In this document: piece by piece, positions 1 to 64,000 of the stretch
Layout of the letters: each line of letters opens with the position of its first letter
Position numbering within the stretch: position 1 is the stretch's first letter
Source of the DNA: Clostridia bacterium
Lineage (GTDB): Bacteria > Bacillota > Clostridia > Christensenellales > UBA1242
Assembly: GCA_050872785.1 (NCBI GenBank)
Contig: JBNMHO010000001.1
Coordinates: 22,937-86,936 of the forward strand
DNA: 64,000 nucleotides
Reading direction: 5' to 3'
Made by a program: the position numbers and the translations under genes
Notes under the pieces: model-generated
What the model was told of the DNA's origin: nothing
Seen by the model: only the letters and a program-made list of their open reading frames with translations
The model's database searches: none

Positions 1-2987
1 TCGTCCATATAGTTTTCAAGTGGGTGACCCGAAAGATAAATTCCCAACACTTGTTTTTCAAATTTAAGTTTTGCTTGTTTTGCATATTCTGGAATGTCTG
101 GCATCTTGACATAGGTCTTTGCACCTTGATTTAGGTCTGGGTTGTCAAACAAACTAAATTGCCCTGTGGCTCTGTTTTTAAGGTCCTTTGCAACAACGTC
201 CATAACAAGTTCATAAACGCTCATCATTTGCGACCTTGCCACGCCAAAACAGTCAAAAGCACCACTCAAGATCATGCTTTCAATACACCTTTTGTTTGCT
301 CCGCCACCTTGGGTTCTTTCCACAAAGTCATATAAGTCTTTGTATGGCCCCAGTTTTTCTCTGTTTGCAATAATTTCTTCAACAACTGCAATGCCCACAT
401 TTTTAAGTGCTGCAAGTCCAAAACGAATTTTGCCGTCTTCCACGCTGAAATATGCTTCTGATTTATTTACATCTGGTGGCAAAACTTCAATGTTATGCTG
501 TCTGCAATAGACGACATATTTTGTTATTTCGTCAATGGAGAAAATTCGGTCATTTAGAACAGCGACCATAAATTCCACTTCATAATAGCACTTAAGATAG
601 GCTGTTTGATAAGTTATATAGGCATAGGCGGCGGCGTGAGATTTATTGAAGGCGTATTTTGCAAAGTCTTCCATATCGGCAAAAACTTTTCTTGCAACTT
701 CTTCCGGCACTCCTCGTTTCAAGGCGCCATCAATGCTTTTTAGTCCTTTAGGATCTTGCCAGCCAAAAATAAATTTTTCTTTTTCAGCCGCCATTTTTTC
801 GACCTTTTTCTTGCCCATAATACGTCTGACGTTATCTGCTTGTCCAAGAGAGTATCCCGCCATTGCTTGCACAATTTGCATAACTTGCTCTTGATAAACA
901 ATAATGCCATAAGTTGCTTCCAAGATAGGTCGCAAACATTCGTGGTCATATTTAATTTTTTCTGGGTGGTGCTTGTTATCTACATAGGCGTCAATATATT
1001 TCATAGGGCCTGGACGATAAAGCGAAACGCCAGCGATAATATCTTCCAAGCAGTCGGGGCGAAGTTTTTTCATAAAGCTTTTCATTCCGCCACTTTCAAG
1101 CTGGAATATAGCGTCTGTGTTGCCAGAAGCAATAAGTTTGAAGACATTTGGGTCGTCATATTCCATGTCATAGAAGTCAATATCCACGCCATGAATTTTT
1201 TTGACCAGCTTTATAGTTTTGTTAATATCCGTCAAGTTGCGAAGCCCCAAAAAGTCCATTTTCAAAAGTCCCAAGTCCTCAAGTTCAATCATGGAATATT
1301 GAGTTGCAATTTCATCACCATTTTTGGCAAGAGGAACATAGTTGTCAACTGGCTCTGGGGCAATTAGAATTCCGCAAGCGTGAGTTGATGCTTGACGTGG
1401 CATAGTTTCCACTTTTATGCTCATATTAACAACTTTTCTTATTGCGTCATCTTCGTCATAAAGTTTTCTTAGGCTTTGAATAATATATTTGTCATTGGCT
1501 GGGTCGCCAGTTGTGCCAAAATAATATTTCAAAACAGGAGGTTTTTTCAACCCTTCTGGCAATTTGGCTGGAATTTCCTTACAAATTTTGCTCACATCAT
1601 AAAGTGGCAATCTCATAACACGTCCCACATCTCTTATGGCATTTTTGGCTGCGATTGTGCCAAATGTTCCAATGTATGCCACATTGTCTTTGCCATATTT
1701 TCTTTTTGCATATTCAATAACTTCACGGCGTCTGTCATCGGAAAAGTCCACGTCAAAGTCGGGCATTGAAACACGTTCTCTGTTGATAAATCTTTCAAAA
1801 AGAAGATTGTATTTTATTGGGTCAACCATTGTTATGCCCGAAGTGTAGGCGACAATGCTCCCCGCCCCACTTCCACGACCGGGGCCGACTGGAATGTTGT
1901 GTTGCTTTGCGTAGTTAATGTAGTCCCACACAACAAGAAAGTATTCCACAAAGCCTTGCTCACGAATAATATCCAGTTCATAATCTGCTCTGGCTTGAAT
2001 TTCTGGGGTGATATTTGGATAGTGTTTTTTAAGTCCGTCATAGCAAAGTTTTTTCAAAAACTCATAAGCAGTCATGCCTTCTGGCACATACTTTGGAATA
2101 AAGTTTTCGTTATCTCTAAGTGAACAACCGTCTGGAATTGTTGGAATGTCTTTATGACTTTTTGTTTTGATTGTGACAAAGCACTTATCTGCAATTTCTT
2201 GTGGAGTGTCAAGAGATTCTGGATAAGCACCCAAAGCTTGTTCCATTTCTTCCCTTGTCTTAACAAAAAACTCATTTGTTGCAAACTTGAATCTGTCTGT
2301 GTCGTCAATGTTTTTGTTCATTGCAATGCACATCAACACGTCTTGCACTTCGGCATCTTCTCGCTTTATATAATGAGTGTCGTTTGTCGCAACTGTTTTA
2401 ACGCCCAGCTTTTTTGCAAGTTCATTTAATGGTTCCAATATTTCAATTTGTTCTGGCAGTCCATGGTTTTGAAGTTCGATATAGAAGTCACCTTCATCAA
2501 ACATGTTTTTTAGTCTAAGTCCAAGTTTGTATGCCTCATCAAATTGTCTATTAAGCAGTGCTTGTGGAATGTGTCCCGCAAGGCAAGCACTAAGGCAAAT
2601 AAGACCTTTTGAGTGTTGCTCCAAAACCTCATAGTCAATTCTTGGCTTATAATAGAAGCCTTCCTTGCAAGCAATGCCGTTGAGTTTTAAGAGATTGTGA
2701 TAACCCTCATTGTTTTTTGCAAGCAAAATGAGGTGACCTGTATCTTCTCTGCCCGTTTTATTAAATCTATCATGAGCAATATAAAACTCGCAACCGATAA
2801 TTGGCTTTATTCCATTTCTATAACATTCAGCATAGAACGCCAAAGCGCCCGCCATTGTTCCATGGTCGGTTATTGCCACTGCGTTTGCGCCTTGTTCCTT
2901 AACTGTTTGGACAAGTTGTTTAACTTTTGACGCCCCGTCAAGAAGGCTGTATTCTGTGTGATTGTGAAGGTGAATAAAAGTTTTCAT
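1..2987 (-). CDS. dnaE: DNA polymerase III alpha subunit, DnaE-type (5' part of the gene; C-terminal end lies beyond the left edge)
   Basis: Absent from the ORF track because no stop codon falls inside the window. My own minus-strand translation from the ATG at 2987 gives MKTFIHLHNHTEYSLLDGASK (N-terminal PHP domain). It also gives HNIPVGPGRGSGAGSIVAYTS (about 1840-1900) and a PDFDVDF motif. The frame stays open to position 1. The ATG overlaps the whiA stop (ATGA at 2984-2987). Confidence 0.9.
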   Translation of the reverse strand, partial: MKTFIHLHNHTEYSLLDGASKVKQLVQTVKEQGANAVAITDHGTMAGALAFYAECYRNGIKPIIGCEFYIAHDRFNKTGREDTGHLILLAKNNEGYHNLLKLNGIACKEGFYYKPRIDYEVLEQHSKGLICLSACLAGHIPQALLNRQFDEAYKLGLRLKNMFDEGDFYIELQNHGLPEQIEILEPLNELAKKLGVKTVATNDTHYIKREDAEVQDVLMCIAMNKNIDDTDRFKFATNEFFVKTREEMEQALGAYPESLDTPQEIADKCFVTIKTKSHKDIPTIPDGCSLRDNENFIPKYVPEGMTAYEFLKKLCYDGLKKHYPNITPEIQARADYELDIIREQGFVEYFLVVWDYINYAKQHNIPVGPGRGSGAGSIVAYTSGITMVDPIKYNLLFERFINRERVSMPDFDVDFSDDRRREVIEYAKRKYGKDNVAYIGTFGTIAAKNAIRDVGRVMRLPLYDVSKICKEIPAKLPEGLKKPPVLKYYFGTTGDPANDKYIIQSLRKLYDEDDAIRKVVNMSIKVETMPRQASTHACGILIAPEPVDNYVPLAKNGDEIATQYSMIELEDLGLLKMDFLGLRNLTDINKTIKLVKKIHGVDIDFYDMEYDDPNVFKLIASGNTDAIFQLESGGMKSFMKKLRPDCLEDIIAGVSLYRPGPMKYIDAYVDNKHHPEKIKYDHECLRPILEATYGIIVYQEQVMQIVQAMAGYSLGQADNVRRIMGKKKVEKMAAEKEKFIFGWQDPKGLKSIDGALKRGVPEEVARKVFADMEDFAKYAFNKSHAAAYAYITYQTAYLKCYYEVEFMVAVLNDRIFSIDEITKYVVYCRQHNIEVLPPDVNKSEAYFSVEDGKIRFGLAALKNVGIAVVEEIIANREKLGPYKDLYDFVERTQGGGANKRCIESMILSGAFDCFGVARSQMMSVYELVMDVVAKDLKNRATGQFSLFDNPDLNQGAKTYVKMPDIPEYAKQAKLKFEKQVLGIYLSGHPLENYMD

Positions 2988-3961
2988 AATGTTCCTTTGT
3001 CAATTTTATCTGCTATTTTTATTATCCTTGAAAATTGGTGATTTATCCCACTTTTAGTTATAGGCGTCTTTGAAAGTTTTGTCAAGTTGTCAAGCGACTC
3101 CTCGGGGTTTGCGAGCCTCAACACACAGAGTTCACGAAGATTTATTGGCAACGATTCAAAGCCTATTGTGTCTTGAATTTTCTTAATTGCCATAACTTGC
3201 CTAATGCTTGCATTTATGGTCTTTGTTATGTTTGCATTAAGGCAGTTGTTTTGCCTATTTATATTATTTCTAACTTCCCTCAAAGTCATTTCATTTTGCA
3301 ATTTTAAAAGGCATTTTGTCGCCCCAACTATTGCAAACAAATCACTCACTTTTTCCGCTTCTTTTATATATAGCACATAAAGATTGTTGCGAACATTTTT
3401 CTTATTTGTTATGCCAAGAGAAAACAAAAGATTTGACACATCGTCAGCAAAACTTTCGCTAACAAAGACAAATTCCCAATGATAGCCACAAAGTTTGCGA
3501 ATTTTTTCCCCACTTGAAAGCACAATGTTTGAAGTGGAACACGTGGCAAAAACGCCTTTAAGATAAGTTCTTGCACAGCAATCGTTTTCTATAATATGCT
3601 CGTCAAGCCCAGGGATAAGCGTAAAATCGCCCCTAGCGTTTGACCTTGCAATTCCACAGTCAAAAAGAAGTCTGTTTGTGCAACTTTGTGGAATGGATAT
3701 AACATATCTCACTGCTTTGTTTATGTTTGCGTCATCGTCAAGTCGCATTTCTGCATATTCGCCATAAAGTGTTTTTAGGCAGTCGTTGACAACATCATAC
3801 ACCTTGTCCACATCGGTCTTAAGTTCCACAAAAATATCTTTGCCACTTTTTGTAAGTTCCCCGCACGAATGAACAACAGCGGACAAAAAAGCAAGTTTGC
3901 AACATTCATTTTGAATTGGGGCTTCAAGACATTCAAGTTTGGCATCATGTGCAAAGGACAT
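2984..3961 (-). CDS. whiA: WhiA-family DNA-binding regulator (325 aa)
   Basis: The size is typical of the family and the N-terminus is WhiA-like (MSFAHDAKLECLE...CCKLAFLSAVVHSCG). The C-terminal HTH segment is LSKTPITKSGINHQFSRIIKIADKI. An AGGAGA RBS sits 10 nt after the murB stop. Confidence 0.8.
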   Translation of the reverse strand: MSFAHDAKLECLEAPIQNECCKLAFLSAVVHSCGELTKSGKDIFVELKTDVDKVYDVVNDCLKTLYGEYAEMRLDDDANINKAVRYVISIPQSCTNRLLFDCGIARSNARGDFTLIPGLDEHIIENDCCARTYLKGVFATCSTSNIVLSSGEKIRKLCGYHWEFVFVSESFADDVSNLLFSLGITNKKNVRNNLYVLYIKEAEKVSDLFAIVGATKCLLKLQNEMTLREVRNNINRQNNCLNANITKTINASIRQVMAIKKIQDTIGFESLPINLRELCVLRLANPEESLDNLTKLSKTPITKSGINHQFSRIIKIADKIDKGTL

Positions 3962-3971
3962 TTCCGTTCTC

Positions 3972-4883
3972 CTATTTTAAGATTTCGATTTCTTCAACAA
4001 GCATTATATCATATTTTTTGAAAACTGTTTCTTTTATTTTGCAAATTATCCAAAAAACATTGTTAAATTTTGCATTTCCGCTTTTATTTATAACAAATCC
4101 GCAATGTTTTGTGGAAATTTCCGCCCCGCCATGGCTCAGTCCCTTAAGTCCCGCTTGCTCAATAAGAACGGGCGCAAACGTCCCTTTTGGTCTTTTAAAC
4201 ACACTTCCCGCACTTCTAAAACTGTGTGGCTGGCTTTCCCTCCTCTTTTTCAAAATGTCAAAACTCGTCTTTTCTATCTCGTCTTTATTCCCCTTTTTAA
4301 GTTTAAAAACAACTTTCAAAATGACATAATTTTTGTCTGAAAAATAACTATGCCTATAGGAAAAGTCTAAATTTGCTAGGCACTTTTTTCTTAACTTTTC
4401 GCCGTCAAAATAATACACCGTCTGCACCACGTCTTTTATCTCGCCGCCAAAACTTCCGCTATTCATCTTTATAGCCCCACCCACACTGCCTGGGATTCCA
4501 TAACTCCACTCCAGCCCAGACAAAGCGTTTTCCATGGCAAAATTGTTAAGCCGAATTAAACTCACCCCCGCCCCGCAAACAATTTTATCGTCACGGAGTC
4601 TAATGTCTTTTATGTTGTTTTTTATAACGAGCAAATCGTGATATTTATCGCTTGCCAAAATGTTGCTCCCAAGCCCCAAAATGAAATATTTTAAATTAAG
4701 ACTTTTTGCCTCACGAACAAGTGACACCATATCTGACGCACGCTCAACTTCCACATAAATTGCAATTTTCCCACCAATGCCGAAAGTTGTGTGTGACTTA
4801 AACTTTTCATCAGTCAAAAAACATAGGTGCGGAAACTTCTCCCGCAACAATTTCAAATACTTCTTTGTTTTGTTTTTTCTCAT
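3972..4883 (-). CDS. murB: UDP-N-acetylenolpyruvoylglucosamine reductase (303 aa)
   Basis: FAD-binding MurB hallmarks are present: SHTTFGIGGKIAIYVEV, ILGLGSNILASD, IPGSVGGAIKMNSG and RSAGSVFKRP. Confidence 0.9.
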   Translation of the reverse strand: MRKNKTKKYLKLLREKFPHLCFLTDEKFKSHTTFGIGGKIAIYVEVERASDMVSLVREAKSLNLKYFILGLGSNILASDKYHDLLVIKNNIKDIRLRDDKIVCGAGVSLIRLNNFAMENALSGLEWSYGIPGSVGGAIKMNSGSFGGEIKDVVQTVYYFDGEKLRKKCLANLDFSYRHSYFSDKNYVILKVVFKLKKGNKDEIEKTSFDILKKRRESQPHSFRSAGSVFKRPKGTFAPVLIEQAGLKGLSHGGAEISTKHCGFVINKSGNAKFNNVFWIICKIKETVFKKYDIMLVEEIEILK

Positions 4884-4959
4884 ATTCTTCTATATGATTT
4901 TTTTCTTACATCCGCCATAACAAATTTTATAAATTAAAATTATTTATATTTTTTCTTAA

Positions 4960-5042
4960 TTTTTGTATCATTTTTGTATCATTTTTGTATCATTTTTGTA
5001 TCATTTTTGTATCATTTTTGTATCATTTTTGTATCATTTTTG
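4960..5042. repeat. Perfect tandem repeat: 11-bp unit TTTTTGTATCA x7 plus a 6-nt partial eighth copy
   Basis: Read directly. Units start at 4960, 4971, 4982, 4993, 5004, 5015 and 5026, with the partial copy at 5037-5042. It is intergenic, between the terminator of the 5072-6160 gene and the murB start. On the minus strand the unit reads TGATACAAAAA, giving one A5 tract every 11 bp. Confidence 0.95.
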
Positions 5043-5045
5043 CGT

Positions 5046-5069
5046 AAAAAAATCAGACTTTTGTCTGAC
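5046..5069 (-). terminator. Weak rho-independent terminator after the 362-aa gene
   Basis: TCAGAC (5053-5058) and GTCTGA (5063-5068) form a 6-bp stem with a 4-nt loop. On the minus strand this is followed by T7. It starts 3 nt after the stop at 5072. Confidence 0.4.
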
Positions 5070-5071
5070 TT

Positions 5072-6160
5072 TTATTTCCCGCATAATGTTTTTGCAGCCA
5101 CAGATTGATTGCGTTCAATTTCTTCTTTTGAAACAAAAGCATTTACGCTTTGAAGTGGGAGTGCTAGTGCTTTTTCAAACTCACTCATATAATCGCTTTC
5201 ATATATTTTAAGATTGGTCACTGAAAACAGCCCATAGTTTGCAATGTCTTTTTGGGCGGAGTCTGATAAAAGGAAACTGGCAAAGTTTGTTGCCACTTCA
5301 CTTTTTGCTTTGTCCAAATTGCTGCTCACTCCGATATATTGCACAAGGTCACTATAGTGTGACAAAAATTCATATTTGCAAGGCGATATGTTGCCGTTTT
5401 GCTCTCTATTTTTTATTCTTGCAACATCTCTTGCAGTGCCAACAAGGCTTTTTGTGGTCTTTTTCAAAAAGTTTGAATACGCAAGATATGTTGTCGTATC
5501 AATGGTCACATCTTGTGCTTGAAGTTTTATATTATTGCAACAAAGTGCTTGGGCGGGGTTTGTTACACCAGCGCCGAAAATTGTGCCACCTACCCTCTTT
5601 TTGCCCTGTTTTGCCAAAGTGAGTTTTGCTGTCAATGTTTCGTCTTGAGCGGTCAAACTTTCATAACTTATGACAGCATATCCCGAAAGCAAATATGGAT
5701 AAGCATAAATTTTACCCGATAAAGTAGCATTATTTTGCAAATCTTCCCTTATATTTGATTGTTTTTTAAGCGTTTGAAGTTTGCTTTGGATGTAACTTCC
5801 CGCCCCAGTTCCGAAAGAATACAAGTCTGCCGAGTATCCACTATTTATGTTAAGTTCAAACTCGTCAAGGCTCATTGTTGTGACGGAAACAAAAAAGTTA
5901 TTGTTTTGTTTGTTAAACTTTTCCGCTTGACGTTTCAAAAACCCAGCACGGCTGGCACTTCCACCTTCAAATGTTTCCACATGGCAAAGGTCAAGCACAA
6001 TTTTATTTCCGCCTTCTAGGTTTAAAAATTCGTTGAGATTGAGTTTGAAGTTGTCTTCACAAAATAGCACTGCGGGCGAAAAAAATACAAAGCATAAAAC
6101 AAACGCCACAAAAACTGCTCGCCAGAAATTCGGATAGGAAAATAGACGAAAAAACCGCAT
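5072..6160 (-). CDS. Membrane-anchored or secreted protein with periplasmic-binding-protein-like features (362 aa); function unknown
   Basis: It has an N-terminal hydrophobic anchor (FWRAVFVAFVLCFVFFSPAVLF). A pattern reminiscent of type-2 solute-binding proteins follows (IVLDLCHVETFEGGSASRAGFLKRQAEKFNKQ...SGYSADLYSFGTG). No permease or ATPase genes are adjacent. The functional call is weak. Confidence 0.5.
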   Translation of the reverse strand: MRFFRLFSYPNFWRAVFVAFVLCFVFFSPAVLFCEDNFKLNLNEFLNLEGGNKIVLDLCHVETFEGGSASRAGFLKRQAEKFNKQNNNFFVSVTTMSLDEFELNINSGYSADLYSFGTGAGSYIQSKLQTLKKQSNIREDLQNNATLSGKIYAYPYLLSGYAVISYESLTAQDETLTAKLTLAKQGKKRVGGTIFGAGVTNPAQALCCNNIKLQAQDVTIDTTTYLAYSNFLKKTTKSLVGTARDVARIKNREQNGNISPCKYEFLSHYSDLVQYIGVSSNLDKAKSEVATNFASFLLSDSAQKDIANYGLFSVTNLKIYESDYMSEFEKALALPLQSVNAFVSKEEIERNQSVAAKTLCGK

Positions 6161-6177
6161 AAAAATATTTATGCGGT
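6148..6177 (-). terminator. Rho-independent terminator of uvrC, overlapping the start codon of the next gene
   Basis: On the minus strand ACCGCATAAA-TATT-TTTATGCGGT forms a 10-bp stem with a 4-nt loop, followed by TTTTT. The stem arms are at 6154-6163 and 6168-6177. The ATG at 6160..6158 lies in the 3' arm. Confidence 0.65.
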
Positions 6178-6199
6178 CTTATAGTAAAATTAGAATATT

Positions 6200-8014
6200 T
6201 TATTTAACTTCTTTTAGTTTTTCAATAATCTCATTTGCTAGTTTTGGAGTTATGCCACTGACGGTTACAAGTTCATCGGCAGTTGCTTTTTTCATGCGTT
6301 TTACGCTCTTAAATTTTGAAATCAAGTTTTCTTTTTTAACTTTTCCAAGCCCTTCAATTTCGTCAAGCACGCTTGTAACTTGAGTCTTTTTTCGCAAGGA
6401 CCTATGGAATGTTATTGCAAATCTGTGGGCTTCGTCACGCACTTTTTGAAGAAGTTTTAGGCAGTCATCATCTTTTGAAAGTTTGACAGACACTGGGTTA
6501 CTTTCAACAAATACTTCCTCCTCTTGCTTTGCAAGGCTTATGACGTCAATGTTTTGATTGTAAGATTTGATAAGTTCCCTACATGTGTTAATTTGTCCTT
6601 TTCCACCGTCAATCAAAATGACACTTGGCACGCTTGAAAAACTTATGTCATCGCTATTCAATTTCTCAAGTCGCCTTGTAATACTTTCCTTTAAACTCTC
6701 AAAGTCGTTTGGTCCAACAACATTTTTAATCTTAAACTTTCTATAATGTTTTGACGCTTTTGAACCGTTTATAAACACCACCATGCTACAAACAGAGTTC
6801 GTCCCCGAAATGTTTGAAATGTCATAGCCTTCAATTCTGAGTGGCAAATTTCTAAGCCCCAATTTTTCTTGCAATGATTTCAAAATCTCCATTTTTTTGG
6901 ACTTTTTCTTCACTTCTAGTTCGCAATTTTTGGAAAGATACTCTTCCGCATTGTTCTTTGCTTGAAGCAGAAGTTGCTTGTTTGCACCCTTTTCGCCAAC
7001 AACTACTTCAATGTTTTTGCCGTGTCTTTTGGAAAGTTCCTTGAACAAGGCGTCATCAAGGTCAACTGAAATTGGAAGCAAAATTTTGTCTGGCAGCAAG
7101 TTCATCATCATATAATATTGCGTCAAAAATGACATGAGCATTTGCTCATCATCAATTTGCGAATTGTCAAAATTAAAGTGCTTTACTCCCATCATTTTGC
7201 CGTCACGAACAATAAGAACACTGAAAACATAGAATAAATCGCTTTTTGCAAGTCCGAAAACGTCAATATTTGCTGTGTTTGTAAGAGCGGTGACACTTCT
7301 TTCATTAAGACGTGTTAGCATGATTTTTAGGTCACGGAGTTTTATTGCGAGTTCAAAGTTTTCTACTTCAACTGCTTGTTCCATTTTTTTGCAAATAATA
7401 TCATACACCGCATTTTCTTTCCCACTTAAGAAATCACAAACTTTTGGCAAGATTGCTCTGTATTCATCTTTTGTTATTTTGCACATGCAAGGCGCGGAAC
7501 AAAGTCCCAAGGAATAATTTAGACACGCCTTGTGCATTTTATTATTGTCTTTTATTTTCTTGCTGCAAGTTCTTATTGGATAGGCATAATTCACTGCACT
7601 TATAATCTCATTTGGGTTCAAGTTAAAATAAGGCCCGAAATATTTTGCCCCGTCTTTTTTCACCTTTCTAACAACTTCAAGTTTTGGGAAGTCCTCTGCC
7701 ATATTTATTTTGATATATGGATAGGCTTTGCTGTCCTTTAACAGAATATTGTAAAATGGCTGGTGTTTTTTTATGAGATTACATTCAAGCATAAGAGCGT
7801 CAAGTTCGGAGTTTGTGAGAATGTAGTCAAAATCTGCGACTTGTGACACCATACTTTTCACTTTGTCTGCATGCGTGTTGCCAACAAAATATTGACTAAC
7901 TCTATTTTTTAGTCTTTTTGCTTTCCCAATGTAAATTATGTTGCCAAACTTGTCCTTCATGATATACACGCCCGGTGACAGTGGCAATTTGCTAACTTTT
8001 TCTTTGATATCCAT
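6200..8014 (-). CDS. uvrC: Excinuclease ABC subunit C (604 aa)
   Basis: It has an N-terminal GIY-YIG module (GVYIMKDKFGNIIYIGKAKRLKNRVSQYF). It also has a UvrBC-interaction region and a C-terminal helix-hairpin-helix (LDEIEGLGKVKKENLISKF). Confidence 0.93.
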   Translation of the reverse strand: MDIKEKVSKLPLSPGVYIMKDKFGNIIYIGKAKRLKNRVSQYFVGNTHADKVKSMVSQVADFDYILTNSELDALMLECNLIKKHQPFYNILLKDSKAYPYIKINMAEDFPKLEVVRKVKKDGAKYFGPYFNLNPNEIISAVNYAYPIRTCSKKIKDNNKMHKACLNYSLGLCSAPCMCKITKDEYRAILPKVCDFLSGKENAVYDIICKKMEQAVEVENFELAIKLRDLKIMLTRLNERSVTALTNTANIDVFGLAKSDLFYVFSVLIVRDGKMMGVKHFNFDNSQIDDEQMLMSFLTQYYMMMNLLPDKILLPISVDLDDALFKELSKRHGKNIEVVVGEKGANKQLLLQAKNNAEEYLSKNCELEVKKKSKKMEILKSLQEKLGLRNLPLRIEGYDISNISGTNSVCSMVVFINGSKASKHYRKFKIKNVVGPNDFESLKESITRRLEKLNSDDISFSSVPSVILIDGGKGQINTCRELIKSYNQNIDVISLAKQEEEVFVESNPVSVKLSKDDDCLKLLQKVRDEAHRFAITFHRSLRKKTQVTSVLDEIEGLGKVKKENLISKFKSVKRMKKATADELVTVSGITPKLANEIIEKLKEVK

Positions 8015-8067
8015 TTTTCCCTCAACAATAGTCTATCACAAAAAAAATCAAAATAAAAGTATTTTTG

Positions 8068-8430
8068 CTAGTTTGCGTCTATCATTGTTGAAACATCACT
8101 CATAAGGTTTTCAATATTGCTCCCCGCAAGGCTATAAATTATGCTTTTGCCCGAACGTGAATTTTTGACTGCACTGCAATTTTTTAGAAATCTGAGTTGA
8201 TGACTGAGGGTTGTTTGATTGATACTCAAAACCTCTGCCAAGTCACCAACGCACATATCCCGAAGCGAAAGCGCCGTCAAAATTTTTAGTCTTGTTGGGT
8301 CTGCATAAATGGCAAAAATATCCGCCATATCACAAAAAGTTTTGGCATTTGGCAAAAACCATTTTATATCATCAACATACCCTTCCACCGATTTTTCATA
8401 ATTCTGTCGCAACTTTTCCCTCCCTAACAT
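8068..8430 (-). CDS. ArsR/SmtB-family transcriptional regulator (120 aa)
   Basis: It carries a winged-HTH signature: ADPTRLKILTALSLRDMCVGDLAEVLSINQTTLSHQLRFLKNCSAVKNSRSGKSIIYSL. Confidence 0.85.
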   Translation of the reverse strand: MLGREKLRQNYEKSVEGYVDDIKWFLPNAKTFCDMADIFAIYADPTRLKILTALSLRDMCVGDLAEVLSINQTTLSHQLRFLKNCSAVKNSRSGKSIIYSLAGSNIENLMSDVSTMIDAN

Positions 8431-8597
8431 ATACTACTTAAAATCTTTCAAATTCTCTTTTGTAAGACAAAATAAGTTTAGTTTGTCAGTTTCTAAAAAA
8501 ATTTTAACAAAGAAAAGGAAATAAAACAAACGACTTGCATTGCGACATTTGACAAAAAAGAATTTAAAAGAAAAAATTTTGTTGTTTGGAGGGCAAA

Positions 8598-8774
8598 ATG
8601 AACACAAACTACTTGCTTTTGGTGCTTTTAATTTCCATTTTCACTTCCGCAACCGACACCAACCTAAACACCAACACAAACTTCTTATTGCTTCTTCTTT
8701 TGGCTATGTCAGGTGTTGGGACAACATCATCATGCGGTTGTGCGTGCAGTGGGAATACAAATCGAGTATTCTAA
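8598..8774 (+). CDS. Small hydrophobic Cys-rich peptide (58 aa), divergent from the ArsR-family gene
   Basis: The track ORF 8586-8774 starts at TTG, but the ATG at 8598 has a GGAGGG RBS 5 nt upstream. The sequence is MNTNYLLLVLLISIFTSATDTNLNTNTNFLLLLLLAMSGVGTTSSCGCACSGNTNRVF. It has two short hydrophobic segments and a C-terminal CGCAC cluster. A terminator hairpin follows directly. Confidence 0.55.
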   Translation: MNTNYLLLVLLISIFTSATDTNLNTNTNFLLLLLLAMSGVGTTSSCGCACSGNTNRVF

Positions 8775-8785
8775 TTTTCTCCGCA

Positions 8786-8829
8786 AGAAAAAACCGTGGC
8801 GAAACTCCAAATTTCCCACGGTCTATTTT
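8786..8829. terminator. Bidirectional rho-independent terminator serving trpS (minus) and the small peptide gene (plus)
   Basis: ACCGTGG (8793-8799) and CCACGGT (8816-8822) form a 7-bp stem. It is flanked by an A-run on the left and a T-run on the right. It abuts the trpS stop at 8830. Confidence 0.6.
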
Positions 8830-9816
8830 TTATGCCATTGGCACAAGTCCAACTTTTTTGTAAACTTTTCGTAAAGTTTTTCTTGCAATCGCACTTGCCT
8901 TTTCAGCACCTTCACGCATAAGTTTATCCAAATAATCTTTGTTTCCTAGAAGCTCTTTCACCTTGTTTCTGACTGGTGTCAATCTTTCAATAACACTGTC
9001 GGCTGTTTGCATTTTGAGTTCGCTGTAACCTAGCCCTTCAAAATGTTTTTCTGCCTCTTCAATTGAAATTCCTTTCATAATTGAATAGATTGTAAGCAAA
9101 TTTGACACGCCCGGTTGTTCTTCGCAAAACTTAATTCGTCCAAGGCTATCTGTAACTGCTCTCTTAAATTTTCTTCTTATTGTTTCGTCATCGTCATCCA
9201 TAAAGACAACGTTATTTTCGTTCTCGTCTGTTTTGGACATCTTTTTTGTTGGGTCGGCAAGCCCCATAATCTTTGCCCCAGTTTTTGCCATAACTCCACG
9301 TGGAATTGTGAAAGTTTGACTATAACGTGAGTTAAATCTTTCTGCAATATCCCTACAAATTTCAACATGCTGCAACTGGTCTTTCCCCACTGGAACAACA
9401 TCTGCGTTATATAGCAAAATGTCGGCCGCCATAAGCATTGGATAGGCAAAAAGTCCGACTGTAACATTTTCGCCCTTTGCTTTGTGGTCCTTAAATTGTG
9501 TCATTCTACTTGCTTCACCAAAATATGTCATGCAATTCATAATCCACGCAAGTTCGGCGTGTTCATGAACGTGCGATTGACAATAGATTATGCTTTTGTT
9601 AGGATCAAGCCCGCAAGCGAGGAATGTTGCATATTGCAAATATGTATTTTTTCTTAAATCTTCTGGCTTGGTTGCAACCGTCAGTGAGTGAAGGTCAGCA
9701 ATGGCAAAAATGCAATTATAGTTGTCTTGCATTTGCTTCCAGTTGTTGATTGCTCCTATAAAATGCCCGAGGGTAAGTCTGCCAGTGGGCTTTGTCGCAC
9801 TATAAATATTTTCCAT
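8830..9816 (-). CDS. trpS: Tryptophan--tRNA ligase (328 aa)
   Basis: It has class I aaRS motifs: TGRLTLGHFIGAI (HIGH-type) and KMSKT (KMSKS). It also has TrpS-typical length and core. An AGGAGG RBS lies in the 18-nt gap after the upstream gene. Confidence 0.93.
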   Translation of the reverse strand: MENIYSATKPTGRLTLGHFIGAINNWKQMQDNYNCIFAIADLHSLTVATKPEDLRKNTYLQYATFLACGLDPNKSIIYCQSHVHEHAELAWIMNCMTYFGEASRMTQFKDHKAKGENVTVGLFAYPMLMAADILLYNADVVPVGKDQLQHVEICRDIAERFNSRYSQTFTIPRGVMAKTGAKIMGLADPTKKMSKTDENENNVVFMDDDDETIRRKFKRAVTDSLGRIKFCEEQPGVSNLLTIYSIMKGISIEEAEKHFEGLGYSELKMQTADSVIERLTPVRNKVKELLGNKDYLDKLMREGAEKASAIARKTLRKVYKKVGLVPMA

Positions 9817-9834
9817 TTTGACCTCCTATTTTAT

Positions 9835-11493
9835 TTAGTTTTCCTTTGTTTTCGTAGCAGATTTTGTTCTTGGTTTTGCCACTTTTTTATCAATTATTTC
9901 TTCATTTTTTGCTATATTTTCACTATTTTTTGTGGCACTTTTATCAATATCTGCATCATTTTTCACAGCATTTTTAGTAGATTTTTTCACCACTTTTGTT
10001 CCACTATCTGCTGCTTTTTCTCCCGCATTTTTTGTCACTTTTGCTGGTGGATTTTTAGCAGTTTTTGGGCTATTTTCTGTTTCATTTTTTATAGTCGCAG
10101 CCTCGTTTTCGGCATTTACTGTTTCAGCCTTTTCAGCGATTGCTGCTTTCTTTTTGGTTGTTTTCTTGGCTGGTTTTGCGGCCGACTTTTCGTCAGATTT
10201 TTCGTCAGGTTTTGCTTCTGCCACCTCAATCACTTGAGGAGTTATGCCGCTGTCTTGCTCAGCCTGTTTTCGCTGGGCTTCTAGTTCTTGAAGTTCCATA
10301 AGATACTTCATTTTGTTTTCTTTGAATTCAATATTTCCCATTACAACAACGCTGATAAGTGCAGTGACTGGAGGCGCGAGGAACATTCCCAAAATGCCGA
10401 ACATTGCTCCACCGATAATAACAGAAGCGGTGACAACGAATGGGCTGATTTTGAGTTTGTTACCCATGATGATTGGGAACAAAATGTTGAACTCAATAAC
10501 TGTTATGGCAAGGGTTACAATGAGCATATAAATTGTGGCGGACATGGAGTCGAAAACCAAAGTTATGAGCATTGCTGGCACACAGCCAATGTAGATACCA
10601 AAGTATGGAATGAAGTTGAAAAGTCCGATTATGAGGGCAAGTTCCCAAGTGAAGCTTAAGCCCAAGATTGAATATCCAATTCCTAGTGGAACAAACAAAA
10701 GCACAAACTGGATAAGTTGGCAAATTGCGTAACTATACAAAATTTTGCTTGAGTTGTGAGCCATAACACAGATTTTGTCGGCACGTTCTTTTTTGAAGTT
10801 TGCATACAAAAATCTTCTTGAAAATCTGCCTATTTTCTCTTTTTCTTGCAAAATCATAACTGCAATTAAAATGCCGATGATAAAACTGAAAATGCCAGAG
10901 ATAACATTGACTGAAAGTGCAAGCAGACTGTCAATATACAACACTGTTGTTCTGAGAGAATCAAAAAGTGAGTTGAGTGTGTTTTTGATTGATGCTTGGT
11001 CAACATCTGCGCCGAACCAATTTTGGATAAGGGTGCAAATTTCGTTGACTACCCTATTGACCATTTGTTCCCAACCGTCACCATTTCCGGTTGTAAGTTG
11101 TCTAACAATTTCCACAATTTTTGGAATAAGGATAGAAAATACTAAAACAAAAATTCCAATAATTATAAGAATAACAACAACGATTGAAATAAATCTCTTT
11201 ATTGCGAATTTATGCGGATTGTTTTTTAGCCAATTTTTGAGGAGTTTGTTCTCTATAAAGTCAACCAATTTGGAAAACAAAAATGCTACAACAATGCCAA
11301 TAAGCAATGATGTGCAGCCTGTAAGAAGTCCTTTTAAGACGTTTGACAAATATGGACTTATAACAGTTCCAAGTGCAATGGCACAAAGCATTGCCCAAAA
11401 TAAGGTCGTAAAAAGCCTTATTGGTTTTCTTTTGTTCCCGTCTGGTTCAAATTCAAATTTATCTTTCTTTTCCATGAGTTTATTATAACTCAA
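9835..11493 (-). CDS. AI-2E family (PerM/UPF0118) transporter with a Lys-rich C-terminal tail of about 150 aa (552 aa as called)
   Basis: It has a multi-TM core typical of AI-2E permeases (FIPYFGIYIGCVPAMLITL, GGAMFGILGMFLAPPV). The tail reads AEAKPDEKSDEKSAAKPAKKTTKKK...KVAKPRTKSATKTKEN. The start is uncertain: the track uses the TTG at 11493, and an in-frame ATG lies at 11475. Confidence 0.8.
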   Translation of the reverse strand: MSYNKLMEKKDKFEFEPDGNKRKPIRLFTTLFWAMLCAIALGTVISPYLSNVLKGLLTGCTSLLIGIVVAFLFSKLVDFIENKLLKNWLKNNPHKFAIKRFISIVVVILIIIGIFVLVFSILIPKIVEIVRQLTTGNGDGWEQMVNRVVNEICTLIQNWFGADVDQASIKNTLNSLFDSLRTTVLYIDSLLALSVNVISGIFSFIIGILIAVMILQEKEKIGRFSRRFLYANFKKERADKICVMAHNSSKILYSYAICQLIQFVLLFVPLGIGYSILGLSFTWELALIIGLFNFIPYFGIYIGCVPAMLITLVFDSMSATIYMLIVTLAITVIEFNILFPIIMGNKLKISPFVVTASVIIGGAMFGILGMFLAPPVTALISVVVMGNIEFKENKMKYLMELQELEAQRKQAEQDSGITPQVIEVAEAKPDEKSDEKSAAKPAKKTTKKKAAIAEKAETVNAENEAATIKNETENSPKTAKNPPAKVTKNAGEKAADSGTKVVKKSTKNAVKNDADIDKSATKNSENIAKNEEIIDKKVAKPRTKSATKTKEN

Positions 11494-11556
11494 AACCTCT
11501 TTTCAATCAACTAATTTTTAGATATTAGACTGTTTTATTGTATTTAATTATTATCC

Positions 11557-11590
11557 AATAAAAAACAAACCCACCAAAAGGTAGGTTTGT
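11557..11590 (-). terminator. Rho-independent terminator of tuf
   Basis: On the minus strand CAAACCTACC-TTTT-GGTGGGTTTG forms a 10-bp stem with one G-U pair. TTTTTTATT follows. The stem spans 11566-11589. Confidence 0.8.
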
Positions 11591-11612
11591 AGTTTGTTTA
11601 GTTAAAATTGAC

Positions 11613-12818
11613 TTACTCGATGATTTCAGAAACAACACCTGAACCAACTGTTCTGCCGCCTTCACGGATAGCAAATCTCAAGCCTTGTTCAATAGCGATG
11701 TCTGTGATAAGAGTGATTGTCATTTTGACGTTGTCGCCTGGCATAACCATTTCGACTCCTGGTTCAAGTTCGATTGAACCTGTAACGTCTGTTGTTCTGA
11801 AGTAGAATTGTGGACGATATCCATTGAAGAATGGAGTATGTCTGCCGCCTTCTTCTTTCTTCAAGACGTAAACTTGTGCTGTAAACTTTTTGTGTGGGTG
11901 AATTGAACCTGGTTTGCAGATGACTTGACCTCTTTCGATGTCAGTTCTGTTGATACCACGAAGAAGAACACCAATATTGTCGCCAGCTTGTGCTTCGTCA
12001 AGAAGTTTTCTGAACATTTCTACGCCTGTGATAACGCTTTGTTTGTTTGCGCCCATACCAACGATAGAGATTGTGTCGCCAACTTTGCACACACCACGTT
12101 CAACACGGCCTGTAGCAACTGTTCCACGTCCAGTGATTGTGAAAACGTCTTCAACTGGCATAAGGAATGGTTGGTCTGTTGCTCTCTTTGGTTCTGGAAT
12201 GAATGTGTCGATTGCATTCAAAAGTTCTTCGATGCATTTGCATGCTGGATCGTCTGCATTGCCTGCTTGTGCAGCTTCCAATGCTTTAAGAGCTGAACCT
12301 TTGATGATTGGAGTTTCATCCCCTGGGAATCCGTATTCAGTAAGAAGGTCACGAATGTCCATTTCGACGAGTTCAAGAAGTTCTGGGTCGTCAACTTGGT
12401 CAACTTTGTTCATAAACACAACGATGTATGGAACACCAACTTGTCTTGCAAGAAGAATGTGTTCTCTTGTTTGTGGCATTGGGCCGTCTGTTGCAGCAAC
12501 AACGAGGATTGCTCCGTCCATTTGTGCAGCACCAGTAATCATGTTTTTGACATAGTCAGCGTGTCCTGGGCAGTCCACGTGAGCATAGTGTCTGTTTGGT
12601 GTTTGATATTCAACGTGTGATGTGTTGATTGTGATACCTCTTGCTCTTTCTTCTGGAGCTTTGTCGATATCTTCATATTTCATTTTGTCTGGGCTCCAAC
12701 CTTTTGCAGCACAAAACATTGTGATTGCTGCGGTAAGAGTTGTTTTACCATGGTCAACGTGGCCGATTGTTCCGATGTTGACGTGTGGTTTTGATCTGTC
12801 AAATTTTGCTTTTGCCAT
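11613..12818 (-). CDS. tuf: Elongation factor Tu (401 aa)
   Basis: Near-universal EF-Tu sequence: [23 protein letters not shown] and NKVDQVDD. Confidence 0.98.
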
Positions 12819-12872
12819 TATAATTATCCTCCTAAAATGTTGAACAAATTATTTTTTTTAATTGTCCTTGTC

Positions 12873-12901
12873 ATTATAAATGTTTTTAATTTTGTTGTCA
12901 A
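12873..12901 (-). promoter_or_regulatory. Consensus sigma-A-type promoter dedicated to tuf
   Basis: On the minus strand: TTGACA (12901..12896), a 17-nt spacer, then TATAAT (12878..12873). An AGGAGGA RBS precedes the tuf ATG. Confidence 0.65.
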
Positions 12902-12948
12902 ACGTTTTTCACCGCTATAAACAAAATATTTTTCACTGGGGAGAAAGG

Positions 12949-15027
12949 TTAGTCTTTCTTTCTCTCGCCAATGATTTTTTCTGCGATGCTCTTTGGAACT
13001 TCTGCATAGTGAGAGAATTCCATATTGAAGTTGCCACGTCCTTGAGTTGATGAACGGAGTGCTGTTGCATAGCCGAACATTTCTGAAAGTGGGACTTCTG
13101 CATTGATTGTTACTGAACCGCTTTGAGATTCTGTGCCTTGAAGAACGCCTCTTCTGCTTGTTAGGTTGCCCATAACTGTGCCAAGATAGTCGTCTGGAAG
13201 TTCAACAGAAACCTTCATAATAGGTTCAAGAAGAACTGGGTCTGCTTTCTTTGCGCCTTCCTTAAATGCCATTGATCCTGCGATCTTAAATGCCATTTCT
13301 GATGAGTCAACATCATGGTAAGACCCGAAGAAAAGTGTAACTCTGAAGTCAACTGTTTCGTATCCAGCAAGGACACCGTTTTGACGTGCTTCTTGGATAC
13401 CTGCGTTGATTGCTGGAATATATTCTTTTGGAATAACACCGCCAACAATTTTGTCAACAAATTCATAACCCTTTCCTGGTTCAAGTGGTTCAAGTTTTAT
13501 GACGCAATGGCCATATTGACCGTGACCACCAGTTTGTCTGATGTATTTTCCTTCTGCTTCAACAGTTTTTCTGATTGTTTCTCTGTAGCTGACTTGTGGT
13601 CTGCCGACATTAACATCAACGCCAAATTCTCTTTTAAGTCTGTCAACGATAATGTCAAGATACAATTCACCCATACCAGCGATGATTGTTTGTCCAGATT
13701 CTTTGTCTGTCCATGTTCTGAAAGTTGGGTCTTCTTCTGCAAGTTTGATAAGTGCATTGACCATTTTTTCTTGCATTTGTTTTGTAGTTGGTTCAACAGC
13801 AATGTTGATAACTGGTTCTGGGAAGTCCATGCTTTCAAGAATGATTGGGTGGTCTGGGTCGCAAAGTGTGTTGCCAGTTGTTGTGTCTTTAAGACCAACG
13901 ATAGCAACAATGTCACCAGCATAAGCTTCTTCCACGTCTTCTCTGTGGTTGGCGTGCATACGAAGAAGTCTGCCGATACGTTCTTTGGTGTCCTTTGTTG
14001 CGTTCAAAACATATGAACCTGCCTTAAGAACGCCAGAGTAAATTCTGAAGTATGTGATTTTTCCAACGAATGGGTCAGTTGCAACTTTAAATGCAAGACC
14101 TGCCATTGGTTCTGTGTCACTTGCGATTCTGTCTTCTTCTGTTTCGCCGTCAAGTTTTGTGCCACGGATAGCATCAATGTCAAGAGGACTTGGAAGATAG
14201 TCAACAACAGCGTCAAGAAGTTTTTGAACGCCTTTGTTCTTAAATGAACTTCCGCAAGTAACTGGGGTCATGTGAAGGGCGATAGTTGCCTTTCTTATTC
14301 CATTTTTAAGTTCTTCAACAGTAAATTCTTCACCATTGAAGTATTTTTCCATAAGTGCGTCATCAGTTTCTGCAACTGCTTCAACCAAGATTTGACGATA
14401 CTTTTTGGCTTGTTCCATGAATTCCTCTGGAATAGGTCCAACAACCATATCTTTGCCAAGGTCGTCATTGTAGATAACTGAGTCCATTTCTACAAGGTCG
14501 ATAATTCCTCTGAAACTGGAGTCTTGACCGATAGGAATTTGAATAGCGACAGCGTTTGTTTTAAGTCTGTCTTTCATCATATCAATAACTCTGAAGAAGT
14601 TTGCATCATCTCTATCCATTTTGTTGACGTATGCAATTCTTGGAACTTTGTATTTGTTTGCTTGACGCCAGACGGTTTCTGATTGAGGTTGAACGCCGCC
14701 TCTGGCACAAAAAACAGCAACAGCACCATCAAGGACTTTCAAACTTCTTTCCACTTCTGCGGTGAAGTCAACGTGTCCTGGGGTGTCAATAATGTTGATA
14801 CAATGACCTTTCCATTGAGCGGTTGTGCAAGCGGAAGTGATTGTGATACCTCTTTCTTGCTCTTGAACCATCCAGTCCATTGTTGCAGCACCTTCGTGAA
14901 CTTCACCAATTTTGTGAGTTCTTCCAGTGTAGAACAAAATTCTTTCTGTGGTGGTTGTTTTGCCGGCGTCAATGTGAGCCATAATACCGATATTTCTATA
15001 TTTTTCTAGTGCAAATTTCCTTGCCAT
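12949..15027 (-). CDS. fusA: Elongation factor G (692 aa)
   Basis: G-domain motifs are present: [20 protein letters not shown] and NKMDR. It has full-length EF-G architecture. Confidence 0.98.
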
Positions 15028-15042
15028 AATAACTCCTTTAAA

Positions 15043-15516
15043 TTACCACTTGAAATGAGCAAATGCTTTGTTTGCTTCTGCCATTCTGTGCATTTCGTCT
15101 TTTTTCTTTATTGCCCCACCAGCATTGTTGTAGGCATCAAGAATTTCGCTGGCAAGTTTCTTTTCCATTTCTTTTTCACCACCACGTTTTCTTGCAAAAC
15201 TTACAAGCCAACGGATAGCCAAAGTTTGACGTCTGTCTGGTCTGATTTCCATAGGAACTTGGTATGTTGCACCACCGACACGTCTTGACTTTGTTTCAAG
15301 AACAGGTTTAACATTTTCGAGTGCTTGGGTGAATATTGTCATTGGGTCTGCTCCCATTTTTTCTTTGATAATATCAAAAGCACCATATACAATACCAAAA
15401 GCAATACCTTTTTTGCCGTCAAGCATAACTTGGTTGACAAGTTTTGTTACAACAGTTGAGTTGTACATTGGGTCTGGCAAAACTTCTCTTTTGGTCGCAC
15501 GATTTCTTCTAGACAT
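15043..15516 (-). CDS. rpsG: 30S ribosomal protein S7 (157 aa)
   Basis: It has a typical S7 sequence ([20 protein letters not shown]...) and sits in the str-operon position. Confidence 0.97.
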
Positions 15517-15568
15517 AATTTCCTCCTTATATTGTTTGTTTCAAGCCACAAAGGCTTTCTTGCAAAAA

Positions 15569-15940
15569 TTATTTTGCCTTCTTTGCGCCGTATTTTGAAC
15601 GTGCTTGTTTACGTTTTGCAACGCCAGCAGCGTCAAGCGTTCCACGGATGATGTGATATCTCACACCTGGCAAGTCTTTAACTTTTCCGCCACGGATAAG
15701 AACAACACTGTGTTCTTGAAGGTTGTGTCCTTCACCTGGAATGTAGGTTGTGCCTTCTTGTCCATTTGAAAGTTTAACCCTAGCGATTTTTCTTAAAGCA
15801 GAGTTAGGCTTTTTTGGTGAAGTTGTTGTGACTGAAAGACAAACACCTCTTTTTTGTGGGTTTTGGTCAAGGATAGGTGCTTGAGATTTTTTGGTCACTT
15901 TGGTTCTTCCGTGTCTGACTAGTTGATTGATTGTAGGCAT
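15569..15940 (-). CDS. rpsL: 30S ribosomal protein S12 (123 aa)
   Basis: It has a typical S12 sequence ([12 protein letters not shown]...[10 protein letters not shown]...). A GGAGGA RBS lies at 15945-15950. Confidence 0.97.
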
Positions 15941-16224
15941 AATTTCCTCCTTAAAAATTTGTTCTTCCCTTTTGCATCAGCAACTTGCAAGGGGAAATCC
16001 CAAATTGAGGGCAAGGTTTGTGGCAAGATGTGGAATGTCAAATTGCGACAAGCGAATTGCTATCAGTTTGGTTTGCAAGGCAAGCCTTGCTTATCCAATT
16101 TATTTTGCGTTCCAAACAAACAAATTGATTGTAAAGTTGGTTGAAATTTGTCCACAAAAATCGTGGAAATTGTGGATATCTTTTATTCAAAAATAATTTT
16201 GACGATATCCCTACAAATTACAAC
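15941..16224 (-). promoter_or_regulatory. Long (about 284 nt) structured 5' leader of the rpsL-rpsG-fusA-tuf operon
   Basis: It runs from the predicted TSS, just downstream of the 16231-16259 promoter, to the rpsL ATG. It contains a GCAAGG-CUUG-CCUUGC tetraloop hairpin (16075-16090). A second hairpin is UCCACAA...UUGUGGA (16151-16176). A bulged hairpin (15967-15994) lies just 5' of the SD. Confidence 0.45.
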
Positions 16225-16230
16225 GAGATA

Positions 16231-16259
16231 ATAATATCAAACACACGGCAATTTGTCAA
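16231..16259 (-). promoter_or_regulatory. Sigma-A-type promoter of the rpsL operon
   Basis: On the minus strand: TTGACA (16259..16254), a 17-nt spacer, then TATTAT (16236..16231). It is preceded by TGA, an extended -10 TGn. Confidence 0.6.
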
Positions 16260-16294
16260 TACAAAACAGCAATTTTTCCTAAAAAATTTTATAT

Positions 16295-16331
16295 AAAAAC
16301 AAAAGAAACACCATTCTTAAAGAATAATGTT
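16295..16331 (-). terminator. Rho-independent terminator after the HicB-like gene
   Basis: On the minus strand AACAUUAUUCUU pairs with AAGAAUGGUGUU (16307-16331), including two G-U pairs. A U-rich tract (UCUUUUGUUUUU) follows. Confidence 0.55.
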
Positions 16332-16370
16332 CCCTTTTTATTTTCATATAATCAAATTTTCATACATTTC

Positions 16371-16673
16371 TTATTCAATGCCCAAAAGTTCTTCTTCTTG
16401 CTTTTTGGAAAGAGCTTTTACTTCTGCGTCAACGAGCAACACGACTTCGTTTTTGTGATTTTGTCTTGCTTCAAGATATGTCCTTGGCTTTTCCCTAACT
16501 TCGCCAAACATCTTAAGAGATAACTTGCAGAAATCTCTGAGATATCTTCTTGCAGTGAAGAAAGCGTCTTCTATAGTTTTCCCTTCGCAATAAATTCTGA
16601 CATCTTCAAATGCCACGAGATAATCGTCATTTTCTTCATCTTTATAAAACACCGCTGGGAAAATAAAATCCAT
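16371..16673 (-). CDS. HicB-like (UPF0150-type antitoxin fold) protein, 100 aa, with no HicA partner nearby
   Basis: The N-terminal pattern FIFPAVFYKDEENDDYLVAFEDVRIYCEGKTIEDAFFTARRYLRDF matches the HicB-like template yPa.f.kd....y.v.F.D...c.G.t.eeA...A...L. No C-terminal RHH or HTH domain is evident. Confidence 0.5.
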   Translation of the reverse strand: MDFIFPAVFYKDEENDDYLVAFEDVRIYCEGKTIEDAFFTARRYLRDFCKLSLKMFGEVREKPRTYLEARQNHKNEVVLLVDAEVKALSKKQEEELLGIE

Positions 16674-16709
16674 TTTGGCACACCTACCCTATTTTATCTT
16701 TACACAAGC

Positions 16710-16739
16710 ATTTTATCATACTTTTCCTTTGAAGTCTAA
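16710..16739 (-). promoter_or_regulatory. Putative promoter of the HicB-like gene
   Basis: On the minus strand: TTAGAC (16739..16734), an 18-nt spacer, then TAAAAT (16715..16710) preceded by TGA. Confidence 0.35.
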
Positions 16740-16830
16740 CAAATTGAAGCATGTTTTTGAAGATTAACCCCTTTTTTGCAAAACTTGCAACAAAGATTGT
16801 AATGTTTGTGCAAACTAATGTTATTTATAA

Positions 16831-16858
16831 TAAAAAAGTCCTACGTGATGTAAGACTT
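16831..16858 (-). terminator. Rho-independent terminator after the 90-aa gene
   Basis: On the minus strand AAGUCUUAC-AUCAC-GUAGGACUU forms the stem, with one G-U pair. UUUUUAU follows. It starts 10 nt after the stop at 16868. Confidence 0.6.
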
Positions 16859-16867
16859 TTATTGTGT

Positions 16868-17140
16868 TTATCTTATTTGTTCAAATTCGGCTTCAGATTG
16901 TTTTGCAAGCAAGGATTGAATTCTTGCTTCAAGAGATTTGTTCATTGAGATTGAGCCGTTTTCCATGCTGATATTTTTCTTTTTGTTGTTATAAAGTGCT
17001 TCGAGAGTTTGAGAAGTTTGGGCATGAGTTTTGGCTGGGGTCAGGCCATAGTTTGCAAGGACAAGACCTTTGCGAGCCATTTTTTCTGCGACTTCACTTC
17101 CGCAAACAATATTTCCATTGATTATTTCAAATTTTGGCAT
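16868..17140 (-). CDS. Hypothetical 90-aa protein, unknown family
   Basis: It has an AAGGAG RBS 9 nt upstream. It also has its own consensus promoter and its own terminator. The sequence is MPKFEIINGNIVCGSEVAEKMARKGLVLANYGLTPAKTHAQ...SLEARIQSLLAKQSEAEFEQIR, with a helical C-terminal half. I do not recognise the family. Confidence 0.6.
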   Translation of the reverse strand: MPKFEIINGNIVCGSEVAEKMARKGLVLANYGLTPAKTHAQTSQTLEALYNNKKKNISMENGSISMNKSLEARIQSLLAKQSEAEFEQIR

Positions 17141-17165
17141 AATTTTTTGCTCCTTTTATTCCCTT

Positions 17166-17178
17166 ATCCACCGTGGAT
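17166..17178. promoter_or_regulatory. Perfect palindrome ATCCAC-C-GTGGAT abutting the -10 box of the 90-aa gene promoter (operator-like)
   Basis: Read directly: 6-bp arms with a 1-nt centre. It lies immediately downstream of the -10 hexamer, so it covers the predicted TSS. Confidence 0.45.
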
Positions 17179-17207
17179 ATTCTAGCACAGTTTACATTCT
17201 TTGTCAA
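17179..17207 (-). promoter_or_regulatory. Near-consensus sigma-A-type promoter of the 90-aa gene
   Basis: On the minus strand: TTGACA (17207..17202), a 17-nt spacer, then TAGAAT (17184..17179). It is preceded by TGC, an extended -10 TGn. Confidence 0.6.
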
Positions 17208-17471
17208 CACCCAAAACTATATTTATTATATTTGCCAAAATATTGATTATTACAACTAAAACGGCAATTTATTTTTGAAAAAATTATAGCACATTTTAAT
17301 CAACTTTTTTAATAGTTTTTTTTGTTAAAAATAATATTATCTTTTTTATTTAAAGTCTATACTATTTTTCAAAAAATTTATTCTTTTACGCTTATTTGTT
17401 TTACTTTGTTTTTTTAATTTTTATTACTGTTATTCATTATCAAAAACATTTTGCATGTTACACTATTTAGC

Positions 17472-17503
17472 AAAAAATCTCCCAGATAACTAGGAGATTT
17501 TTA
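17472..17503 (-). terminator. Rho-independent terminator of rpoC
   Basis: On the minus strand AAUCUCCUA-GUUAUC-UGGGAGAUU forms a 9-bp stem with one G-U pair. UUUUUG follows. It lies directly after the stop at 17508. Confidence 0.75.
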
Positions 17504-17507
17504 TGTT

Positions 17508-20500
17508 TTATTCTGCGTCTTCCGAAACGGCGGCGGCTGCTGCAGCAGCGGCTGCGGCTTCTGCTTCTTGTTGTTGTCTTTCGGCTTCTTTTCTTGCAAG
17601 ATATTCTTTTGAAATTGCTGGGAATATATCTCTATATTCTTTCATTCCAGTTCCTGCTGGGATAAGTTTGCCTATCATGATATTTTCTTTAAGTCCAACA
17701 AGGTGGTCAACTTTTCCTTTGACTGCTGCATCTGTAAGAACACGAGATGTTTCTTGGAAGGATGCTGCTGAAAGGAATGATTCAGAAGCGAGAGATGCTT
17801 TTGCGATACCCAAAAGAACACGTTTTGCGATGGCTGGTTTTCCACCATTCATCAAAATTTCGTTATTGATTTCTTCATAACGTTGGATATCTAGCATTGT
17901 GCCTGGGAGAAGGTCTGAGTCGCCTGGGTCTTCAATCTTAACTTTTCTGAGCATTTGTCTGATGATAATTTCAACGTGTTTTGCATTAATTCTAACGTCT
18001 TGCGCACGATAAACGCCCAAAACTTCTTTAAGAAGATACTCTTGAACACCTTTAAGGCCGATAACTCTTAAGATGTCATTTGGATAGATTGAGCCAGCCG
18101 TCAAGCATTGACCTGCTTCAACTGTATCTCCGTTCTTGACGGAAAGAATTGTTTTGTTCTTTGGTGGGGTCATATATTTAACTTCGCCTTCGGAACTGTC
18201 AACAATAATTCTGTATCTTTCGCCAGCGTCTTCAATTTTCACTTTGCCAGCGACTTCACTGATAATTGCTTCACCTTTTGGTCTGCGTGCTTCAAAAATT
18301 TCTTCAACACGAGGAAGACCTTGCGTGATATCTGCTTCAACGGAAACACCACCAGTATGGAATGTTCTCATTGTAAGCTGCGTTCCTGGTTCACCGATAC
18401 TTTGAGCAGCGATAGTTCCAACTGCTTCGCCTACGCTAACCATTTGGTTGGAAGCCATATTTCTTCCATAACATTTTGCACAAACACCTTGCTTTGCTTT
18501 GCAAGTAAGAAGTGTTCTGATTGTAACTTGAGTTATGCCAGCGTCAACAACTGCTTTTGCTTGTTGTGGAGTGACCATTTCGTTTGCTTTGACAATAACT
18601 TCGCCAGTTTTTGGATTGACGATATCATTAACCGTAACACGACCAGAAATTCTGTCTTCAAGTTTTTCAATAACTGTTTTATCTTTGACAAGGTCTGTAA
18701 CGACAAGCCCTTTTGGTTGTTCGCCAAGTGAAGCAAAACAGTCTTCTTCTGTTACAACAACTTCTTGAGCAACGTCAACAAGCCTACGAGTTAGATAACC
18801 AGAGTCAGCTGTTTTAAGAGCGGTATCAGCAATACCTTTACGTCCACCACGGCTTGACAAGAAGTAGTCGATTGGAGTTAGACCTTGAATAAAGCAAGTC
18901 TTAACTGGAATATCTATCTTTGTTCCTGAAGCACTGGACATAATTCCACGCATGCCGCACAACTGGTTAATCTGACCAGCCGAACCACGAGCACCAGAGT
19001 CAGCCATCATTCTGATTGGGTTCAATCTGTCGAGGCTGTTCATAACGACTTTGCCGACTTTTTCTGTTGTTTCGTTCCAAATTGTAACGTTTTTGGAAAT
19101 CTTTTCGTTGAAAGCAATAAGACCACGTCTAAATGCTTTTTCATTTTCAAGGACTCTTGCTTCTGCTTCCTTAATGACTTCTCTCTTTTCAGCTGGTTCT
19201 TTCATGTCATAAGCGTTAACAGTAAGGGCGCCGATTGTTGAATACTTGTAGCCAAGTTCCTTAATTTTGTCCAACATAACAACAGTTGGAGTTGAACCCA
19301 AAGCGTTGTATGTTGCACCAACAATTTTGCCAAGTTGTTTTTTGCCGACAACTTCTTCAATTTCATATCTCAAAGCATTTGCTTTAAGATTTCTATCAAC
19401 AAAACCAATGCATTGTGGCACGCAACGGTTAAGCAAAATTTTACCAACAGTTGTTTCCACTCTGCCTGTAATTTTTTCTCCGTGAAAATCTACAGTTCTT
19501 CTGACATAAATCTTGGATTGAAGTTCAAGGTTTTTGGTTTGATAAGCCATAATTGCTTCATCTTCGTCAATATATGAACTGCCTTCGTTCAACGCTCCTG
19601 GCTTGTCGATTGTAAGGTAATAGCAGCCAAGGACGATGTCCTGTGCTGGTGTCATAACTGGGTTGCCGTCAGCTGGTTTTAGAACGTTGTTTGAAGCGAG
19701 CATATTCATACGAGCTTCTGCTCTTGCTTCAAGTGATAGTGGAACGTGAACTGACATTTGGTCACCGTCGAAGTCTGCGTTGAAGCCAACACAAACAAGT
19801 GGGTGAAGTTTGATAGCTCTGCCTTCGCAAAGCACTGGTTCAAAGGCTTGAACACCAAGTCTGTGAAGTGTTGGAGCACGGTTCAAAAGGACTGGGTGGT
19901 CCTTAATAACTTCATCCAAAACATCCCAAACAACTGGTTTTTCTCTTTCGATAATTCTCTTTGCACTCTTTATGTTGTGTGACTCGTTCATTTCAACAAG
20001 TTTTTTCATAATGAATGGCTTAAAGAGTTCAAGCGCCATTTCTTTTGGAAGTCCGCATTGATAAATCTTAAGTTCTGGCCCAACGACAATAACGGAACGG
20101 CCTGAGTAGTCAACACGTTTTCCGAGCAAGTTTTGACGGAAACGTCCTTGTTTGCCACGAAGCATTGCTGTCAAACTCTTAAGATCTCTTGCTTTTGGCC
20201 CTTGAATTGCTTTGCCACGTTTGCCGTTTTCGATAAGGGCGTCAACTGCTTCTTGAAGCATACGCTTTTCGTTTCTGACAATAACATCTGGAGCGCCAAG
20301 TTCGATAAGTTTTTTAAGACGGTTATTTCTGTTGATAACACGTCTGTAAAGGTCGTTTAGGTCGCTTGTTGCAAAACGTCCGCCATCAAGTTGTACCATA
20401 GGACGCAAATCTGGTGGAATGACTGGGATGACGTCCAAAATCATCCATTCTGGCTTATTGCCACTCTTTATAAAGTCGTCAACAGTTTCAAGACGTTTGA

Positions 20501-21122
20501 TAGCCTTAAGTCGTTTTTGTCCTTTGGAAGTTTTAACGATTTCTTTAAGTTCTGCATATTCCTTTTCAAGGTCAACTTCAGAAAGAAGTTGTTTGATTGC
20601 TTCCGCACCCATGCCTGCCTTAAAGGAGTTTGGGCCATATTCGTCCAAAGCATCACGATATTCCTTGTCGGAAATAACTTGTTTGTATGCAAGTGGGGTG
20701 TCTTTTGGGTCAAGAACTATATAATTTACATAATATAGAACTTGCTCCAAAAGTTTTGGAGTTATGTCTAGGATTGTGCCAATTCTGGAAGGAATGCCTC
20801 TGAAGAACCAAATATGGCTGACTGGTGTTGCAAGTTCAATATGCCCCATTCTTTCACGTCTAACTTTGCTGCTTGTAACTTCCACGCCGCATTTGTCACA
20901 GATGACGCCTTTGTAGCGAATTCTTTTATACTTTCCGCAATGACATTCCCAGTTTTTTCTAGGCCCAAAAATACGTTCACAGAACAAGCCATCTCTTTCT
21001 GGCTTTAAAGTTCTGTAGTTGATAGTTTCTGGTTTTGTTACTTCGCCATAACTCCATTCTCTAATTTTTTCTGGCGAAGCGATGCCTATTTTCATTGAAT
21101 CAAGGTTGTTTAGTTCAAACAT
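17508..21122 (-). CDS. rpoC: DNA-directed RNA polymerase subunit beta' (1204 aa)
   Basis: It has the universal motifs NADFDGDQM and a zinc-binding CHCGKYK...CDKCGVEV. The C-terminal tail is unusual: [22 protein letters not shown]. Confidence 0.98.
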
Positions 21123-21155
21123 AAGAATCTCCTTATTTTCTTTGCATCAAAAATT

Positions 21156-24100
21156 TTATTCAAAGTCGTCAAACAGTGAGTTTTCATCAAAGTTGTCAAA
21201 CGAGTCGTTTTCAGCATTAACTGCCTCTTCTTCAGAAACAATGTCTGAAGTTGTTGGGGTGTCGTCAAGGTTAAGTTCAATGTCTTGACTTGGTTCTTTT
21301 GACTTGATAACAAATGGTGCTGGTTCAAGTTCATCGTTTGTAAGTTCGCTGATTGACACTTCTTGTTGTTCTTCAGTTAGGATTCTTATATCAAGCCCCA
21401 AACTTTGGAATTCTTTTATCATAACCTTAAATGACTCTGGGATGCCTGGTTCGGCGATTGGATAGCCTTTAACGATTGATTCATAGGTTCTATTTCTGCC
21501 AGTGACATCGTCTGACTTAACTGTAAGCATTTCTTGTAGCAAGTGAGAAACACCATATGCTTCAAGCGCCCACACTTCCATTTCACCAAATCTTTGACCA
21601 CCAAACATTGCTTTACCACCCAAAGGTTGTTGAGTGACCAAAGCGTATGGTCCAGTGGAACGAGCGTGCATTTTGCTATCGACCATGTGGTCAAGTTTGA
21701 GCATATACATCACGCCGACAGTAACTCTGTTTTCAAATGGTTCACCTGTTCTGCCGTCATAAAGAACCATTTTCCCGTCTTCTTCAAGGTCGTTATCTTT
21801 CATAAGTTGGAAAATTTCGTCAGCATGTATGCAGTCAAATGCTGGAACAGCAACTTTCCAATTCAATGCTTTTGCAACTTTGCCAAGCAGAACTTCAAGC
21901 ACCTGTCCTACGTTCATACGGCTTGGAATACCAAGTGGGTTAAGAACGATATCAACTGGGGTTCCGTCTGCCATAAATGGAAGGTCGGAAAGTGGAAGGA
22001 CACGACTTACGACACCTTTGTTTCCGTGACGTCCAGCCATTTTGTCACCAACGGAAAGTTTACGCTTTTGAGCGACATAAACTTTGACCATTGTGTTGAC
22101 CCCGGCCTCAAGTTCGTCTTTATTCTTTCTTGTGAACACTTGAACGTCCACAACAATTCCGCCATGTCCGTGTTGAACACGCAAAGATGTATCTCTAACT
22201 TCTCTCGCCTTTTCGCCAAAGATTGCACGAAGAAGTCTTTCTTCTGGGGTGAGTTCAGTTTCACCTTTTGGAGTAACCTTTCCAACCAAGATGTCGCCTG
22301 TTCTAACTTCTGCACCAATACGGACAATTCCGTTTTCGTCAAGGTTTTTCAAAGCGTCTTCGCCAAGGTTTGGAATATCTCTTGTTATTTCTTCATCACC
22401 AAGTTTTGTGCTTCTTGCTTTGCTTTCCTCAACTTTAAGAGTGATTGAAGTGAACAAGTCTTCTCTTACAAGTCTTTCGGAAATCAAAATAGCGTCTTCA
22501 TAGTTGTAGCCTTCCCAGTTCATGTAGGCGATTGTCATGTTCTTTCCAAGAGCAAGTTCGCCGTCCTTTGTGGAGAAGCCGTCTGCAAGCACATCACCTG
22601 CTTCAACTCTTTGATTTTTGATAACTGCTGGTTTTTGATTTATGCAAGTATCTTGGTTCGTTTTTGTAAATTTGATAAGATTGTAGCAATCTGTTTCGCC
22701 ATCATCATTTTTAACTCTGATTTCGGTTGCTGAAACATATGATACATAACCTGCTTTCTTTGCAAGCACCATTGCACCAGAGTCAACGGCAATTTTATGT
22801 TCGATGCCTGTTGCAACGATAGGTGCTTCGGTTCTGATAAGAGGCACAGATTGACGTTGCATGTTAGAGCCCATAAGCGCACGGGCTGTATCGTCGTTTG
22901 CAAGGAATGGGATAAGTGCTGTTGCAGCAGAGATAAGTTGTCTTGGAGAAACGTCCACATAGTCAACTTCGTTTGCTGGCACTTCGATAATTGCGTCTTT
23001 ACGTCTAACAATGACACGAGGGTTTACAAATCTGCCCTCTGGGGTTAGTGGTTCGATTGCTTGTGCAATGCAGCAATTTTCTTCTTCGTCTGCCATAAGA
23101 TAGACGACTTCGTTTGTAACAATTCCCTTTTCTTTGTCAACAACTTTAAGTGGTGACATAAGGAAGCCATATTCGTTTACTTTTGCATAGGTCGCAACAG
23201 AGTTGATAAGACCAACGCCTTGTCCTTCTGGAGTTTCAACAGCACAAATTCTGCCATAGTGAGAATAGTGAATATCACGAACTTCGGCAGTTGCTCTTTC
23301 TTTCTTAACACCGCCAGGTCCAACAGCGGAGATTTTTCTCTTTTGAGTAAGTTCACTTACTGGGTTAACTTGGTCCATAAGTTGTGAAAGTTGTGAACTT
23401 GCCAAGAAATCTTTGAGAGCCTTGTTGACTGGTCTTGCATTGATAACTGATGCTGGGCTGACTGTTGACAAGTCTTGTGCTTGCAAAGTTTCACGAATGA
23501 CGCCAGCAAGTTTTGTGATGCCGCTTCTGAAAGCACCTTTCATAAGTTCGCCAACTGTTGCAATACGTCTGTTTGCAAGGTGGTCGATGTTGTCAATTTC
23601 GCCAATGCCTGCGTTCAAGTCAAGATGATAACTGATTGTTGCAAAGATGTCGTCCATTGTAAGTTGGAAGTTCATAAGTTCCTTTGCATGGTCTCTTATT
23701 GCTTGAAGTCTTTCATCTTTTGTCTTGTATTCTTGAAGGAGTTTTTGAAGGGTTGGATAATAGACCATTTCAAGAACGCCAAGTTCTTTTTCGTCACATG
23801 GGAAAATTGCAGAAAGTTCAACACGATTGTTACCCACTATTTTATGTGGGACAAACTTGTCGCCTTCCATTTGGAATTCGCCACGCAATGTTTTTGCTCT
23901 GACCCAAACTTCATTTATGCCAGAATTTTGAATTTTCTTTGCGACATCTCTTGGGATAATTTCCCCGTCTTTAACAACAACCGTGTTGCCAATTTTGATA
24001 TCGCCATATGCTGTTTCGCCAGTGATACGAGTGGCGATTGAAAGTTTTTTGTTAAGTTTGTATCTTCCCACACGAGCAAGGTTGTAATATTGATGTGTGA

Positions 24101-24890
24101 AGAACAAAGAGTTTATATAGTTATAAGTTGCTTCGGCACTTGGCACTTCTGTTGGACGCATTTTTTTGCTGAGTTCAATAAGTGCTTCTTCTTGAGTTTC
24201 TTGCATTTCTTTTTCAAGAGTTGACTTAATAAGTGGATTGTTGCCAAAGATGTCCAAAATTTGTTTTGAAGTGTAGCCAAAACACTTTAGGAATACACCC
24301 AAAGTTACTTTGCTACTTCTGTCAACAACCATTTTCAAAATGTCAGAAACATTTTGTTCAATTTCAAGCCATGTCCCGTGAGTTGGAATAATGGTGCCGT
24401 TGAATAGATATTTACCAGTCTTGTCTTGTTCTTTGCCAAAATAGGCACTTGGGCTACGAACGATTTGGCTGACAATAACCCTTTCAATACCGTTAATGAT
24501 AAAAGAACCTTCCTCTGTCATAAGAGGAACATCACCCAAGAAAACATCTTGTTCGGTCACTTCGCCGTCTTCTCTGTGGACAAGACGAACACGTGCTTTA
24601 AGAGCGACAGAGTATGTAATACCCTTTCTCTTGCACTCTTGTTTAGATTGTTTTTTTGTTGGGTCCAAAGTGTAGTCAACAAAATAGATTTCAGCCTTTC
24701 CGCTGTAATCCATAATTGGAGAAAATTCTTCCAAAACTTCTGCTATGCCAGTTTCCAAAAATTCTTTATAAGAGTCCTTTTGGATAGCAAGAAGATAAGG
24801 CATCTCGATTGGCTCTTCAATCTTTGAAAAATTTATCCTTTCTACATTGCCATATTTTGTTTTTTTCATTGCAAGACTTTTTTGTGCCAT
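21156..24890 (-). CDS. rpoB: DNA-directed RNA polymerase subunit beta (1244 aa)
   Basis: Conserved beta-subunit blocks are present: GRHGNKGVVS and FGGQRFGEMEVWALEAYG. An acidic C-terminal tail and an AAGGAG RBS are present. Confidence 0.98.
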   Translation of the reverse strand: MAQKSLAMKKTKYGNVERINFSKIEEPIEMPYLLAIQKDSYKEFLETGIAEVLEEFSPIMDYSGKAEIYFVDYTLDPTKKQSKQECKRKGITYSVALKARVRLVHREDGEVTEQDVFLGDVPLMTEEGSFIINGIERVIVSQIVRSPSAYFGKEQDKTGKYLFNGTIIPTHGTWLEIEQNVSDILKMVVDRSSKVTLGVFLKCFGYTSKQILDIFGNNPLIKSTLEKEMQETQEEALIELSKKMRPTEVPSAEATYNYINSLFFTHQYYNLARVGRYKLNKKLSIATRITGETAYGDIKIGNTVVVKDGEIIPRDVAKKIQNSGINEVWVRAKTLRGEFQMEGDKFVPHKIVGNNRVELSAIFPCDEKELGVLEMVYYPTLQKLLQEYKTKDERLQAIRDHAKELMNFQLTMDDIFATISYHLDLNAGIGEIDNIDHLANRRIATVGELMKGAFRSGITKLAGVIRETLQAQDLSTVSPASVINARPVNKALKDFLASSQLSQLMDQVNPVSELTQKRKISAVGPGGVKKERATAEVRDIHYSHYGRICAVETPEGQGVGLINSVATYAKVNEYGFLMSPLKVVDKEKGIVTNEVVYLMADEEENCCIAQAIEPLTPEGRFVNPRVIVRRKDAIIEVPANEVDYVDVSPRQLISAATALIPFLANDDTARALMGSNMQRQSVPLIRTEAPIVATGIEHKIAVDSGAMVLAKKAGYVSYVSATEIRVKNDDGETDCYNLIKFTKTNQDTCINQKPAVIKNQRVEAGDVLADGFSTKDGELALGKNMTIAYMNWEGYNYEDAILISERLVREDLFTSITLKVEESKARSTKLGDEEITRDIPNLGEDALKNLDENGIVRIGAEVRTGDILVGKVTPKGETELTPEERLLRAIFGEKAREVRDTSLRVQHGHGGIVVDVQVFTRKNKDELEAGVNTMVKVYVAQKRKLSVGDKMAGRHGNKGVVSRVLPLSDLPFMADGTPVDIVLNPLGIPSRMNVGQVLEVLLGKVAKALNWKVAVPAFDCIHADEIFQLMKDNDLEEDGKMVLYDGRTGEPFENRVTVGVMYMLKLDHMVDSKMHARSTGPYALVTQQPLGGKAMFGGQRFGEMEVWALEAYGVSHLLQEMLTVKSDDVTGRNRTYESIVKGYPIAEPGIPESFKVMIKEFQSLGLDIRILTEEQQEVSISELTNDELEPAPFVIKSKEPSQDIELNLDDTPTTSDIVSEEEAVNAENDSFDNFDENSLFDDFE

Positions 24891-24959
24891 TTTTGCTCCT
24901 TAATAAAATGTTTGTTTATCGTTGTTTTTGGGAATAATATAAATAAGATTGCATGAATG

Positions 24960-24988
24960 TTTATAAATGTTTTTATCAGAATTTACAA
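24960..24988 (-). promoter_or_regulatory. Candidate rpoB promoter
   Basis: On the minus strand: TTGTAA (24988..24983), a 17-nt spacer, then TATAAA (24965..24960), with a T-rich upstream tract. A second candidate lies farther upstream: TTGACT-17-TAAACT with TGn at 25154..25126. Confidence 0.35.
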
Positions 24989-25367
24989 AAAAAAAATTAT
25001 GCTTGATAACTCAATTCAACTAACACTAAACTAAATTAAAAAACATAATTTTGACATGCAGATACCTTCTTTTATTTGATTAAATCCTACAAAAAGCAGC
25101 AATATAACAGTTTATCGTAACTCAGAGTTTATCACAAGGGGAAAATTAAGTCAATAGTTTTTTCAAAAAAAATTTATTTTGTCAAGCATTTTTTGCAATT
25201 TTCTCCAATTTTGGCAAAAAATATCACTATTTTCTCCCCAAAAACTATGTTACATAACAAAAATATCACACTTTTCCACATATTTCAATGTTAAATTTGC
25301 ACAAAAATTCATTTTTTGTGGATAAAGTAGTGGTAGCTCTTATTTTTTCTTTCTTCTTTCTTATTTC

Positions 25368-25397
25368 AAAAAAAATATCCCCCAGTTTGGGAGATAT
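25368..25397 (-). terminator. Strong rho-independent terminator after the 5,799-aa gene
   Basis: On the minus strand AUAUCUCCCA...UGGGGGAUAU forms a 10-bp stem with one mismatch, followed by U8. The stem spans 25375-25397. It starts 3 nt after the stop at 25401. An A/T-run on both sides makes it potentially bidirectional. Confidence 0.8.
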
Positions 25398-25400
25398 TTT

Positions 25401-28400
25401 TTATTTTTTGACCACTGTCACAAATATGCACACTGCGTCTTTTACATAGTTAGTAATTTCAACTGTTACACTTTCACTTGTGCCAAAGTCTGTTTTTTGA
25501 GTTATAACTTCCCTTGTGCCGTCAAGTTTTAAGATTGTAAGTGTTATTGCTTCCATTTCGCTATCTTTTGCAACTTCAAGTGAATAGTTGCCGTCAATAT
25601 CTGCCAAAAGTCCACGGAAAGTGTTGCCTTGTTCTTGATAAACAAGTGGAGATCTTGACACATCTTTTTCCACAAGAGAAATGTTTGCTGCGAATACACT
25701 TGTAAGTGCAATGTATGCTTTTTGTGATTTGAGGTGAATGGCTGATGAACTGCCTGACCAGTAGGCTGGTTGAAACAATGTTTGGTCTGCGGTGTTAATT
25801 GAGAATTTGGTAAAATCTGATGAGTAAACGGTTGCATTTTTATCAATAGCTGGGTCAGATAGTCCAATTCCATTTTGCGCTGAGCCAAAGTTGCCAGCAC
25901 TGTCAAACATAACGCTTACATCACCGCTAAAGTTGTCCTTATCTCTTGAATATCCAATGATGCCGCCGACTGCAATGTTTTTGCCAGTTAGAACGTCTTG
26001 ATAAGTTGAAGATTGAGAAATTGTGTGAGTAATTGTTCCGCCGATTGAAATGCCAACAATTCCGCCGATGTATGAGAACACGCTTCCGCTTGAAGTTTCA
26101 CCTTTTATAGATGAATTCAAGCAACTTTCAACATATCCTGTGGAGTAGCAATTTCTCATTGTGCCATAGAACATATATCCAACAATTCCGCCCACTGCGT
26201 CAAACAATGTGGAACTTGTCTTTATTGCTCCAGAGTTTTGACACGCTTCAATAGCCATTTGATTTGCCAAATATCCCGCAACGCCGCCACCATAAACATT
26301 GGCTGGTTGGCTGCCAACAGACATTGCCACAACATTGCTTTCATTTGTGCAATAGGACATTCCTGCCAAGGTTGCTTCGCTGTTATAGTTTGACATAAAG
26401 CCAACAATTCCGCCAGCGAACACTCTTTCTGACAAACTTATTCCGCCGATATTTATTGAAATATCTTTAAGTTTTGAAGCACCAGAAGTTGAGTCTTCCT
26501 CATAAATTCTTGAGTTATAGTCACTGAGATCAATGTAGTTTTCGCCTGCAGCAAGAGTTTTTGTAGAAGGTCTGCTTAGGATGTTTTCCATTTTGTATTG
26601 GATAGTTCCAGAAACATAACCCGCAACACCGCCAACATACACTTTGCCAACATTCTTTGCAAGGACTGCTGTTGAAACTGAAATGTTTTTGATTGTTGTG
26701 TTGTTTGCATAGCCGACAACTGTTCCAACAAACATATTTGTTGTTGAAGTTGAACTTTCCACTTTGACAAATGCGTCTTTTACATATCCATTTATGATAT
26801 ATGCATTGCTTGTCCAGCCAAACAGTCCAGCATAATTGTAACTTAAGTTGTCGATTGTAAGACCGCTTATTGTGTGCCCGTTAAAGTTGAACACGCCGCA
26901 GAAAGCCGTTTGCTCGCTCTGACCTATTGGGGTGAAGAAACGTCCAGAGAGGTCTATGTTTGCTGTGAGGATAAACTCACAATGTGCCGACCTCATTCCA
27001 CTGTTAACTGCAAGAGATAGCCATGCAAGTTCTTGAGGAGTAGAGATAAGATAAATTTGATTTATGCTAGAGTCTTTGCTTGAAAGTTCTTGAGCGCCTA
27101 AGACTTCTTCAGCGAACATAATATCATTTGCGTCTGCTGCCGCTCTTACTCTTGACTTGTATCCGTCAACTTGAGTGGAGAAACTGAGAAGTGAGTCACA
27201 TTCTGTGTTTTTCCATTCTAGTCCCACGCCACGAAGCGAAGGATAAAGTTCACCTTTTGAACCTTGTGGGTTGAGTGAATATTCTTTTGCCCAAATTGTA
27301 GATTTTTTGCCGTCTGAAGTGGAAGAGGTGAGATTGTCAAACACTGGAGTCACGCCTTCGCCGTCAACTTTCTTCATTTCGCCGTCAACAATTTCAAACA
27401 ATGCTGGGGTTGCGGTCAATTCTTTTCCGCCGTTTGTGCAAATGTTAAACACATTTACAAGTTCCCCGTTTTCTTGGCTGCCAACAACCATAACTGTTTC
27501 GCTTGGCTTTGATGGACTGCCGATACTTATAAGTCCGTTTGTGCCGTTGTAGCAATTTACAACTGAAGAATTTTTAAGATTTGCCACAAGTCCGCCAACA
27601 CATTGTGTTCTTTCAGTCAATTTTGCATTTGCTTCAACTGAAACATTGTTATAACTTGTGTGAAGTCCAAGTTTTGCTGATTGTGTGTCAAGACTATTTT
27701 CAAGGTTGCAAACTATGCCGCCCGCAACAAGGTCACCCACAATGCCACAACTTTTTGCTTCACCAATTTCCGTGTAAACATTTTGGATAAGTGTGTTATT
27801 CGCTTTTGCAACAACACCAGCTGCGTTATTCACATTTTTAACGATAGGAGAAATTACACCAAGGTTTGCAATTTTGGAATTTCTAACCACGCCGAACAAG
27901 CCGCCAAGTTTCAAATCTTTAATGCCACTTAAAACAACTGCTGTGCCGTCAACGGTCATGTTATACACCGAGTAGCCGCCACCTTCAAATGTTCCCTCAA
28001 ATGGGAATTCTTCTGTCCCTATTGGAATCCACAATTTGTTTGAGAGGTCGATTGCGTTTCTGAGTCTAAATGTCTTGCCTTTTGTGTCAAGAGTGCCAGA
28101 ATTTGAGAGAAGTGCAAGATTTGCAAGTTGTTCTGGAGTGTCAATAACATAATCTCCGCCAACTTGAACCATATCTTCAACACTGTCTGTCCAAATGGTG
28201 TTTGGGGAGTTGTTGGCAAGTGTTGGATACCAAGTTGCATATTTCCATTCCCAAGTTGCATCGTCAACTCCGTTTCCAAAGTTCCAAATTGCTTTTCCGC
28301 CCTCTGGGTTATAAGTGCTTTCTTCTTTAAGCGTTGTTGATATTCTGCCTTTTGCAAATTTTTCTTCTTCATAATTGGCTGGAAGTTCGCCGCCAAGTCC

Positions 28401-31400
28401 GTCTTGAGTTTGACCGTCCATAACTGCAGTGCCACGAAGGAAGAAGTTTGCAAATGTTAAAACTTTTTGAACACCATCTACAATGTATTTTTCTGGTCTG
28501 TAAATTAGGCTTGTATTTTGAGCGAAGTTTGTAATTGCTCCAGTGAAACTTGTTCCTTCACCGCTTTGAGTGGAAACTTGTCCTATGGAAAGTGTGTTTT
28601 TGATTGCGACATGATTTGTTTCTCCCTCGCAAAGTCCAACAATTCCCGCAATATAGCCTACGCCGCCACAAGTTGTTGTAACTTTGCCCGAGTTGTAGCA
28701 ATCTGAAACAGCTATCACGTTCGAGCCTTCCGCACAAGACATAACACCCACAAGTCCAGCGACATATGCTGCATCGCCACCTTTTGAAGTAAATGAGATA
28801 TTTTTAGCATTGTAACTTTCGCTTAAATTTCCCGAAAGCAAGCCAGCAATTCCGCCAACATAACTATCAAGTCTTGTAACCAAGTCACACACCACAGTCA
28901 CATCTTCTTCATTTGACATTTGCAACATGCTTGTTATTGCTTCACCAACATTTCCACCAACATACATCTTTGACCTTTCGTCTGTTGTATTTCTGTTGGA
29001 GTTCACAACGGAAACTTTCCCTTTGTTGAACATACCCGCACAACTTTCTGTATTCAATTTTCCAAACAAGCCGCCAGCCCAAATGTTTGTTGCATTTGTT
29101 GTAATATTTATATTGCCATAGTTTTTAAGGTCACATGAAATTTTAACATTTTCCGCACAACCCACTATGCCACCAGCATAAAGGCTTATTTTATGTTCTG
29201 TAAAATTATTGTTATGAGTGCTTTGTGCTTGAATTGTCCCATTGTTTGCAGTTTCAACACCTTCTGCATTCTTAATTTCGCCGCTGATCATTTGTCCTAC
29301 AAGCCCGCCTACATAAACATTTTGTGAATTGTAGTTGTTGCTTGATTTTACTTCTGCATAATTTATGCAACCTATGAATGTGGAATTTGTAGCCTGCCCT
29401 ACAAGTCCGCCTGCGTAACTATCACCAATAACATTATTTCTGTTTGCAATACCAGAGAATGTGGAATTTTCCGCAACCCCCGCCAGCCCGCCAGCACAAT
29501 TTCCTTTTGTTTCGCCGCCCAAAAGTGTGAGCGAAGAAATTGTTGCACCAGACAAATAGCCAAATAATCCAGCATATTCAACCTTTGTTTCCTCTGAGTT
29601 TGCAAAAGAATTTTCGTCAACGGAAATGTATTTTATTGTGCGACCTTGTCCATTGAATTTTCCCTTAAATGAGTGATTTGCGTCTTTCCCAATCGGAATC
29701 CAATATTTGCCGCTTAAGTCAATGTCTGCACTAAGTTGAACTTCTTGATTTGCATAATCGTTTCCGCTGTTCACCAGATATGCAAATAGTGCAAGATCCT
29801 CTGCAGTTTTTATCTCTGTTATAAGTCCAGTTTCTCCGGTTGTTCTAAAGTCCTCCCACACATAAGTTTCTGCATATTCAATGTTTTGTGGATATTTACT
29901 TTCAAATGGGATAACGCCCGAGTAGAAGTCATTTGCAAAAATCCAATAACCGCTGTCGAATGACTTAAATGCTGATTTCTTTGCTGAAGAAATGAGAGAA
30001 TATGTTGTTTCAAGTGGATTGTCTGGGTTTTGACTTTGCTTTAGGAATGTTGCTTTTGAAGAATTGTCTTCAACCACCACGCCTTTATATTCATAAGTCA
30101 AAATAACCTTTGAAACATACCAAGTTTTATCTACTTCTGCTTGGGCGACATGAATTGTAATGTCAACAATCTTTCCTCCGTCTGGAAGGTCAACTCCTTT
30201 CCACTCGCCCAGCATTTCATCTGAAAGTCTGTATTCTGAGTTCTCTTGAACTTCTGTCCACAATGTTAACCCGGCGTCCTTAATTTCAAACAACTTAAGT
30301 CCGTTTAGAACGAATGTGCTTTGATCCGTCAATAACCCAACACTCTCAAAACTATTCACACCTTTTTTGATAGCCCCAGTGCTTTCATCGCCACCATACA
30401 GAGCAATGTCATTTTTCACTTCATTATTTGATTTGTATTCAAAAGTTCTATCAAATGTGAAGTTTGAAATTGTTGGACGAGCAATGTAGCAGAAGGTTGT
30501 TTTAGATTTTGTAGTATCCGGATATTCTTCTTCTGTTTTGCCAGTTTCGCTATTTACTATTTCTCTCTTTGAACTTTCTGGCATGCTTTTGTATGAAACC
30601 GTGTAATAATTATCTGCACCAAAGTTTATGTCATAAGTATTTCCAAAGGCAACAACCATTTTATCTTCACTGCCCATGTTATTATAGTCAACAATTTTTC
30701 GTATGCCAGTGACAATAGTTTTGTCTGAAGCATAATAATACTCATATCTTTCATACACAACGCCAAAGTGTTCTGCGAACCATGTGTAGTCAACTGGTTT
30801 GTCAGTGCTATTTGAATGATACCATATGCCACTTTCAAATGAACCACCTTTTTTACGATAATCTTCTCTGCTTGATGAAATTTCCAAAATCTTAATATCA
30901 TCATAGAATTCACTATCTTGCGAGAAGTCTTTGTCGCCAACTTGCCCAATTTGATAGATAATGTTCTTGTATTCATCACCTTCGCTTGACTTGTCGCTGT
31001 AAGTGGTGAATGGAATTCTCTTTATTGTGTAAGAAATGTCTGAAGATTGAGTGCTGACATACAATTCTTGTTGCTCTGCTGGGAACACTGATTGTTGTCC
31101 TTGTATGTTGCAGAGAATTGTGTATTCGTTTTCGGAAACCTCTTTTGCATAGTCAAACGTTTCGCAAGCATAAGCAGCCTTGAGATATCTTTTAGAATTG
31201 CCGTTTGAAATTGCGGCAACATAAGTGCTTTGCCCGTCAAACACAATTTTATCTTTCCATGTGTAAGTTCTTCCATTCTCGTCTGTGTTGTCTATTGTTG
31301 AGATAAGTCCAACAAATCCACCAACTGCAACTTTTGTTATGGCATCTATTTTTCTTACATATTTGTCATAATCTTCATATAGCCAGTTGTTTTCTGCCAC

Positions 31401-34400
31401 GCAGTTTGAAATTCTACAAATAACTTGACTACCCTCTGCAAGATTATAGCCAGTGAGAGCCAAGTGCATGTTATCATCTTTCATCATCACCCTTTCGGAG
31501 AATGATGACTCTGGAGAAGCAATCATTTCTTTGTCATTGAACGTCCCCACAAGTCCGCCTATAATTTTGTCGCCCATAACAGAGCCAGAAACAATAACAT
31601 TTTCAATTCCGCCAGCGAGTTGTCTGCCAACAGCCCCGCCAACGATTGTTGTTCTGGAACTTCTAACATCAATAGCGCCTATGCAATTTGAAATAAGTCC
31701 GCCGTTGTTAAGTCCCACCAAGCCGCCTATTGCAACTGTTTGAGTTCCCGCTGCATTGAAGAAATAGTCATATTGAGCAAGGGTTGATTTCCCGACTGAA
31801 ACTGTCGAGTCATTTTCATCAACATTTCTTGCAGACGAACTGAGAAGAATTCCCCTATTTTCGCCAACAATTCCGCCACCATAGAATTGCGCTTTGACAA
31901 AACTTGTGTCGTTTGACTCAACTTGAACGTTGACATAGTTTGCGATTGTGTCCGTTCCCAAAAGTCCAAACGCTGTGCCAACTACGCCACCTAGGAATGC
32001 ATTGCCAGATAGAACTGTAACATTGCTTGCATTGTAATTTTTCTTTGTTGCCTTGTCCACAACACTTGTTGCGTCAAACACACCCACAACCCCACCAACA
32101 TAAGAGCAACTGCTCAAGTTCGAGTTCTCTTTCAAATACAAACGCACCGCTTCTGACGCATCGCCCGAAGCGTCAAATGTTGAAATAACTGAAACATCTG
32201 TTGTTATATCTTTTATTATAACATTTTTGCCAATGTAACCTGCAAGTCCGCCAACGACATTTCGTCCTTGAACTGGAGCATAGCCGCCGTCTGCAGCGGC
32301 GATTGAAATGTTGTTGAAAAGAACTTTTTTATCTGTTTTGACTGACGTTCCTGTAACAATTCCCGCAAGGGCACCGACATATGGGTGAACATTTGACACT
32401 ATTTGAACAATTCCAAGTTTAAGGTTTGAAATAATTGTGTCTTTCTTCTCGTCTGCGGTTATTTTTGCAAACATTCCAAACGCTTCTTTGTCCACTTGGT
32501 CTGCTTGCCACCTGTTATATGACATTGAAAGGTTGTCTATTGTCATGTGATTGCCTTGCAAAACACCAGTAAAGTTTGCCTTGCTTGTTGACAAGAACTC
32601 ACCGTCAAGGTCTATGTCGCAAATAATTCTGAAATACTTGTCAAGGTTGTCATCACTTGAAACTGTGTTTGTTAAAGCATACACCAAAGAATCTCTGTCA
32701 TAAATTGTAACTGGGTTTGTTTGATTGCCACTTGCAAAGGAAATGCCCGACACGTCCCCCTTGTAATAATATGTGATATTGTTTTCGTCAAGGGTGTAGT
32801 AAGTTATGTTTGAAATGAAGTTATTTTCATAGTCAAATGTTACAGTTATTGTATCATTTGCTCTGAAATTTGTGTCTTTTGGGTTTTCGTCATTTATGCT
32901 GCCCTCTTGAATGTCAAGCACACGCTTATCTTCGCCATACTCTGCAACTGGGTTTACATAAGTTGTCTTTCCGCCGTCCTTTACAACTTGATAAGTTATA
33001 ACAAGGCTTTCAAAGTTCCCGTTTGCCGTTTCAACTGCTGGATAGATAAAGTCCACAGTGTCACCGTTGTCTTGTTTTGAGAAGAGAAGTTTGCCCGATG
33101 AAGAACTTGTATAATCAGTTATGCTTGGGTCATTATCTCTTTTTGCTGACTTCCAATCTGAAGTAGATTGAAGTGCAAAAATTTGAGTGTAGCCTGTGTA
33201 ATTTTTCTTTTTGCCCAAATAATCTCTTTGAGAAATTGTCCTTACAAGGGTTGAAGCCAAAACTGGTTTGCCTTCAATAATTACCCATGTGTAGCCGTCA
33301 ACATAACTATATTTATCATCATTTGCATATTGTCCATCCGAGTTGTAAATCAAAGACAGGTCGTAATTTGTGAAGTATGTGTGAGTTGCGAAGTTTGCAG
33401 TTGAAAGCTCCACTGCTTTTTTGTTCGCTGGAGTTTTTGCTGGGTCCGAAGAACCTTCTGTGTAAAAGTTTGTATTTTCCCATTTGTCATTTTTTGTTCT
33501 GTCATTTAGGAAGAAGCAGTCGTTCAAAACGCCATTTATGCACACTTCTGTTGAAAGAAGAGTTTTTGGTCCAGCGAAAGGATATGCTGTTGTGTTGTTA
33601 TCCCCTGCTTTTTTGTAACTTATGGAGTAACTTCTTGAAATTACGCTGCTTGCACTGTCCACATAAACAAAGCCCGCAATAGCACCCGAGGAACTGAGCC
33701 AAATGTTTGAATAGCAATCGGAAATTGTGCCGTTGTTGCTATACACAAAGCCGCCCACAATGCCCGCACGAGAAACGATGCCCGAGCCAGTGTTTCTTAT
33801 GTCCTTATCATTTTCGGAACGTCTGCCTTGCACGTAGCACTCCAAAATTTCACCATTGTTTGTTTGAACAAAGCCGCCAACACCTTCTTCTTTTGAGTTG
33901 TGTTCAATGGAGCCAGATTCAAAATAACTTGCAACAATTTTGCCACTGTTTGTTCCTACAAAGCCGCCAACCTTGCCATAACAATAGATGTCAAATCCGT
34001 CATAAGTTTTTTCTTCACCTTGTTTTGCCTTACTGCGGAACAACTTTGCACCAACTGAACTGTTTGTTATATAGCCCGTTTTTTCATTTGTCCCAACAAG
34101 TCCACCAACAAGACTTGTTGCTGTGCCGCCGCTTACAACATCGGACGAATTGATTTCAATCTTCACTCCGCCCAAAACGTTTGCATTTGTAATGACGCCT
34201 GCGTTTGAACTTGCAATCCCGCCAAAAGTTACACTGCTTGCATTTGGAAGAGATATTCTCAAACTTTCCAAACTTGGCTCCAAAATTTTTGTTATTTCAT
34301 CGCCGTTGCTAAATATTTCTTCTGTGACATTTGGAGTGTAATAAACTGTTGTGTTTTGAATAACAATTTGTTTCTTTTCGCCTGACACCTCTACGTCACT

Positions 34401-37400
34401 TTCAATCTTTTCAAAAAGCCCAAGATTTATGCTGCCAGTTGAAGAGGAGTTGTAGGAGAAACTTTTAATGAATATAACTTTGTTATTGCCGTCAAACGAG
34501 CCAATTTTTGTTGAAAGTGGGGTGTAATTTTCAAGGACAATGTCGTTTACAAGTCTATAGTCCTTGCCCTCTTGCATGCTTAGGAACTCGTCCGCCGTTG
34601 AAACTGGAATTGCATTTCTAAGTTCAGTAGCATACACAAACATTACATCAAGAGTTTGAGTAAATTGTTTTATCTTGTCATAACTTTCTGTCAAGTAGTC
34701 GCAAACATTTGGAACGCCAGCAGATTTAGAGTCAAGGGTATTTTTTGCTGAATATGAAATTTGAGAATCAAAGATTATGTTGAATGTTCTGTTTGCCCTC
34801 AAGCCATAAAGTGCAAAATAGTCTTTAAACTTTTCTACGCCAAATGTTTCTTCAAGATATTTATTGCCGCTTACAAGTTGCGAGCCGTCTTCGCTTTTGA
34901 ACACCCCCGAAATAGTCCCTTGATTGTTTGTCGTAACTTTTGCAACTGAGTCTGCAAAGTCATTAAGATAATCGACAAAATATTGTTTTACTTCATATCC
35001 TGCGTTAGTAAGATTTTTGTAAAGGCTGTCTTTTTCTCTTTCGCCCGCTTTTGTGCCAATATTTTGATACCAATCGTCATACCAACTATTCTCTGCATTT
35101 ACACTGTCGTCATAGTAAGCAGAAACATTAAGTTTGAGTGGTGTTGTCGTAGCAACTTTAACTTTTAGACTGTTATTCTCTGCATTTTGGACAGAAATGT
35201 TTTTAACAGTGAACAAAGTAACAACAAACTTAACTTCATAACTATAAGTTTGCTTGTTATTTGTAATTTCGCCACGCAAAGTTACAGTTTTTCCAACAAG
35301 GTCAGTATTAAATATTTCGCCATATTTTAGAACTTGAACATAATATTTGCCATTTTCTTTTGTTGGTTCCAAGGCTTCCTTTATCTCTGAGAATTTTGCA
35401 TAAGCATTTCCCCTTTCATCAACAGCAGAAAGTGACCATTTTATGTTGTCAGAATAGTTTATTGTTTCAACTGAAAGTTCGTTCTTTGTGTTTATTGGAA
35501 GATAATACAAGGTGTCATTGTCGTCTTTGAGCAGACTCTTATCAAAACTGAACGTTATCCCCGGTTTTCTGAGAGTGTAAACTGTTTCTTCTTTTGTGAG
35601 AATAACAGTGCCTTGTTCGTTTATTATTTCAATTTTAATTACAAATTGAGTGCCTTCTGTTACTGTTGAATCAGTAAATAGTTTGAAGAAATAACTTCTT
35701 GCATAAGAATACACACCATTGTCGTTGCTGAGGAATGTGTCTTGTCCAACAGACTTATGGACGGTCAAACTCTTTCCGTCCGCCCCTATAACGGCCACAC
35801 TTGCATTGTCAACAAATTGCTTGCCGTGTTCGTTTTTAAGGTCTAGAGTTATTGGTGACATAAACAGCAAGTCGCCAGTTGAAGAAGTGTATGAAAGCCT
35901 GACATTTGAATAGTTTGTTACATAAGGATAGACTTCAACCCCAAGCACCGCTGGCGAGTCGGCAAGTCCAGAATAGATATATCCGCCGCTGCTCTTTTGT
36001 GGGAAGTCGTCATAATCTGCATAGACATTTGTGTAAACACTTTTAACTTCGTTTTCGCCAATAATCTTAACATTGACCGAAACTCCGACAGAAGCATTTA
36101 TGCTTGAATGGAATTTAAATACATAATTTTTGTCTTGTTTTATGCCTGCAAGTTTATCTTTAAACCAAACTGTGAATGATTGAGAGATTTTTCTAAGTCC
36201 CGTTTTGCCACGAGTTTCCGTTGGACCAACAATCTCCACTTTGCCAACTTCGTCAACAAATTCATATTGATATTCCCCAACATTTATGCCAAGGTCAGCT
36301 GACAGTCCCAAAAGATTATCAAGAATAATCTTATCATCAACGCTGTCCGTTGCCATGCCTATTGTAAAGGACAATGTTTGAAGTTGATTCATAACAAAGT
36401 TTGGTTGAGTGTTATTTGATAGAGCAATAGAGGTTGCACCATGAGTTATTGAGAGATAGAAGTTTGTTGAGTGTTCTTCAAGCAAGAAATTTTTTCTTTC
36501 GCCGTCAACCACTTGATAAATATATGGCACACATTTGATATTGAGTTTTGCCCCATCTGGAATGGCAAGAAGTGGAATGAAAGACGCAAATGTTGCATCA
36601 ATATTCACATAATATTTTTCAATTTTGCCATTTGAAACAACTGAACTCCATTGTTTTGAGCCGATTGTGAAAATATTTCCGATGCTTGTTGCTGTTCCGT
36701 TTAGATTTTCGATAATTGGATTTATGTCATCGCTTGCAACTTCAAAGCGAAGTCCCACATTGTCCATTGCACGAAGATTTACTTCTTCGCCCAAAACTTC
36801 TACGACAAATTCTGGATTTGCATAAACTGTTTGCGTTTCAGAAAGCAGAAGGTCTATGCCCAAATTTTCGCTAAGTGGAGCGGTGAAACTGGTGTTTGCA
36901 TAAATATTAACATCACTTAGTCCATAGCAAAGGATAATTTGAACTTTTGCATTGTAAGTTGAGTTTTGCGAACTGAGCATTGATGAAATGGTGAGTGTTA
37001 CAGTTTCGCTTCCCTCTTTGCCGATTGATTTTACAATAATATTTTCGCCCGACACTTCAAGCAAGTCTGAACTGCTTTGAACGATAAGCTTGTTTGCTTT
37101 TGCCCCGCTTGGAGAAACTGTTATATCTAAGAGTTCAAGCAATTTTGTTGTATTAAGTGTTGTTAAAATAGAAGAAGAAACTGAATTTTGTTCATCTGTT
37201 GCAAAGAACAACATTAGAGTTTTGTCGTCAAGTTTTACATACTTCCAACCTTCATCACTTGAAAGGTTATCTCTTGTCACAACATTGACAGTCACTGGTC
37301 CCAAAACAAATAGTGGTTCACTCTTTGTGACAGTTGTTTCGCCAACTTTCACGTCATAGGAGATGTAAAGCATTGGAAGCCCAACAACATTGCCGCTTGT

Positions 37401-40400
37401 GTCTTTTTCCGCTTTCCATGGAAGTTGTGTTAAACTGCTTTCAAATTTTGTATTTATTTGTTCCGCAAATTGTGTTTCTGAATAACTTGTGTTGCCAACA
37501 AAATATGTTGACTTTCCTGCTTTATCAATAACTTTTGAAAATGACAATGTGTTGTTTCCAAAGTTCACCCCAGCACCCAAACTTCCCCAAGTTCTTGAAG
37601 ACCCAGACGCATTTACAACACCTTTCCCAAAGATGTTTGCAACATTGTATTCGCCTTCGTTTGACATATATGAGAAGATGAATGAAGCAATGGAACTTGG
37701 TGCCCAAAGATTGACATTTGCTCCGCAAGCGAAGAATTTTGCATGGTCACTGCTTCCCGCAAAGCCGCCCGCAAGACCGTCATTTATTTCGTTGAGATTA
37801 AAGCCCGTTGATGTTTCGTTTGCCACAACGTCATAATTGTCTTGATTTGCAAGCCATGTTGTGCCTTGAGAAACATATTCGTCATGATAACTTGTAACGG
37901 AAAGATATTGTGCATTAACGCCAACAAGTTTTCCCGCAAAGCCACCGACCTCGCCTTTTCCCACAACAAAATTTCTTGAGTGTTCGTCACTTACATAATT
38001 TTCTGCCCCAACGTCATATATGCCAACTGGAATATCAAAAACATTCTCGACAACAACTTCACTAGATTTCAAGAACCCTCTTGCAGCCCCAACAACTCCA
38101 CCAACATAATGATGTCCCAAAACGTGTGAAGAAGTGTAACTGTAACTTAGAGAATAATTGTCGTTTAGGTCAGTTATTTTGCTGTTATATTTTTCATTTG
38201 TAACAGCAAGTCCTGCAATTCCGCCAACAAAGTCGCAGTCTTCAGCACTCACATTCCCTTGCACGCTAAGGTTTGAAATTTTGCCGAAGTTTGTTCCAAC
38301 TGCCCCGCCAACGCCGCTTAAAATTCCGTCACCCGCATTTTCCAAGGAATAATCTCTGTCCATTGCAAAAAGTGCCGAGATATTTGCATAACTTTGTGGG
38401 ATGAAGAATGAAGTATTTTCATCTTCCCCGCCCACGATAAAGTTTTCAAACATTTTTACAATTCGAGAAGGAATATTATTGATGTTTATGTTATTAAGTG
38501 CATTTTCGTTGCCAGAAATTTGAACTGTAATATTTATGTTGCTGTCGTAAGCACTGTCGCCAAAGGACACGCTGTCTGCGTTCCCCCTTGCAAAACTTCC
38601 AACAATTTCGCCAAAGTTAAGTCCAGCAATTCCGCCCACAGACAAAAGTTCTTTGCCCATAGAAATAATTGTCACATCGCCAGTTAAACTTCTTGAAGAA
38701 GATTGCTTTTCTGAAAGTTCAATTTTTCCGAAGTTGACGCCAGCAATTCCGCCAAAAACTGTTTGTTTGTTTGTTCTTAAAATTGCGCCAGAGAAACTTG
38801 CTGTGCACTCCAAAATTTCGCCAAAGTTAATGCCCGCAATTCCGCCAAATGTAATTTCATTTGCAATGTTTGGTTGAGCAAAGACAAATTTAATATCAAT
38901 GTCACTCACCTTGCCATGCAATGTTTCAAAAAGTCCGAATGTTTTTGAGCAAATTTGAGAAGGGAGATATACATTTTCTATTGAATAATATTCATAGTGT
39001 GTTGTGGCAGAAGTCTTGTCTTGAACTTCATATCTGCCCGAAAGTTCGCCACCAAAGCCATAGGCATAATATATTTGATCTGCTCTGTAAGCTGTTTGCA
39101 AAACGTATTTGTCAAGGTTGTTTTTGATGTAATAAACGCCATTTGCAAATTGTTCTTCGGTTATATTTACTTCAAAATATCCGCCGATTGGTGAGAAAGT
39201 CCTTGAACTGTCAAAGCGAATGTTGTTTGTTAAAACATATCTCTTTGTTGGGTTTTGTGAAATGTTCAAAAGGTCTTGAACACTTGACACACTGTATGGC
39301 ACATCTTCGCCATTTTCAACATCAAGTTGAATGACCAAAGCATTTTCCCAAATGTTTAGCAAACTTGAATAATCAACAACTTTTGCATAATATTTTCTGC
39401 CTTCTGTATATTCGTTTGCAAGTTCATATACGCCTGCATTTTGGACATAGAACACGCCCAAAGTAAAGTCCTCTTTTGAAAGTTCAATTTCCCTCATTTC
39501 GCCAGAGAAAATTTCATATTGTGCTTTTGAATAAATTTTGTCTTGTGGCAAAACAACAATCAAAATTCTTCCCGCAAGTCCTGTTGGAGAAATTGTCAAT
39601 GTTGCGTGCATATTAGTTTTGTTTTGAATGGAAGCACTTGCAACACCTCTTGCCGCCACCACATACATTGTTTTCCCGCCAATAGTCACAACTGAAACAT
39701 TTTGTGTGACTAAAGTTTTGTTGTATGCTTTTTCATTTGCAATTTCAAGAGGAATATTTATATCGCCATCAATATCCATATCTCTAAGACGCAAGGTTGT
39801 TTGCCCGTCTGCATAAATGTCTGACACTTGCTCGTGTTTTAAAACGGAGATATTTTTTCTTGCAAAGTGACTTTGTCTAAATTCTACAATCTTAACTTCA
39901 ATTTGAATTGTTGAGATATTTTTTGTGTTATCTTGAAGTTCAAACCAATATTTTCCACCAAAAACTCCTTCAAAAAGAAGTTTTAAAACGCTATTATCGC
40001 CCGAGGTTTTGGTCATTGTGCCATTTGTCACTTCATAAACGCTATCAATGTTTCCGTCAATTCTTATTGTTATATATGATTTTTCTTCAAAAGTCTTTGT
40101 TGGCGTTCTGCCCGAAGTTTTGTTAACTTTAACATCAAATCCAAAAACATTTTCTGGTGGGTTTGTTGGATCAAAGGTTATACCCGATTCAAGTTTTTGT
40201 TCATAAGCCACGCTTTGTGGGTCAAAAACTTCAATGCGTGAGAGATTTATATCAATTTCTTCAACTGGAACATAAGAAGACAATGTAAAAGTCCACTCTA
40301 AGGTTGTCCCGTCAAGATTTTCTAGTTTAAACTGAACGACATAAGTTTTTCCGTTTGAAAGGTCGCTTGTAAACATAAAGGCATTTGCTTTGCAATTAAG

Positions 40401-42800
40401 TTCAAAGTAGTCGTCAGAGATTTTGCTTGAGCCAGTTGTTCTGCCGTCATGATAAACTGTATAAGGGGTTTTGATTTGCACGTCTTTGCCGCTTGTTATG
40501 TCAAAAACAGTGTAGGTCATGTCATATCTTGTTGCGTCATATGGTCTTGTGGTCAAAAGGAAATTGACTTGTTCTTTTGCTTTGACTTTTGCATAAATAT
40601 TTCTTGTGCCAATGGTGTAGTCGCCAATGCTGCTGTTTGAAGAAATATCCACAATTTCTGCGTCCATACTGACAACTGGATAATACACATTTACTTCAAG
40701 CGAGTAAGTTTGTCTTAAATTTGACGAACCAAGAGAGATTGCAACATTTTTGCCAACGCTTTGTGGGTCAAGAATAATTTTGCCGCCCTCAACTTTTGCC
40801 AAAACGACATTATCTCTAAGCGAAGAAACATAAACATTGCTTAATGTTGCGTCAAGTGGGAAAACATTGAGTGTTAAGATTGCTATGTAATCTTTTGACA
40901 AGTCAAGGTCCAGTGAAGCCTTTGCGTTTTCAAAGATTACGTTTTGCCTGTCGTAAATAATGTAGTCCCCCGTTGTTTCGTCAATTTCTCTGCTTCTTAA
41001 AACAAGGTCATAGCCCGTTATTTCGCTTATGCCTTGAACAAGCGAAAGTTTTACGACACATTCTGCGCTAGATTGTTCTTCGCAAGACACAACTTGCATA
41101 AACACGTCATCACCAATAAACGCTTCGCCCGCTTCTTTTATCTTAAAGTAGAAATTTGTCCCAGCAAGGAATCTATGTCCCTCAAAGCCCGATTGAAGCA
41201 AGTTGCCCTCTGCGTCCATTGAGATTTGGAACATATTTAGCACTTCATCTTCAGAAAGTTTTGAAATGGTGGAACTTTCCGCTTGACGTTTATAGAATTT
41301 AATTTGAAATGCCGTTCTGTTGCTTAAAACATTTAGTGGTTCACCAACTGTAAGAGAAATTTTAACACCAAGTGAAGCGTCAAAGTTTGTCATGAGTTCG
41401 GTGCCATAGCAGTTATTTTCAACAAAGTTTCCTTCAATGTTGTTGTTTTGCAAAATGTTGCCATTTGCTGCGTAGTTATTTACAACAGTATAACATTTTG
41501 TTCTGAGAGTTGCAGAGGTTGCAAATTCTTCGTTTGCATAGTCCACATATTCACAACGGAAAAGCATGTCATATGTGCCTTGTGGATAGTTTGCCGAGCC
41601 TTCGGTTGACTTAACTTTTGAAGGAACAAGCCTTATGTAGCAAAGTGCATAAGTCGAGTGAGAGATATTTCCTTCTGTTGTAATTTCGCCGTCAGCGTTG
41701 AAATATCTTATAGGCAGACTGTTTTGTCCAAAGGTCAAGCCATAGTTTTCATAATTTGGTTGAACGCTCACAGTGAATGGGCAAAGTGAGTCCTCAACGC
41801 TAAAAATATTAAGTTTTTTGCCATTTGTGTCAACTCGCAAAACAAAATCTTTGTGAGTTATGGCAATGTTTGTTATAAAATTTATAGTGGATAGAATGTT
41901 ATCGCTATCCCCAACTTTCGAGCCAAGCCCGTTTGATGAGGCTTCGTCAAAAGTATAGATTTCAAAGTTAGATATTTGTGGCAAAAATTCAATCTGTTGA
42001 AGTTGCACCAAGTCATCGCCAAGCGGATTTGAATAAGTTGCCCTTACATAAATTTCACCATTCTCTTGCAAGTCATAATCTTCAAGAAGCGTCAAAACGC
42101 CTGAATTTAAAGATATATTTTTGGCTGCAAGTTGAATAGAAGAATATGGAATAAATCTGTCAAGCAATGTTTCGCCTTCACCAGACAAAACGCCAAGTTC
42201 AAAAGCGACATTTCTCATGCCAAAACTCAAGTCGTTTTCAAGACCGTCTGCTAAGTTTGTTGTTGTGCCACTTTTATAGGAAAGTGCAATTTTGCTTTCC
42301 TTAAATCTGAGTGCAGTAGGCACTTGTGCAACCGAAATATTAACACTTCGTTGCTTGTTCCCTTCAGCACTTAAAACTGTCAAAACAGTTGAGCCCTCTT
42401 GATTTGGAGTGACGGAAAATCTTATACCGCCATCAATATATTGTTTTTTGCCAACTGTCAAAATTGGATTTGAAAGACTGACACCGATGTCGCTGTTGAA
42501 GTCATCTGGAGTGCCTGTGAATGTTGCGTCAATGTAAGCCGAGCCTTGAGCGCTTCCGTAAATGTATAATGTGTAAGACCCGTCCAAATTTTCGTCAACC
42601 ACAGAGTTGTCACTCGCATTTGTCCAACGCTTTGTGCCGTCTTCCAAAGTTCTGGAGGAAAAAGAAGTGAAGCAAAAACTTAGGGACATTCTCAAATCCC
42701 CATATCTTTCCTTGCAACCGAAAATTACAAGCGAAGACACTATCAGCAAAAAAATCATTATCTTGCTAAAAATCTTTTTCATTTCTTCTTCCTCTTTCAA
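25401..42800 (-). CDS. Giant predicted surface lipoprotein (5,799 aa from the TTG; 5,793 aa from the more likely ATG at 42782). It has Ig-like arrays plus six cap+GLUG-type repeat modules.
   Basis: It is a single uninterrupted 17.4-kb ORF. From the ATG at 42782 (RBS AGAGGAAG) the N-terminus reads MKKIFSKIMIFLLIVSSLVIFGC, a signal peptide plus lipobox-like IFGC. GG[ILV][VA]G repeats recur throughout (YAGGLVGQATNSTFIGCINYAEV...VYVGGLVGQMISGEI). Cap motifs of the form ..L..L...NSG...DIDLSGK.W.PIG....F.G.F.G.G..I recur as well. Confidence 0.85.
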   Translation of the reverse strand: MKEEEEMKKIFSKIMIFLLIVSSLVIFGCKERYGDLRMSLSFCFTSFSSRTLEDGTKRWTNASDNSVVDENLDGSYTLYIYGSAQGSAYIDATFTGTPDDFNSDIGVSLSNPILTVGKKQYIDGGIRFSVTPNQEGSTVLTVLSAEGNKQRSVNISVAQVPTALRFKESKIALSYKSGTTTNLADGLENDLSFGMRNVAFELGVLSGEGETLLDRFIPYSSIQLAAKNISLNSGVLTLLEDYDLQENGEIYVRATYSNPLGDDLVQLQQIEFLPQISNFEIYTFDEASSNGLGSKVGDSDNILSTINFITNIAITHKDFVLRVDTNGKKLNIFSVEDSLCPFTVSVQPNYENYGLTFGQNSLPIRYFNADGEITTEGNISHSTYALCYIRLVPSKVKSTEGSANYPQGTYDMLFRCEYVDYANEEFATSATLRTKCYTVVNNYAANGNILQNNNIEGNFVENNCYGTELMTNFDASLGVKISLTVGEPLNVLSNRTAFQIKFYKRQAESSTISKLSEDEVLNMFQISMDAEGNLLQSGFEGHRFLAGTNFYFKIKEAGEAFIGDDVFMQVVSCEEQSSAECVVKLSLVQGISEITGYDLVLRSREIDETTGDYIIYDRQNVIFENAKASLDLDLSKDYIAILTLNVFPLDATLSNVYVSSLRDNVVLAKVEGGKIILDPQSVGKNVAISLGSSNLRQTYSLEVNVYYPVVSMDAEIVDISSNSSIGDYTIGTRNIYAKVKAKEQVNFLLTTRPYDATRYDMTYTVFDITSGKDVQIKTPYTVYHDGRTTGSSKISDDYFELNCKANAFMFTSDLSNGKTYVVQFKLENLDGTTLEWTFTLSSYVPVEEIDINLSRIEVFDPQSVAYEQKLESGITFDPTNPPENVFGFDVKVNKTSGRTPTKTFEEKSYITIRIDGNIDSVYEVTNGTMTKTSGDNSVLKLLFEGVFGGKYWFELQDNTKNISTIQIEVKIVEFRQSHFARKNISVLKHEQVSDIYADGQTTLRLRDMDIDGDINIPLEIANEKAYNKTLVTQNVSVVTIGGKTMYVVAARGVASASIQNKTNMHATLTISPTGLAGRILIVVLPQDKIYSKAQYEIFSGEMREIELSKEDFTLGVFYVQNAGVYELANEYTEGRKYYAKVVDYSSLLNIWENALVIQLDVENGEDVPYSVSSVQDLLNISQNPTKRYVLTNNIRFDSSRTFSPIGGYFEVNITEEQFANGVYYIKNNLDKYVLQTAYRADQIYYAYGFGGELSGRYEVQDKTSATTHYEYYSIENVYLPSQICSKTFGLFETLHGKVSDIDIKFVFAQPNIANEITFGGIAGINFGEILECTASFSGAILRTNKQTVFGGIAGVNFGKIELSEKQSSSRSLTGDVTIISMGKELLSVGGIAGLNFGEIVGSFARGNADSVSFGDSAYDSNINITVQISGNENALNNININNIPSRIVKMFENFIVGGEDENTSFFIPQSYANISALFAMDRDYSLENAGDGILSGVGGAVGTNFGKISNLSVQGNVSAEDCDFVGGIAGLAVTNEKYNSKITDLNDNYSLSYSYTSSHVLGHHYVGGVVGAARGFLKSSEVVVENVFDIPVGIYDVGAENYVSDEHSRNFVVGKGEVGGFAGKLVGVNAQYLSVTSYHDEYVSQGTTWLANQDNYDVVANETSTGFNLNEINDGLAGGFAGSSDHAKFFACGANVNLWAPSSIASFIFSYMSNEGEYNVANIFGKGVVNASGSSRTWGSLGAGVNFGNNTLSFSKVIDKAGKSTYFVGNTSYSETQFAEQINTKFESSLTQLPWKAEKDTSGNVVGLPMLYISYDVKVGETTVTKSEPLFVLGPVTVNVVTRDNLSSDEGWKYVKLDDKTLMLFFATDEQNSVSSSILTTLNTTKLLELLDITVSPSGAKANKLIVQSSSDLLEVSGENIIVKSIGKEGSETVTLTISSMLSSQNSTYNAKVQIILCYGLSDVNIYANTSFTAPLSENLGIDLLLSETQTVYANPEFVVEVLGEEVNLRAMDNVGLRFEVASDDINPIIENLNGTATSIGNIFTIGSKQWSSVVSNGKIEKYYVNIDATFASFIPLLAIPDGAKLNIKCVPYIYQVVDGERKNFLLEEHSTNFYLSITHGATSIALSNNTQPNFVMNQLQTLSFTIGMATDSVDDKIILDNLLGLSADLGINVGEYQYEFVDEVGKVEIVGPTETRGKTGLRKISQSFTVWFKDKLAGIKQDKNYVFKFHSSINASVGVSVNVKIIGENEVKSVYTNVYADYDDFPQKSSGGYIYSGLADSPAVLGVEVYPYVTNYSNVRLSYTSSTGDLLFMSPITLDLKNEHGKQFVDNASVAVIGADGKSLTVHKSVGQDTFLSNDNGVYSYARSYFFKLFTDSTVTEGTQFVIKIEIINEQGTVILTKEETVYTLRKPGITFSFDKSLLKDDNDTLYYLPINTKNELSVETINYSDNIKWSLSAVDERGNAYAKFSEIKEALEPTKENGKYYVQVLKYGEIFNTDLVGKTVTLRGEITNNKQTYSYEVKFVVTLFTVKNISVQNAENNSLKVKVATTTPLKLNVSAYYDDSVNAENSWYDDWYQNIGTKAGEREKDSLYKNLTNAGYEVKQYFVDYLNDFADSVAKVTTNNQGTISGVFKSEDGSQLVSGNKYLEETFGVEKFKDYFALYGLRANRTFNIIFDSQISYSAKNTLDSKSAGVPNVCDYLTESYDKIKQFTQTLDVMFVYATELRNAIPVSTADEFLSMQEGKDYRLVNDIVLENYTPLSTKIGSFDGNNKVIFIKSFSYNSSSTGSINLGLFEKIESDVEVSGEKKQIVIQNTTVYYTPNVTEEIFSNGDEITKILEPSLESLRISLPNASSVTFGGIASSNAGVITNANVLGGVKIEINSSDVVSGGTATSLVGGLVGTNEKTGYITNSSVGAKLFRSKAKQGEEKTYDGFDIYCYGKVGGFVGTNSGKIVASYFESGSIEHNSKEEGVGGFVQTNNGEILECYVQGRRSENDKDIRNTGSGIVSRAGIVGGFVYSNNGTISDCYSNIWLSSSGAIAGFVYVDSASSVISRSYSISYKKAGDNNTTAYPFAGPKTLLSTEVCINGVLNDCFFLNDRTKNDKWENTNFYTEGSSDPAKTPANKKAVELSTANFATHTYFTNYDLSLIYNSDGQYANDDKYSYVDGYTWVIIEGKPVLASTLVRTISQRDYLGKKKNYTGYTQIFALQSTSDWKSAKRDNDPSITDYTSSSSGKLLFSKQDNGDTVDFIYPAVETANGNFESLVITYQVVKDGGKTTYVNPVAEYGEDKRVLDIQEGSINDENPKDTNFRANDTITVTFDYENNFISNITYYTLDENNITYYYKGDVSGISFASGNQTNPVTIYDRDSLVYALTNTVSSDDNLDKYFRIICDIDLDGEFLSTSKANFTGVLQGNHMTIDNLSMSYNRWQADQVDKEAFGMFAKITADEKKDTIISNLKLGIVQIVSNVHPYVGALAGIVTGTSVKTDKKVLFNNISIAAADGGYAPVQGRNVVGGLAGYIGKNVIIKDITTDVSVISTFDASGDASEAVRLYLKENSNLSSCSYVGGVVGVFDATSVVDKATKKNYNASNVTVLSGNAFLGGVVGTAFGLLGTDTIANYVNVQVESNDTSFVKAQFYGGGIVGENRGILLSSSARNVDENDSTVSVGKSTLAQYDYFFNAAGTQTVAIGGLVGLNNGGLISNCIGAIDVRSSRTTIVGGAVGRQLAGGIENVIVSGSVMGDKIIGGLVGTFNDKEMIASPESSFSERVMMKDDNMHLALTGYNLAEGSQVICRISNCVAENNWLYEDYDKYVRKIDAITKVAVGGFVGLISTIDNTDENGRTYTWKDKIVFDGQSTYVAAISNGNSKRYLKAAYACETFDYAKEVSENEYTILCNIQGQQSVFPAEQQELYVSTQSSDISYTIKRIPFTTYSDKSSEGDEYKNIIYQIGQVGDKDFSQDSEFYDDIKILEISSSREDYRKKGGSFESGIWYHSNSTDKPVDYTWFAEHFGVVYERYEYYYASDKTIVTGIRKIVDYNNMGSEDKMVVAFGNTYDINFGADNYYTVSYKSMPESSKREIVNSETGKTEEEYPDTTKSKTTFCYIARPTISNFTFDRTFEYKSNNEVKNDIALYGGDESTGAIKKGVNSFESVGLLTDQSTFVLNGLKLFEIKDAGLTLWTEVQENSEYRLSDEMLGEWKGVDLPDGGKIVDITIHVAQAEVDKTWYVSKVILTYEYKGVVVEDNSSKATFLKQSQNPDNPLETTYSLISSAKKSAFKSFDSGYWIFANDFYSGVIPFESKYPQNIEYAETYVWEDFRTTGETGLITEIKTAEDLALFAYLVNSGNDYANQEVQLSADIDLSGKYWIPIGKDANHSFKGKFNGQGRTIKYISVDENSFANSEETKVEYAGLFGYLSGATISSLTLLGGETKGNCAGGLAGVAENSTFSGIANRNNVIGDSYAGGLVGQATNSTFIGCINYAEVKSSNNYNSQNVYVGGLVGQMISGEIKNAEGVETANNGTIQAQSTHNNNFTEHKISLYAGGIVGCAENVKISCDLKNYGNINITTNATNIWAGGLFGKLNTESCAGMFNKGKVSVVNSNRNTTDERSKMYVGGNVGEAITSMLQMSNEEDVTVVCDLVTRLDSYVGGIAGLLSGNLSESYNAKNISFTSKGGDAAYVAGLVGVMSCAEGSNVIAVSDCYNSGKVTTTCGGVGYIAGIVGLCEGETNHVAIKNTLSIGQVSTQSGEGTSFTGAITNFAQNTSLIYRPEKYIVDGVQKVLTFANFFLRGTAVMDGQTQDGLGGELPANYEEEKFAKGRISTTLKEESTYNPEGGKAIWNFGNGVDDATWEWKYATWYPTLANNSPNTIWTDSVEDMVQVGGDYVIDTPEQLANLALLSNSGTLDTKGKTFRLRNAIDLSNKLWIPIGTEEFPFEGTFEGGGYSVYNMTVDGTAVVLSGIKDLKLGGLFGVVRNSKIANLGVISPIVKNVNNAAGVVAKANNTLIQNVYTEIGEAKSCGIVGDLVAGGIVCNLENSLDTQSAKLGLHTSYNNVSVEANAKLTERTQCVGGLVANLKNSSVVNCYNGTNGLISIGSPSKPSETVMVVGSQENGELVNVFNICTNGGKELTATPALFEIVDGEMKKVDGEGVTPVFDNLTSSTSDGKKSTIWAKEYSLNPQGSKGELYPSLRGVGLEWKNTECDSLLSFSTQVDGYKSRVRAAADANDIMFAEEVLGAQELSSKDSSINQIYLISTPQELAWLSLAVNSGMRSAHCEFILTANIDLSGRFFTPIGQSEQTAFCGVFNFNGHTISGLTIDNLSYNYAGLFGWTSNAYIINGYVKDAFVKVESSTSTTNMFVGTVVGYANNTTIKNISVSTAVLAKNVGKVYVGGVAGYVSGTIQYKMENILSRPSTKTLAAGENYIDLSDYNSRIYEEDSTSGASKLKDISINIGGISLSERVFAGGIVGFMSNYNSEATLAGMSYCTNESNVVAMSVGSQPANVYGGGVAGYLANQMAIEACQNSGAIKTSSTLFDAVGGIVGYMFYGTMRNCYSTGYVESCLNSSIKGETSSGSVFSYIGGIVGISIGGTITHTISQSSTYQDVLTGKNIAVGGIIGYSRDKDNFSGDVSVMFDSAGNFGSAQNGIGLSDPAIDKNATVYSSDFTKFSINTADQTLFQPAYWSGSSSAIHLKSQKAYIALTSVFAANISLVEKDVSRSPLVYQEQGNTFRGLLADIDGNYSLEVAKDSEMEAITLTILKLDGTREVITQKTDFGTSESVTVEITNYVKDAVCIFVTVVKK

Positions 42801-42901
42801 TCTGGAATTAAAATTTATGTAAAATTTATCTTTTGTATTTCAATATTTTTTTTCTAAAGCACCCTTAATTTTGTTTAATTTTTCTTTGTTTTTGTGCATT
42901 T

Positions 42902-42949
42902 CAAAATGACTCCTCAAGCGGGCGAGTCACCCGCTCAAGGTCATTTTTT
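42902..42949 (-). terminator. GC-rich intercistronic stem-loop between the two giant genes (weak terminator, attenuator or RNA-stabilising hairpin)
   Basis: The outer arms are AAAATGAC (42903-42910) and GTCATTTT (42940-42947). The inner arms are GCGGG and CCCGC. The minus-strand RNA gains G-U pairs, giving an inner stem of about 11 bp. Only 4 U follow on the minus strand, against 6 on the plus strand. Confidence 0.45.
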
Positions 42950-42960
42950 AAGCGAAGAAA

Positions 42961-45900
42961 TTAAGTTTCTTGTTTAAAAGTAAACTTTTTGATCTCTTGG
43001 TCTATTTTTTCGCTATCCCATGATGTCCCAGTATCGCCCTTACGTTTGTAGGAGTAAAGACTTTGAAGAGTGTAGGCTGATTGAGTTGTTTGTGTTATAT
43101 ACTTATTATCTCCATCGCCTTTATCTCTTGCGTTTCTAACTTTCTCCTCAACTGAACCGTCTGTTGTTGAACCGCCAACATAAGGCAATCCCTCTCCAGT
43201 ATCACACTGCATGTTGTAATAACCTGAAACGACGGGTTCGCTAATGCTGTAACTATACCATTCTGGGCCATTGGCTTCACTTCGTGTCAGATTTCCACTA
43301 AGGCTAGCATTTGCTTTTTTCAGCATTTCTTTATACCACCACGAATCTTCCTCTTTAATTTCACTAACCATTCTTTCTGGCTCTGACGCATTTGTATTTA
43401 GGGTATCATTTCCCTTCTCTGTAGAATACTTTCCATACGGAGTTGCTGCAGCTGTATATTTATTAACTGTTTCCGACCAAGTCCACTCCAGTTTATAATA
43501 AATAATCACATAACGTTCTTTAAGCTCAGAAGACTCTCCTTCTCTTCCAAGCCAATTTATAGAAACACCTGGTTCTTCCCCTTCAATCTTCTTAACTTCT
43601 GGCTTAAAGGTGTCGCTTTCGCCACTTCCTTTTGCAATAATGACACCGTCTGAGTGTTTTGCATGTCCGACATATTGACCACGGCGTTCGTAGATGATAT
43701 CTTTATAGACTTCATCCTTGTCATTGCCCTCTTCATAAGTTTTGTCATTCACTTTTTCAGCATTTTGCTTGTAGTAAGCATAGCCGTTTATGTCGGTTGT
43801 GCTGCTGCTGTTTTCGTCAATATAGGCTGAAGTTGCTTTTCCTATCAAGCCACCTATTGCACCTTTGTAAATTTCATCAAGTGCAGATTGAATAGCACTC
43901 ACATTATCACCCGAAATAGTTGAAGAAATGTTATTAGTTTCCCAAGTTGCCTTTTCTTTTGAAGGATTGTTGCCAGTGTTTGTTGCTGTGCCGCTTGAGG
44001 TGCCACCTGTTTCGCTTGAAGATGAATCACTTGTAGTTGCATTTATGTCATATTGAGCGTTGATTGCTGCAGTGTTTTTTGAACCAACAATTTCATTTTT
44101 GCTGGCATCAGGAGTTGCAGCATAACCTACAAGACCGCCAACATAAATTTCTTTGCCTAGCCCCGTAAGTTCGCCACTATTTTCTGAATTGACAATCGCA
44201 CCGCCTTTCATTGTTCCAACCAAACCGCCAAAGAATACCGGATTTGTTTTGTTTAAAACTTCCAACTGAGCACTGTTCTTGACATCTATAACGGCACCAC
44301 CTTCATTCACTGCCACAATTCCGCCAACAGAAAGACCAGTCTTTGTAAGTGTAATTCCTTTCCCTTCAGTTGAAATTTGGCTTTCACATTGTCCAATGGT
44401 TCCTTTGTTTATGCCAGCGATACCACCAAAGTTATAGTTAATTTTCTCTTCGTTATATGCTTCATCAAAGTTCATTGCAATTATGTTAAACACGTATGCA
44501 CCACTTTCGACCAACCCTACAACGGCGCCAAATGAGTCATGAATTTCTGGTTTGCTTTGTTCTGTTTTGCCATCTGCAGTTCTTTTTGCATAGGTCAAAA
44601 TTTTGGTTTTAACTTTTGCTTTTTCTGTATCGCTTGCCGAACCAAGTTTAGCGCCACTTTCAACCATGCCCGCAAATCCACCGAAATATTCAGCATTTAC
44701 GTCACCAGAACTTTCCATGTCAACACTGAGTGAGAATTCACAACCATTGAGTTTAACTTGTGCATTTTGACCAACGGCACCTACAATAATGCCTGCTGCA
44801 ACTGTTGCTTTCATTTTAAGATGTGAAGAAATAGTCATTCCGCTGTCTGATCCAAATTCAACTGTCTTTTTACCGTTTTCACCAACGTAACCTATAATTC
44901 CACCAACATATTCACCTTGAAGTGTTGCTCCCTCAACTTGGGAAGGTAATTTTGCTGTTGACAAAGTTAGGTCGATTGTGTCAAATATTCCCTCATCTAC
45001 GCGTCCAAAACGACCGCCCACATAACATGCCCCTGATATTTTTTCTAAGCCAAATGTCCCAGTTGGTTCCCACGATGCATTTGCTGAAAAATACCCAGCA
45101 AGACCACCAGCATATTCACCACCTTCTACAACGTTTGCTTGGAAGTTGCCACTCTTAACATCAGATGTTACGCCGACGATTGCGCCAATAGCACCGCCAA
45201 GATACGTTTCCGTATTTTTAAAGGAATTACTATTATTATTCTTTACTGCCGTAACCTTTGAGCCGTCAACAGTCTTAACATTGTTGATAACACCTCTGTT
45301 CATCACACCAACATATGCACCTGCAAAGCCTTTGCTTGTTAGTCTGACGTTTCCACTTGTTGGGGCGTTATCTGCGTTATCTTCAGTTCCGATTTGTGGG
45401 GCATTTTTAACATCATTATCATACACAATGCCAAATTGTCCGCCAGTTTCACCGTCTTTCGCTGCACGGGTGTAACCTTTGTCTGTGCCGCTACTATCTC
45501 TATCTTTTCCAAGGAAACCTACAAGTCCGCCGACGTTTACGCCCGAGATGTCTGGGGCTGTGCCACCTACAAGTTTTCCGCCTGTCATCTTTCCGACCAA
45601 GCCGCCTGCTGCAACTTGATGTGCTTGTTTTATCATGCCGTCAAGTGAAGTAACATCTGTGTCATAGCCATTGTTGTAAATCTTGTAATTTCCTCCGGCT
45701 ACAACTGTATCTTCTTCAGAACTACCGACCTTAACTTTTTCAGCCTCATTATAGGAAGTCCCGCCGTTTGCAAATGAGCAACCGTTGATACTTCCGCCAG
45801 CAAGCCATGCAACTGCACCGCCAACGATTTTCTCGCCGTAGATTTCGGTTTGATAAGTGCCACTTACATTGAATTCGCCGTCATAAGACTCAACAATAGT

Positions 45901-48900
45901 AACTGCACCTTGAGTTGCTGCACTGAGTGAGCCGCTTAGCATGATGCCTGCATAAGCACCAGCCCCCATAATGTCCTTGCCGCCTTTGCCACGGACTATC
46001 AATCCACCGGTGCCTTGAACTTCGCCTTTTATTGGCTTAATTTGTCTAATAAGTGCTTTGTTAATTGTAACGCCGCCGTCTATTTTGCCAGCAAGTCCGC
46101 CACCATAAGTGGAATTTGCTATTGTTCCACCAACAATAAATGGATCTGTGTCTGAATCTTTGGTTGCTTGACCAATCGTGCCGCCTTTGGCCACACCTAC
46201 AAGTCCGCCAACCGCTTCTGCTTGTGACACTGTTGTGTCAACATACACGTTTGTTGCAATTACACTGGTATCCTCAAGACTTCCAACAGCACCGCCAGCA
46301 ACTGCTCCGCTGACAACATTGTCTGCGGTTGCGTCACCAACAAGTTGTGTGTCAACAACTTCAAAGGTTGATTCAACACTGAACTTAACTGATCTTGGAA
46401 CGAAGACATCTCCTTCTTCGTATTCGCCAGTTGCATTCCCGTTGTCATCTTTCTTTTCGACTTGACCTTTCTCCATTACACCAAATTCAACATCGTAAAC
46501 TGGATCTTTTGAAGTGACTACATCGTAAGATTTTGTTAGGACATAATATGTGCCATTTGAATCAGAAGCCGTGCCGACACCGAAATTTCCGTTTGAAGAA
46601 TAACTGCTTAATGCTGTAGCAAGTTTGTAAACAAACGCCTTGCTTGTGTGAACGACCTTATTTTCTACTGCGGGGTTTTCTCCACCAACATTAACTTTAT
46701 GTGATCCATTCACCCATTCGTTAATATTAGCATTAACCTTCTCAAACAACGCTGAATCGCCACGAAGTTTTTTAGCATCTTGGAGTTTATACTCACCAAG
46801 ATCCACGCCACTCCCCTCATAACCGTGATAAGTCCAGACTGATGAAGATGTTTCTGCAATTTGTAGCACGTAGCAATTTGAAATTTGTGAATTGCCTACC
46901 ATTCTACCAACAATGCCACCAACAACAGAATCCTCTTTTGGAATGACTTGTGCTTGAGAAACAACATTTTTCAAAATCGCATTGTTAAGTTCACCAATAA
47001 CACCGCCCGCTGCTCCACCTTTGCCTGCAGTAACTTTTACGTTTTTGCCATTTGTGCCACTGCCAAAGATGAAGTTGAGTGACAAGGTTCTCTTATCTGT
47101 GTCTGTTATCGAACTATCAAATTCCACACAACCGATATATCCGCCTGTTGCAATCATACCGTTTTGAATTGATTGGCTTCTGACGTCAACATTTACTCTA
47201 GAGTAAATCTTCGTCACTGTTTTGTCGCCTACTTCAAGATTTGCTTCTACATCTTTAATAGGACTTGTAAGATAACCGATTGCACCGCCGACATAGGCAG
47301 ATTTTAGGACTTCATATTCAACTGTTTTGCCAAGAAGATTGTAACTTCTTGTAAAGCCGCCCACGTTGACGCAATTTGCAATAACAACACTCTTAACATT
47401 TGTGTTGGTTCTTACGCCAGTTATGCCACCAATGTTGCCGCCCCCATAGACACCAACTGCACCACCAGCATAACCGTTTGTTGTTACCACTTCTTCACCT
47501 GAGGCTGGTTCTGAAATTGTTGGTTCTGAACTTCCACTTTCACCGCCAGTTGAGCCACCACTTTCGCCACCAGAGGTTTCACCGTCACCAACTATTGGGT
47601 TGTTTGAAGTAATAGATTGAGTCGCATTTGTGCCATTAGGCTCATCACATTTTCCAGCGAATATTGTTATTGCTGGGCTGAAGAAACTTGAAGTTTCCTT
47701 TGAGTCCGTTCCGACTGCACAAGAGCCAGAAATCATTGCTCCTTCCTTAACCGTTCCAGCAAGACCACCGGCAAATTGAGGAGAAGAAATTGTAATCTGT
47801 CCACCGAGCAAGAAGCCGACTGGGTTTGTGAGATATGCAAATGCACTGCCCGCCACGGTTGTCATATACATCTGGCTGCCTTTTGACATCTTGCCAATGC
47901 CGCCGCCGGAGTACTTGGCATGAGCAACTTGACCGGAGTTGGTTGCACGGAATATTGCCCAGTTACTTAGGTCTGGAGTTGTGATTGATGGGCTTTCCCA
48001 TTTAGTTTGACCGTCCCATGTTGTCCTGATAGAAATTTCATGCGAGGACAATGCCGCCTCTACGTGATTGTCGTTTACACTTGCACCGTCAGCAAGACCA
48101 ATAAGTCCGCCCGCCGCATAGGAGCCAGAAATTGACCCGTAGTTTGCAACAATACCATAAAGTGGTTCTTTTTCATTAAATGATACAATCTTTGCACATT
48201 TGCTTGCATAACCTATGATACCGCCTGCATTCTCATCGCCCATAACTGTTGCAAAGTTGCTTGAAAGAGTAACTATGATATTGCCTTCGCTTGAAACGGT
48301 TTTTTTCAGATCATGTTCATAACTCACATCTTTGCCATTTACATCTTTTCCATTTGATTTGAACTTTTCTGAACCAAACTGCTGGTTAATAACTGCACCA
48401 ATAATACCACCAGCAGAACCAGATGACGCAATGACACCCGATTGGAATGCACTAAGAATTGTTGTCCATGGTTCACCTGGGTTTACGCCAGCGAGTTTTA
48501 TGCCAAATGACAAGCACAAGGAGAATGTAATTGGTTGACTTGTTCTAACCATTCCCACAATGCCGCCGCTTGCGCCGCCGCCAAGTTTGCCTACGTCTGT
48601 ACCTGTTCCATTTTCTTCTTTAATTGCCGCCAAGTCTTCGTCTGTAAACGCAACAATTGTATCTAAGTAATTAAGTCTTGAGTCAATGGAGTCTGAACTT
48701 GAATAATTGGTTGATTTTGACTTAATTGTATAGTTGTACTGATTTACAACAACACCATTGATATATGTGGAAACTGGAATTCCGCCGTCAAAGCCAACAT
48801 CGCCAAGAAGGCTTAAGATTGGTTTAAAGAGGGCTGAATTGAATGAGAAACCAAGTCCAAATTGACCGCCAAGTTGGATATCAATAAGAGATGTTGGGTC

Positions 48901-51900
48901 ATCATCAATCATAACATCAACTGTAAATCTGTGTGCATATTTCTTTGGACTCTTGTCAAGTGTTTTGTTAATTGGTCCTGTAAATTTTCCGTCAATAAGG
49001 GACTGAATATCATCTCCAATATCTTCAACAGATTGTGAAATTGTAGTGCCACTTAAAGTTGTAAGAGCGCCAGAAACTTTTGGAGCGTAGAGGAATGCTG
49101 CAAGGTTTGGGAAAACATAACCTAGGTTAATCATTCCACTAAGTTTTGCAGTGTCAGTTCCAGCAGGACTTACCCCACTAAGATAACCGATACAGCCGCC
49201 ACTTATTGAACCAATAACAATACTGGTTAGAGATGTGATGACAAACCCATTGCCGTTAAGTGCATATGAAGATAGGTCTGGCATTTCGCCATTATTTGTA
49301 CTCATTTCTGTAACAATTTTAACAAGAAGTTTCATAATTGACTTTGAGTCAACGTTGCTACCAAGACTTTGAATTTTGCCATTATTAAGAACACCAACAA
49401 TGCCACCTGCAATACCAGTTAAAGCCCACACTGTGCCACTGTTGAAAGTAAATCCGCCAGAAAGTTTGCCGTTTTCATCTTTCTTCCAGTTTGCTTCAAT
49501 GCTTCCACCGTCCATAACGCCAACAATGCCGCCTGCAACTCTAAGTCCCATAACAAAACTATAGTTAGTTGCACCTGATATGAAAGTTTTGCCTGAAGAA
49601 CAGTTGATAACACGTCCGTCATTAAGATAGCCAACAATGCCGCCCGCAACATTAGGGAAACTGAGGAGGAATGATGAGCCAAAAATATTTCCAATCATGC
49701 CTGTAAAATCTTTCCAAATGTCACCATTTCCTATTGAAGAGAAAAATGATCCCAAACCGTCAGAGTAGTTTACGCAATCTTCAACTCTTGCTTTTTGCAT
49801 GTAACCAACAATGCCGCCTGCAAAGGACCTTATCATGTAGCCACGAACAAGAGAGTTGCTTGAACAATTTCTGATAACAATGTTATTTGAACTTGTCGTT
49901 GCAACTGCAAGTCCAGCAATACCGCCAGAGAACTCTGTGAACATTCCACCGATTGAATTAACCTTAAATTCTTCACCCGATGTTTGATTAAGTTTAACTT
50001 CACTGTTACATTTTTCAATTATAACATCAGCATTACTTTGACTTATGCCAGTACATTCAATAGCACCAACAATACCACCCGCTGCACCATCTTCAAGGAC
50101 AGTCGAAGCAGTCAAAGCCAATTTCAATAACACGTCTGCACCAGCTTCTTCGCTGAATGAGCCACCAACTGAGAAAGATTCTGCGGACTTATCTTCCTTC
50201 TTCTTTGTAATGATACCTAAAATAATTTTTCTTAGTCCCATCAATGCTTGTCCGCTTTTAGTTTGGTTTTTCTTTCCATCTGCGTCAGTCCCAGTAGCTT
50301 CGCCAAAGTATCCTTTGTCGCCACTTATAATATTTTCGCTTTCACCTCTAATTTTGCCTTCAATATCGCTGTCAACATTCAATGAAACACCTGCCCCTAT
50401 AGCCATACTGGTGTAAAGTTTAAGTTTTCCGTTTGCCTTCACCGCTCCAGTGTTTTTGGCATTGATTATGACAATGACCGAACCACTGCTTGTTGCTTCG
50501 CCAACAATACCACCCGCTCTTGTTGCTGCGGAGATAAATGCTGCGTTTGTGACATTATCTTCTTCTGCATTTCCAATGTTACCTTTGACAATTCTTCCAA
50601 CGATACCACCAGATACTGAGTAGCCGTCAATAACGAATGTAAGGCTTCTCTTAATGTTCAAGGCTTTGTTATCATCCAAAGCATCGTTTATAGTGCCAGT
50701 TGTATCTTGCACATAACTATAGATGATGTCAATCGCTTTTTTGAATGTAAGATTTTCATCAGAAGCAAATTCATTTTTCGCTTTTTTGTAATACTCTTTA
50801 AGTTTTTCCCATGTATCTTTTCTTGTTACGAACTTCTCTTTGCTAGCGTCAAGAGCAACATCTTCTGGAACAATCCATGGGTTCAACAAATCCCAAATAA
50901 TATCTGTTTCTACTTTGGCTTCTTGCAACGCCTTGCAGCTGGCGATTGTGCCGCCGTTCATGGAGCCGACTATGCCGCCTGCGAGAATTGTTTGCGAACT
51001 CTTCATGTCGATGTTGCCTGCGTAGGTGCAGTTTGAGATATTAACGTGTGCGCCGTTTGCTTCGACAACATTTCCGACAATGCCGCCGACCATAATTGAA
51101 TAGTAGCCTGCAAGATATTTGATTTCATAGGAAAGTTTTGCTGAGCCTTGAACTGCTGAATTTCCGTCGCTGTTTACCTTGCCAAACACGCAATTATCAA
51201 CCACGGTGGTGTTTGCAGTTGCTTTTGCAAAGCCTACGATGCCGCCCAAGTTAACTGTGCTTGCAAGAACATCACTCATTGAGATGAGGTTCATGTCTGG
51301 TTTTGCAGCAGAGCCTTGTTTCAAATTTGTCATTTCGCCATATTGGGTCATTCTTGTGTCTTTGAACGCTGGAAGGAATTGTTCGTAGGTTTTATCACTT
51401 GTTGAAACGAAGTTTCTTGAAGCAATTCCGACAACGTTTTCACCTGCTACGACGCAATTTGTAATCGTTCCGCCATACACAGCACCAGCAATGCCGCCTG
51501 CACCATATATGCCATAAACTTTGACGTTGCTATCTTCTTGAATTTCTATGCCTGATAGTTCACATTCCAAAAGTCCCACAACGCCGCCAGAGTATGACCT
51601 TGGTTGAACGACTTGATTTATGCTCATTCCGCCACCGACTGTGACATTTCTTAAAACGCCATTGCCGTTATTTTCTTTACTTTTTTCCTTAAACTCAATG
51701 CTACCACCAGTCATTATGCCAACGATACCGCCAGAGTAACTTGTTGAGTCTGAGGTTTCATCATATGCCCCAACGGACAAATTGCTGTCCTTATTTGAGA
51801 ATATGCCCGATATTTTTCCTTTTTGCATCAAGCCAATGTATCCGCCTGCAAATGCTGGGGTATCGGAGTACATGTGTTTATAGCTGTTATCATTCGTAAG

Positions 51901-54900
51901 ATTAAGCCCATAGTTAGTTTCGCCTGTCGTGAACTTAGATTTAACAACTAAATTAGTTATTCTGTTTGTAATAATGCTTGGAAGTGCTTCGCCGCCACTT
52001 CTTGAAACACCTTCATACGCTAGGAGGTTATCTTTTGGAAGGTCGTTTAAGTCAATGCCTTGGACTATTGTCCATGTTCCAACTTTGCTTTCGCCACTTT
52101 CTTCCAATGTGAAATTTGCCCCAACGGTTTCTGCTTTGACTTCCGAAATGAAGAATGCTGCGAAGAATTGTGTGTTAACAACCCAAATTGACATATCGTT
52201 GTTTTTATTATTCTTTGCATCGCTCTTTTTCTTTTCAAAAGAATTCTTGTCTATTGTAAGCGAACCGAAATCTCTGCCGAGAGATTCTCTAAGACTTGCG
52301 ACTGTTTCGTCTTTTAGTTTGTAATATTGACGAATAACCTTGCCTGTGCTTTCATCTTTTTCTTCAACGGGATCAAAGTTGTCGCCGTTAATTTTTGCAA
52401 CATTTGCTTTGAACAAATTTGCCAAGTTGCCGTTGAAGACATAGTTTTCACTTGCGACACCAATGTTATTAACTATTGCATTCTCGTCATCAAGAACACC
52501 TGCGACAAGACCAGTTTTTGAGTAGCTGTTTGCAAATGTAATGTTTTGAACAACAGTTGCAACTTTATAGTCCTTTTCCTGCTCGCTGCCAGTTTCTCTC
52601 ACGCTAATTGTTTGATCATGAGTAACGATTGCACGAACAAGACCATTTGTTGAATACATATTTACAACTTGAGTTGTATCATTTCCGTCGTCATCAAGCG
52701 CCCCGTCCAAGTTGCCATAAAATTCCATGCCTTGGTTATCCCAACTTTCAGACCAGTAAGTGACTTTTGAGTATTTTGCAAAGTTCACTTGATTTTTTGT
52801 AAATCTGTAGTATCTGTATTTTGGAGATGTGCCGATGTTGTTTGAAGATACAAAGATGTCGAACAAGCCAGCATGTTTAACTGAATATGGCATGTTTGTG
52901 AAGCCTTGAACTTCTCCGCCATTCACAGGTCCTACGCCGCCACCTAATACATTTACAACATCTGGAGCGTAGGAATTGCCAAGTCTATCTGCCAAACCAT
53001 TGCCAGTGTAAATGCTATTGAAGTATTTTCTGACAAGTTTTGGGAATGGTGAAGTGCTTGAAATGTTTTTATCTCTTGTTGTGCCGCTGAACACATTGAT
53101 GTAGTTCTTTGTGATGTATCCATAGTTAAACCAAGTTGAATCAATGCCGATTGTGTTTTCTGCACTGGATGAGCCTTCTGCATAACTGAAGAAGTCAACG
53201 AGTTCGCCTTTCAAAGCACCAGTCGATTTATCCCTTTCTGGAACTATCCAGTGAGTTTGGAACATTTCAGAAATAGTTGCGTTGCTTGTGTTTGCAGTTT
53301 GAGTTGTGGAGTTTGTTTCGCCAGTGAATGAAACTGTCCACAAATAGAAGCCTGTGCTTGAGATGAAGTTGCTGTTTATGGTTCTGTCACTTATTGAGGA
53401 CATATTTTGTCCTTCGTTGCCCGCAACATATGGAATGTAATCATAGTAAACTCTGTAGAAGTTTGCTTTTGCTTTCCATTCCGAATTGCCGTCAAGTGGT
53501 GTAACAGAGGCAACTGGATAAGTTGCACTATATTTTTTTGTTCCCTCTGCAACTGCAATGTCTGCCATTGTGTAGGAGTTTGAAATTACGCCATATGAAC
53601 TTAATTTTGCAAGTGTGCCAACTGGGGTTTCATTGTTTGTATCAGTAAGTTCAATGGAGCCAGTGTAATAACTGTCGTAGATATTTCCAATTTTGTAGTT
53701 GTTATCAGTCCTTGTTCCGTTTGCAGAAACAAGTCCGCCAACACCAGAAGATGTGTTGATGTCTGCCATGCTAAAGCATTTGTTAATAACGCCGTTGTTT
53801 GTGTAAACAAATGAAGAAACATCAAGACTTGTGTTGATTTTGCCAACAACTGAACTTGCATAGACAAAGCCTTCGTTGATATTTGCAAGTGGGGCAAGCA
53901 AATCTTCCCTTGTGTTTTGAATATCTCCAGAAATGTTGAGCATTAACGCTGACACTGCAGAATTTCTGGTGATTGTGTCAAACACTGGAATTCTCTTATC
54001 GCCGTTTTTTGCGATAATCTCGAAGCCTTGAGCGTTCAACACCCAGCCAACAGCCAACATTTCATTTCCATTAAAGCTATATTTTTCAACTTGAACTGAG
54101 TTTTCGAGTTCTATATTATCGTCCAAAATATAGTATTGATTGTTTTCAAGAACTGTAGCATTGTCAAAAGTTATAGGTCTAAGTTTGCTACCCTCTTTTG
54201 TTGTGACTTTTGCTTCTCCTACTGTTCTTTCTGCATATTTGGAATAGAATTTGCTATAAATTTTGCTGTTTGTATCAACTTGAGTTCCTTTAAGTCCATT
54301 GTTATAAATCTCACCAAATATTCCATCACCATTTGGGTCACTGAGTTCAGTTTGAGAAACATTTTTAACATTTGAAAGTTCGTTTGAAACAAGAGCAATA
54401 TTTTCGCAAGTTACAATGAGATTTGTGGAAACTTTTGCCATGTCATCGTCACGTTGTCTGCCACAAACTGCACCAATGTAAAGGTTCAATTTTTGTCCCA
54501 TTGCATAATCTCTTATGGTTGAAGCGACAAGGACATTTCTTGTATCCGAAGCGTTGTCAAGCACTTTGCAATCGCCAACAAGTCCGCCAACGTATGTTGG
54601 GCTTTCTGGAAGGAATAGTGATACAACATCTGCCGCATTGTTTGTTATCTCATCATAATTACTTGTTGAGCCCAAAACTCTGTTCAGAGTTATATCTCCA
54701 AGCACAACAGAAGTTGAAACTTTAAGTTTTGCAACTTTTGCAACAAAACCACCAATACTCATGGTTGCAAATTGGTCGCAAATGATGTCTGCTGTGGAGA
54801 TTGTTTTGTTGATAGAAATTGTGTCTGTATCTTTTTCTGTTTTGCCAACAATTCCGCCAACGAAAATTTGTGCACCTTTTGGGACATTCTTTCCGCCGTT

Positions 54901-57900
54901 AAGAACTTTAAGGCTGTCTGCGTCCACAACAACACTGTCAAATGTGTAGGAACTCTTGCCAGTTAGATAGCCAGCAATGCCGCCGACTATTGCAGTGTTG
55001 AAGTTTGCTCCTGTAAGTTGAAGTGAAACATTGCTATAAACATTTCTTATATCTTGAGCAGAACTTGTTGCCACAACGCCACCAAGAACATACAAGTCGT
55101 CTGTTCCCATTGTTGATAAGCAGTTAAGAGAAATACTTCTTTTTGCGTTGCCGTTTTCGTCAACAGATTGTTTTACTTCGGCTTTTGAAATATTAAATGT
55201 GCTTATTGCGATAGCGCCAGCTACATAAGAATTGCCCTTTGCATAAACATTTATTGCCATATCATTTGCATAAATTTGACTTGCACTGCCAACACGAGAA
55301 CTCTCCTCGCCTTGATTTGCAAGATATGAATCTGCCGAGCCAACAAGTCCGCCAACATAAATGGCATTTGTCTTTACATCTGACGATGTCCTAAATGGGT
55401 GGTCAGAATCGCCAACATTGATAGTTCTGTTATTTGCATAAACATTTTCCATTCTGCCAAGCATGGAGCCAGCCACGCCACCAACACTAAGTGAACTTAT
55501 TGGAGTATTTTCTTTATCAATAACAGTTATATCAACTTTAGACACAACATTTCTCAGTTCGCCTTTTATTGAGCCAGCAATGCCGCCAACAGTGCGAGCA
55601 GTTGAGCCTTTGCAACCATCATAATTTACATTCAAGCCAAGGTTTGCACTTGAGTGGCTGATATTTACAACAGTGTTTGCTGAAGTGCCAACAAGTGTGC
55701 CGAATGTTGTAGCATTTGTGCTAATAGTATTTGATTTGCCAATTTTGAGGAAGTTGTTTTCTTTATCGACAAACTGCAATGTTGTGTTGTTGTACACATA
55801 AGTTGTTCCAGAGCCGCTGCCCACAACGAGATATGGGTTGCTATAGTTTTCAAGAGTATTGCCTCTGTAATATGCACCTTGTGAAACAACTATTTCATCA
55901 ATATTTCCGCCTGCATAATCGTCAGAGCCAGTTGTTGATGAAATTCTGCCATAATTACCTGTCAAATCACCATAGACAAAAACATTGTTAATTTGTGTAG
56001 AATTTTCTGCACTTGCAACAAGCACAGCACCAAATGATTGTGTTCCATCTTTTGTGCCGCTGTAATCATATGTAACATTATAATCTGCCACAACAACATT
56101 GAAGTTGGAGAATGTTGCATTTCTTGTTGAAATGAACATTGCGTATTTTTCACTTGCATTGCTTGATTTTAAGTTAACGTTAAATAGAATTGGTTTTCTT
56201 CTATAAACTTTAACTTCACTTCCAACAGTTTCTGTGTAGGTGATGTTTGCACCATACAAACTGCCTTCAAATGTTTCGGTGATAGGTCTGAATGATGTTT
56301 CGCTGCCGAAGTCAATATCACGCATAATCATGTATGTTTTGCCAGCAGTATTTTTTGCACCGAGTTTGTTGTAGAATTCTTCTGCGGTGTAAATTTTTTC
56401 TGTTGCTGCGTTGAAGCCATATTCAAGAACTGGCAATACGTCATATTCGTCATCATTGTTGTTTGGAGCGTCATATCTCCAAATTTCTCTGCTCCACTTA
56501 TCAGTTGAGAAATATTTATCTCTTGCTGCTTTGTTCGCATTGAGTGTTGTGGAGAAAAGTTTTAGGAATTGGTCTGGAAGGATTTTTTCAGACAAACTCT
56601 TATTAAGATATGTATCTTTCTTTCCGCCTTCGCCAACGCCCCAATATTCAAAGATTGTTGCTTCTGATTCTTTTTCCTTGTATTTAGCCAAGTCGAAATT
56701 GCTATTTCCAAGTTCATCGCCAAATTGAATAGCAATTTCTCTGACATAATCGCAGCCAATGTTTTTCAAGCCATAATGATTAACATAAATTCCGTTGTCG
56801 CCGCTTGTGATGTCAACAATTCCTTCGCTGTCTTCTGTTTTTTGATTGCTATAGAAGCCATAAAGTGCTCCAATCTTTCCGCCGTTGCTGTCAAATTCCA
56901 CAAGTCGAGAGAAGTCGTCTGAGTTATATATGTTAAGAGCAACAATGTTTGCAAGGTGAAGTTTTGCTTCGTCTTGACCAACTTTGTCAACAATCTTAAT
57001 ATATCCAGTTTCGCTATCTACAACTTCGCCAATTATTGCACCGATGTGAGTTTTTGAAGCGTCATCATTTGCTCTCAAACTTGCAGTTGTATAGACATTT
57101 GAGATAGTTCCCGAAGAACTTGCCCCAACAATTCCGCCAAGAGAAGTTGCATAGATGTTTCTGACGTCAACTCTGTTGTATGAGTCAAGAATTGAGCCTG
57201 ACCTATAAACAGTTGTTGATGAGTTTATACCCACAAGACCGCCAACAAATTCTGGAGTTCCACCAAACAAAGTGCCATTGAATGTATCTGTGTTCGTTCC
57301 CCCAGTTGTAACTGCAATGAGGTGATTATTAAGTTTTTCTGTTGTTTCTTTGTCAAAGCCAACATAACTCTTGCTAATTTTGCCAAGGTTGAATGCGGTC
57401 AAGCCGCCAACAACTTGGGAAGATGTTAATGTGGAGTTATTGCCAACGATGAAGCTTGAATTTTCAACATAAGTTTCTTCGCCAACAAAGCCGAACAATC
57501 CGCCAACATAATTTGAAAGGATATTTACATTCCCGTCATAATCGCCGTTGCTGTCAACGCTTGCACCAGAGAGTTTGCTATTTTGAACGAATGAGCCAAC
57601 GTGAACATTATCCACATTTACTTTGTCCATAAGGATACTGTTTCTGTCACTGCTTCTTTGGCTGAGAGAAACAACACCAGCAATGCCGCCTGCATAATAG
57701 ACATTCTTTGGAAGATTGGAAAGTCTAAGATTGCTTGCAGAAGCATAGTTCCCGCCAGTGGAGATATTTCTTGGAGCGATTGCTTCCCAAAGGTCAGTTG
57801 AGGTGATAACCCTTGTTTGAGAACCTTGAGAAGATGTCCTGCTGCTTGTAACTGAAAGATTTGACCTAATGTTTGAAATTCTGCTAAATCTTGTTCCAGT

Positions 57901-60900
57901 TGCAGAAGTTGTTGAATATGTGCTAGAAATGACAGCACCAGCAAGTGCGCCAACATAATTGTTGCCCGTAATGTTCCAGTTGTCTTCACTTCCCATTGCA
58001 ACAAGTGTAATGTTGCTTATAACGCTGTCAACAATTACACCAGCAAGTGCGCCAACGGCGGTGCAGTTGCCGGACACAATGGAGTTTACGCCAAGGGTCA
58101 AGTTCTTTACGCCAGCACCATAAATATCTTTGAAAAGTCCAAATGAATCTTCAGCACTTTCGCCAAGGTCAATGTTTGAAATTGTGAGATAGTTTCCGTC
58201 AAACACGGACACTGAACCTTGATTTGAAGTGTATTCAACGCTTGAGGAATATGTTGACCTCTTTTCCATAACAAAACTTTTTACAAGTCTAATGTTGCCA
58301 GTAAATTTTGCTGTTATGTTGTTGTCAAAAGATTCTTGTTGTTTGCTTTTGAAAACATTGTTGTATGAATCTTCGCTATAAACAAGATATGGGTTTTTGA
58401 CTGTGCCTGCGTCATATCCTTGAATATAGTTGAAGTAATATTTTGTAACAATTCCTTCTTCTGTTTCTGTTTGTCCACGAACACGTGCAGACATTGTAAC
58501 ATTGTTTGCACTCAAAAGTTCTGGATAGCCATAAATGCCGTCTTTAACAATAGTCCAAACGCCGCCACTGCTTTCATATGTGCTTGACCTAAGAGTGTCT
58601 GGGTCAAATGCAAAGCCGTTGAAACTTCCTTCAGAGATAAATTCGTTGATTGTCGCACTGTCGCACTCTTCTTCGTTTGCGTCACCAGTTGAAAGCATAA
58701 TTGCTCTTTCGTGACTTCTTTCAACGTCATCATCTTTTTCCATTAAGAAGTAGCAATTTTCAATGGTGCCATATTTAAGTGAAGTTTGAGTTGGTCTTCT
58801 TGAAGAATCAACGTCAACTCCGTTCAAGCAACCTTGGAACATTGCATGTGCATTTGTTGATTTAGATTTTACATAACTTAATGAGTAAGAAGTTCTGATT
58901 GTTGCTTTTTCGCCCATAACATACACAAAGCCGCTTGCCACTGGAATGTTTATATCTTGTTCGGCGTCAATTCTGCTTGAAAGTCCATTTGAAACATAAG
59001 CATATGTGTGTTCACCGCTTATGTTAATGTTTGAATAGCAGTCTTCGACAAAGCCGTCATTGTAATACACAAAGCCCGATACAATGCCGTTTGTGTAAAT
59101 GCCGCCACCATGTTTTCTGTTGTTTTGTCCTTCTTGAACAACTTGCACGCCGTCTTTCTTCACACCTTCCCAGCCAGCAACATATGAGCCATGAATAAAG
59201 CCGTTATTTGAAACTACAAAGCCAGAAGTTTTGATATTTTTTGTTCCATAAGAACCAGAGAAAACTTCCATTTGCAAATTATTTGCATAACTTGAAGATA
59301 TTGTTCCGCTGTTGTCTGCAACAAAACCAGCAACATTTCCAGCACCCTCAACGCTCATAACAAACACTGGAGCAACTGTTGAAAGTTTTTCTGGACTTTC
59401 TGTTGCGTCACCGCTGCTAGATTTTGAGAACACCATTACACTGTTTCTTCCAACACGAGAGTTGGTGATTGTTCCATTGTTTTGTGCAACAAAGCCAGCG
59501 ATATTTGCATTTTTTGCAGTTTTGTTTGTCTTTATTGCAAGAGCATAACCTGCGTTGTTATAACTTGAAATGTTGTTTGCAACTTGTCCGTTTGAGGAGA
59601 TTGAAATGACATCGCAGTTGGTGATTATGCCGTTGTTGATTGCAGCAAAGCCACCAAAATTGACTGCATTGTAACTTGAAAGGTCAATGCCATCGAAGTT
59701 GCCGTTTAGGTCGCCCTGCATATTGTCAGGATAAGCAACAATAACATTCTTCACCAAACTATTTTGAGAAATTTCGCTAAAAAGTCCCAAATCTATTGAA
59801 GAATTTGTTGTGTTTGTGCTGTATGCAAAGCTCTTGATTGTGATAACTTTTCCGTTGCCGTCAAAACTGCTGAAGTTTGCTGCGATTGGGTTCCAATCTG
59901 TAAGAGTTAGGTCGTTCATCAAAATGTATTCGCCGCCAGCAACCATAGCTCTGAGGTCTGCTTCTGTTTCAATAGGACGCAAATTTTCTTCGCCAAGAGA
60001 TTCACTAACAACAACAGTTGCTTCTGCTGAAATAACGAAGTCAGATTGAAGAATGCTTGTTGGAACAGGAATAATTTGTCCGTTTTTGTAAACATAGCTG
60101 AATTCAACTCTCAAATCAACCTTGCCCGATGAAGCCGAGCCTTGAAGATACATAACTCTTGGTTCATATGTAAATTCAATTCTGCTATTTCCGTCATAAC
60201 CCAAAACATTTGAATCAATGCTTTGTCTTGTTGATGACGAGTTGCCCATTATAACTTTGTTGACAACAAATGGAAGGCTATCGCCAAAGGAAGATGAGTC
60301 AATGTTATATTCATTTTTGCTGCCGTCAACTGTTGCGAACCAATAAAGTGCTTTTCCTTCTCTGTCATTTTCAATCATAAACACGCTTTGGGCGATGAGT
60401 TTTTCGATGTTTTCAAGAGTTTCTTGTTTGCCAAAGCCCTGAACATCAATGCTCAAAACTCTTATTGAAGCACTTGTCATTTCGATAACGCCGTTTTCTG
60501 CTCCGCCGATAGATATGCTATTTATAACAGCGTCAACAACATTAACTGTTTCCACGTGGGTGTAAGAAACAATAACATTGTCAAGTTTAATATTGGTTGT
60601 AAGTTTGATATTTATCTTTTGTCCAACGTTTGCACTTTCGCCAAGGACAAGACTTGTTTTTCCGTTTATTGTTTCAAGTGTTGCATAACTTGGCACGTCT
60701 TCGTCAGAAATCTTATTGCCCGAAGCGTCTTCAACTTCAAGAGAAAGAGTTGCTTCAGCGCCGTTTGGAGTTATAGGCTCAATGTCAAGCCAGTCTGCTT
60801 CCTCGCCAGCACCTGTGTAAGCGATTATTTTTCTTTCAGTCCCTTCATGAGTAATATTCATGCGGACGCCATAAGCACTTTGAATTGTAAACAAATGCTC

Positions 60901-63900
60901 GCTTGTGCTTGTTGTTTCAATAAGGTTTTCATTTTCAGAATCTGCTTGTTCGCAAGTGATTTCAATAGTAATTCTAAACTTTGCATCTCTGCTCACATCA
61001 CTTGGAGCAAGAGTTTTTACATAAAGTCTTGCAACGTTTGAAACGTCACTATCACTTTCGTCTGGGCCAAAGAAATATTGTGCATTGGTCAAAGTTGCAT
61101 AGTTGCCGTTTAGGGTGAAATCTCCCTTTGCATAGGAAGCAAGTCCAAGTTGCAAAGCACCGTCTTCAATTCCTTGTTGCATTGGAGCATAAACAAGTGC
61201 ATCTCTACCATCAGTTGATGTGACTTTTACAAGTTGCATAAAGCCAAGTCTGCTAGTGCCGTCTGTGCAAGAAGATTTGACAACAACTTTCTTGATATTT
61301 GCATAATATGGGCTGATGTCAATGGCTAGCAAGCCGTCCTCTCCTGCAATCAAAGTATTGGTTGGGACGTCTGTATAGGAATAAACATATCCCTCAACAA
61401 CATTGCCACTTGAAATTGTTGCGATTTCATCTACATAGGCATAATGAGTTGTTGAAATGTTATCCACAACTTGTGGCACAACATGCACAACAATTTCCGC
61501 AGGCCTTGACGCAAGTGCGCCTTGTTTGTCCCAAATTCTAAGTTTGTATAGGCTAATTTCAGATGTATTTCTTACATCATCTTTAAGCATAAGTGAGAAT
61601 TGATAAATATATCCCGAGCCTTGTTTTTGGGTTACAAATGGGCTGTGAGTTTCTGTATCTTTTTCTGGCAAAACAAATGGGAATTCTGCGTCAGTCTTAT
61701 CAATTTTTTCATATTCGCCATTGTTTTTAAGTTTCAATACGTCATATTCAAGTTCTGGTGCTTCGTCACTATCTGCCGTCACAACAACAGAAAGATTGTC
61801 ATTTCTAACTTCACCATAAAGTGTAATTTCTTTTGACTCGCTTCTTGTTGTGATATTTGTTGCACCTGAAATTGCATTTAGATAGAATGTCCAATCGTCA
61901 CAAATATATTCAAATTCAATGCCATCTCTTGCATATTCAACAACTGGCTTGATTGTCCACACGCCAACTTTAAGGAATTTGAGTGAGTTTGCACTTCTAA
62001 CAAACACAGCGTTATCTTTTTCTTCTTGAGAAGCAGAGTTAAAGTATTCCGCAGCCCTGTTTCCCTCTGCGTCATAAACGTCAAGTCTAAGAGAATATCC
62101 CTCGCTGGAAACTGAGGTCAAAACATATTGTGAATTGCCCAAAATTCCATAAATAACTCTGTCTTGAGTTGCTTTTGCATATTCGCACAAAGTTGCAATA
62201 ACATTTACATCAACATTTGTTCCAACAGTTGTTGTTTTGCCAATGTAATCTTCCGCAAGAGTAATGCCAGAGTTCAAGACAAGTTTATCAAAGTTTCTTA
62301 CAACATAAAGGTCGATTTCGCAAGAAACAGACTTGTTTTCTTTAACAACAATTTTAAGAGTTGTGTAACCTGCATTTTTAAGAACAATATTTCCGTCTGA
62401 AGTTACTTCTGCAATGTTGTTTCTTGACATTTCCAAAAGAAGATGAGCATATTTAATGCCACTTGGAAGAGCAATTATGTCAAACAAATCTTGAACGGAA
62501 AGTGTGTTTCTTTCTTCTTCGTCTGAAAGGTTGGCAACAAGTGCCATGCGTCCGTTTTGGAAGTTTTCATCTTGAAGTGCGAAGAATTTTGTTTTTGCAA
62601 AATTGTTTTCTGTTGTGTTAAAAGTAAGTTTCCATTTTGTTTCATGGAAGTTTGCCACGCCAGAATTGTTGTTTGCTTTTGTAAAAATGCTTGTAGGAAT
62701 ATTTCTAGAAAGTCTATATTTTTCGCCTTTATTTGTGTATGCCAAAACTTTTGACTCAAAGTCAAGATTCCCCTCGCTTTCAGCATAAGGATAAACAACT
62801 CTCATTGTTTCATTTTCCACAAAATAGTTGTCATCGCCGCCATTAAGTCCCGACAAATCGCTTGTTTTGACTGCAAGTTGAACACCGGCCGCGTCTTCCT
62901 TGTATTCAAGTGCAACAAAGAAACTAAAGCCGTTTGCCGCTTTGCCCGTTCCGCAAAGAGAACTTGCGCCTACACCAATATAGTAAACATTTTGAATATT
63001 TACGCCTTCGCTTTGATTGATTGCTGCAGCACTGTTTGTGCCAACAAAGTTGAATGTTGAGAAGCTGTTTTCAATGCTTACATTTTCTGCATTGCCAACA
63101 ATTCCACTGGCAGTTGCATTTGAAAGAACTTTCAAGTCGCCGTTCGCAATGTATGTGCTGTTATAACTATCTGCATAGCCTTGTGAGTAGCTGTGAGAAA
63201 TTGTAACATTTTTGCCATAACCCACAACGCCACCAACAGTGCCAGAATTTGCGACAATCAAAGCACCGAGGTTGCCGCTATTGTTTTCCACTCGCACAAG
63301 GTCAAGAGTTGCATTTTGAGCCTTGCCCACTGCACCGCCAACAAAGTCGTTGCCGCTTACTCTGACAGTTGTCAAAACGTTACTAACTTTTACATTATTT
63401 TCGCCATAAATTATGCCCGCAACACCGCCAACATTCTTATTTACGCCACGAATTGCATTATCTTGAACATATCCAATTTGACCATTTGCAGAAACATTTA
63501 CAACACTTCCGCCACTGACAAAGCCCACAATTCCGCCAACATTTGCGTTTTCGCCAGAGATACTTCCGCTTGTTGTGTTGATGTTTACATCAGCGTCAAC
63601 ACCTTCAGTTTCATAAGAAGTTGCAAAAGCATTGTTTGTGCTTATTGCGAGTTCGTCTTTTCTTGCAAACACGCCATAAATGCCGTTTATCATGCCAGCA
63701 CTCTTGCCCGCAATTCCGCCAACATTCACTGCGCCCGTTGCATTGATTTCCAAATTGCCTTTTACAACAGTTTCAGAAACATAGTCAAGATTTTCAAAAT
63801 CTGCAAGAGAGCGAATGTCTTTTGTTTCGCCCCTCATGTAATGGTCAAGCAACAAACCAAGTTGGTTTGTTTCGTCTTCCAAACTATTGTTGCCCTTTCC

Positions 63901-64000
63901 AAAGGATTCTTCAGAAGACAAGATAACGCCGTTATTTTCGCCAACCATTCCGCCAATGTCCATTGCGTTTGTAGTTGTAACTTTAAAGTTGTTAACTTCT
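42961..64000 (-). CDS. Giant repeat protein, at least 7,012 aa in the window (N-terminus beyond the right edge). It has GLUG-type repeats, Ig-like arrays and a distinct C-terminal domain of about 280 aa.
   Basis: The track reports 7,000 aa from the Met at 63963. The frame stays open through 64000 (EVNNFKVTTTNA upstream of that Met). Motifs include VNVGGIAGKSAGMINGIYG, a Big_2-like AEVTSDGNIVLKNAGYTTLKIVV, and caps such as GEYILMNDLTLTDWNPIAANFSSFDGNGKVITIKSF. Confidence 0.85.
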   Translation of the reverse strand, partial: EVNNFKVTTTNAMDIGGMVGENNGVILSSEESFGKGNNSLEDETNQLGLLLDHYMRGETKDIRSLADFENLDYVSETVVKGNLEINATGAVNVGGIAGKSAGMINGIYGVFARKDELAISTNNAFATSYETEGVDADVNINTTSGSISGENANVGGIVGFVSGGSVVNVSANGQIGYVQDNAIRGVNKNVGGVAGIIYGENNVKVSNVLTTVRVSGNDFVGGAVGKAQNATLDLVRVENNSGNLGALIVANSGTVGGVVGYGKNVTISHSYSQGYADSYNSTYIANGDLKVLSNATASGIVGNAENVSIENSFSTFNFVGTNSAAAINQSEGVNIQNVYYIGVGASSLCGTGKAANGFSFFVALEYKEDAAGVQLAVKTSDLSGLNGGDDNYFVENETMRVVYPYAESEGNLDFESKVLAYTNKGEKYRLSRNIPTSIFTKANNNSGVANFHETKWKLTFNTTENNFAKTKFFALQDENFQNGRMALVANLSDEEERNTLSVQDLFDIIALPSGIKYAHLLLEMSRNNIAEVTSDGNIVLKNAGYTTLKIVVKENKSVSCEIDLYVVRNFDKLVLNSGITLAEDYIGKTTTVGTNVDVNVIATLCEYAKATQDRVIYGILGNSQYVLTSVSSEGYSLRLDVYDAEGNRAAEYFNSASQEEKDNAVFVRSANSLKFLKVGVWTIKPVVEYARDGIEFEYICDDWTFYLNAISGATNITTRSESKEITLYGEVRNDNLSVVVTADSDEAPELEYDVLKLKNNGEYEKIDKTDAEFPFVLPEKDTETHSPFVTQKQGSGYIYQFSLMLKDDVRNTSEISLYKLRIWDKQGALASRPAEIVVHVVPQVVDNISTTHYAYVDEIATISSGNVVEGYVYSYTDVPTNTLIAGEDGLLAIDISPYYANIKKVVVKSSCTDGTSRLGFMQLVKVTSTDGRDALVYAPMQQGIEDGALQLGLASYAKGDFTLNGNYATLTNAQYFFGPDESDSDVSNVARLYVKTLAPSDVSRDAKFRITIEITCEQADSENENLIETTSTSEHLFTIQSAYGVRMNITHEGTERKIIAYTGAGEEADWLDIEPITPNGAEATLSLEVEDASGNKISDEDVPSYATLETINGKTSLVLGESANVGQKINIKLTTNIKLDNVIVSYTHVETVNVVDAVINSISIGGAENGVIEMTSASIRVLSIDVQGFGKQETLENIEKLIAQSVFMIENDREGKALYWFATVDGSKNEYNIDSSSFGDSLPFVVNKVIMGNSSSTRQSIDSNVLGYDGNSRIEFTYEPRVMYLQGSASSGKVDLRVEFSYVYKNGQIIPVPTSILQSDFVISAEATVVVSESLGEENLRPIETEADLRAMVAGGEYILMNDLTLTDWNPIAANFSSFDGNGKVITIKSFAYSTNTTNSSIDLGLFSEISQNSLVKNVIVAYPDNMQGDLNGNFDGIDLSSYNAVNFGGFAAINNGIITNCDVISISSNGQVANNISSYNNAGYALAIKTNKTAKNANIAGFVAQNNGTITNSRVGRNSVMVFSKSSSGDATESPEKLSTVAPVFVMSVEGAGNVAGFVADNSGTISSSYANNLQMEVFSGSYGTKNIKTSGFVVSNNGFIHGSYVAGWEGVKKDGVQVVQEGQNNRKHGGGIYTNGIVSGFVYYNDGFVEDCYSNINISGEHTYAYVSNGLSSRIDAEQDINIPVASGFVYVMGEKATIRTSYSLSYVKSKSTNAHAMFQGCLNGVDVDSSRRPTQTSLKYGTIENCYFLMEKDDDVERSHERAIMLSTGDANEEECDSATINEFISEGSFNGFAFDPDTLRSSTYESSGGVWTIVKDGIYGYPELLSANNVTMSARVRGQTETEEGIVTKYYFNYIQGYDAGTVKNPYLVYSEDSYNNVFKSKQQESFDNNITAKFTGNIRLVKSFVMEKRSTYSSSVEYTSNQGSVSVFDGNYLTISNIDLGESAEDSFGLFKDIYGAGVKNLTLGVNSIVSGNCTAVGALAGVIVDSVISNITLVAMGSEDNWNITGNNYVGALAGAVISSTYSTTSATGTRFSRISNIRSNLSVTSSRTSSQGSQTRVITSTDLWEAIAPRNISTGGNYASASNLRLSNLPKNVYYAGGIAGVVSLSQRSSDRNSILMDKVNVDNVHVGSFVQNSKLSGASVDSNGDYDGNVNILSNYVGGLFGFVGEETYVENSSFIVGNNSTLTSSQVVGGLTAFNLGKISKSYVGFDKETTEKLNNHLIAVTTGGTNTDTFNGTLFGGTPEFVGGLVGINSSTTVYRSGSILDSYNRVDVRNIYATSLGGIVGASSSGTISNVYTTASLRANDDASKTHIGAIIGEVVDSETGYIKIVDKVGQDEAKLHLANIVALNIYNSDDFSRLVEFDSNGGKIGALYGFYSNQKTEDSEGIVDITSGDNGIYVNHYGLKNIGCDYVREIAIQFGDELGNSNFDLAKYKEKESEATIFEYWGVGEGGKKDTYLNKSLSEKILPDQFLKLFSTTLNANKAARDKYFSTDKWSREIWRYDAPNNNDDEYDVLPVLEYGFNAATEKIYTAEEFYNKLGAKNTAGKTYMIMRDIDFGSETSFRPITETFEGSLYGANITYTETVGSEVKVYRRKPILFNVNLKSSNASEKYAMFISTRNATFSNFNVVVADYNVTYDYSGTKDGTQSFGAVLVASAENSTQINNVFVYGDLTGNYGRISSTTGSDDYAGGNIDEIVVSQGAYYRGNTLENYSNPYLVVGSGSGTTYVYNNTTLQFVDKENNFLKIGKSNTISTNATTFGTLVGTSANTVVNISHSSANLGLNVNYDGCKGSTARTVGGIAGSIKGELRNVVSKVDITVIDKENTPISSLSVGGVAGSMLGRMENVYANNRTINVGDSDHPFRTSSDVKTNAIYVGGLVGSADSYLANQGEESSRVGSASQIYANDMAINVYAKGNSYVAGAIAISTFNISKAEVKQSVDENGNAKRSISLNCLSTMGTDDLYVLGGVVATSSAQDIRNVYSNVSLQLTGANFNTAIVGGIAGYLTGKSSYTFDSVVVDADSLKVLNGGKNVPKGAQIFVGGIVGKTEKDTDTISINKTISTADIICDQFATMSIGGFVAKVAKLKVSTSVVLGDITLNRVLGSTSNYDEITNNAADVVSLFLPESPTYVGGLVGDCKVLDNASDTRNVLVASTIRDYAMGQKLNLYIGAVCGRQRDDDMAKVSTNLIVTCENIALVSNELSNVKNVSQTELSDPNGDGIFGEIYNNGLKGTQVDTNSKIYSKFYSKYAERTVGEAKVTTKEGSKLRPITFDNATVLENNQYYILDDNIELENSVQVEKYSFNGNEMLAVGWVLNAQGFEIIAKNGDKRIPVFDTITRNSAVSALMLNISGDIQNTREDLLAPLANINEGFVYASSVVGKINTSLDVSSFVYTNNGVINKCFSMADINTSSGVGGLVSANGTRTDNNYKIGNIYDSYYTGSIELTDTNNETPVGTLAKLSSYGVISNSYTMADIAVAEGTKKYSATYPVASVTPLDGNSEWKAKANFYRVYYDYIPYVAGNEGQNMSSISDRTINSNFISSTGFYLWTVSFTGETNSTTQTANTSNATISEMFQTHWIVPERDKSTGALKGELVDFFSYAEGSSSAENTIGIDSTWFNYGYITKNYINVFSGTTRDKNISSTSPFPKLVRKYFNSIYTGNGLADRLGNSYAPDVVNVLGGGVGPVNGGEVQGFTNMPYSVKHAGLFDIFVSSNNIGTSPKYRYYRFTKNQVNFAKYSKVTYWSESWDNQGMEFYGNLDGALDDDGNDTTQVVNMYSTNGLVRAIVTHDQTISVRETGSEQEKDYKVATVVQNITFANSYSKTGLVAGVLDDENAIVNNIGVASENYVFNGNLANLFKANVAKINGDNFDPVEEKDESTGKVIRQYYKLKDETVASLRESLGRDFGSLTIDKNSFEKKKSDAKNNKNNDMSIWVVNTQFFAAFFISEVKAETVGANFTLEESGESKVGTWTIVQGIDLNDLPKDNLLAYEGVSRSGGEALPSIITNRITNLVVKSKFTTGETNYGLNLTNDNSYKHMYSDTPAFAGGYIGLMQKGKISGIFSNKDSNLSVGAYDETSDSTSYSGGIVGIMTGGSIEFKEKSKENNGNGVLRNVTVGGGMSINQVVQPRSYSGGVVGLLECELSGIEIQEDSNVKVYGIYGAGGIAGAVYGGTITNCVVAGENVVGIASRNFVSTSDKTYEQFLPAFKDTRMTQYGEMTNLKQGSAAKPDMNLISMSDVLASTVNLGGIVGFAKATANTTVVDNCVFGKVNSDGNSAVQGSAKLSYEIKYLAGYYSIMVGGIVGNVVEANGAHVNISNCTYAGNIDMKSSQTILAGGIVGSMNGGTIASCKALQEAKVETDIIWDLLNPWIVPEDVALDASKEKFVTRKDTWEKLKEYYKKAKNEFASDENLTFKKAIDIIYSYVQDTTGTINDALDDNKALNIKRSLTFVIDGYSVSGGIVGRIVKGNIGNAEEDNVTNAAFISAATRAGGIVGEATSSGSVIVIINAKNTGAVKANGKLKLYTSMAIGAGVSLNVDSDIEGKIRGESENIISGDKGYFGEATGTDADGKKNQTKSGQALMGLRKIILGIITKKKEDKSAESFSVGGSFSEEAGADVLLKLALTASTVLEDGAAGGIVGAIECTGISQSNADVIIEKCNSEVKLNQTSGEEFKVNSIGGMFTEFSGGIAGLAVATTSSNNIVIRNCSSNSLVRGYMIRSFAGGIVGYMQKARVEDCVNYSDGLGSFFSSIGNGDIWKDFTGMIGNIFGSSFLLSFPNVAGGIVGYLNDGRVINCSSGKTFISGATNYSFVMGLRVAGGIVGVMDGGSIEANWKKDENGKLSGGFTFNSGTVWALTGIAGGIVGVLNNGKIQSLGSNVDSKSIMKLLVKIVTEMSTNNGEMPDLSSYALNGNGFVITSLTSIVIGSISGGCIGYLSGVSPAGTDTAKLSGMINLGYVFPNLAAFLYAPKVSGALTTLSGTTISQSVEDIGDDIQSLIDGKFTGPINKTLDKSPKKYAHRFTVDVMIDDDPTSLIDIQLGGQFGLGFSFNSALFKPILSLLGDVGFDGGIPVSTYINGVVVNQYNYTIKSKSTNYSSSDSIDSRLNYLDTIVAFTDEDLAAIKEENGTGTDVGKLGGGASGGIVGMVRTSQPITFSLCLSFGIKLAGVNPGEPWTTILSAFQSGVIASSGSAGGIIGAVINQQFGSEKFKSNGKDVNGKDVSYEHDLKKTVSSEGNIIVTLSSNFATVMGDENAGGIIGYASKCAKIVSFNEKEPLYGIVANYGSISGSYAAGGLIGLADGASVNDNHVEAALSSHEISIRTTWDGQTKWESPSITTPDLSNWAIFRATNSGQVAHAKYSGGGIGKMSKGSQMYMTTVAGSAFAYLTNPVGFLLGGQITISSPQFAGGLAGTVKEGAMISGSCAVGTDSKETSSFFSPAITIFAGKCDEPNGTNATQSITSNNPIVGDGETSGGESGGSTGGESGSSEPTISEPASGEEVVTTNGYAGGAVGVYGGGNIGGITGVRTNTNVKSVVIANCVNVGGFTRSYNLLGKTVEYEVLKSAYVGGAIGYLTSPIKDVEANLEVGDKTVTKIYSRVNVDVRSQSIQNGMIATGGYIGCVEFDSSITDTDKRTLSLNFIFGSGTNGKNVKVTAGKGGAAGGVIGELNNAILKNVVSQAQVIPKEDSVVGGIVGRMVGNSQISNCYVLQIAETSSSVWTYHGYEGSGVDLGEYKLQDAKKLRGDSALFEKVNANINEWVNGSHKVNVGGENPAVENKVVHTSKAFVYKLATALSSYSSNGNFGVGTASDSNGTYYVLTKSYDVVTSKDPVYDVEFGVMEKGQVEKKDDNGNATGEYEEGDVFVPRSVKFSVESTFEVVDTQLVGDATADNVVSGAVAGGAVGSLEDTSVIATNVYVDTTVSQAEAVGGLVGVAKGGTIGQATKDSDTDPFIVGGTIANSTYGGGLAGKIDGGVTINKALIRQIKPIKGEVQGTGGLIVRGKGGKDIMGAGAYAGIMLSGSLSAATQGAVTIVESYDGEFNVSGTYQTEIYGEKIVGGAVAWLAGGSINGCSFANGGTSYNEAEKVKVGSSEEDTVVAGGNYKIYNNGYDTDVTSLDGMIKQAHQVAAGGLVGKMTGGKLVGGTAPDISGVNVGGLVGFLGKDRDSSGTDKGYTRAAKDGETGGQFGIVYDNDVKNAPQIGTEDNADNAPTSGNVRLTSKGFAGAYVGVMNRGVINNVKTVDGSKVTAVKNNNSNSFKNTETYLGGAIGAIVGVTSDVKSGNFQANVVEGGEYAGGLAGYFSANASWEPTGTFGLEKISGACYVGGRFGRVDEGIFDTIDLTLSTAKLPSQVEGATLQGEYVGGIIGYVGENGKKTVEFGSDSGMTISSHLKMKATVAAGIIVGAVGQNAQVKLNGCEFSLSVDMESSGDVNAEYFGGFAGMVESGAKLGSASDTEKAKVKTKILTYAKRTADGKTEQSKPEIHDSFGAVVGLVESGAYVFNIIAMNFDEAYNEEKINYNFGGIAGINKGTIGQCESQISTEGKGITLTKTGLSVGGIVAVNEGGAVIDVKNSAQLEVLNKTNPVFFGGLVGTMKGGAIVNSENSGELTGLGKEIYVGGLVGYAATPDASKNEIVGSKNTAAINAQYDINATTSDSSSSETGGTSSGTATNTGNNPSKEKATWETNNISSTISGDNVSAIQSALDEIYKGAIGGLIGKATSAYIDENSSSTTDINGYAYYKQNAEKVNDKTYEEGNDKDEVYKDIIYERRGQYVGHAKHSDGVIIAKGSGESDTFKPEVKKIEGEEPGVSINWLGREGESSELKERYVIIYYKLEWTWSETVNKYTAAATPYGKYSTEKGNDTLNTNASEPERMVSEIKEEDSWWYKEMLKKANASLSGNLTRSEANGPEWYSYSISEPVVSGYYNMQCDTGEGLPYVGGSTTDGSVEEKVRNARDKGDGDNKYITQTTQSAYTLQSLYSYKRKGDTGTSWDSEKIDQEIKKFTFKQET

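What the first reader, a model, noticed from the sequence alone, without database searches (positions are those of the whole stretch)
42714..42800. The downstream giant protein begins with a lipoprotein-type signal peptide
Seen in sequence: the track start (TTG, MKEEEE) is probably spurious. The ATG at 42782 is preceded by AGAGGAAG. It encodes MKKIFSKIMIFLLIVSSLVIFGC-KERYG, which has a positive n-region, a hydrophobic core, and Cys at position 23 (codon 42716..42714) in an I-F-G-C context.

Inference: this is a 5,770-aa lipid-anchored extracellular protein. Tethering so large a chain by one acylated Cys is unusual. It also suggests how the locus is fixed to the cell, since no sortase motif is present. 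The -2 Phe is atypical for a lipobox, so signal peptidase I cleavage or an uncleaved anchor remain possible.
Basis: partly seen in the sequence, partly recalled or inferred. Interest (0 to 1): 0.55.

Follow-up and report, generated by a model that had tools for sequence, protein, structure and literature searches.

The report
Giant surface protein with lipoprotein signal
A 5,793-residue surface protein of an uncultured gut Christensenella begins with a conserved lipoprotein-type signal peptide, as does its even larger upstream neighbour, so both are probably held on the cell by one lipid-modified cysteine, an ordinary anchor on an unusually large protein.

Summary
On the minus strand, ATG 42782 follows AGAGGAAG and opens a 5,793-aa ORF starting MKKIFSKIMIFLLIVSSLVIFGC|KERYG, with Cys23 at 42716..42714. 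The upstream TTG is not the start: in a 69%-identical relative it is an in-frame TAG.

The N-terminus fits PROSITE PS51257 and G+LPPv3. It fails G+LPPv2 and the strict lipobox consensus only because of Phe at -2. It is the only gene among 1,475 candidate starts in the window that fits.

Four Christensenellales relatives keep LVIFGC unchanged, with 5 synonymous and 0 non-synonymous changes in the most distant one. In 23 representatives of an unnamed family, many of them 5.6-6.1 kaa at 27-31% identity, this Cys is one of seven invariant N-terminal columns. Position -1 is always G, A or S.

The protein has no other membrane segment, sortase motif or recognised wall-binding domain. Its body contains six GLUG-motif modules.

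The upstream giant (about 8,259 aa) starts off-window with a canonical lipobox, MKKFFVFMSIMLLSLSGVLVAC|GGGRYDDL.

The most likely route is Sec export, Lgt lipidation and LspA cleavage. I could not check for lgt or lspA in the genome, or run SignalP or LipoP. This is a new member of a known kind, of moderate interest.

The parts
25401..42782 (-). Coding sequence of the downstream giant protein: 5,793 aa from the ATG, stop at 25403..25401. The predicted mature lipoprotein is residues 23-5793 (5,771 aa, 628.5 kDa).
   Evidence: Length is conserved in relatives: the P0001 cluster is 5,795-5,805 aa and full-length family members are 5,583-6,053 aa.
42798..42800 (-). TTG that gene callers or ORF lists take as the start (MKEEEE...). 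It is not the real start.
   Evidence: In L006 the same position is TAG, in frame.
42788..42795 (-). Shine-Dalgarno-like AGAGGAAG, with the GAGG core 8 nt upstream of the ATG.
   Evidence: The AAAGAGGAAGA block is conserved in L003-L006.
42717..42782 (-). Signal peptide, residues 1-22. The n-region is MKKIFSK (+3 charge, no RR). It is followed by an uncharged run, IMIFLLIVSSLVIFG.
   Evidence: (Kyte-Doolittle 19-residue mean 2.42, the only strong hydrophobic segment in the protein). AF2 models residues 2-27 as a helix at pLDDT about 72.
42714..42725 (-). Lipobox I-F-G-C, residues 20-23. Cys23 (42716..42714) is the predicted diacylglyceryl attachment site and the mature N-terminus.
   Evidence: Passes PS51257 and G+LPPv3. 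The Cys is invariant in 24 family sequences.
42675..42713 (-). Conserved stretch just after the Cys, KERYGDLRMSLSF. The family motif is C-x-x-[RK]-Y-x-x-L-x-[MFI]-S and Tyr27 is invariant. It is not a typical flexible lipoprotein linker.
   Evidence: Contrast with ordinary Bacillota lipoproteins in PMC13068155.
42912..42940 (-). Intrinsic-terminator hairpin plus T-run after the upstream giant gene. It suggests the two genes can be transcribed separately.
   Evidence: Folding gives -21.8 kcal/mol, and strong hairpins of different sequence sit at the same place in L003-L006.
42961..64000 (-). Upstream giant gene. Its C-terminal 7,012 codons are in the window and the ORF is open to the window edge. 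From a 96%-identical relative the full length is about 8,259 aa and it starts with the lipoprotein signal MKKFFVFMSIMLLSLSGVLVAC.
37503..39299 (-). GLUG-motif module 1, about residues 1162-1760. The end is approximate.
33303..34613 (-). GLUG-motif module 2, about residues 2724-3160. The end is approximate. It is 31% identical to part of the upstream giant.
31083..32714 (-). GLUG-motif module 3, about residues 3357-3900. The end is approximate.
25863..29822 (-). GLUG-motif modules 4-6, starting at residues 4321, 4879 and 5243. Each opens with a cap motif of the form I.T.E.L...DIDL...PIG...F.G.F.G.G..I.
   Evidence: The cap of module 4 is modelled at pLDDT 80-90 and the rest at low confidence.

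Best explanation
Residues 1-23 form a type II (lipoprotein) signal peptide. The proposed sequence of events is as follows:
1. The precursor is exported through Sec. There is no twin-arginine motif.
2. Lgt transfers a diacylglyceryl group to the thiol of Cys23.
3. LspA cleaves between Gly22 and Cys23.
4. [quoted passage not shown]
5. The roughly 1,150-residue beta-rich N-terminal region would pass through the wall. The six GLUG-motif modules, separated by further unannotated stretches, would project outward as a surface fibre.

The upstream giant, about 8,259 aa, is anchored the same way by its own lipobox.

**What is shown.** The sequence features, the true start codon, conservation of the signal peptide and its Cys across the family, the absence of any other recognisable anchor, and the GLUG content.

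**What is inferred.** Lipidation and cleavage themselves, the monoderm envelope, the presence of Lgt and LspA, and the fibre geometry.
For: - **Sequence and coordinates** are as described.
- **Start codon.** The ATG is the start: the TTG is a TAG in L006 and the Shine-Dalgarno block is conserved.
- **Pattern tests.** PS51257 is met: K within the first 7 residues, 16 uncharged residues, Cys at position 23. G+LPPv3 is met. This is the only gene among 1,475 candidate starts in the window that matches both PS51257 and my recalled G+LPP version 1 pattern.
- **Cys position.** Position 23 lies in the range reported for Bacillota lipoproteins: mean 21.4 +/- 2.7, with 79% at 19-23 (PMC13068155).
- **Close relatives.** The signal peptide shows 10 synonymous and 2 non-synonymous changes against L006, and LVIFGC shows 5 and 0. 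The first 50 residues are the best-conserved block of the first 700.
- **Family.** It has 29 members at 50% clustering, and about 19 are 5.6-6.1 kaa and mostly align from residue 1. In 24 aligned N-termini only K2, C23, Y27, R52, Y70, Y73 and F95 are invariant. Position -1 is G in 21, A in 2 and S in 1. PS51257 is met by 23 of 24. No second Cys is conserved, so a disulfide does not explain the invariance.
- **Pfam.** LPAM_1 (lipid attachment site) hits 2 of 24 members, best E 5e-4.
- **No other anchor.** There is no other segment clearly above the Kyte-Doolittle threshold (one at residues 1060-1078 only just reaches it), no C-terminal LPXTG and no C-terminal membrane helix. Pfam finds no wall-binding domain.
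- **Paralogue.** The upstream giant starts with the canonical LVAC lipobox followed by the same C-x-x-RY-x-x-L motif.
Against: - Phe at -2 breaks the strict lipobox consensus and G+LPPv2. Across the family, -2 is Tyr or Phe in 15 of 24 and -3 is Phe in 13 of 24. In a reference Bacillota lipoproteome A, S or T make up 82% at -2.
- The residues after the Cys (K-E-R-Y) do not form the usual G/S/N-rich linker. Bulky aromatic residues are reported absent from that region in ordinary lipoproteins.
- Pfam LPAM_1 does not hit the window sequence.
- No dedicated predictor (SignalP 6, LipoP, PRED-LIPO) could be run.
- lgt and lspA could not be looked for in the genome. They are not in the window or in about 17 kb of extra flank.
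- No other predicted lipoprotein lies in the sequence available for comparison.
Confidence: 0.8

Rival explanations
1. It is an ordinary Sec signal peptide cut by signal peptidase I, for example after Gly22. The giant protein would then be released, or held non-covalently in the wall, not lipid-anchored.
For: - I-F-G at -3/-2/-1 fits the loose small-residue rule for SPase I.
- Bulky residues at -2 are common in SPase I sites and rare in lipoboxes (own knowledge; for lipobox frequencies).
- Family members with C-G-x could also be cut after that Gly.
Against: - SPase I places no constraint on the +1 residue, yet the Cys is invariant in 24 of 24 sequences at 30-40% N-terminal identity while +2 varies (G, D, N, K, A, E).
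- Position -3 is Phe in 13 of 24 family members. That is disfavoured for SPase I (own knowledge).
- A 22-residue signal is short for a Gram-positive secretory signal and typical for a lipoprotein.
- There is no wall-binding domain to keep the protein on the cell.
Confidence: 0.1
2. The hydrophobic segment is an uncleaved N-terminal signal anchor, giving a single-pass type II membrane protein.
For: The segment is strongly hydrophobic (Kyte-Doolittle mean 2.42) and is the only such segment in the protein. AF2 models it as one helix.
Against: - Only 16 uncharged residues lie between Lys7 and Lys24. That is short for a stable membrane-spanning helix (own knowledge).
- An anchor would not need an invariant Cys preceded by G/A/S at a fixed distance from the N-terminus across the family.
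Confidence: 0.06
3. Translation starts elsewhere, at the TTG at 42800 or at an internal Met, so the described signal peptide is wrongly placed or is not made.
For: A mechanical ORF list gives the TTG as the first start. Two family representatives in the database carry longer called N-termini (P0003, P0027).
Against: - TTG is TAG in L006.
- The Shine-Dalgarno block sits 8 nt before the ATG and is conserved.
- Nearly all family members start at MKK.
- Synonymous-only variation in codons 1-23 shows they are translated.
- Starting at TTG would still give a lipobox, with Cys at position 29.
Confidence: 0.02

Closest known systems
Bacterial lipoproteins with type II signal peptides (PROSITE PS51257; Lgt/LspA pathway), as catalogued in Bacillota (e.g. 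PMC13068155)
   Same: Positively charged n-region, short uncharged h-region, G at -1, Cys at position 23, no twin-arginine motif, and the Cys conserved among homologues.
   Different: - Aromatic residues at -2, and at -3 in most of the family.
- A conserved [RK]-Y motif after the Cys where a flexible linker is usual.
- A mature chain of 5,771 aa, which from my own knowledge is roughly ten to twenty times the size of typical substrate-binding lipoproteins.
GLUG-motif surface proteins (Pfam PF07581). From memory these include the streptococcal Zmp/IgA1 metalloproteases.
   Same: Repeated GG[ILV][AV]G motifs that score above the Pfam gathering threshold in three of ten segments.
   Different: No peptidase or other catalytic domain was detected. 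The anchor is an N-terminal lipobox, not a sortase motif. The protein is far larger, with six modules separated by unannotated regions.
Giant fibre-like surface proteins of Gram-positive bacteria, for example Staphylococcus aureus Ebh (recalled, not tested here)
   Same: Multi-thousand-residue, acidic, repetitive extracellular chain with a single membrane attachment point.
   Different: As I recall, Ebh is held by a C-terminal membrane segment and has a YSIRK-type signal. Here the only hydrophobic segment is the N-terminal lipoprotein signal.
Giant proteins of Omnitrophota and other phyla (bioRxiv 10.1101/2023.11.21.568195)
   Same: Very long ORFs found mainly in metagenome-assembled genomes, with mostly unannotated sequence.
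   Different: Those proteins exceed 30,000 aa, have numerous transmembrane regions and usually SecA-like DEAD helicase domains. This one has one signal peptide and no such domains.

Membership tests
Bacterial lipoprotein (type II signal peptide) | Lys or Arg within the first seven residues (n-region) | tested here: met
   MKKIFSK has K2, K3 and K7.
Bacterial lipoprotein (type II signal peptide) | Uncharged h-region of about 7-22 residues ending at the lipobox, with Cys between positions 15 and 35 | tested here: met
   Sixteen uncharged residues, IMIFLLIVSSLVIFGC, with Cys at position 23. This is within the 19-23 range that holds 79% of a reference Bacillota set.
Bacterial lipoprotein (type II signal peptide) | PROSITE PS51257 pattern {DERK}(6)-[LIVMFWSTAG](2)-[LIVMFYSTAGCQ]-[AGS]-C | tested here: met
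   Met by the window sequence and by 23 of 24 family N-termini. I wrote the pattern from memory of the PROSITE entry.
Bacterial lipoprotein (type II signal peptide) | Gram-positive lipoprotein patterns G+LPPv2 and G+LPPv3 | tested here: inconclusive
   G+LPPv3, which allows F at -2, is met. G+LPPv2 is not met (pattern text from PMC13068155). In the family, 14 of 24 meet v3 and 10 of 24 meet v2, because Tyr at -2 is in neither pattern.
Bacterial lipoprotein (type II signal peptide) | Strict lipobox consensus [LVI][ASTVI][GAS]C | tested here: not met
   IFGC fails at -2, and only 5 of 24 family members pass. The upstream giant (LVAC) passes.
Bacterial lipoprotein (type II signal peptide) | Lipobox Cys conserved among homologues | tested here: met
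   The Cys is invariant in 5 of 5 close relatives and 24 of 24 family sequences.
Bacterial lipoprotein (type II signal peptide) | lgt and lspA present in the genome | not testable with these tools
   Neither is in the window or in the extra flanks reached.
Bacterial lipoprotein (type II signal peptide) | Dedicated predictor call (SignalP 6 Sec/SPII, LipoP, PRED-LIPO) and experimental lipidation | not testable with these tools
   No such predictor is available here. Pfam LPAM_1 hits 2 of 24 family members but not the window sequence.
GLUG-motif proteins (Pfam PF07581) | Score above the Pfam gathering threshold of 20.5 bits | tested here: met
   Scores of 24.8, 23.0 and 31.8 bits in three 600-aa or shorter pieces, with weaker matches in four more. 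Nothing was reported when the protein was scanned in two large pieces.
Sortase-anchored (LPXTG) surface proteins | C-terminal LPXTG-like motif followed by a hydrophobic segment and a charged tail | tested here: not met
   The only loose motif match, LPNAS, lies mid-protein at residue 2845. The C-terminus ...AVCIFVTVVKK has no membrane segment.
Wall-bound proteins with SLH, CWB2, LysM, SH3b or similar modules | A recognisable wall-binding domain | tested here: not met
   No Pfam match other than GLUG. None in the N-terminal 1,300-2,400 aa of five homologues.

The most novel reading that the evidence does not exclude
The two genes may be founding members of an unnamed family of 0.6-0.9 MDa lipid-anchored surface fibres of Christensenellales. 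The family lipobox is unusually aromatic (consensus F-[YF]-G-C), and an invariant C-x-x-[RK]-Y motif follows it directly. These features could mark dedicated handling, such as special retention, N-terminal modification or assembly through the wall. The fibres could mediate the cell-cell aggregation for which Christensenella is known; that aggregation with methanogens is recalled from the literature, not tested here.
Probability: 0.12. Interest if true: 0.65.

Novelty: new member of a known kind. Interest (0 to 1): 0.4.

Why it matters
Christensenellaceae are prominent, heritable, health-associated members of the human gut flora, and their cell surface is poorly known.

This work shows that two adjacent genes, about 42 kb together, encode predicted lipid-anchored proteins of about 0.63 and 0.9 MDa. 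That points to the probable dominant surface structures of these cells, and they belong to an unnamed family in which the lipobox Cys is invariant. Their lipidated N-termini could act as TLR2 ligands, which I infer from general knowledge of lipoproteins and did not test.

It also gives a useful test case for lipoprotein predictors and for Lgt/LspA specificity, because Tyr or Phe at -2 and Phe at -3 lie at the edge of accepted lipobox patterns.

Practically, it corrects the start codon and shows that the locus needs no sortase.

Tried and rejected
- **The search for homologous proteins.** Searches with residues 1-800 and 1150-2349 returned nothing, and a family profile returned only two fragments. 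These are false negatives of the word index, because an 89%-identical protein is in that same collection.
- **AF2 on residues 1-450, single sequence.** Mean pLDDT was 36, and only the signal-peptide helix was moderately confident.
- **AF2 on GLUG module 4 with a paralogue alignment.** Mean pLDDT was 39, and only the 70-residue cap was confident. I therefore ran no fold search.
- **PDB sequence searches.** Nothing was found for either half of the protein. The N-terminal profile gave only one match at E 0.12.
- **Pfam.** Nothing on large pieces, nothing on homologues, and no LPAM_1 hit on 40-residue N-termini.
- **Search for lgt and lspA near the locus.** The flank beyond whiA holds dnaE, pfkA, greA, holB and others. 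The flank beyond the upstream giant holds an LPG-synthase fragment and an M23 peptidase.
- **Literature searches.** I found no description of giant lipoproteins or of Christensenella lipoproteins. The survey of huge proteins recorded only the presence or absence of a signal peptide.
- **Polymorphic-toxin reading.** I considered and dropped this: no recognised toxin domain was found, and rpoB follows where an immunity gene would be expected.
- **Tat, pilin-type and YSIRK signals.** These do not fit MKKIFSK followed by a hydrophobic run and G-C.

Full report
**1. What is in the sequence**

On the minus strand, the stretch 42800..42714 reads TTG AAA GAG GAA GAA GAA ATG AAA AAG ... GGT TGC.
- The ATG is at 42782..42780.
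- AGAGGAAG occupies 42795..42788, and its GAGG core lies 8 nt before the ATG.
- The product begins MKKIFSKIMIFLLIVSSLVIFGCKERYG, with Cys23 encoded at 42716..42714.
- The ORF continues to a stop at 25403..25401, giving 5,793 aa from the ATG.
- The lipobox Cys is retained after cleavage, so the mature chain would be 5,771 aa (628.5 kDa, pI 4.7).

**2. The start codon**

Four related loci were recovered from genome collections:
- L003, Christensenella sp. UBA7862, 97% identical
- L005, a Hadza gut Clostridia MAG, 89%
- L004, an uncultured Christensenella, 72%
- L006, a Christensenellales MAG, 69%

All keep the ATG and the AAAGAGGAAGA block. In L006 the TTG position is TAG, in frame, so the TTG cannot be the conserved start.

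A GC-rich hairpin followed by a T-run (42940..42912, -21.8 kcal/mol) lies just after the stop of the upstream gene. Strong hairpins with different sequences sit at the same place in the relatives. The gene therefore probably has its own transcription start. The consensus scan did not find a sigma-70-type promoter, and I did not resolve the promoter.

**3. Does it look like a lipoprotein signal?**

The n-region has three Lys and no twin Arg. Sixteen uncharged residues follow, up to and including the Cys.
- It meets the PROSITE PS51257 rule.
- It meets G+LPPv3, the pattern quoted in PMC13068155. That version was extended specifically to allow Phe at -2.
- It fails G+LPPv2 and the strict [LVI][ASTVI][GAS]C consensus only at -2.

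Among 1,475 candidate starts in the window with at least 60 aa remaining, this gene is the only one that meets both PS51257 and my recalled G+LPP version 1 pattern. In the related loci only its orthologues do.

Cys at position 23 fits the reference distribution for Bacillota lipoproteins: mean 21.4 +/- 2.7, 79% at 19-23. Those signals are noted to be shorter than secretory ones.

**4. Conservation among close relatives**

Against L006 the 23 signal-peptide codons carry 10 synonymous and 2 non-synonymous changes. The six codons of LVIFGC carry 5 synonymous and none non-synonymous. The first 50 residues are the best-conserved block of the first 700: 84-88% identity in L004 and L006, against 56-80% further on. 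These codons are therefore translated and under purifying selection at the protein level, Phe21 included.

**5. Conservation across the family**

An exhaustive HMMER search with the first 1,200 residues found 29 cluster representatives. About 19 are 5,583-6,053 aa long at 27-31% identity, and most align from residue 1. Nearly all begin MKK, then a hydrophobic run, then G/A/S-Cys at position 23 or 24.

In an alignment of 24 N-termini, only seven columns are invariant: K2, C23, Y27, R52, Y70, Y73 and F95.

| Position | Residues seen (of 24) |
|---|---|
| -3 | F 13, L 5, I 4, V 1, A 1 |
| -2 | Y 10, F 5, V 5, A 2, I 2 |
| -1 | G 21, A 2, S 1 |
| +2 (residue after the Cys) | variable: G, D, N, K, A, E |

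PS51257 is met by 23 of 24. No second Cys is conserved, so a disulfide partner does not explain the invariance. An invariant Cys preceded by a small residue at a fixed distance from a basic N-terminus is the signature of SPase II substrates. SPase I imposes nothing on +1.

Pfam's lipid-attachment-site model hits 2 of the 24 (E 5e-4) but not the window sequence. No source names the family; it is called "hypothetical protein" once.

**6. The neighbour**

The upstream ORF is open to the window edge, with 7,012 codons in the window. A 96%-identical metagenome contig (L007) reaches its start, 1,247 codons further up. It reads MKKFFVFMSIMLLSLSGVLVAC|GGGRYDDLNVSVVS.

This is a canonical lipobox. It passes the strict consensus, G+LPPv2, G+LPPv3 and PS51257, with Cys at position 22. 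The same C-x-x-RY-x-x-L motif follows it. The two N-termini align from residue 1 at 26% identity over 212 residues (E 1e-5).

The upstream giant is thus about 8,259 aa and carries its own predicted lipid anchor. All three relatives whose flank extends far enough upstream keep the tandem pair.

**7. The rest of the protein**
- The signal peptide is the only strongly hydrophobic segment (Kyte-Doolittle 19-residue mean 2.42). A second segment at residues 1060-1078 only just reaches the 1.6 threshold (1.63). There is no C-terminal LPXTG-type motif and no C-terminal membrane helix.
- Pfam recognises only the GLUG motif, above threshold in three pieces and weaker in four. Whole halves gave nothing.
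- Six modules start at residues 1162, 2724, 3357, 4321, 4879 and 5243, each with a cap motif followed by GG[ILV][AV]G repeats.
- The first roughly 1,150 residues and the inter-module regions have no recognisable family, including in homologues, and no sequence relative in the PDB.
- AF2 could not model either the N-terminus or a module with the shallow alignments allowed.

**8. Organism and context**

The closest named relative is Christensenella sp. UBA7862 (Bacillota, Clostridia, Christensenellales). Downstream on the same strand lie rpoB, rpoC, rpsL, rpsG, fusA, tuf, an AI-2E-family transporter, trpS, uvrC, murB and whiA.

MurB shows the cell makes peptidoglycan. From established knowledge, diderm Firmicutes are confined to Negativicutes, Halanaerobiales and Limnochordia (for example PMC5007114, listed). 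[quoted passage not shown]

lgt and lspA are near-universal in bacteria (established knowledge). They could not be checked here. They are not in the window or in the roughly 17 kb of extra flank reached.

**9. Mechanism and rivals**

The best explanation is Sec export, Lgt lipidation of Cys23 and LspA cleavage at G22|C23. The protein then stays tethered, and the wall meshwork probably helps to hold a chain this long (inference). Confidence is about 0.8.
- **SPase I cleavage, about 0.1.** The bulky -2 residue favours it. The invariant Cys, Phe at -3 in most of the family and the short signal argue against it.
- **Uncleaved signal anchor, about 0.06.** The 16-residue hydrophobic run and the fixed G-C argue against it.
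- **A different start, about 0.02.** L006 excludes the TTG, and even that start would give a lipobox.

**10. Comparison with what is known, and novelty**

The signal is a member of a well-known class, and the GLUG motif is a known surface-protein motif. Three things are not described in anything I could find:
- the size of the predicted lipoproteins, 5.8 and about 8.3 kaa;
- their membership of a conserved, unnamed family;
- the family's aromatic lipobox and the conserved [RK]-Y motif after the Cys. In ordinary Bacillota lipoproteins small residues dominate -2, and bulky residues are absent just after the Cys.

I rate it a new member of a known kind, with moderate interest.

Noticed in passing
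window 42961-64000 (minus strand); L007:3501-7241: The upstream giant ORF runs off the window. The ATG at 63963 given by the ORF list is not its start, because the frame is open to position 63999. From a 96%-identical contig it is about 8,259 aa long and begins with a canonical lipoprotein signal, MKKFFVFMSIMLLSLSGVLVAC, followed by the same C-x-x-RY-x-x-L motif as the downstream gene.
   Followed up: yes
window about 42890-42905; L003:9816-9895; L005:1463-1510: An 11-nt A-rich tandem repeat, AAATGCACAAA, lies between the terminator of the upstream gene and the start region of the downstream gene. Copy number varies: 7.3 in L003 (97% identical strain), 4.4 in L005 and about one in the window. 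The period is about one helical turn, so copy number might tune expression.
   Followed up: partly
window 24891-25400 and 17508-24890: The two giant genes sit directly upstream of rpoB-rpoC-rpsL-rpsG-fusA-tuf, about 510 nt before rpoB. From my own knowledge that position is usually taken by rplJ-rplL.
   Followed up: no
window 42681-42702 (minus strand, codons 27-34): A terminator-like hairpin plus T-run lies inside the coding sequence just after the lipobox. L006 carries a pair of synonymous changes that keep the stem, but L004 breaks it (read from the sequences). It is probably chance.
   Followed up: partly
family N-termini P0002-P0018 (alignment A2): Many family members carry one or two extra Cys inside the hydrophobic core, for example ...LTCCGLFYGC, six to seven residues before the lipobox Cys. 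The window protein has Ser-Ser there.
   Followed up: no
window 5072-6160 (minus strand): A 362-aa ORF between uvrC and murB has no NCBIfam or Pfam family. It is found identical in Logan assemblies of runs SRR30769980 and SRR30769984.
   Followed up: no
L007:59-2383: Upstream of the larger giant gene lie a fragment of a lysyl-phosphatidylglycerol-synthase-like membrane protein, a 175-aa ORF with no family and an M23 peptidase.
   Followed up: partly
tool behaviour: The word-indexed protein search missed an 89%-identical, 5,805-aa homologue that is present in its own collection. Negative results from that tool for very long repetitive proteins should not be trusted.
   Followed up: yes

What the first reader, a model, noticed from the sequence alone, without database searches (positions are those of the whole stretch)
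42964..43800. A distinct Trp/Tyr-rich C-terminal domain of about 280 aa caps the larger giant protein
Seen in sequence: the last GLUG-type motif (AIGGLIGKATSAYIDENSS) is encoded at about 43860-43801 and is preceded by a Ser/Gly/Thr linker. After it the repeat grammar stops. A unique segment follows: ...RGQYVGHAKHSDGVIIAKGSGESDTF...YVIIYYKLEWTWSETVNKYTAAATPYGKY...EEDSWWYKEMLKK...GPEWYSYSISEPVVSGYYNMQCDTGEGLPYVGG...YSYKRKGDTGTSWDSEKIDQEIKKFTFKQET.

Inference: this is a terminal functional head. It could be a ligand-, glycan- or wall-binding domain, a docking domain for the adjacent lipoprotein, or an effector. I do not recognise the fold. No small immunity-like ORF follows it, which argues against a polymorphic-toxin tip.
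Basis: partly seen in the sequence, partly recalled or inferred. Interest (0 to 1): 0.55.

Follow-up and report, generated by a model that had tools for sequence, protein, structure and literature searches.

The report
Orphan end domain with hypervariable cassette
The last ~280 residues of a >7,000-residue repeat protein from an uncultured Christensenellales bacterium form a real, non-repetitive end domain with no known relatives. Its ~113-residue Trp/Tyr-rich centre differs drastically between two otherwise ~93%-identical strains, which suggests an exposed, swappable specificity tip.

Summary
ORF A (42961 to beyond 64000, minus strand, at least 7,012 aa) ends in 279 non-repeat residues after its last GLUG-like unit (43860-43801). 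This stretch has the highest Trp+Tyr density in the protein and resembles nothing else in A or in neighbouring giant lipoprotein B.

No match was found in Pfam, NCBIfam, PHROGs, PDB sequences, phage or plasmid records. The only relatives sit at the same place in two related metagenome loci:
- L001, Christensenella sp. UBA7862, about 93% DNA identity
- L003/P0002, 34-36% protein identity, same A-then-B gene order

New result: the domain has three parts. Two conserved Tyr-rich framework segments (43573-43800 and 42964-43233) bracket a cassette (43234-43572) that blastn does not align between window and L001. In the cassette dN is 0.63 and dS 0.92, against 0.035 and 0.19 upstream. It is the only such patch in 20 kb.

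Both AlphaFold2 runs failed (pLDDT about 32), so the fold is unknown.

Best reading (about 0.45): an exposed specificity tip whose central cassette is exchanged by recombination. A toxin tip, a DGR target and a wall anchor are disfavoured. Moderately interesting; a new variant of a known kind.

The parts
42961..64000 (-). Giant ORF A (at least 7,012 aa, open at the window edge). It carries GLUG-like GG[ILV]xG repeat units and is the carrier of the C-terminal domain.
   Evidence: It is conserved in L001 with dN/dS 0.18 over 3,229 codons.
43951..44034 (-). Ser/Thr/Gly-rich linker (TSDSSSSETGGTSSGTATNTGNNPSKEK) before the final module.
43801..43860 (-). Last GLUG-like unit (AIGGLIGKATSAYIDENSS).
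   Evidence: The repeat-unit HMM hits it at E 1e-6. It is conserved in P0002 as AVGGLVGIAEGEVVFDKDCSS.
43573..43800 (-). Conserved N-terminal framework segment of the end domain. It is Tyr-rich, with motifs GYAYYKQN and VYKDIIYERRGQYVG.
   Evidence: Measured together with the preceding GLUG-like unit (43573-43860): 83% aa identity to L001, dS 0.19, dN 0.065, and 42% identity to P0002.
43234..43572 (-). Hypervariable cassette of 113 aa. It holds 6 of the domain's 7 Trp and 9 Tyr.
   Evidence: blastn finds no alignment to L001, although the flanks are 92-95% identical. Boundaries are sharp. 35% of columns are identical and 13 are gap columns; dS 0.92, dN 0.63. It is the lowest-identity stretch in 3,600 aa. 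Identity to P0002 is 27%.
42964..43233 (-). Conserved C-terminal framework segment, with motifs VVSGYYNMQCD, LPYVGGSTT, GDGDNKYITQTTQ, LYSYK and FTF.
   Evidence: 83% aa identity to L001, dS 0.19, dN 0.088. 42% identity to P0002.
42912..42940 (-). 13-bp GC-rich hairpin 21 nt after the stop codon. It looks like a terminator but has a weak U tail.
25401..42782 (-). Giant lipoprotein gene B (5,793 aa from ATG 42782). It has a GAGG Shine-Dalgarno sequence and the signal peptide MKKIFSKIMIFLLIVSSLVIFGC. It is the conserved downstream neighbour.
   Evidence: The same gene order is seen in L001 and L003.

Best explanation
The final ~280-300 residues of giant protein A form a lineage-restricted, non-repeat terminal module. 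Two conserved Tyr-rich framework segments hold a ~113-residue Trp/Tyr-rich variable insert. I propose that this is the exposed, specificity-determining tip of a long cell-surface fibre, either a ligand/glycan-binding face or a dominant antigenic or phage-contact face. Alleles of the insert would be swapped between strains by homologous recombination through the conserved flanks, and kept diverse by diversifying or frequency-dependent selection.

Shown: the domain's uniqueness, its retention as the C-terminal cap in a distant orthologue, the mosaic divergence, and the raised dN and dS in the cassette.

Inferred: surface exposure, binding function, and what the ligand or selective agent is.
For: - The repeats stop, and the domain is unique within 12,800 aa of A and B.
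- The same domain ends the orthologous giant gene in L001/L002 and in the distant L003/P0002 (34% identity over the last 800 aa, aligned to the last residues). The B-like lipoprotein gene follows in each.
- Window and L001 are 92.9-94.9% identical in DNA over 20 kb, except window 43234-43568, which blastn does not align.
- Divergence in the cassette: dN 0.63 and dS 0.92, against 0.035 and 0.19 upstream and 0.016 and 0.20 in B.
- At residues that stay identical, codons differ in 29% of cases in the cassette against 11% elsewhere. With boundaries drawn slightly wider the figures were 27% against 11%, Fisher p = 0.004. The cassette therefore has an older ancestry than its flanks, which indicates an imported or long-kept allele.
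- Cassette dN is three times the flanking dS, so relaxed constraint in place cannot explain it.
- Aromatic positions in the cassette are invariant in all three sequences (W103, Y117, Y121, Y122, W126, Y135, W201, Y204). The cassette is therefore a constrained, probably folded element and not a spacer.
- No conserved His or Cys, which fits binding better than catalysis.
- Weak leads to Ig-like or beta-sandwich strands: a titin I-set match at E 0.5 and a 23-column GPxWYSxSI motif shared with a DUF7035-repeat protein.
Against: - No fold is available. AlphaFold2 gave pLDDT 31.7 from the single sequence and 32.6 with P0002 added.
- There is no homology to any known binding domain.
- The domain is very hydrophilic (GRAVY -1.0 against -0.16 for the rest of A), so part of it may be disordered.
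- Only two alleles and one distant orthologue exist. L002 is identical to L001.
- Nei-Gojobori omega in the cassette is 0.69, not above 1. dS there is unreliable because of alignment uncertainty and multiple hits.
- The N-terminus of A lies outside the window. Secretion, and which end is distal, are therefore inferred from the repeat architecture and from B's lipoprotein signal.
Confidence: 0.45

Rival explanations
1. A structural end-cap with no binding role. The domain merely terminates or stabilises the fibre. The central segment is a loosely constrained surface loop region, and the two alleles reflect a single chance recombination event of no functional consequence.
For: - Omega is 0.69, below 1.
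- Only two alleles are known.
- The domain is very hydrophilic.
- AlphaFold2 finds no fold.
- The whole C-terminal ~1,400 aa of A diverges faster than the rest when compared with L003: 39.5% identity against 53.7%.
Against: - Cassette dN (0.63) is three times the flanking dS (0.19), so an imported divergent allele is needed, and such alleles must persist somewhere in the population.
- Eight aromatic positions in the cassette are invariant across three sequences.
- It is the only such patch in 20 kb.
Confidence: 0.25
2. An anchoring or docking module. The C-terminal domain attaches protein A non-covalently to the cell wall or to the neighbouring giant lipoprotein B.
For: - The location is C-terminal and the composition aromatic-rich, as in several Gram-positive wall-binding modules (own knowledge).
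- A-then-B gene order is strictly conserved in three loci.
- The framework segments are conserved.
Against: - There is no LPXTG motif and no hydrophobic segment.
- No SLH, LysM, SH3b, choline-binding, WxL or other Pfam hit appears, even at E up to 10.
- The pI is acidic, 4.7-4.9.
- An anchor is not expected to carry a hypervariable centre.
- The first 3,251 aa of B are 96.7% identical to L001, with no 40-aa window below 85%. No compensating patch exists there.
Confidence: 0.15
3. A polymorphic toxin or effector tip delivered to other cells.
For: - A giant repeat carrier with a variable C-terminal region.
- The region varies between near-identical strains.
Against: - The variable part is internal. 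The last 90 aa are 83% conserved.
- No immunity-sized ORF lies in the spacer between A's stop and B's ATG in the window. In L003 the longer spacer yielded only short ORFs that run through a tandem repeat and an N gap.
- No toxin family was hit.
- No His or Cys is conserved.
Confidence: 0.05
4. Programmed hypervariation, either by a diversity-generating retroelement or by gene conversion from silent cassettes elsewhere in the genome.
For: A variable region close to the C-terminus of a surface protein, with sharp boundaries.
Against: - No second copy of the cassette exists, in DNA or protein, in the 64-kb window, L001 or L003.
- The alleles differ by indels (13 gap columns) and at 65% of columns, not only at adenine-templated positions.
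- L001 and L002 are identical over 6.4 kb.
Confidence: 0.05

Closest known systems
Ligand-binding end regions of giant repetitive bacterial adhesins (RTX adhesins such as MpIBP, LapA, FrhA; own knowledge)
   Same: A very long repetitive extender ends in a short set of non-repeat modules near the C-terminus that determine what the fibre binds.
   Different: No RTX nonapeptide repeats or T1SS-type signal were detected (no Pfam hit). The host is a Clostridia-class bacterium. There is no sequence homology. Function is untested.
Non-repeat binding regions of serine-rich-repeat adhesins (GspB, Hsa, Fap1; own knowledge)
   Same: A unique, strain-variable specificity region is embedded in an otherwise repetitive, conserved surface protein.
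   Different: Those regions lie near the N-terminus and the proteins carry an LPXTG anchor. Here the module is C-terminal, has no LPXTG and shows no homology.
Mosaic distal tips of phage tail fibres and receptor-binding proteins (own knowledge)
   Same: A conserved shaft carries a distal segment that is replaced wholesale by recombination between close relatives.
   Different: No similarity to phage proteins was found. The extreme C-terminal 90 aa are conserved here. The gene is chromosomal and lies next to rpoB/rpoC.
Polymorphic toxin C-termini (CdiA-CT, Rhs-CT and the like; own knowledge)
   Same: A giant carrier whose C-terminal region varies between strains.
   Different: The variable part is internal, there is no immunity gene, and there is no toxin domain or conserved catalytic residue.
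GLUG motif proteins (Pfam PF07581)
   Same: The carrier has GG[ILV]xG units. PF07581 passes its cut-off in B (E 4e-5) and is sub-threshold in A (E 0.07).
   Different: The end domain itself has no GLUG unit.
DUF7035-repeat protein P0001
   Same: It shares a GNLxxxExxGP[DE]WYS[FY]SIS motif with the cassette (E 1e-5).
   Different: Only 23 columns align, with hhalign probability 55%. The window domain does not hit PF23034.

Membership tests
GLUG-motif repeat (PF07581), i.e. continuation of the repeat solenoid | Recurring GG[ILV]xG-type unit detectable by the Pfam model or by a profile of the protein's own units | tested here: not met
   There is no Pfam hit in the last 339 aa. The last motif is at residue 6704. 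The own-unit HMM scores E 0.87 in the last 279 aa, against 1e-6 for the last unit and 1e-21 for residues 6000-6660.
Polymorphic toxin C-terminal domain | Variable region runs to the extreme C-terminus after a conserved demarcation | tested here: not met
   The variable cassette is internal (43234-43572). The last 90 aa are 83% identical to L001.
Polymorphic toxin C-terminal domain | Cognate immunity gene immediately downstream | tested here: not met
   The 178-nt spacer up to B's ATG holds only 25-27-aa ORFs and a hairpin.
Polymorphic toxin C-terminal domain | Recognisable toxin or enzyme domain, or conserved catalytic residues | tested here: not met
   No Pfam or NCBIfam hit. No invariant His or Cys in the three-sequence alignment.
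Diversity-generating retroelement target | Template repeat closely similar to the variable region nearby | tested here: not met
   blastn-short of 43200-43620 against the window finds only matches of 13 nt or less. Only 64 kb could be tested.
Diversity-generating retroelement target | Variation limited to substitutions at adenine-templated sites, without indels | tested here: not met
   13 gap columns, and 65% of columns differ.
Sortase-anchored Gram-positive surface protein | C-terminal LPXTG motif, hydrophobic segment and basic tail | tested here: not met
   No LPx[TSA][GAN] occurs in the last 340 aa, the longest hydrophobic run is GAIGGLIG, and the protein ends in KKFTFKQET.
Non-covalent wall-binding modules (SLH, LysM, SH3b, CW_binding_1, WxL, GW, CWB2) | Match to the family profile | tested here: not met
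   No family is hit at E up to 10 for any of the three homologues.
Ig-like / beta-sandwich domains (I-set, DUF7035) | Domain-length profile match or a confident fold match | tested here: inconclusive
   Titin I-set match at E 0.5 over 44 positions. A 23-column motif match to DUF7035 repeats, hhalign probability 55%. The models are too poor for a fold search.
RTX adhesin C-terminal region | GGxGxD nonapeptide repeats and a T1SS signal | tested here: not met
   There is no HemolysinCabind or other Pfam hit. The sequence has a single GDGDNK and no repeat.

The most novel reading that the evidence does not exclude
A previously undescribed fold family, restricted to a small clade of uncultured gut-type Christensenellales. 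It would act as a modular receptor-binding tip on a >7,000-aa bacterial fibre, in which a conserved two-part scaffold presents an exchangeable ~113-aa aromatic cassette. Strains would swap the cassette by recombination under frequency-dependent selection from phage, host antibody or variable ligands. This would be a bacterial counterpart of phage tail-fibre tip mosaicism.
Probability: 0.3. Interest if true: 0.6.

Novelty: new variant of a known kind. Interest (0 to 1): 0.45.

Why it matters
Giant surface proteins of uncultured gut Clostridia are almost wholly unannotated. Here about 12,800 aa yield only weak GLUG hits. Knowing which few hundred residues carry specificity is what makes such proteins experimentally tractable.

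A short end domain with a strain-specific, recombination-swapped cassette is a concrete target. It can be expressed, tested for binding, and tracked across metagenomes as a strain marker or as a site of host or phage pressure.

The case also shows a practical gap. The large protein searches missed a true homologue that is present in the collection (against 39 and 50). Claims that the C-terminus of a giant, fragmented gene is an orphan therefore need care.

Tried and rejected
- Family and structure-sequence searches of the domain: Pfam, NCBIfam and PHROGs scans, and PDB sequence and profile searches. Nothing was significant.
- Word-indexed search of 5.8 billion proteins, with the domain alone and with the three-sequence profile. 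No hits.
- Exhaustive HMMER search against 1.84 billion representatives. It returned only a 26-residue motif match, P0001. hhalign shows this is not homology over the length of a domain.
- Other collections: viral contigs, phage records and plasmid records gave nothing. The first metagenome scan gave nothing. The second returned only a contig identical to L001.
- AlphaFold2 from the single sequence and with P0002 added. Both were unusable, so no fold search was run.
- DGR or silent-cassette idea. No second copy of the cassette was found.
- Hidden repeat or continuation of the solenoid. Rejected.
- Literature searches for GLUG-type giant proteins. Only general background on giant Clostridia proteins turned up.
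Full report
**What is there**

The finding lies at the 3' end of a minus-strand ORF that runs from the stop codon at 42961-42963 to beyond the window edge. The listed ORF has 7,000 aa from an internal ATG, but the frame stays open to base 63999, so the protein has at least 7,012 aa and its N-terminus is unseen.

A spacer follows the stop codon and contains a 13-bp GC-rich hairpin (42912-42940). It is 160 nt to the listed TTG start of ORF B and 178 nt to B's ATG. ORF B is a second giant gene on the same strand (25401-42782, 5,793 aa). It has a GAGG Shine-Dalgarno sequence, an ATG at 42782 and a lipoprotein-type signal, MKKIFSKIMIFLLIVSSLVIFGC. Further downstream are rpoB, rpoC, fusA, tuf and uvrC, so this is core chromosome.

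**Check of the observation**

- AIGGLIGKATSAYIDENSS is encoded at 43860-43804, after a Ser/Thr/Gly linker.
- The GG[ILV]xG motif occurs 48 times in A, and the last occurrence is at residue 6704.
- I trained a profile on half of the 76 repeat units of A and B.
  - It recovers most held-out units at E about 1e-4 to 1e-7.
  - It scores residues 6000-6660 at E 1e-21.
  - It finds the last unit at E 1e-6.
  - It scores the final 279 residues at E 0.87.
- BLASTP, TBLASTN and a profile of the end domain find nothing similar elsewhere in A, in B or in any frame of the window. The domain has no internal repeat.
- Composition is distinct: W 2.5% against 0.6%, Y 8.2% against 4.4%, E+K 21.5% against 10.9%. 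The W+Y maximum of the entire protein is here.
- Six of the seven Trp lie in the central 113 residues. Tyr enrichment (8-9%) is shared by all homologues, whereas the Trp count is not.

**Relatives**

No family or solved structure matches. Nothing was found in phage, viral or plasmid collections.

Three related loci were found.

- **L001.** A scan of one genome per species found the MAG Christensenella sp. UBA7862 (NCBI lineage Clostridia; Christensenellales).
- **L002.** A metagenome contig that is 100% identical to L001 over 6.4 kb, so it is not independent.
- **L003 / P0002.** A search with the last 800 aa of A found P0002, a 1,353-aa gene call on a 65-kb ENA scaffold. It aligns at 34% identity over all 800 residues, right to the last residues.
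  - In L003 the giant gene is split by a run of N.
  - It is followed by a B-like gene whose N-terminus reads ...SSLVIFGCNERYGDLRMS....
  - Identity to the window is 54% for A residues 2085-5450, 39.5% for A 5585-6999 and 64% for B.

The domain is therefore a conserved C-terminal cap of this giant protein in a small clade, always followed by the giant lipoprotein gene.

One caveat applies to the negative results. Three large protein searches did not return P0002, although it is in the collection and its C-terminal part is even a row of the query alignment A2. Their negative results are therefore weak for the C-termini of long or fragmented proteins.

**The new result: a hypervariable cassette**

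Window and L001 align at 92.9% DNA identity over 10.2 kb of A and at 94.9% over 9.9 kb of B. The exception is window 43234-43568, where blastn finds no alignment.

A codon-level alignment shows sharp boundaries. Nucleotide identity falls from 80-90% to 40-50% around 43590-43575, and recovers around 43250-43236.

In 40-residue windows the cassette is 30-38% identical. That is the lowest value in 3,600 aligned residues of A; the next lowest dips are 55%. The first 3,251 aa of B are 96.7% identical and never fall below 85%.

Nei-Gojobori estimates, window against L001:

| Region | dS | dN | omega |
|---|---|---|---|
| A upstream (43861-53600) | 0.19 | 0.035 | 0.18 |
| N-terminal framework incl. 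last GLUG unit (43573-43860) | 0.19 | 0.065 | 0.35 |
| Cassette (43234-43572) | 0.92 | 0.63 | 0.69 |
| C-terminal framework (42964-43233) | 0.19 | 0.088 | 0.47 |
| B, first 3,257 codons | 0.20 | 0.016 | 0.08 |

The cassette alignment also contains 13 gap columns.

At positions where the amino acid is unchanged, the codon differs in 29% of cases in the cassette against 11% elsewhere. With boundaries drawn slightly wider the figures are 27% against 11%, Fisher p = 0.004.

Two conclusions follow.

- Cassette dN is three times the flanking dS, so loss of constraint in place cannot account for it.
- Synonymous divergence is also raised, so the cassette has an older ancestry than its flanks. It is an allele brought in, or kept, by recombination.

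Against the distant L003 the same three-part pattern holds: 42% identity in each framework segment and 27% in the cassette. Eight aromatic positions within the cassette are invariant in all three sequences. The cassette is therefore constrained and probably folded. GC content of the cassette (38%) matches the gene (40%), which points to a donor from the same lineage.

**What it is not**

- **Continuation of the repeats:** rejected.
- **Polymorphic toxin tip:**
  - The variable part is internal and the last 90 residues are conserved.
  - No immunity-sized ORF follows.
  - No toxin family is hit.
  - No His or Cys is invariant.
- **DGR target or silent-cassette system, as far as 64 kb plus two loci allow:** there is no second copy of the cassette, and the alleles differ by indels.
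- **Sortase substrate:** no LPXTG and no hydrophobic tail.
- **Known wall-binding module:** no profile hit, and the pI is acidic at 4.7-4.9.

**Fold**

AlphaFold2 failed both with the single sequence and with the two-row alignment that the tool rules permitted (pLDDT 31.7 and 32.6). I ran no fold search, because matches to such models would be meaningless.

Two weak leads point to Ig-like or beta-sandwich strands in the cassette. One is a titin I-set match, 'G.eP..itW', at E 0.5. The other is a GP[DE]WYS[FY]SIS motif shared with a DUF7035-repeat protein (E 1e-5, but only 23 columns and hhalign probability 55%). These are leads, not evidence.

The domain is also unusually hydrophilic (GRAVY -1.0), so partial disorder cannot be excluded.

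**Most likely mechanism**

I propose an exposed terminal module in which two conserved Tyr-rich segments form a scaffold. The aromatic cassette between them forms the specificity or antigenic surface. Cassette alleles move between strains by homologous recombination through the conserved flanks and are kept diverse by selection. Confidence is about 0.45.

Rivals:
- an inert structural cap with a tolerant loop region (0.25)
- an anchor or docking module for the wall or for lipoprotein B (0.15)
- a toxin or effector (0.05)
- programmed variation (0.05)

The docking rival is weakened, for the cassette, by the lack of any co-varying patch in the N-terminal 56% of B. It is not excluded for the conserved framework segments, nor for the untested C-terminal part of B.

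**Comparison with known systems**

Functionally it most resembles three things known from the literature (own knowledge): the non-repeat ligand-binding end regions of giant adhesins, the strain-variable binding regions of serine-rich-repeat adhesins, and the recombination-swapped tips of phage tail fibres. It is not a member of any of these families by any test available here.

A 2023 preprint on giant genes notes 10,000-30,000-aa repeat proteins in gut Clostridia with presumed surface-binding roles, but it does not describe this family (10.1101/2023.11.21.568195).

**Verdict**

The domain is an orphan limited to a narrow clade. The added finding of a recombination-swapped hypervariable cassette makes it a reasonable experimental target. 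It is a new variant of a known kind. Interest is moderate at 0.45, limited by the missing fold, by having only two alleles, and by the lack of any functional evidence.

Noticed in passing
window 63964-64000: ORF A has no in-frame stop before the window edge. The listed 7,000-aa ORF only starts at an internal ATG, so the true protein is longer and its N-terminus (signal or anchor) is unseen.
   Followed up: partly
window 25401-64000: Two giant genes (at least 7,012 and 5,793 aa), same strand, fill about 60% of the window directly upstream of rpoB-rpoC. Gene order is conserved in L001 and L003. Pfam finds only weak GLUG hits across about 12,800 aa.
   Followed up: partly
window about 51820-51970 and 45310-45490 (A residues ~3999-4048 and ~6159-6218): Two secondary dips in identity to L001 (55% in 40-aa windows, against about 93% overall). 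They are much milder than the cassette.
   Followed up: no
window 42912-42940: A 13-bp, 8-GC hairpin flanked by an A-run and a short U-run lies 21 nt after A's stop. It looks like a terminator between the two giant genes, so A and B may be separately transcribed or attenuated.
   Followed up: partly
L003 14155-14300 and L001 10906-10960: The A-B spacer varies between loci. L003 has a short tandem repeat and an N gap there. In L001, relative to the window, the blastn segments overlap, which indicates a small duplication or indel.
   Followed up: no
protein collections (against 39, 50): P0002 is in the collection and its C-terminal part is 36% identical to the end domain. It was missed by both word-indexed searches and by the exhaustive representative search. 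It surfaced only when upstream repeat sequence was included in the query.
   Followed up: partly
L004/L005 (Logan SRR30769985, SRR30769984): The exact UvrC of the window occurs on short contigs of two sequencing runs, so the window's strain is present in those samples. They could supply reads for an allele survey.
   Followed up: no
window 9835-11493: A 552-aa AI-2E/YtvI-like membrane protein lies next to tuf. NCBIfam matches were below the curated cut-offs.
   Followed up: no
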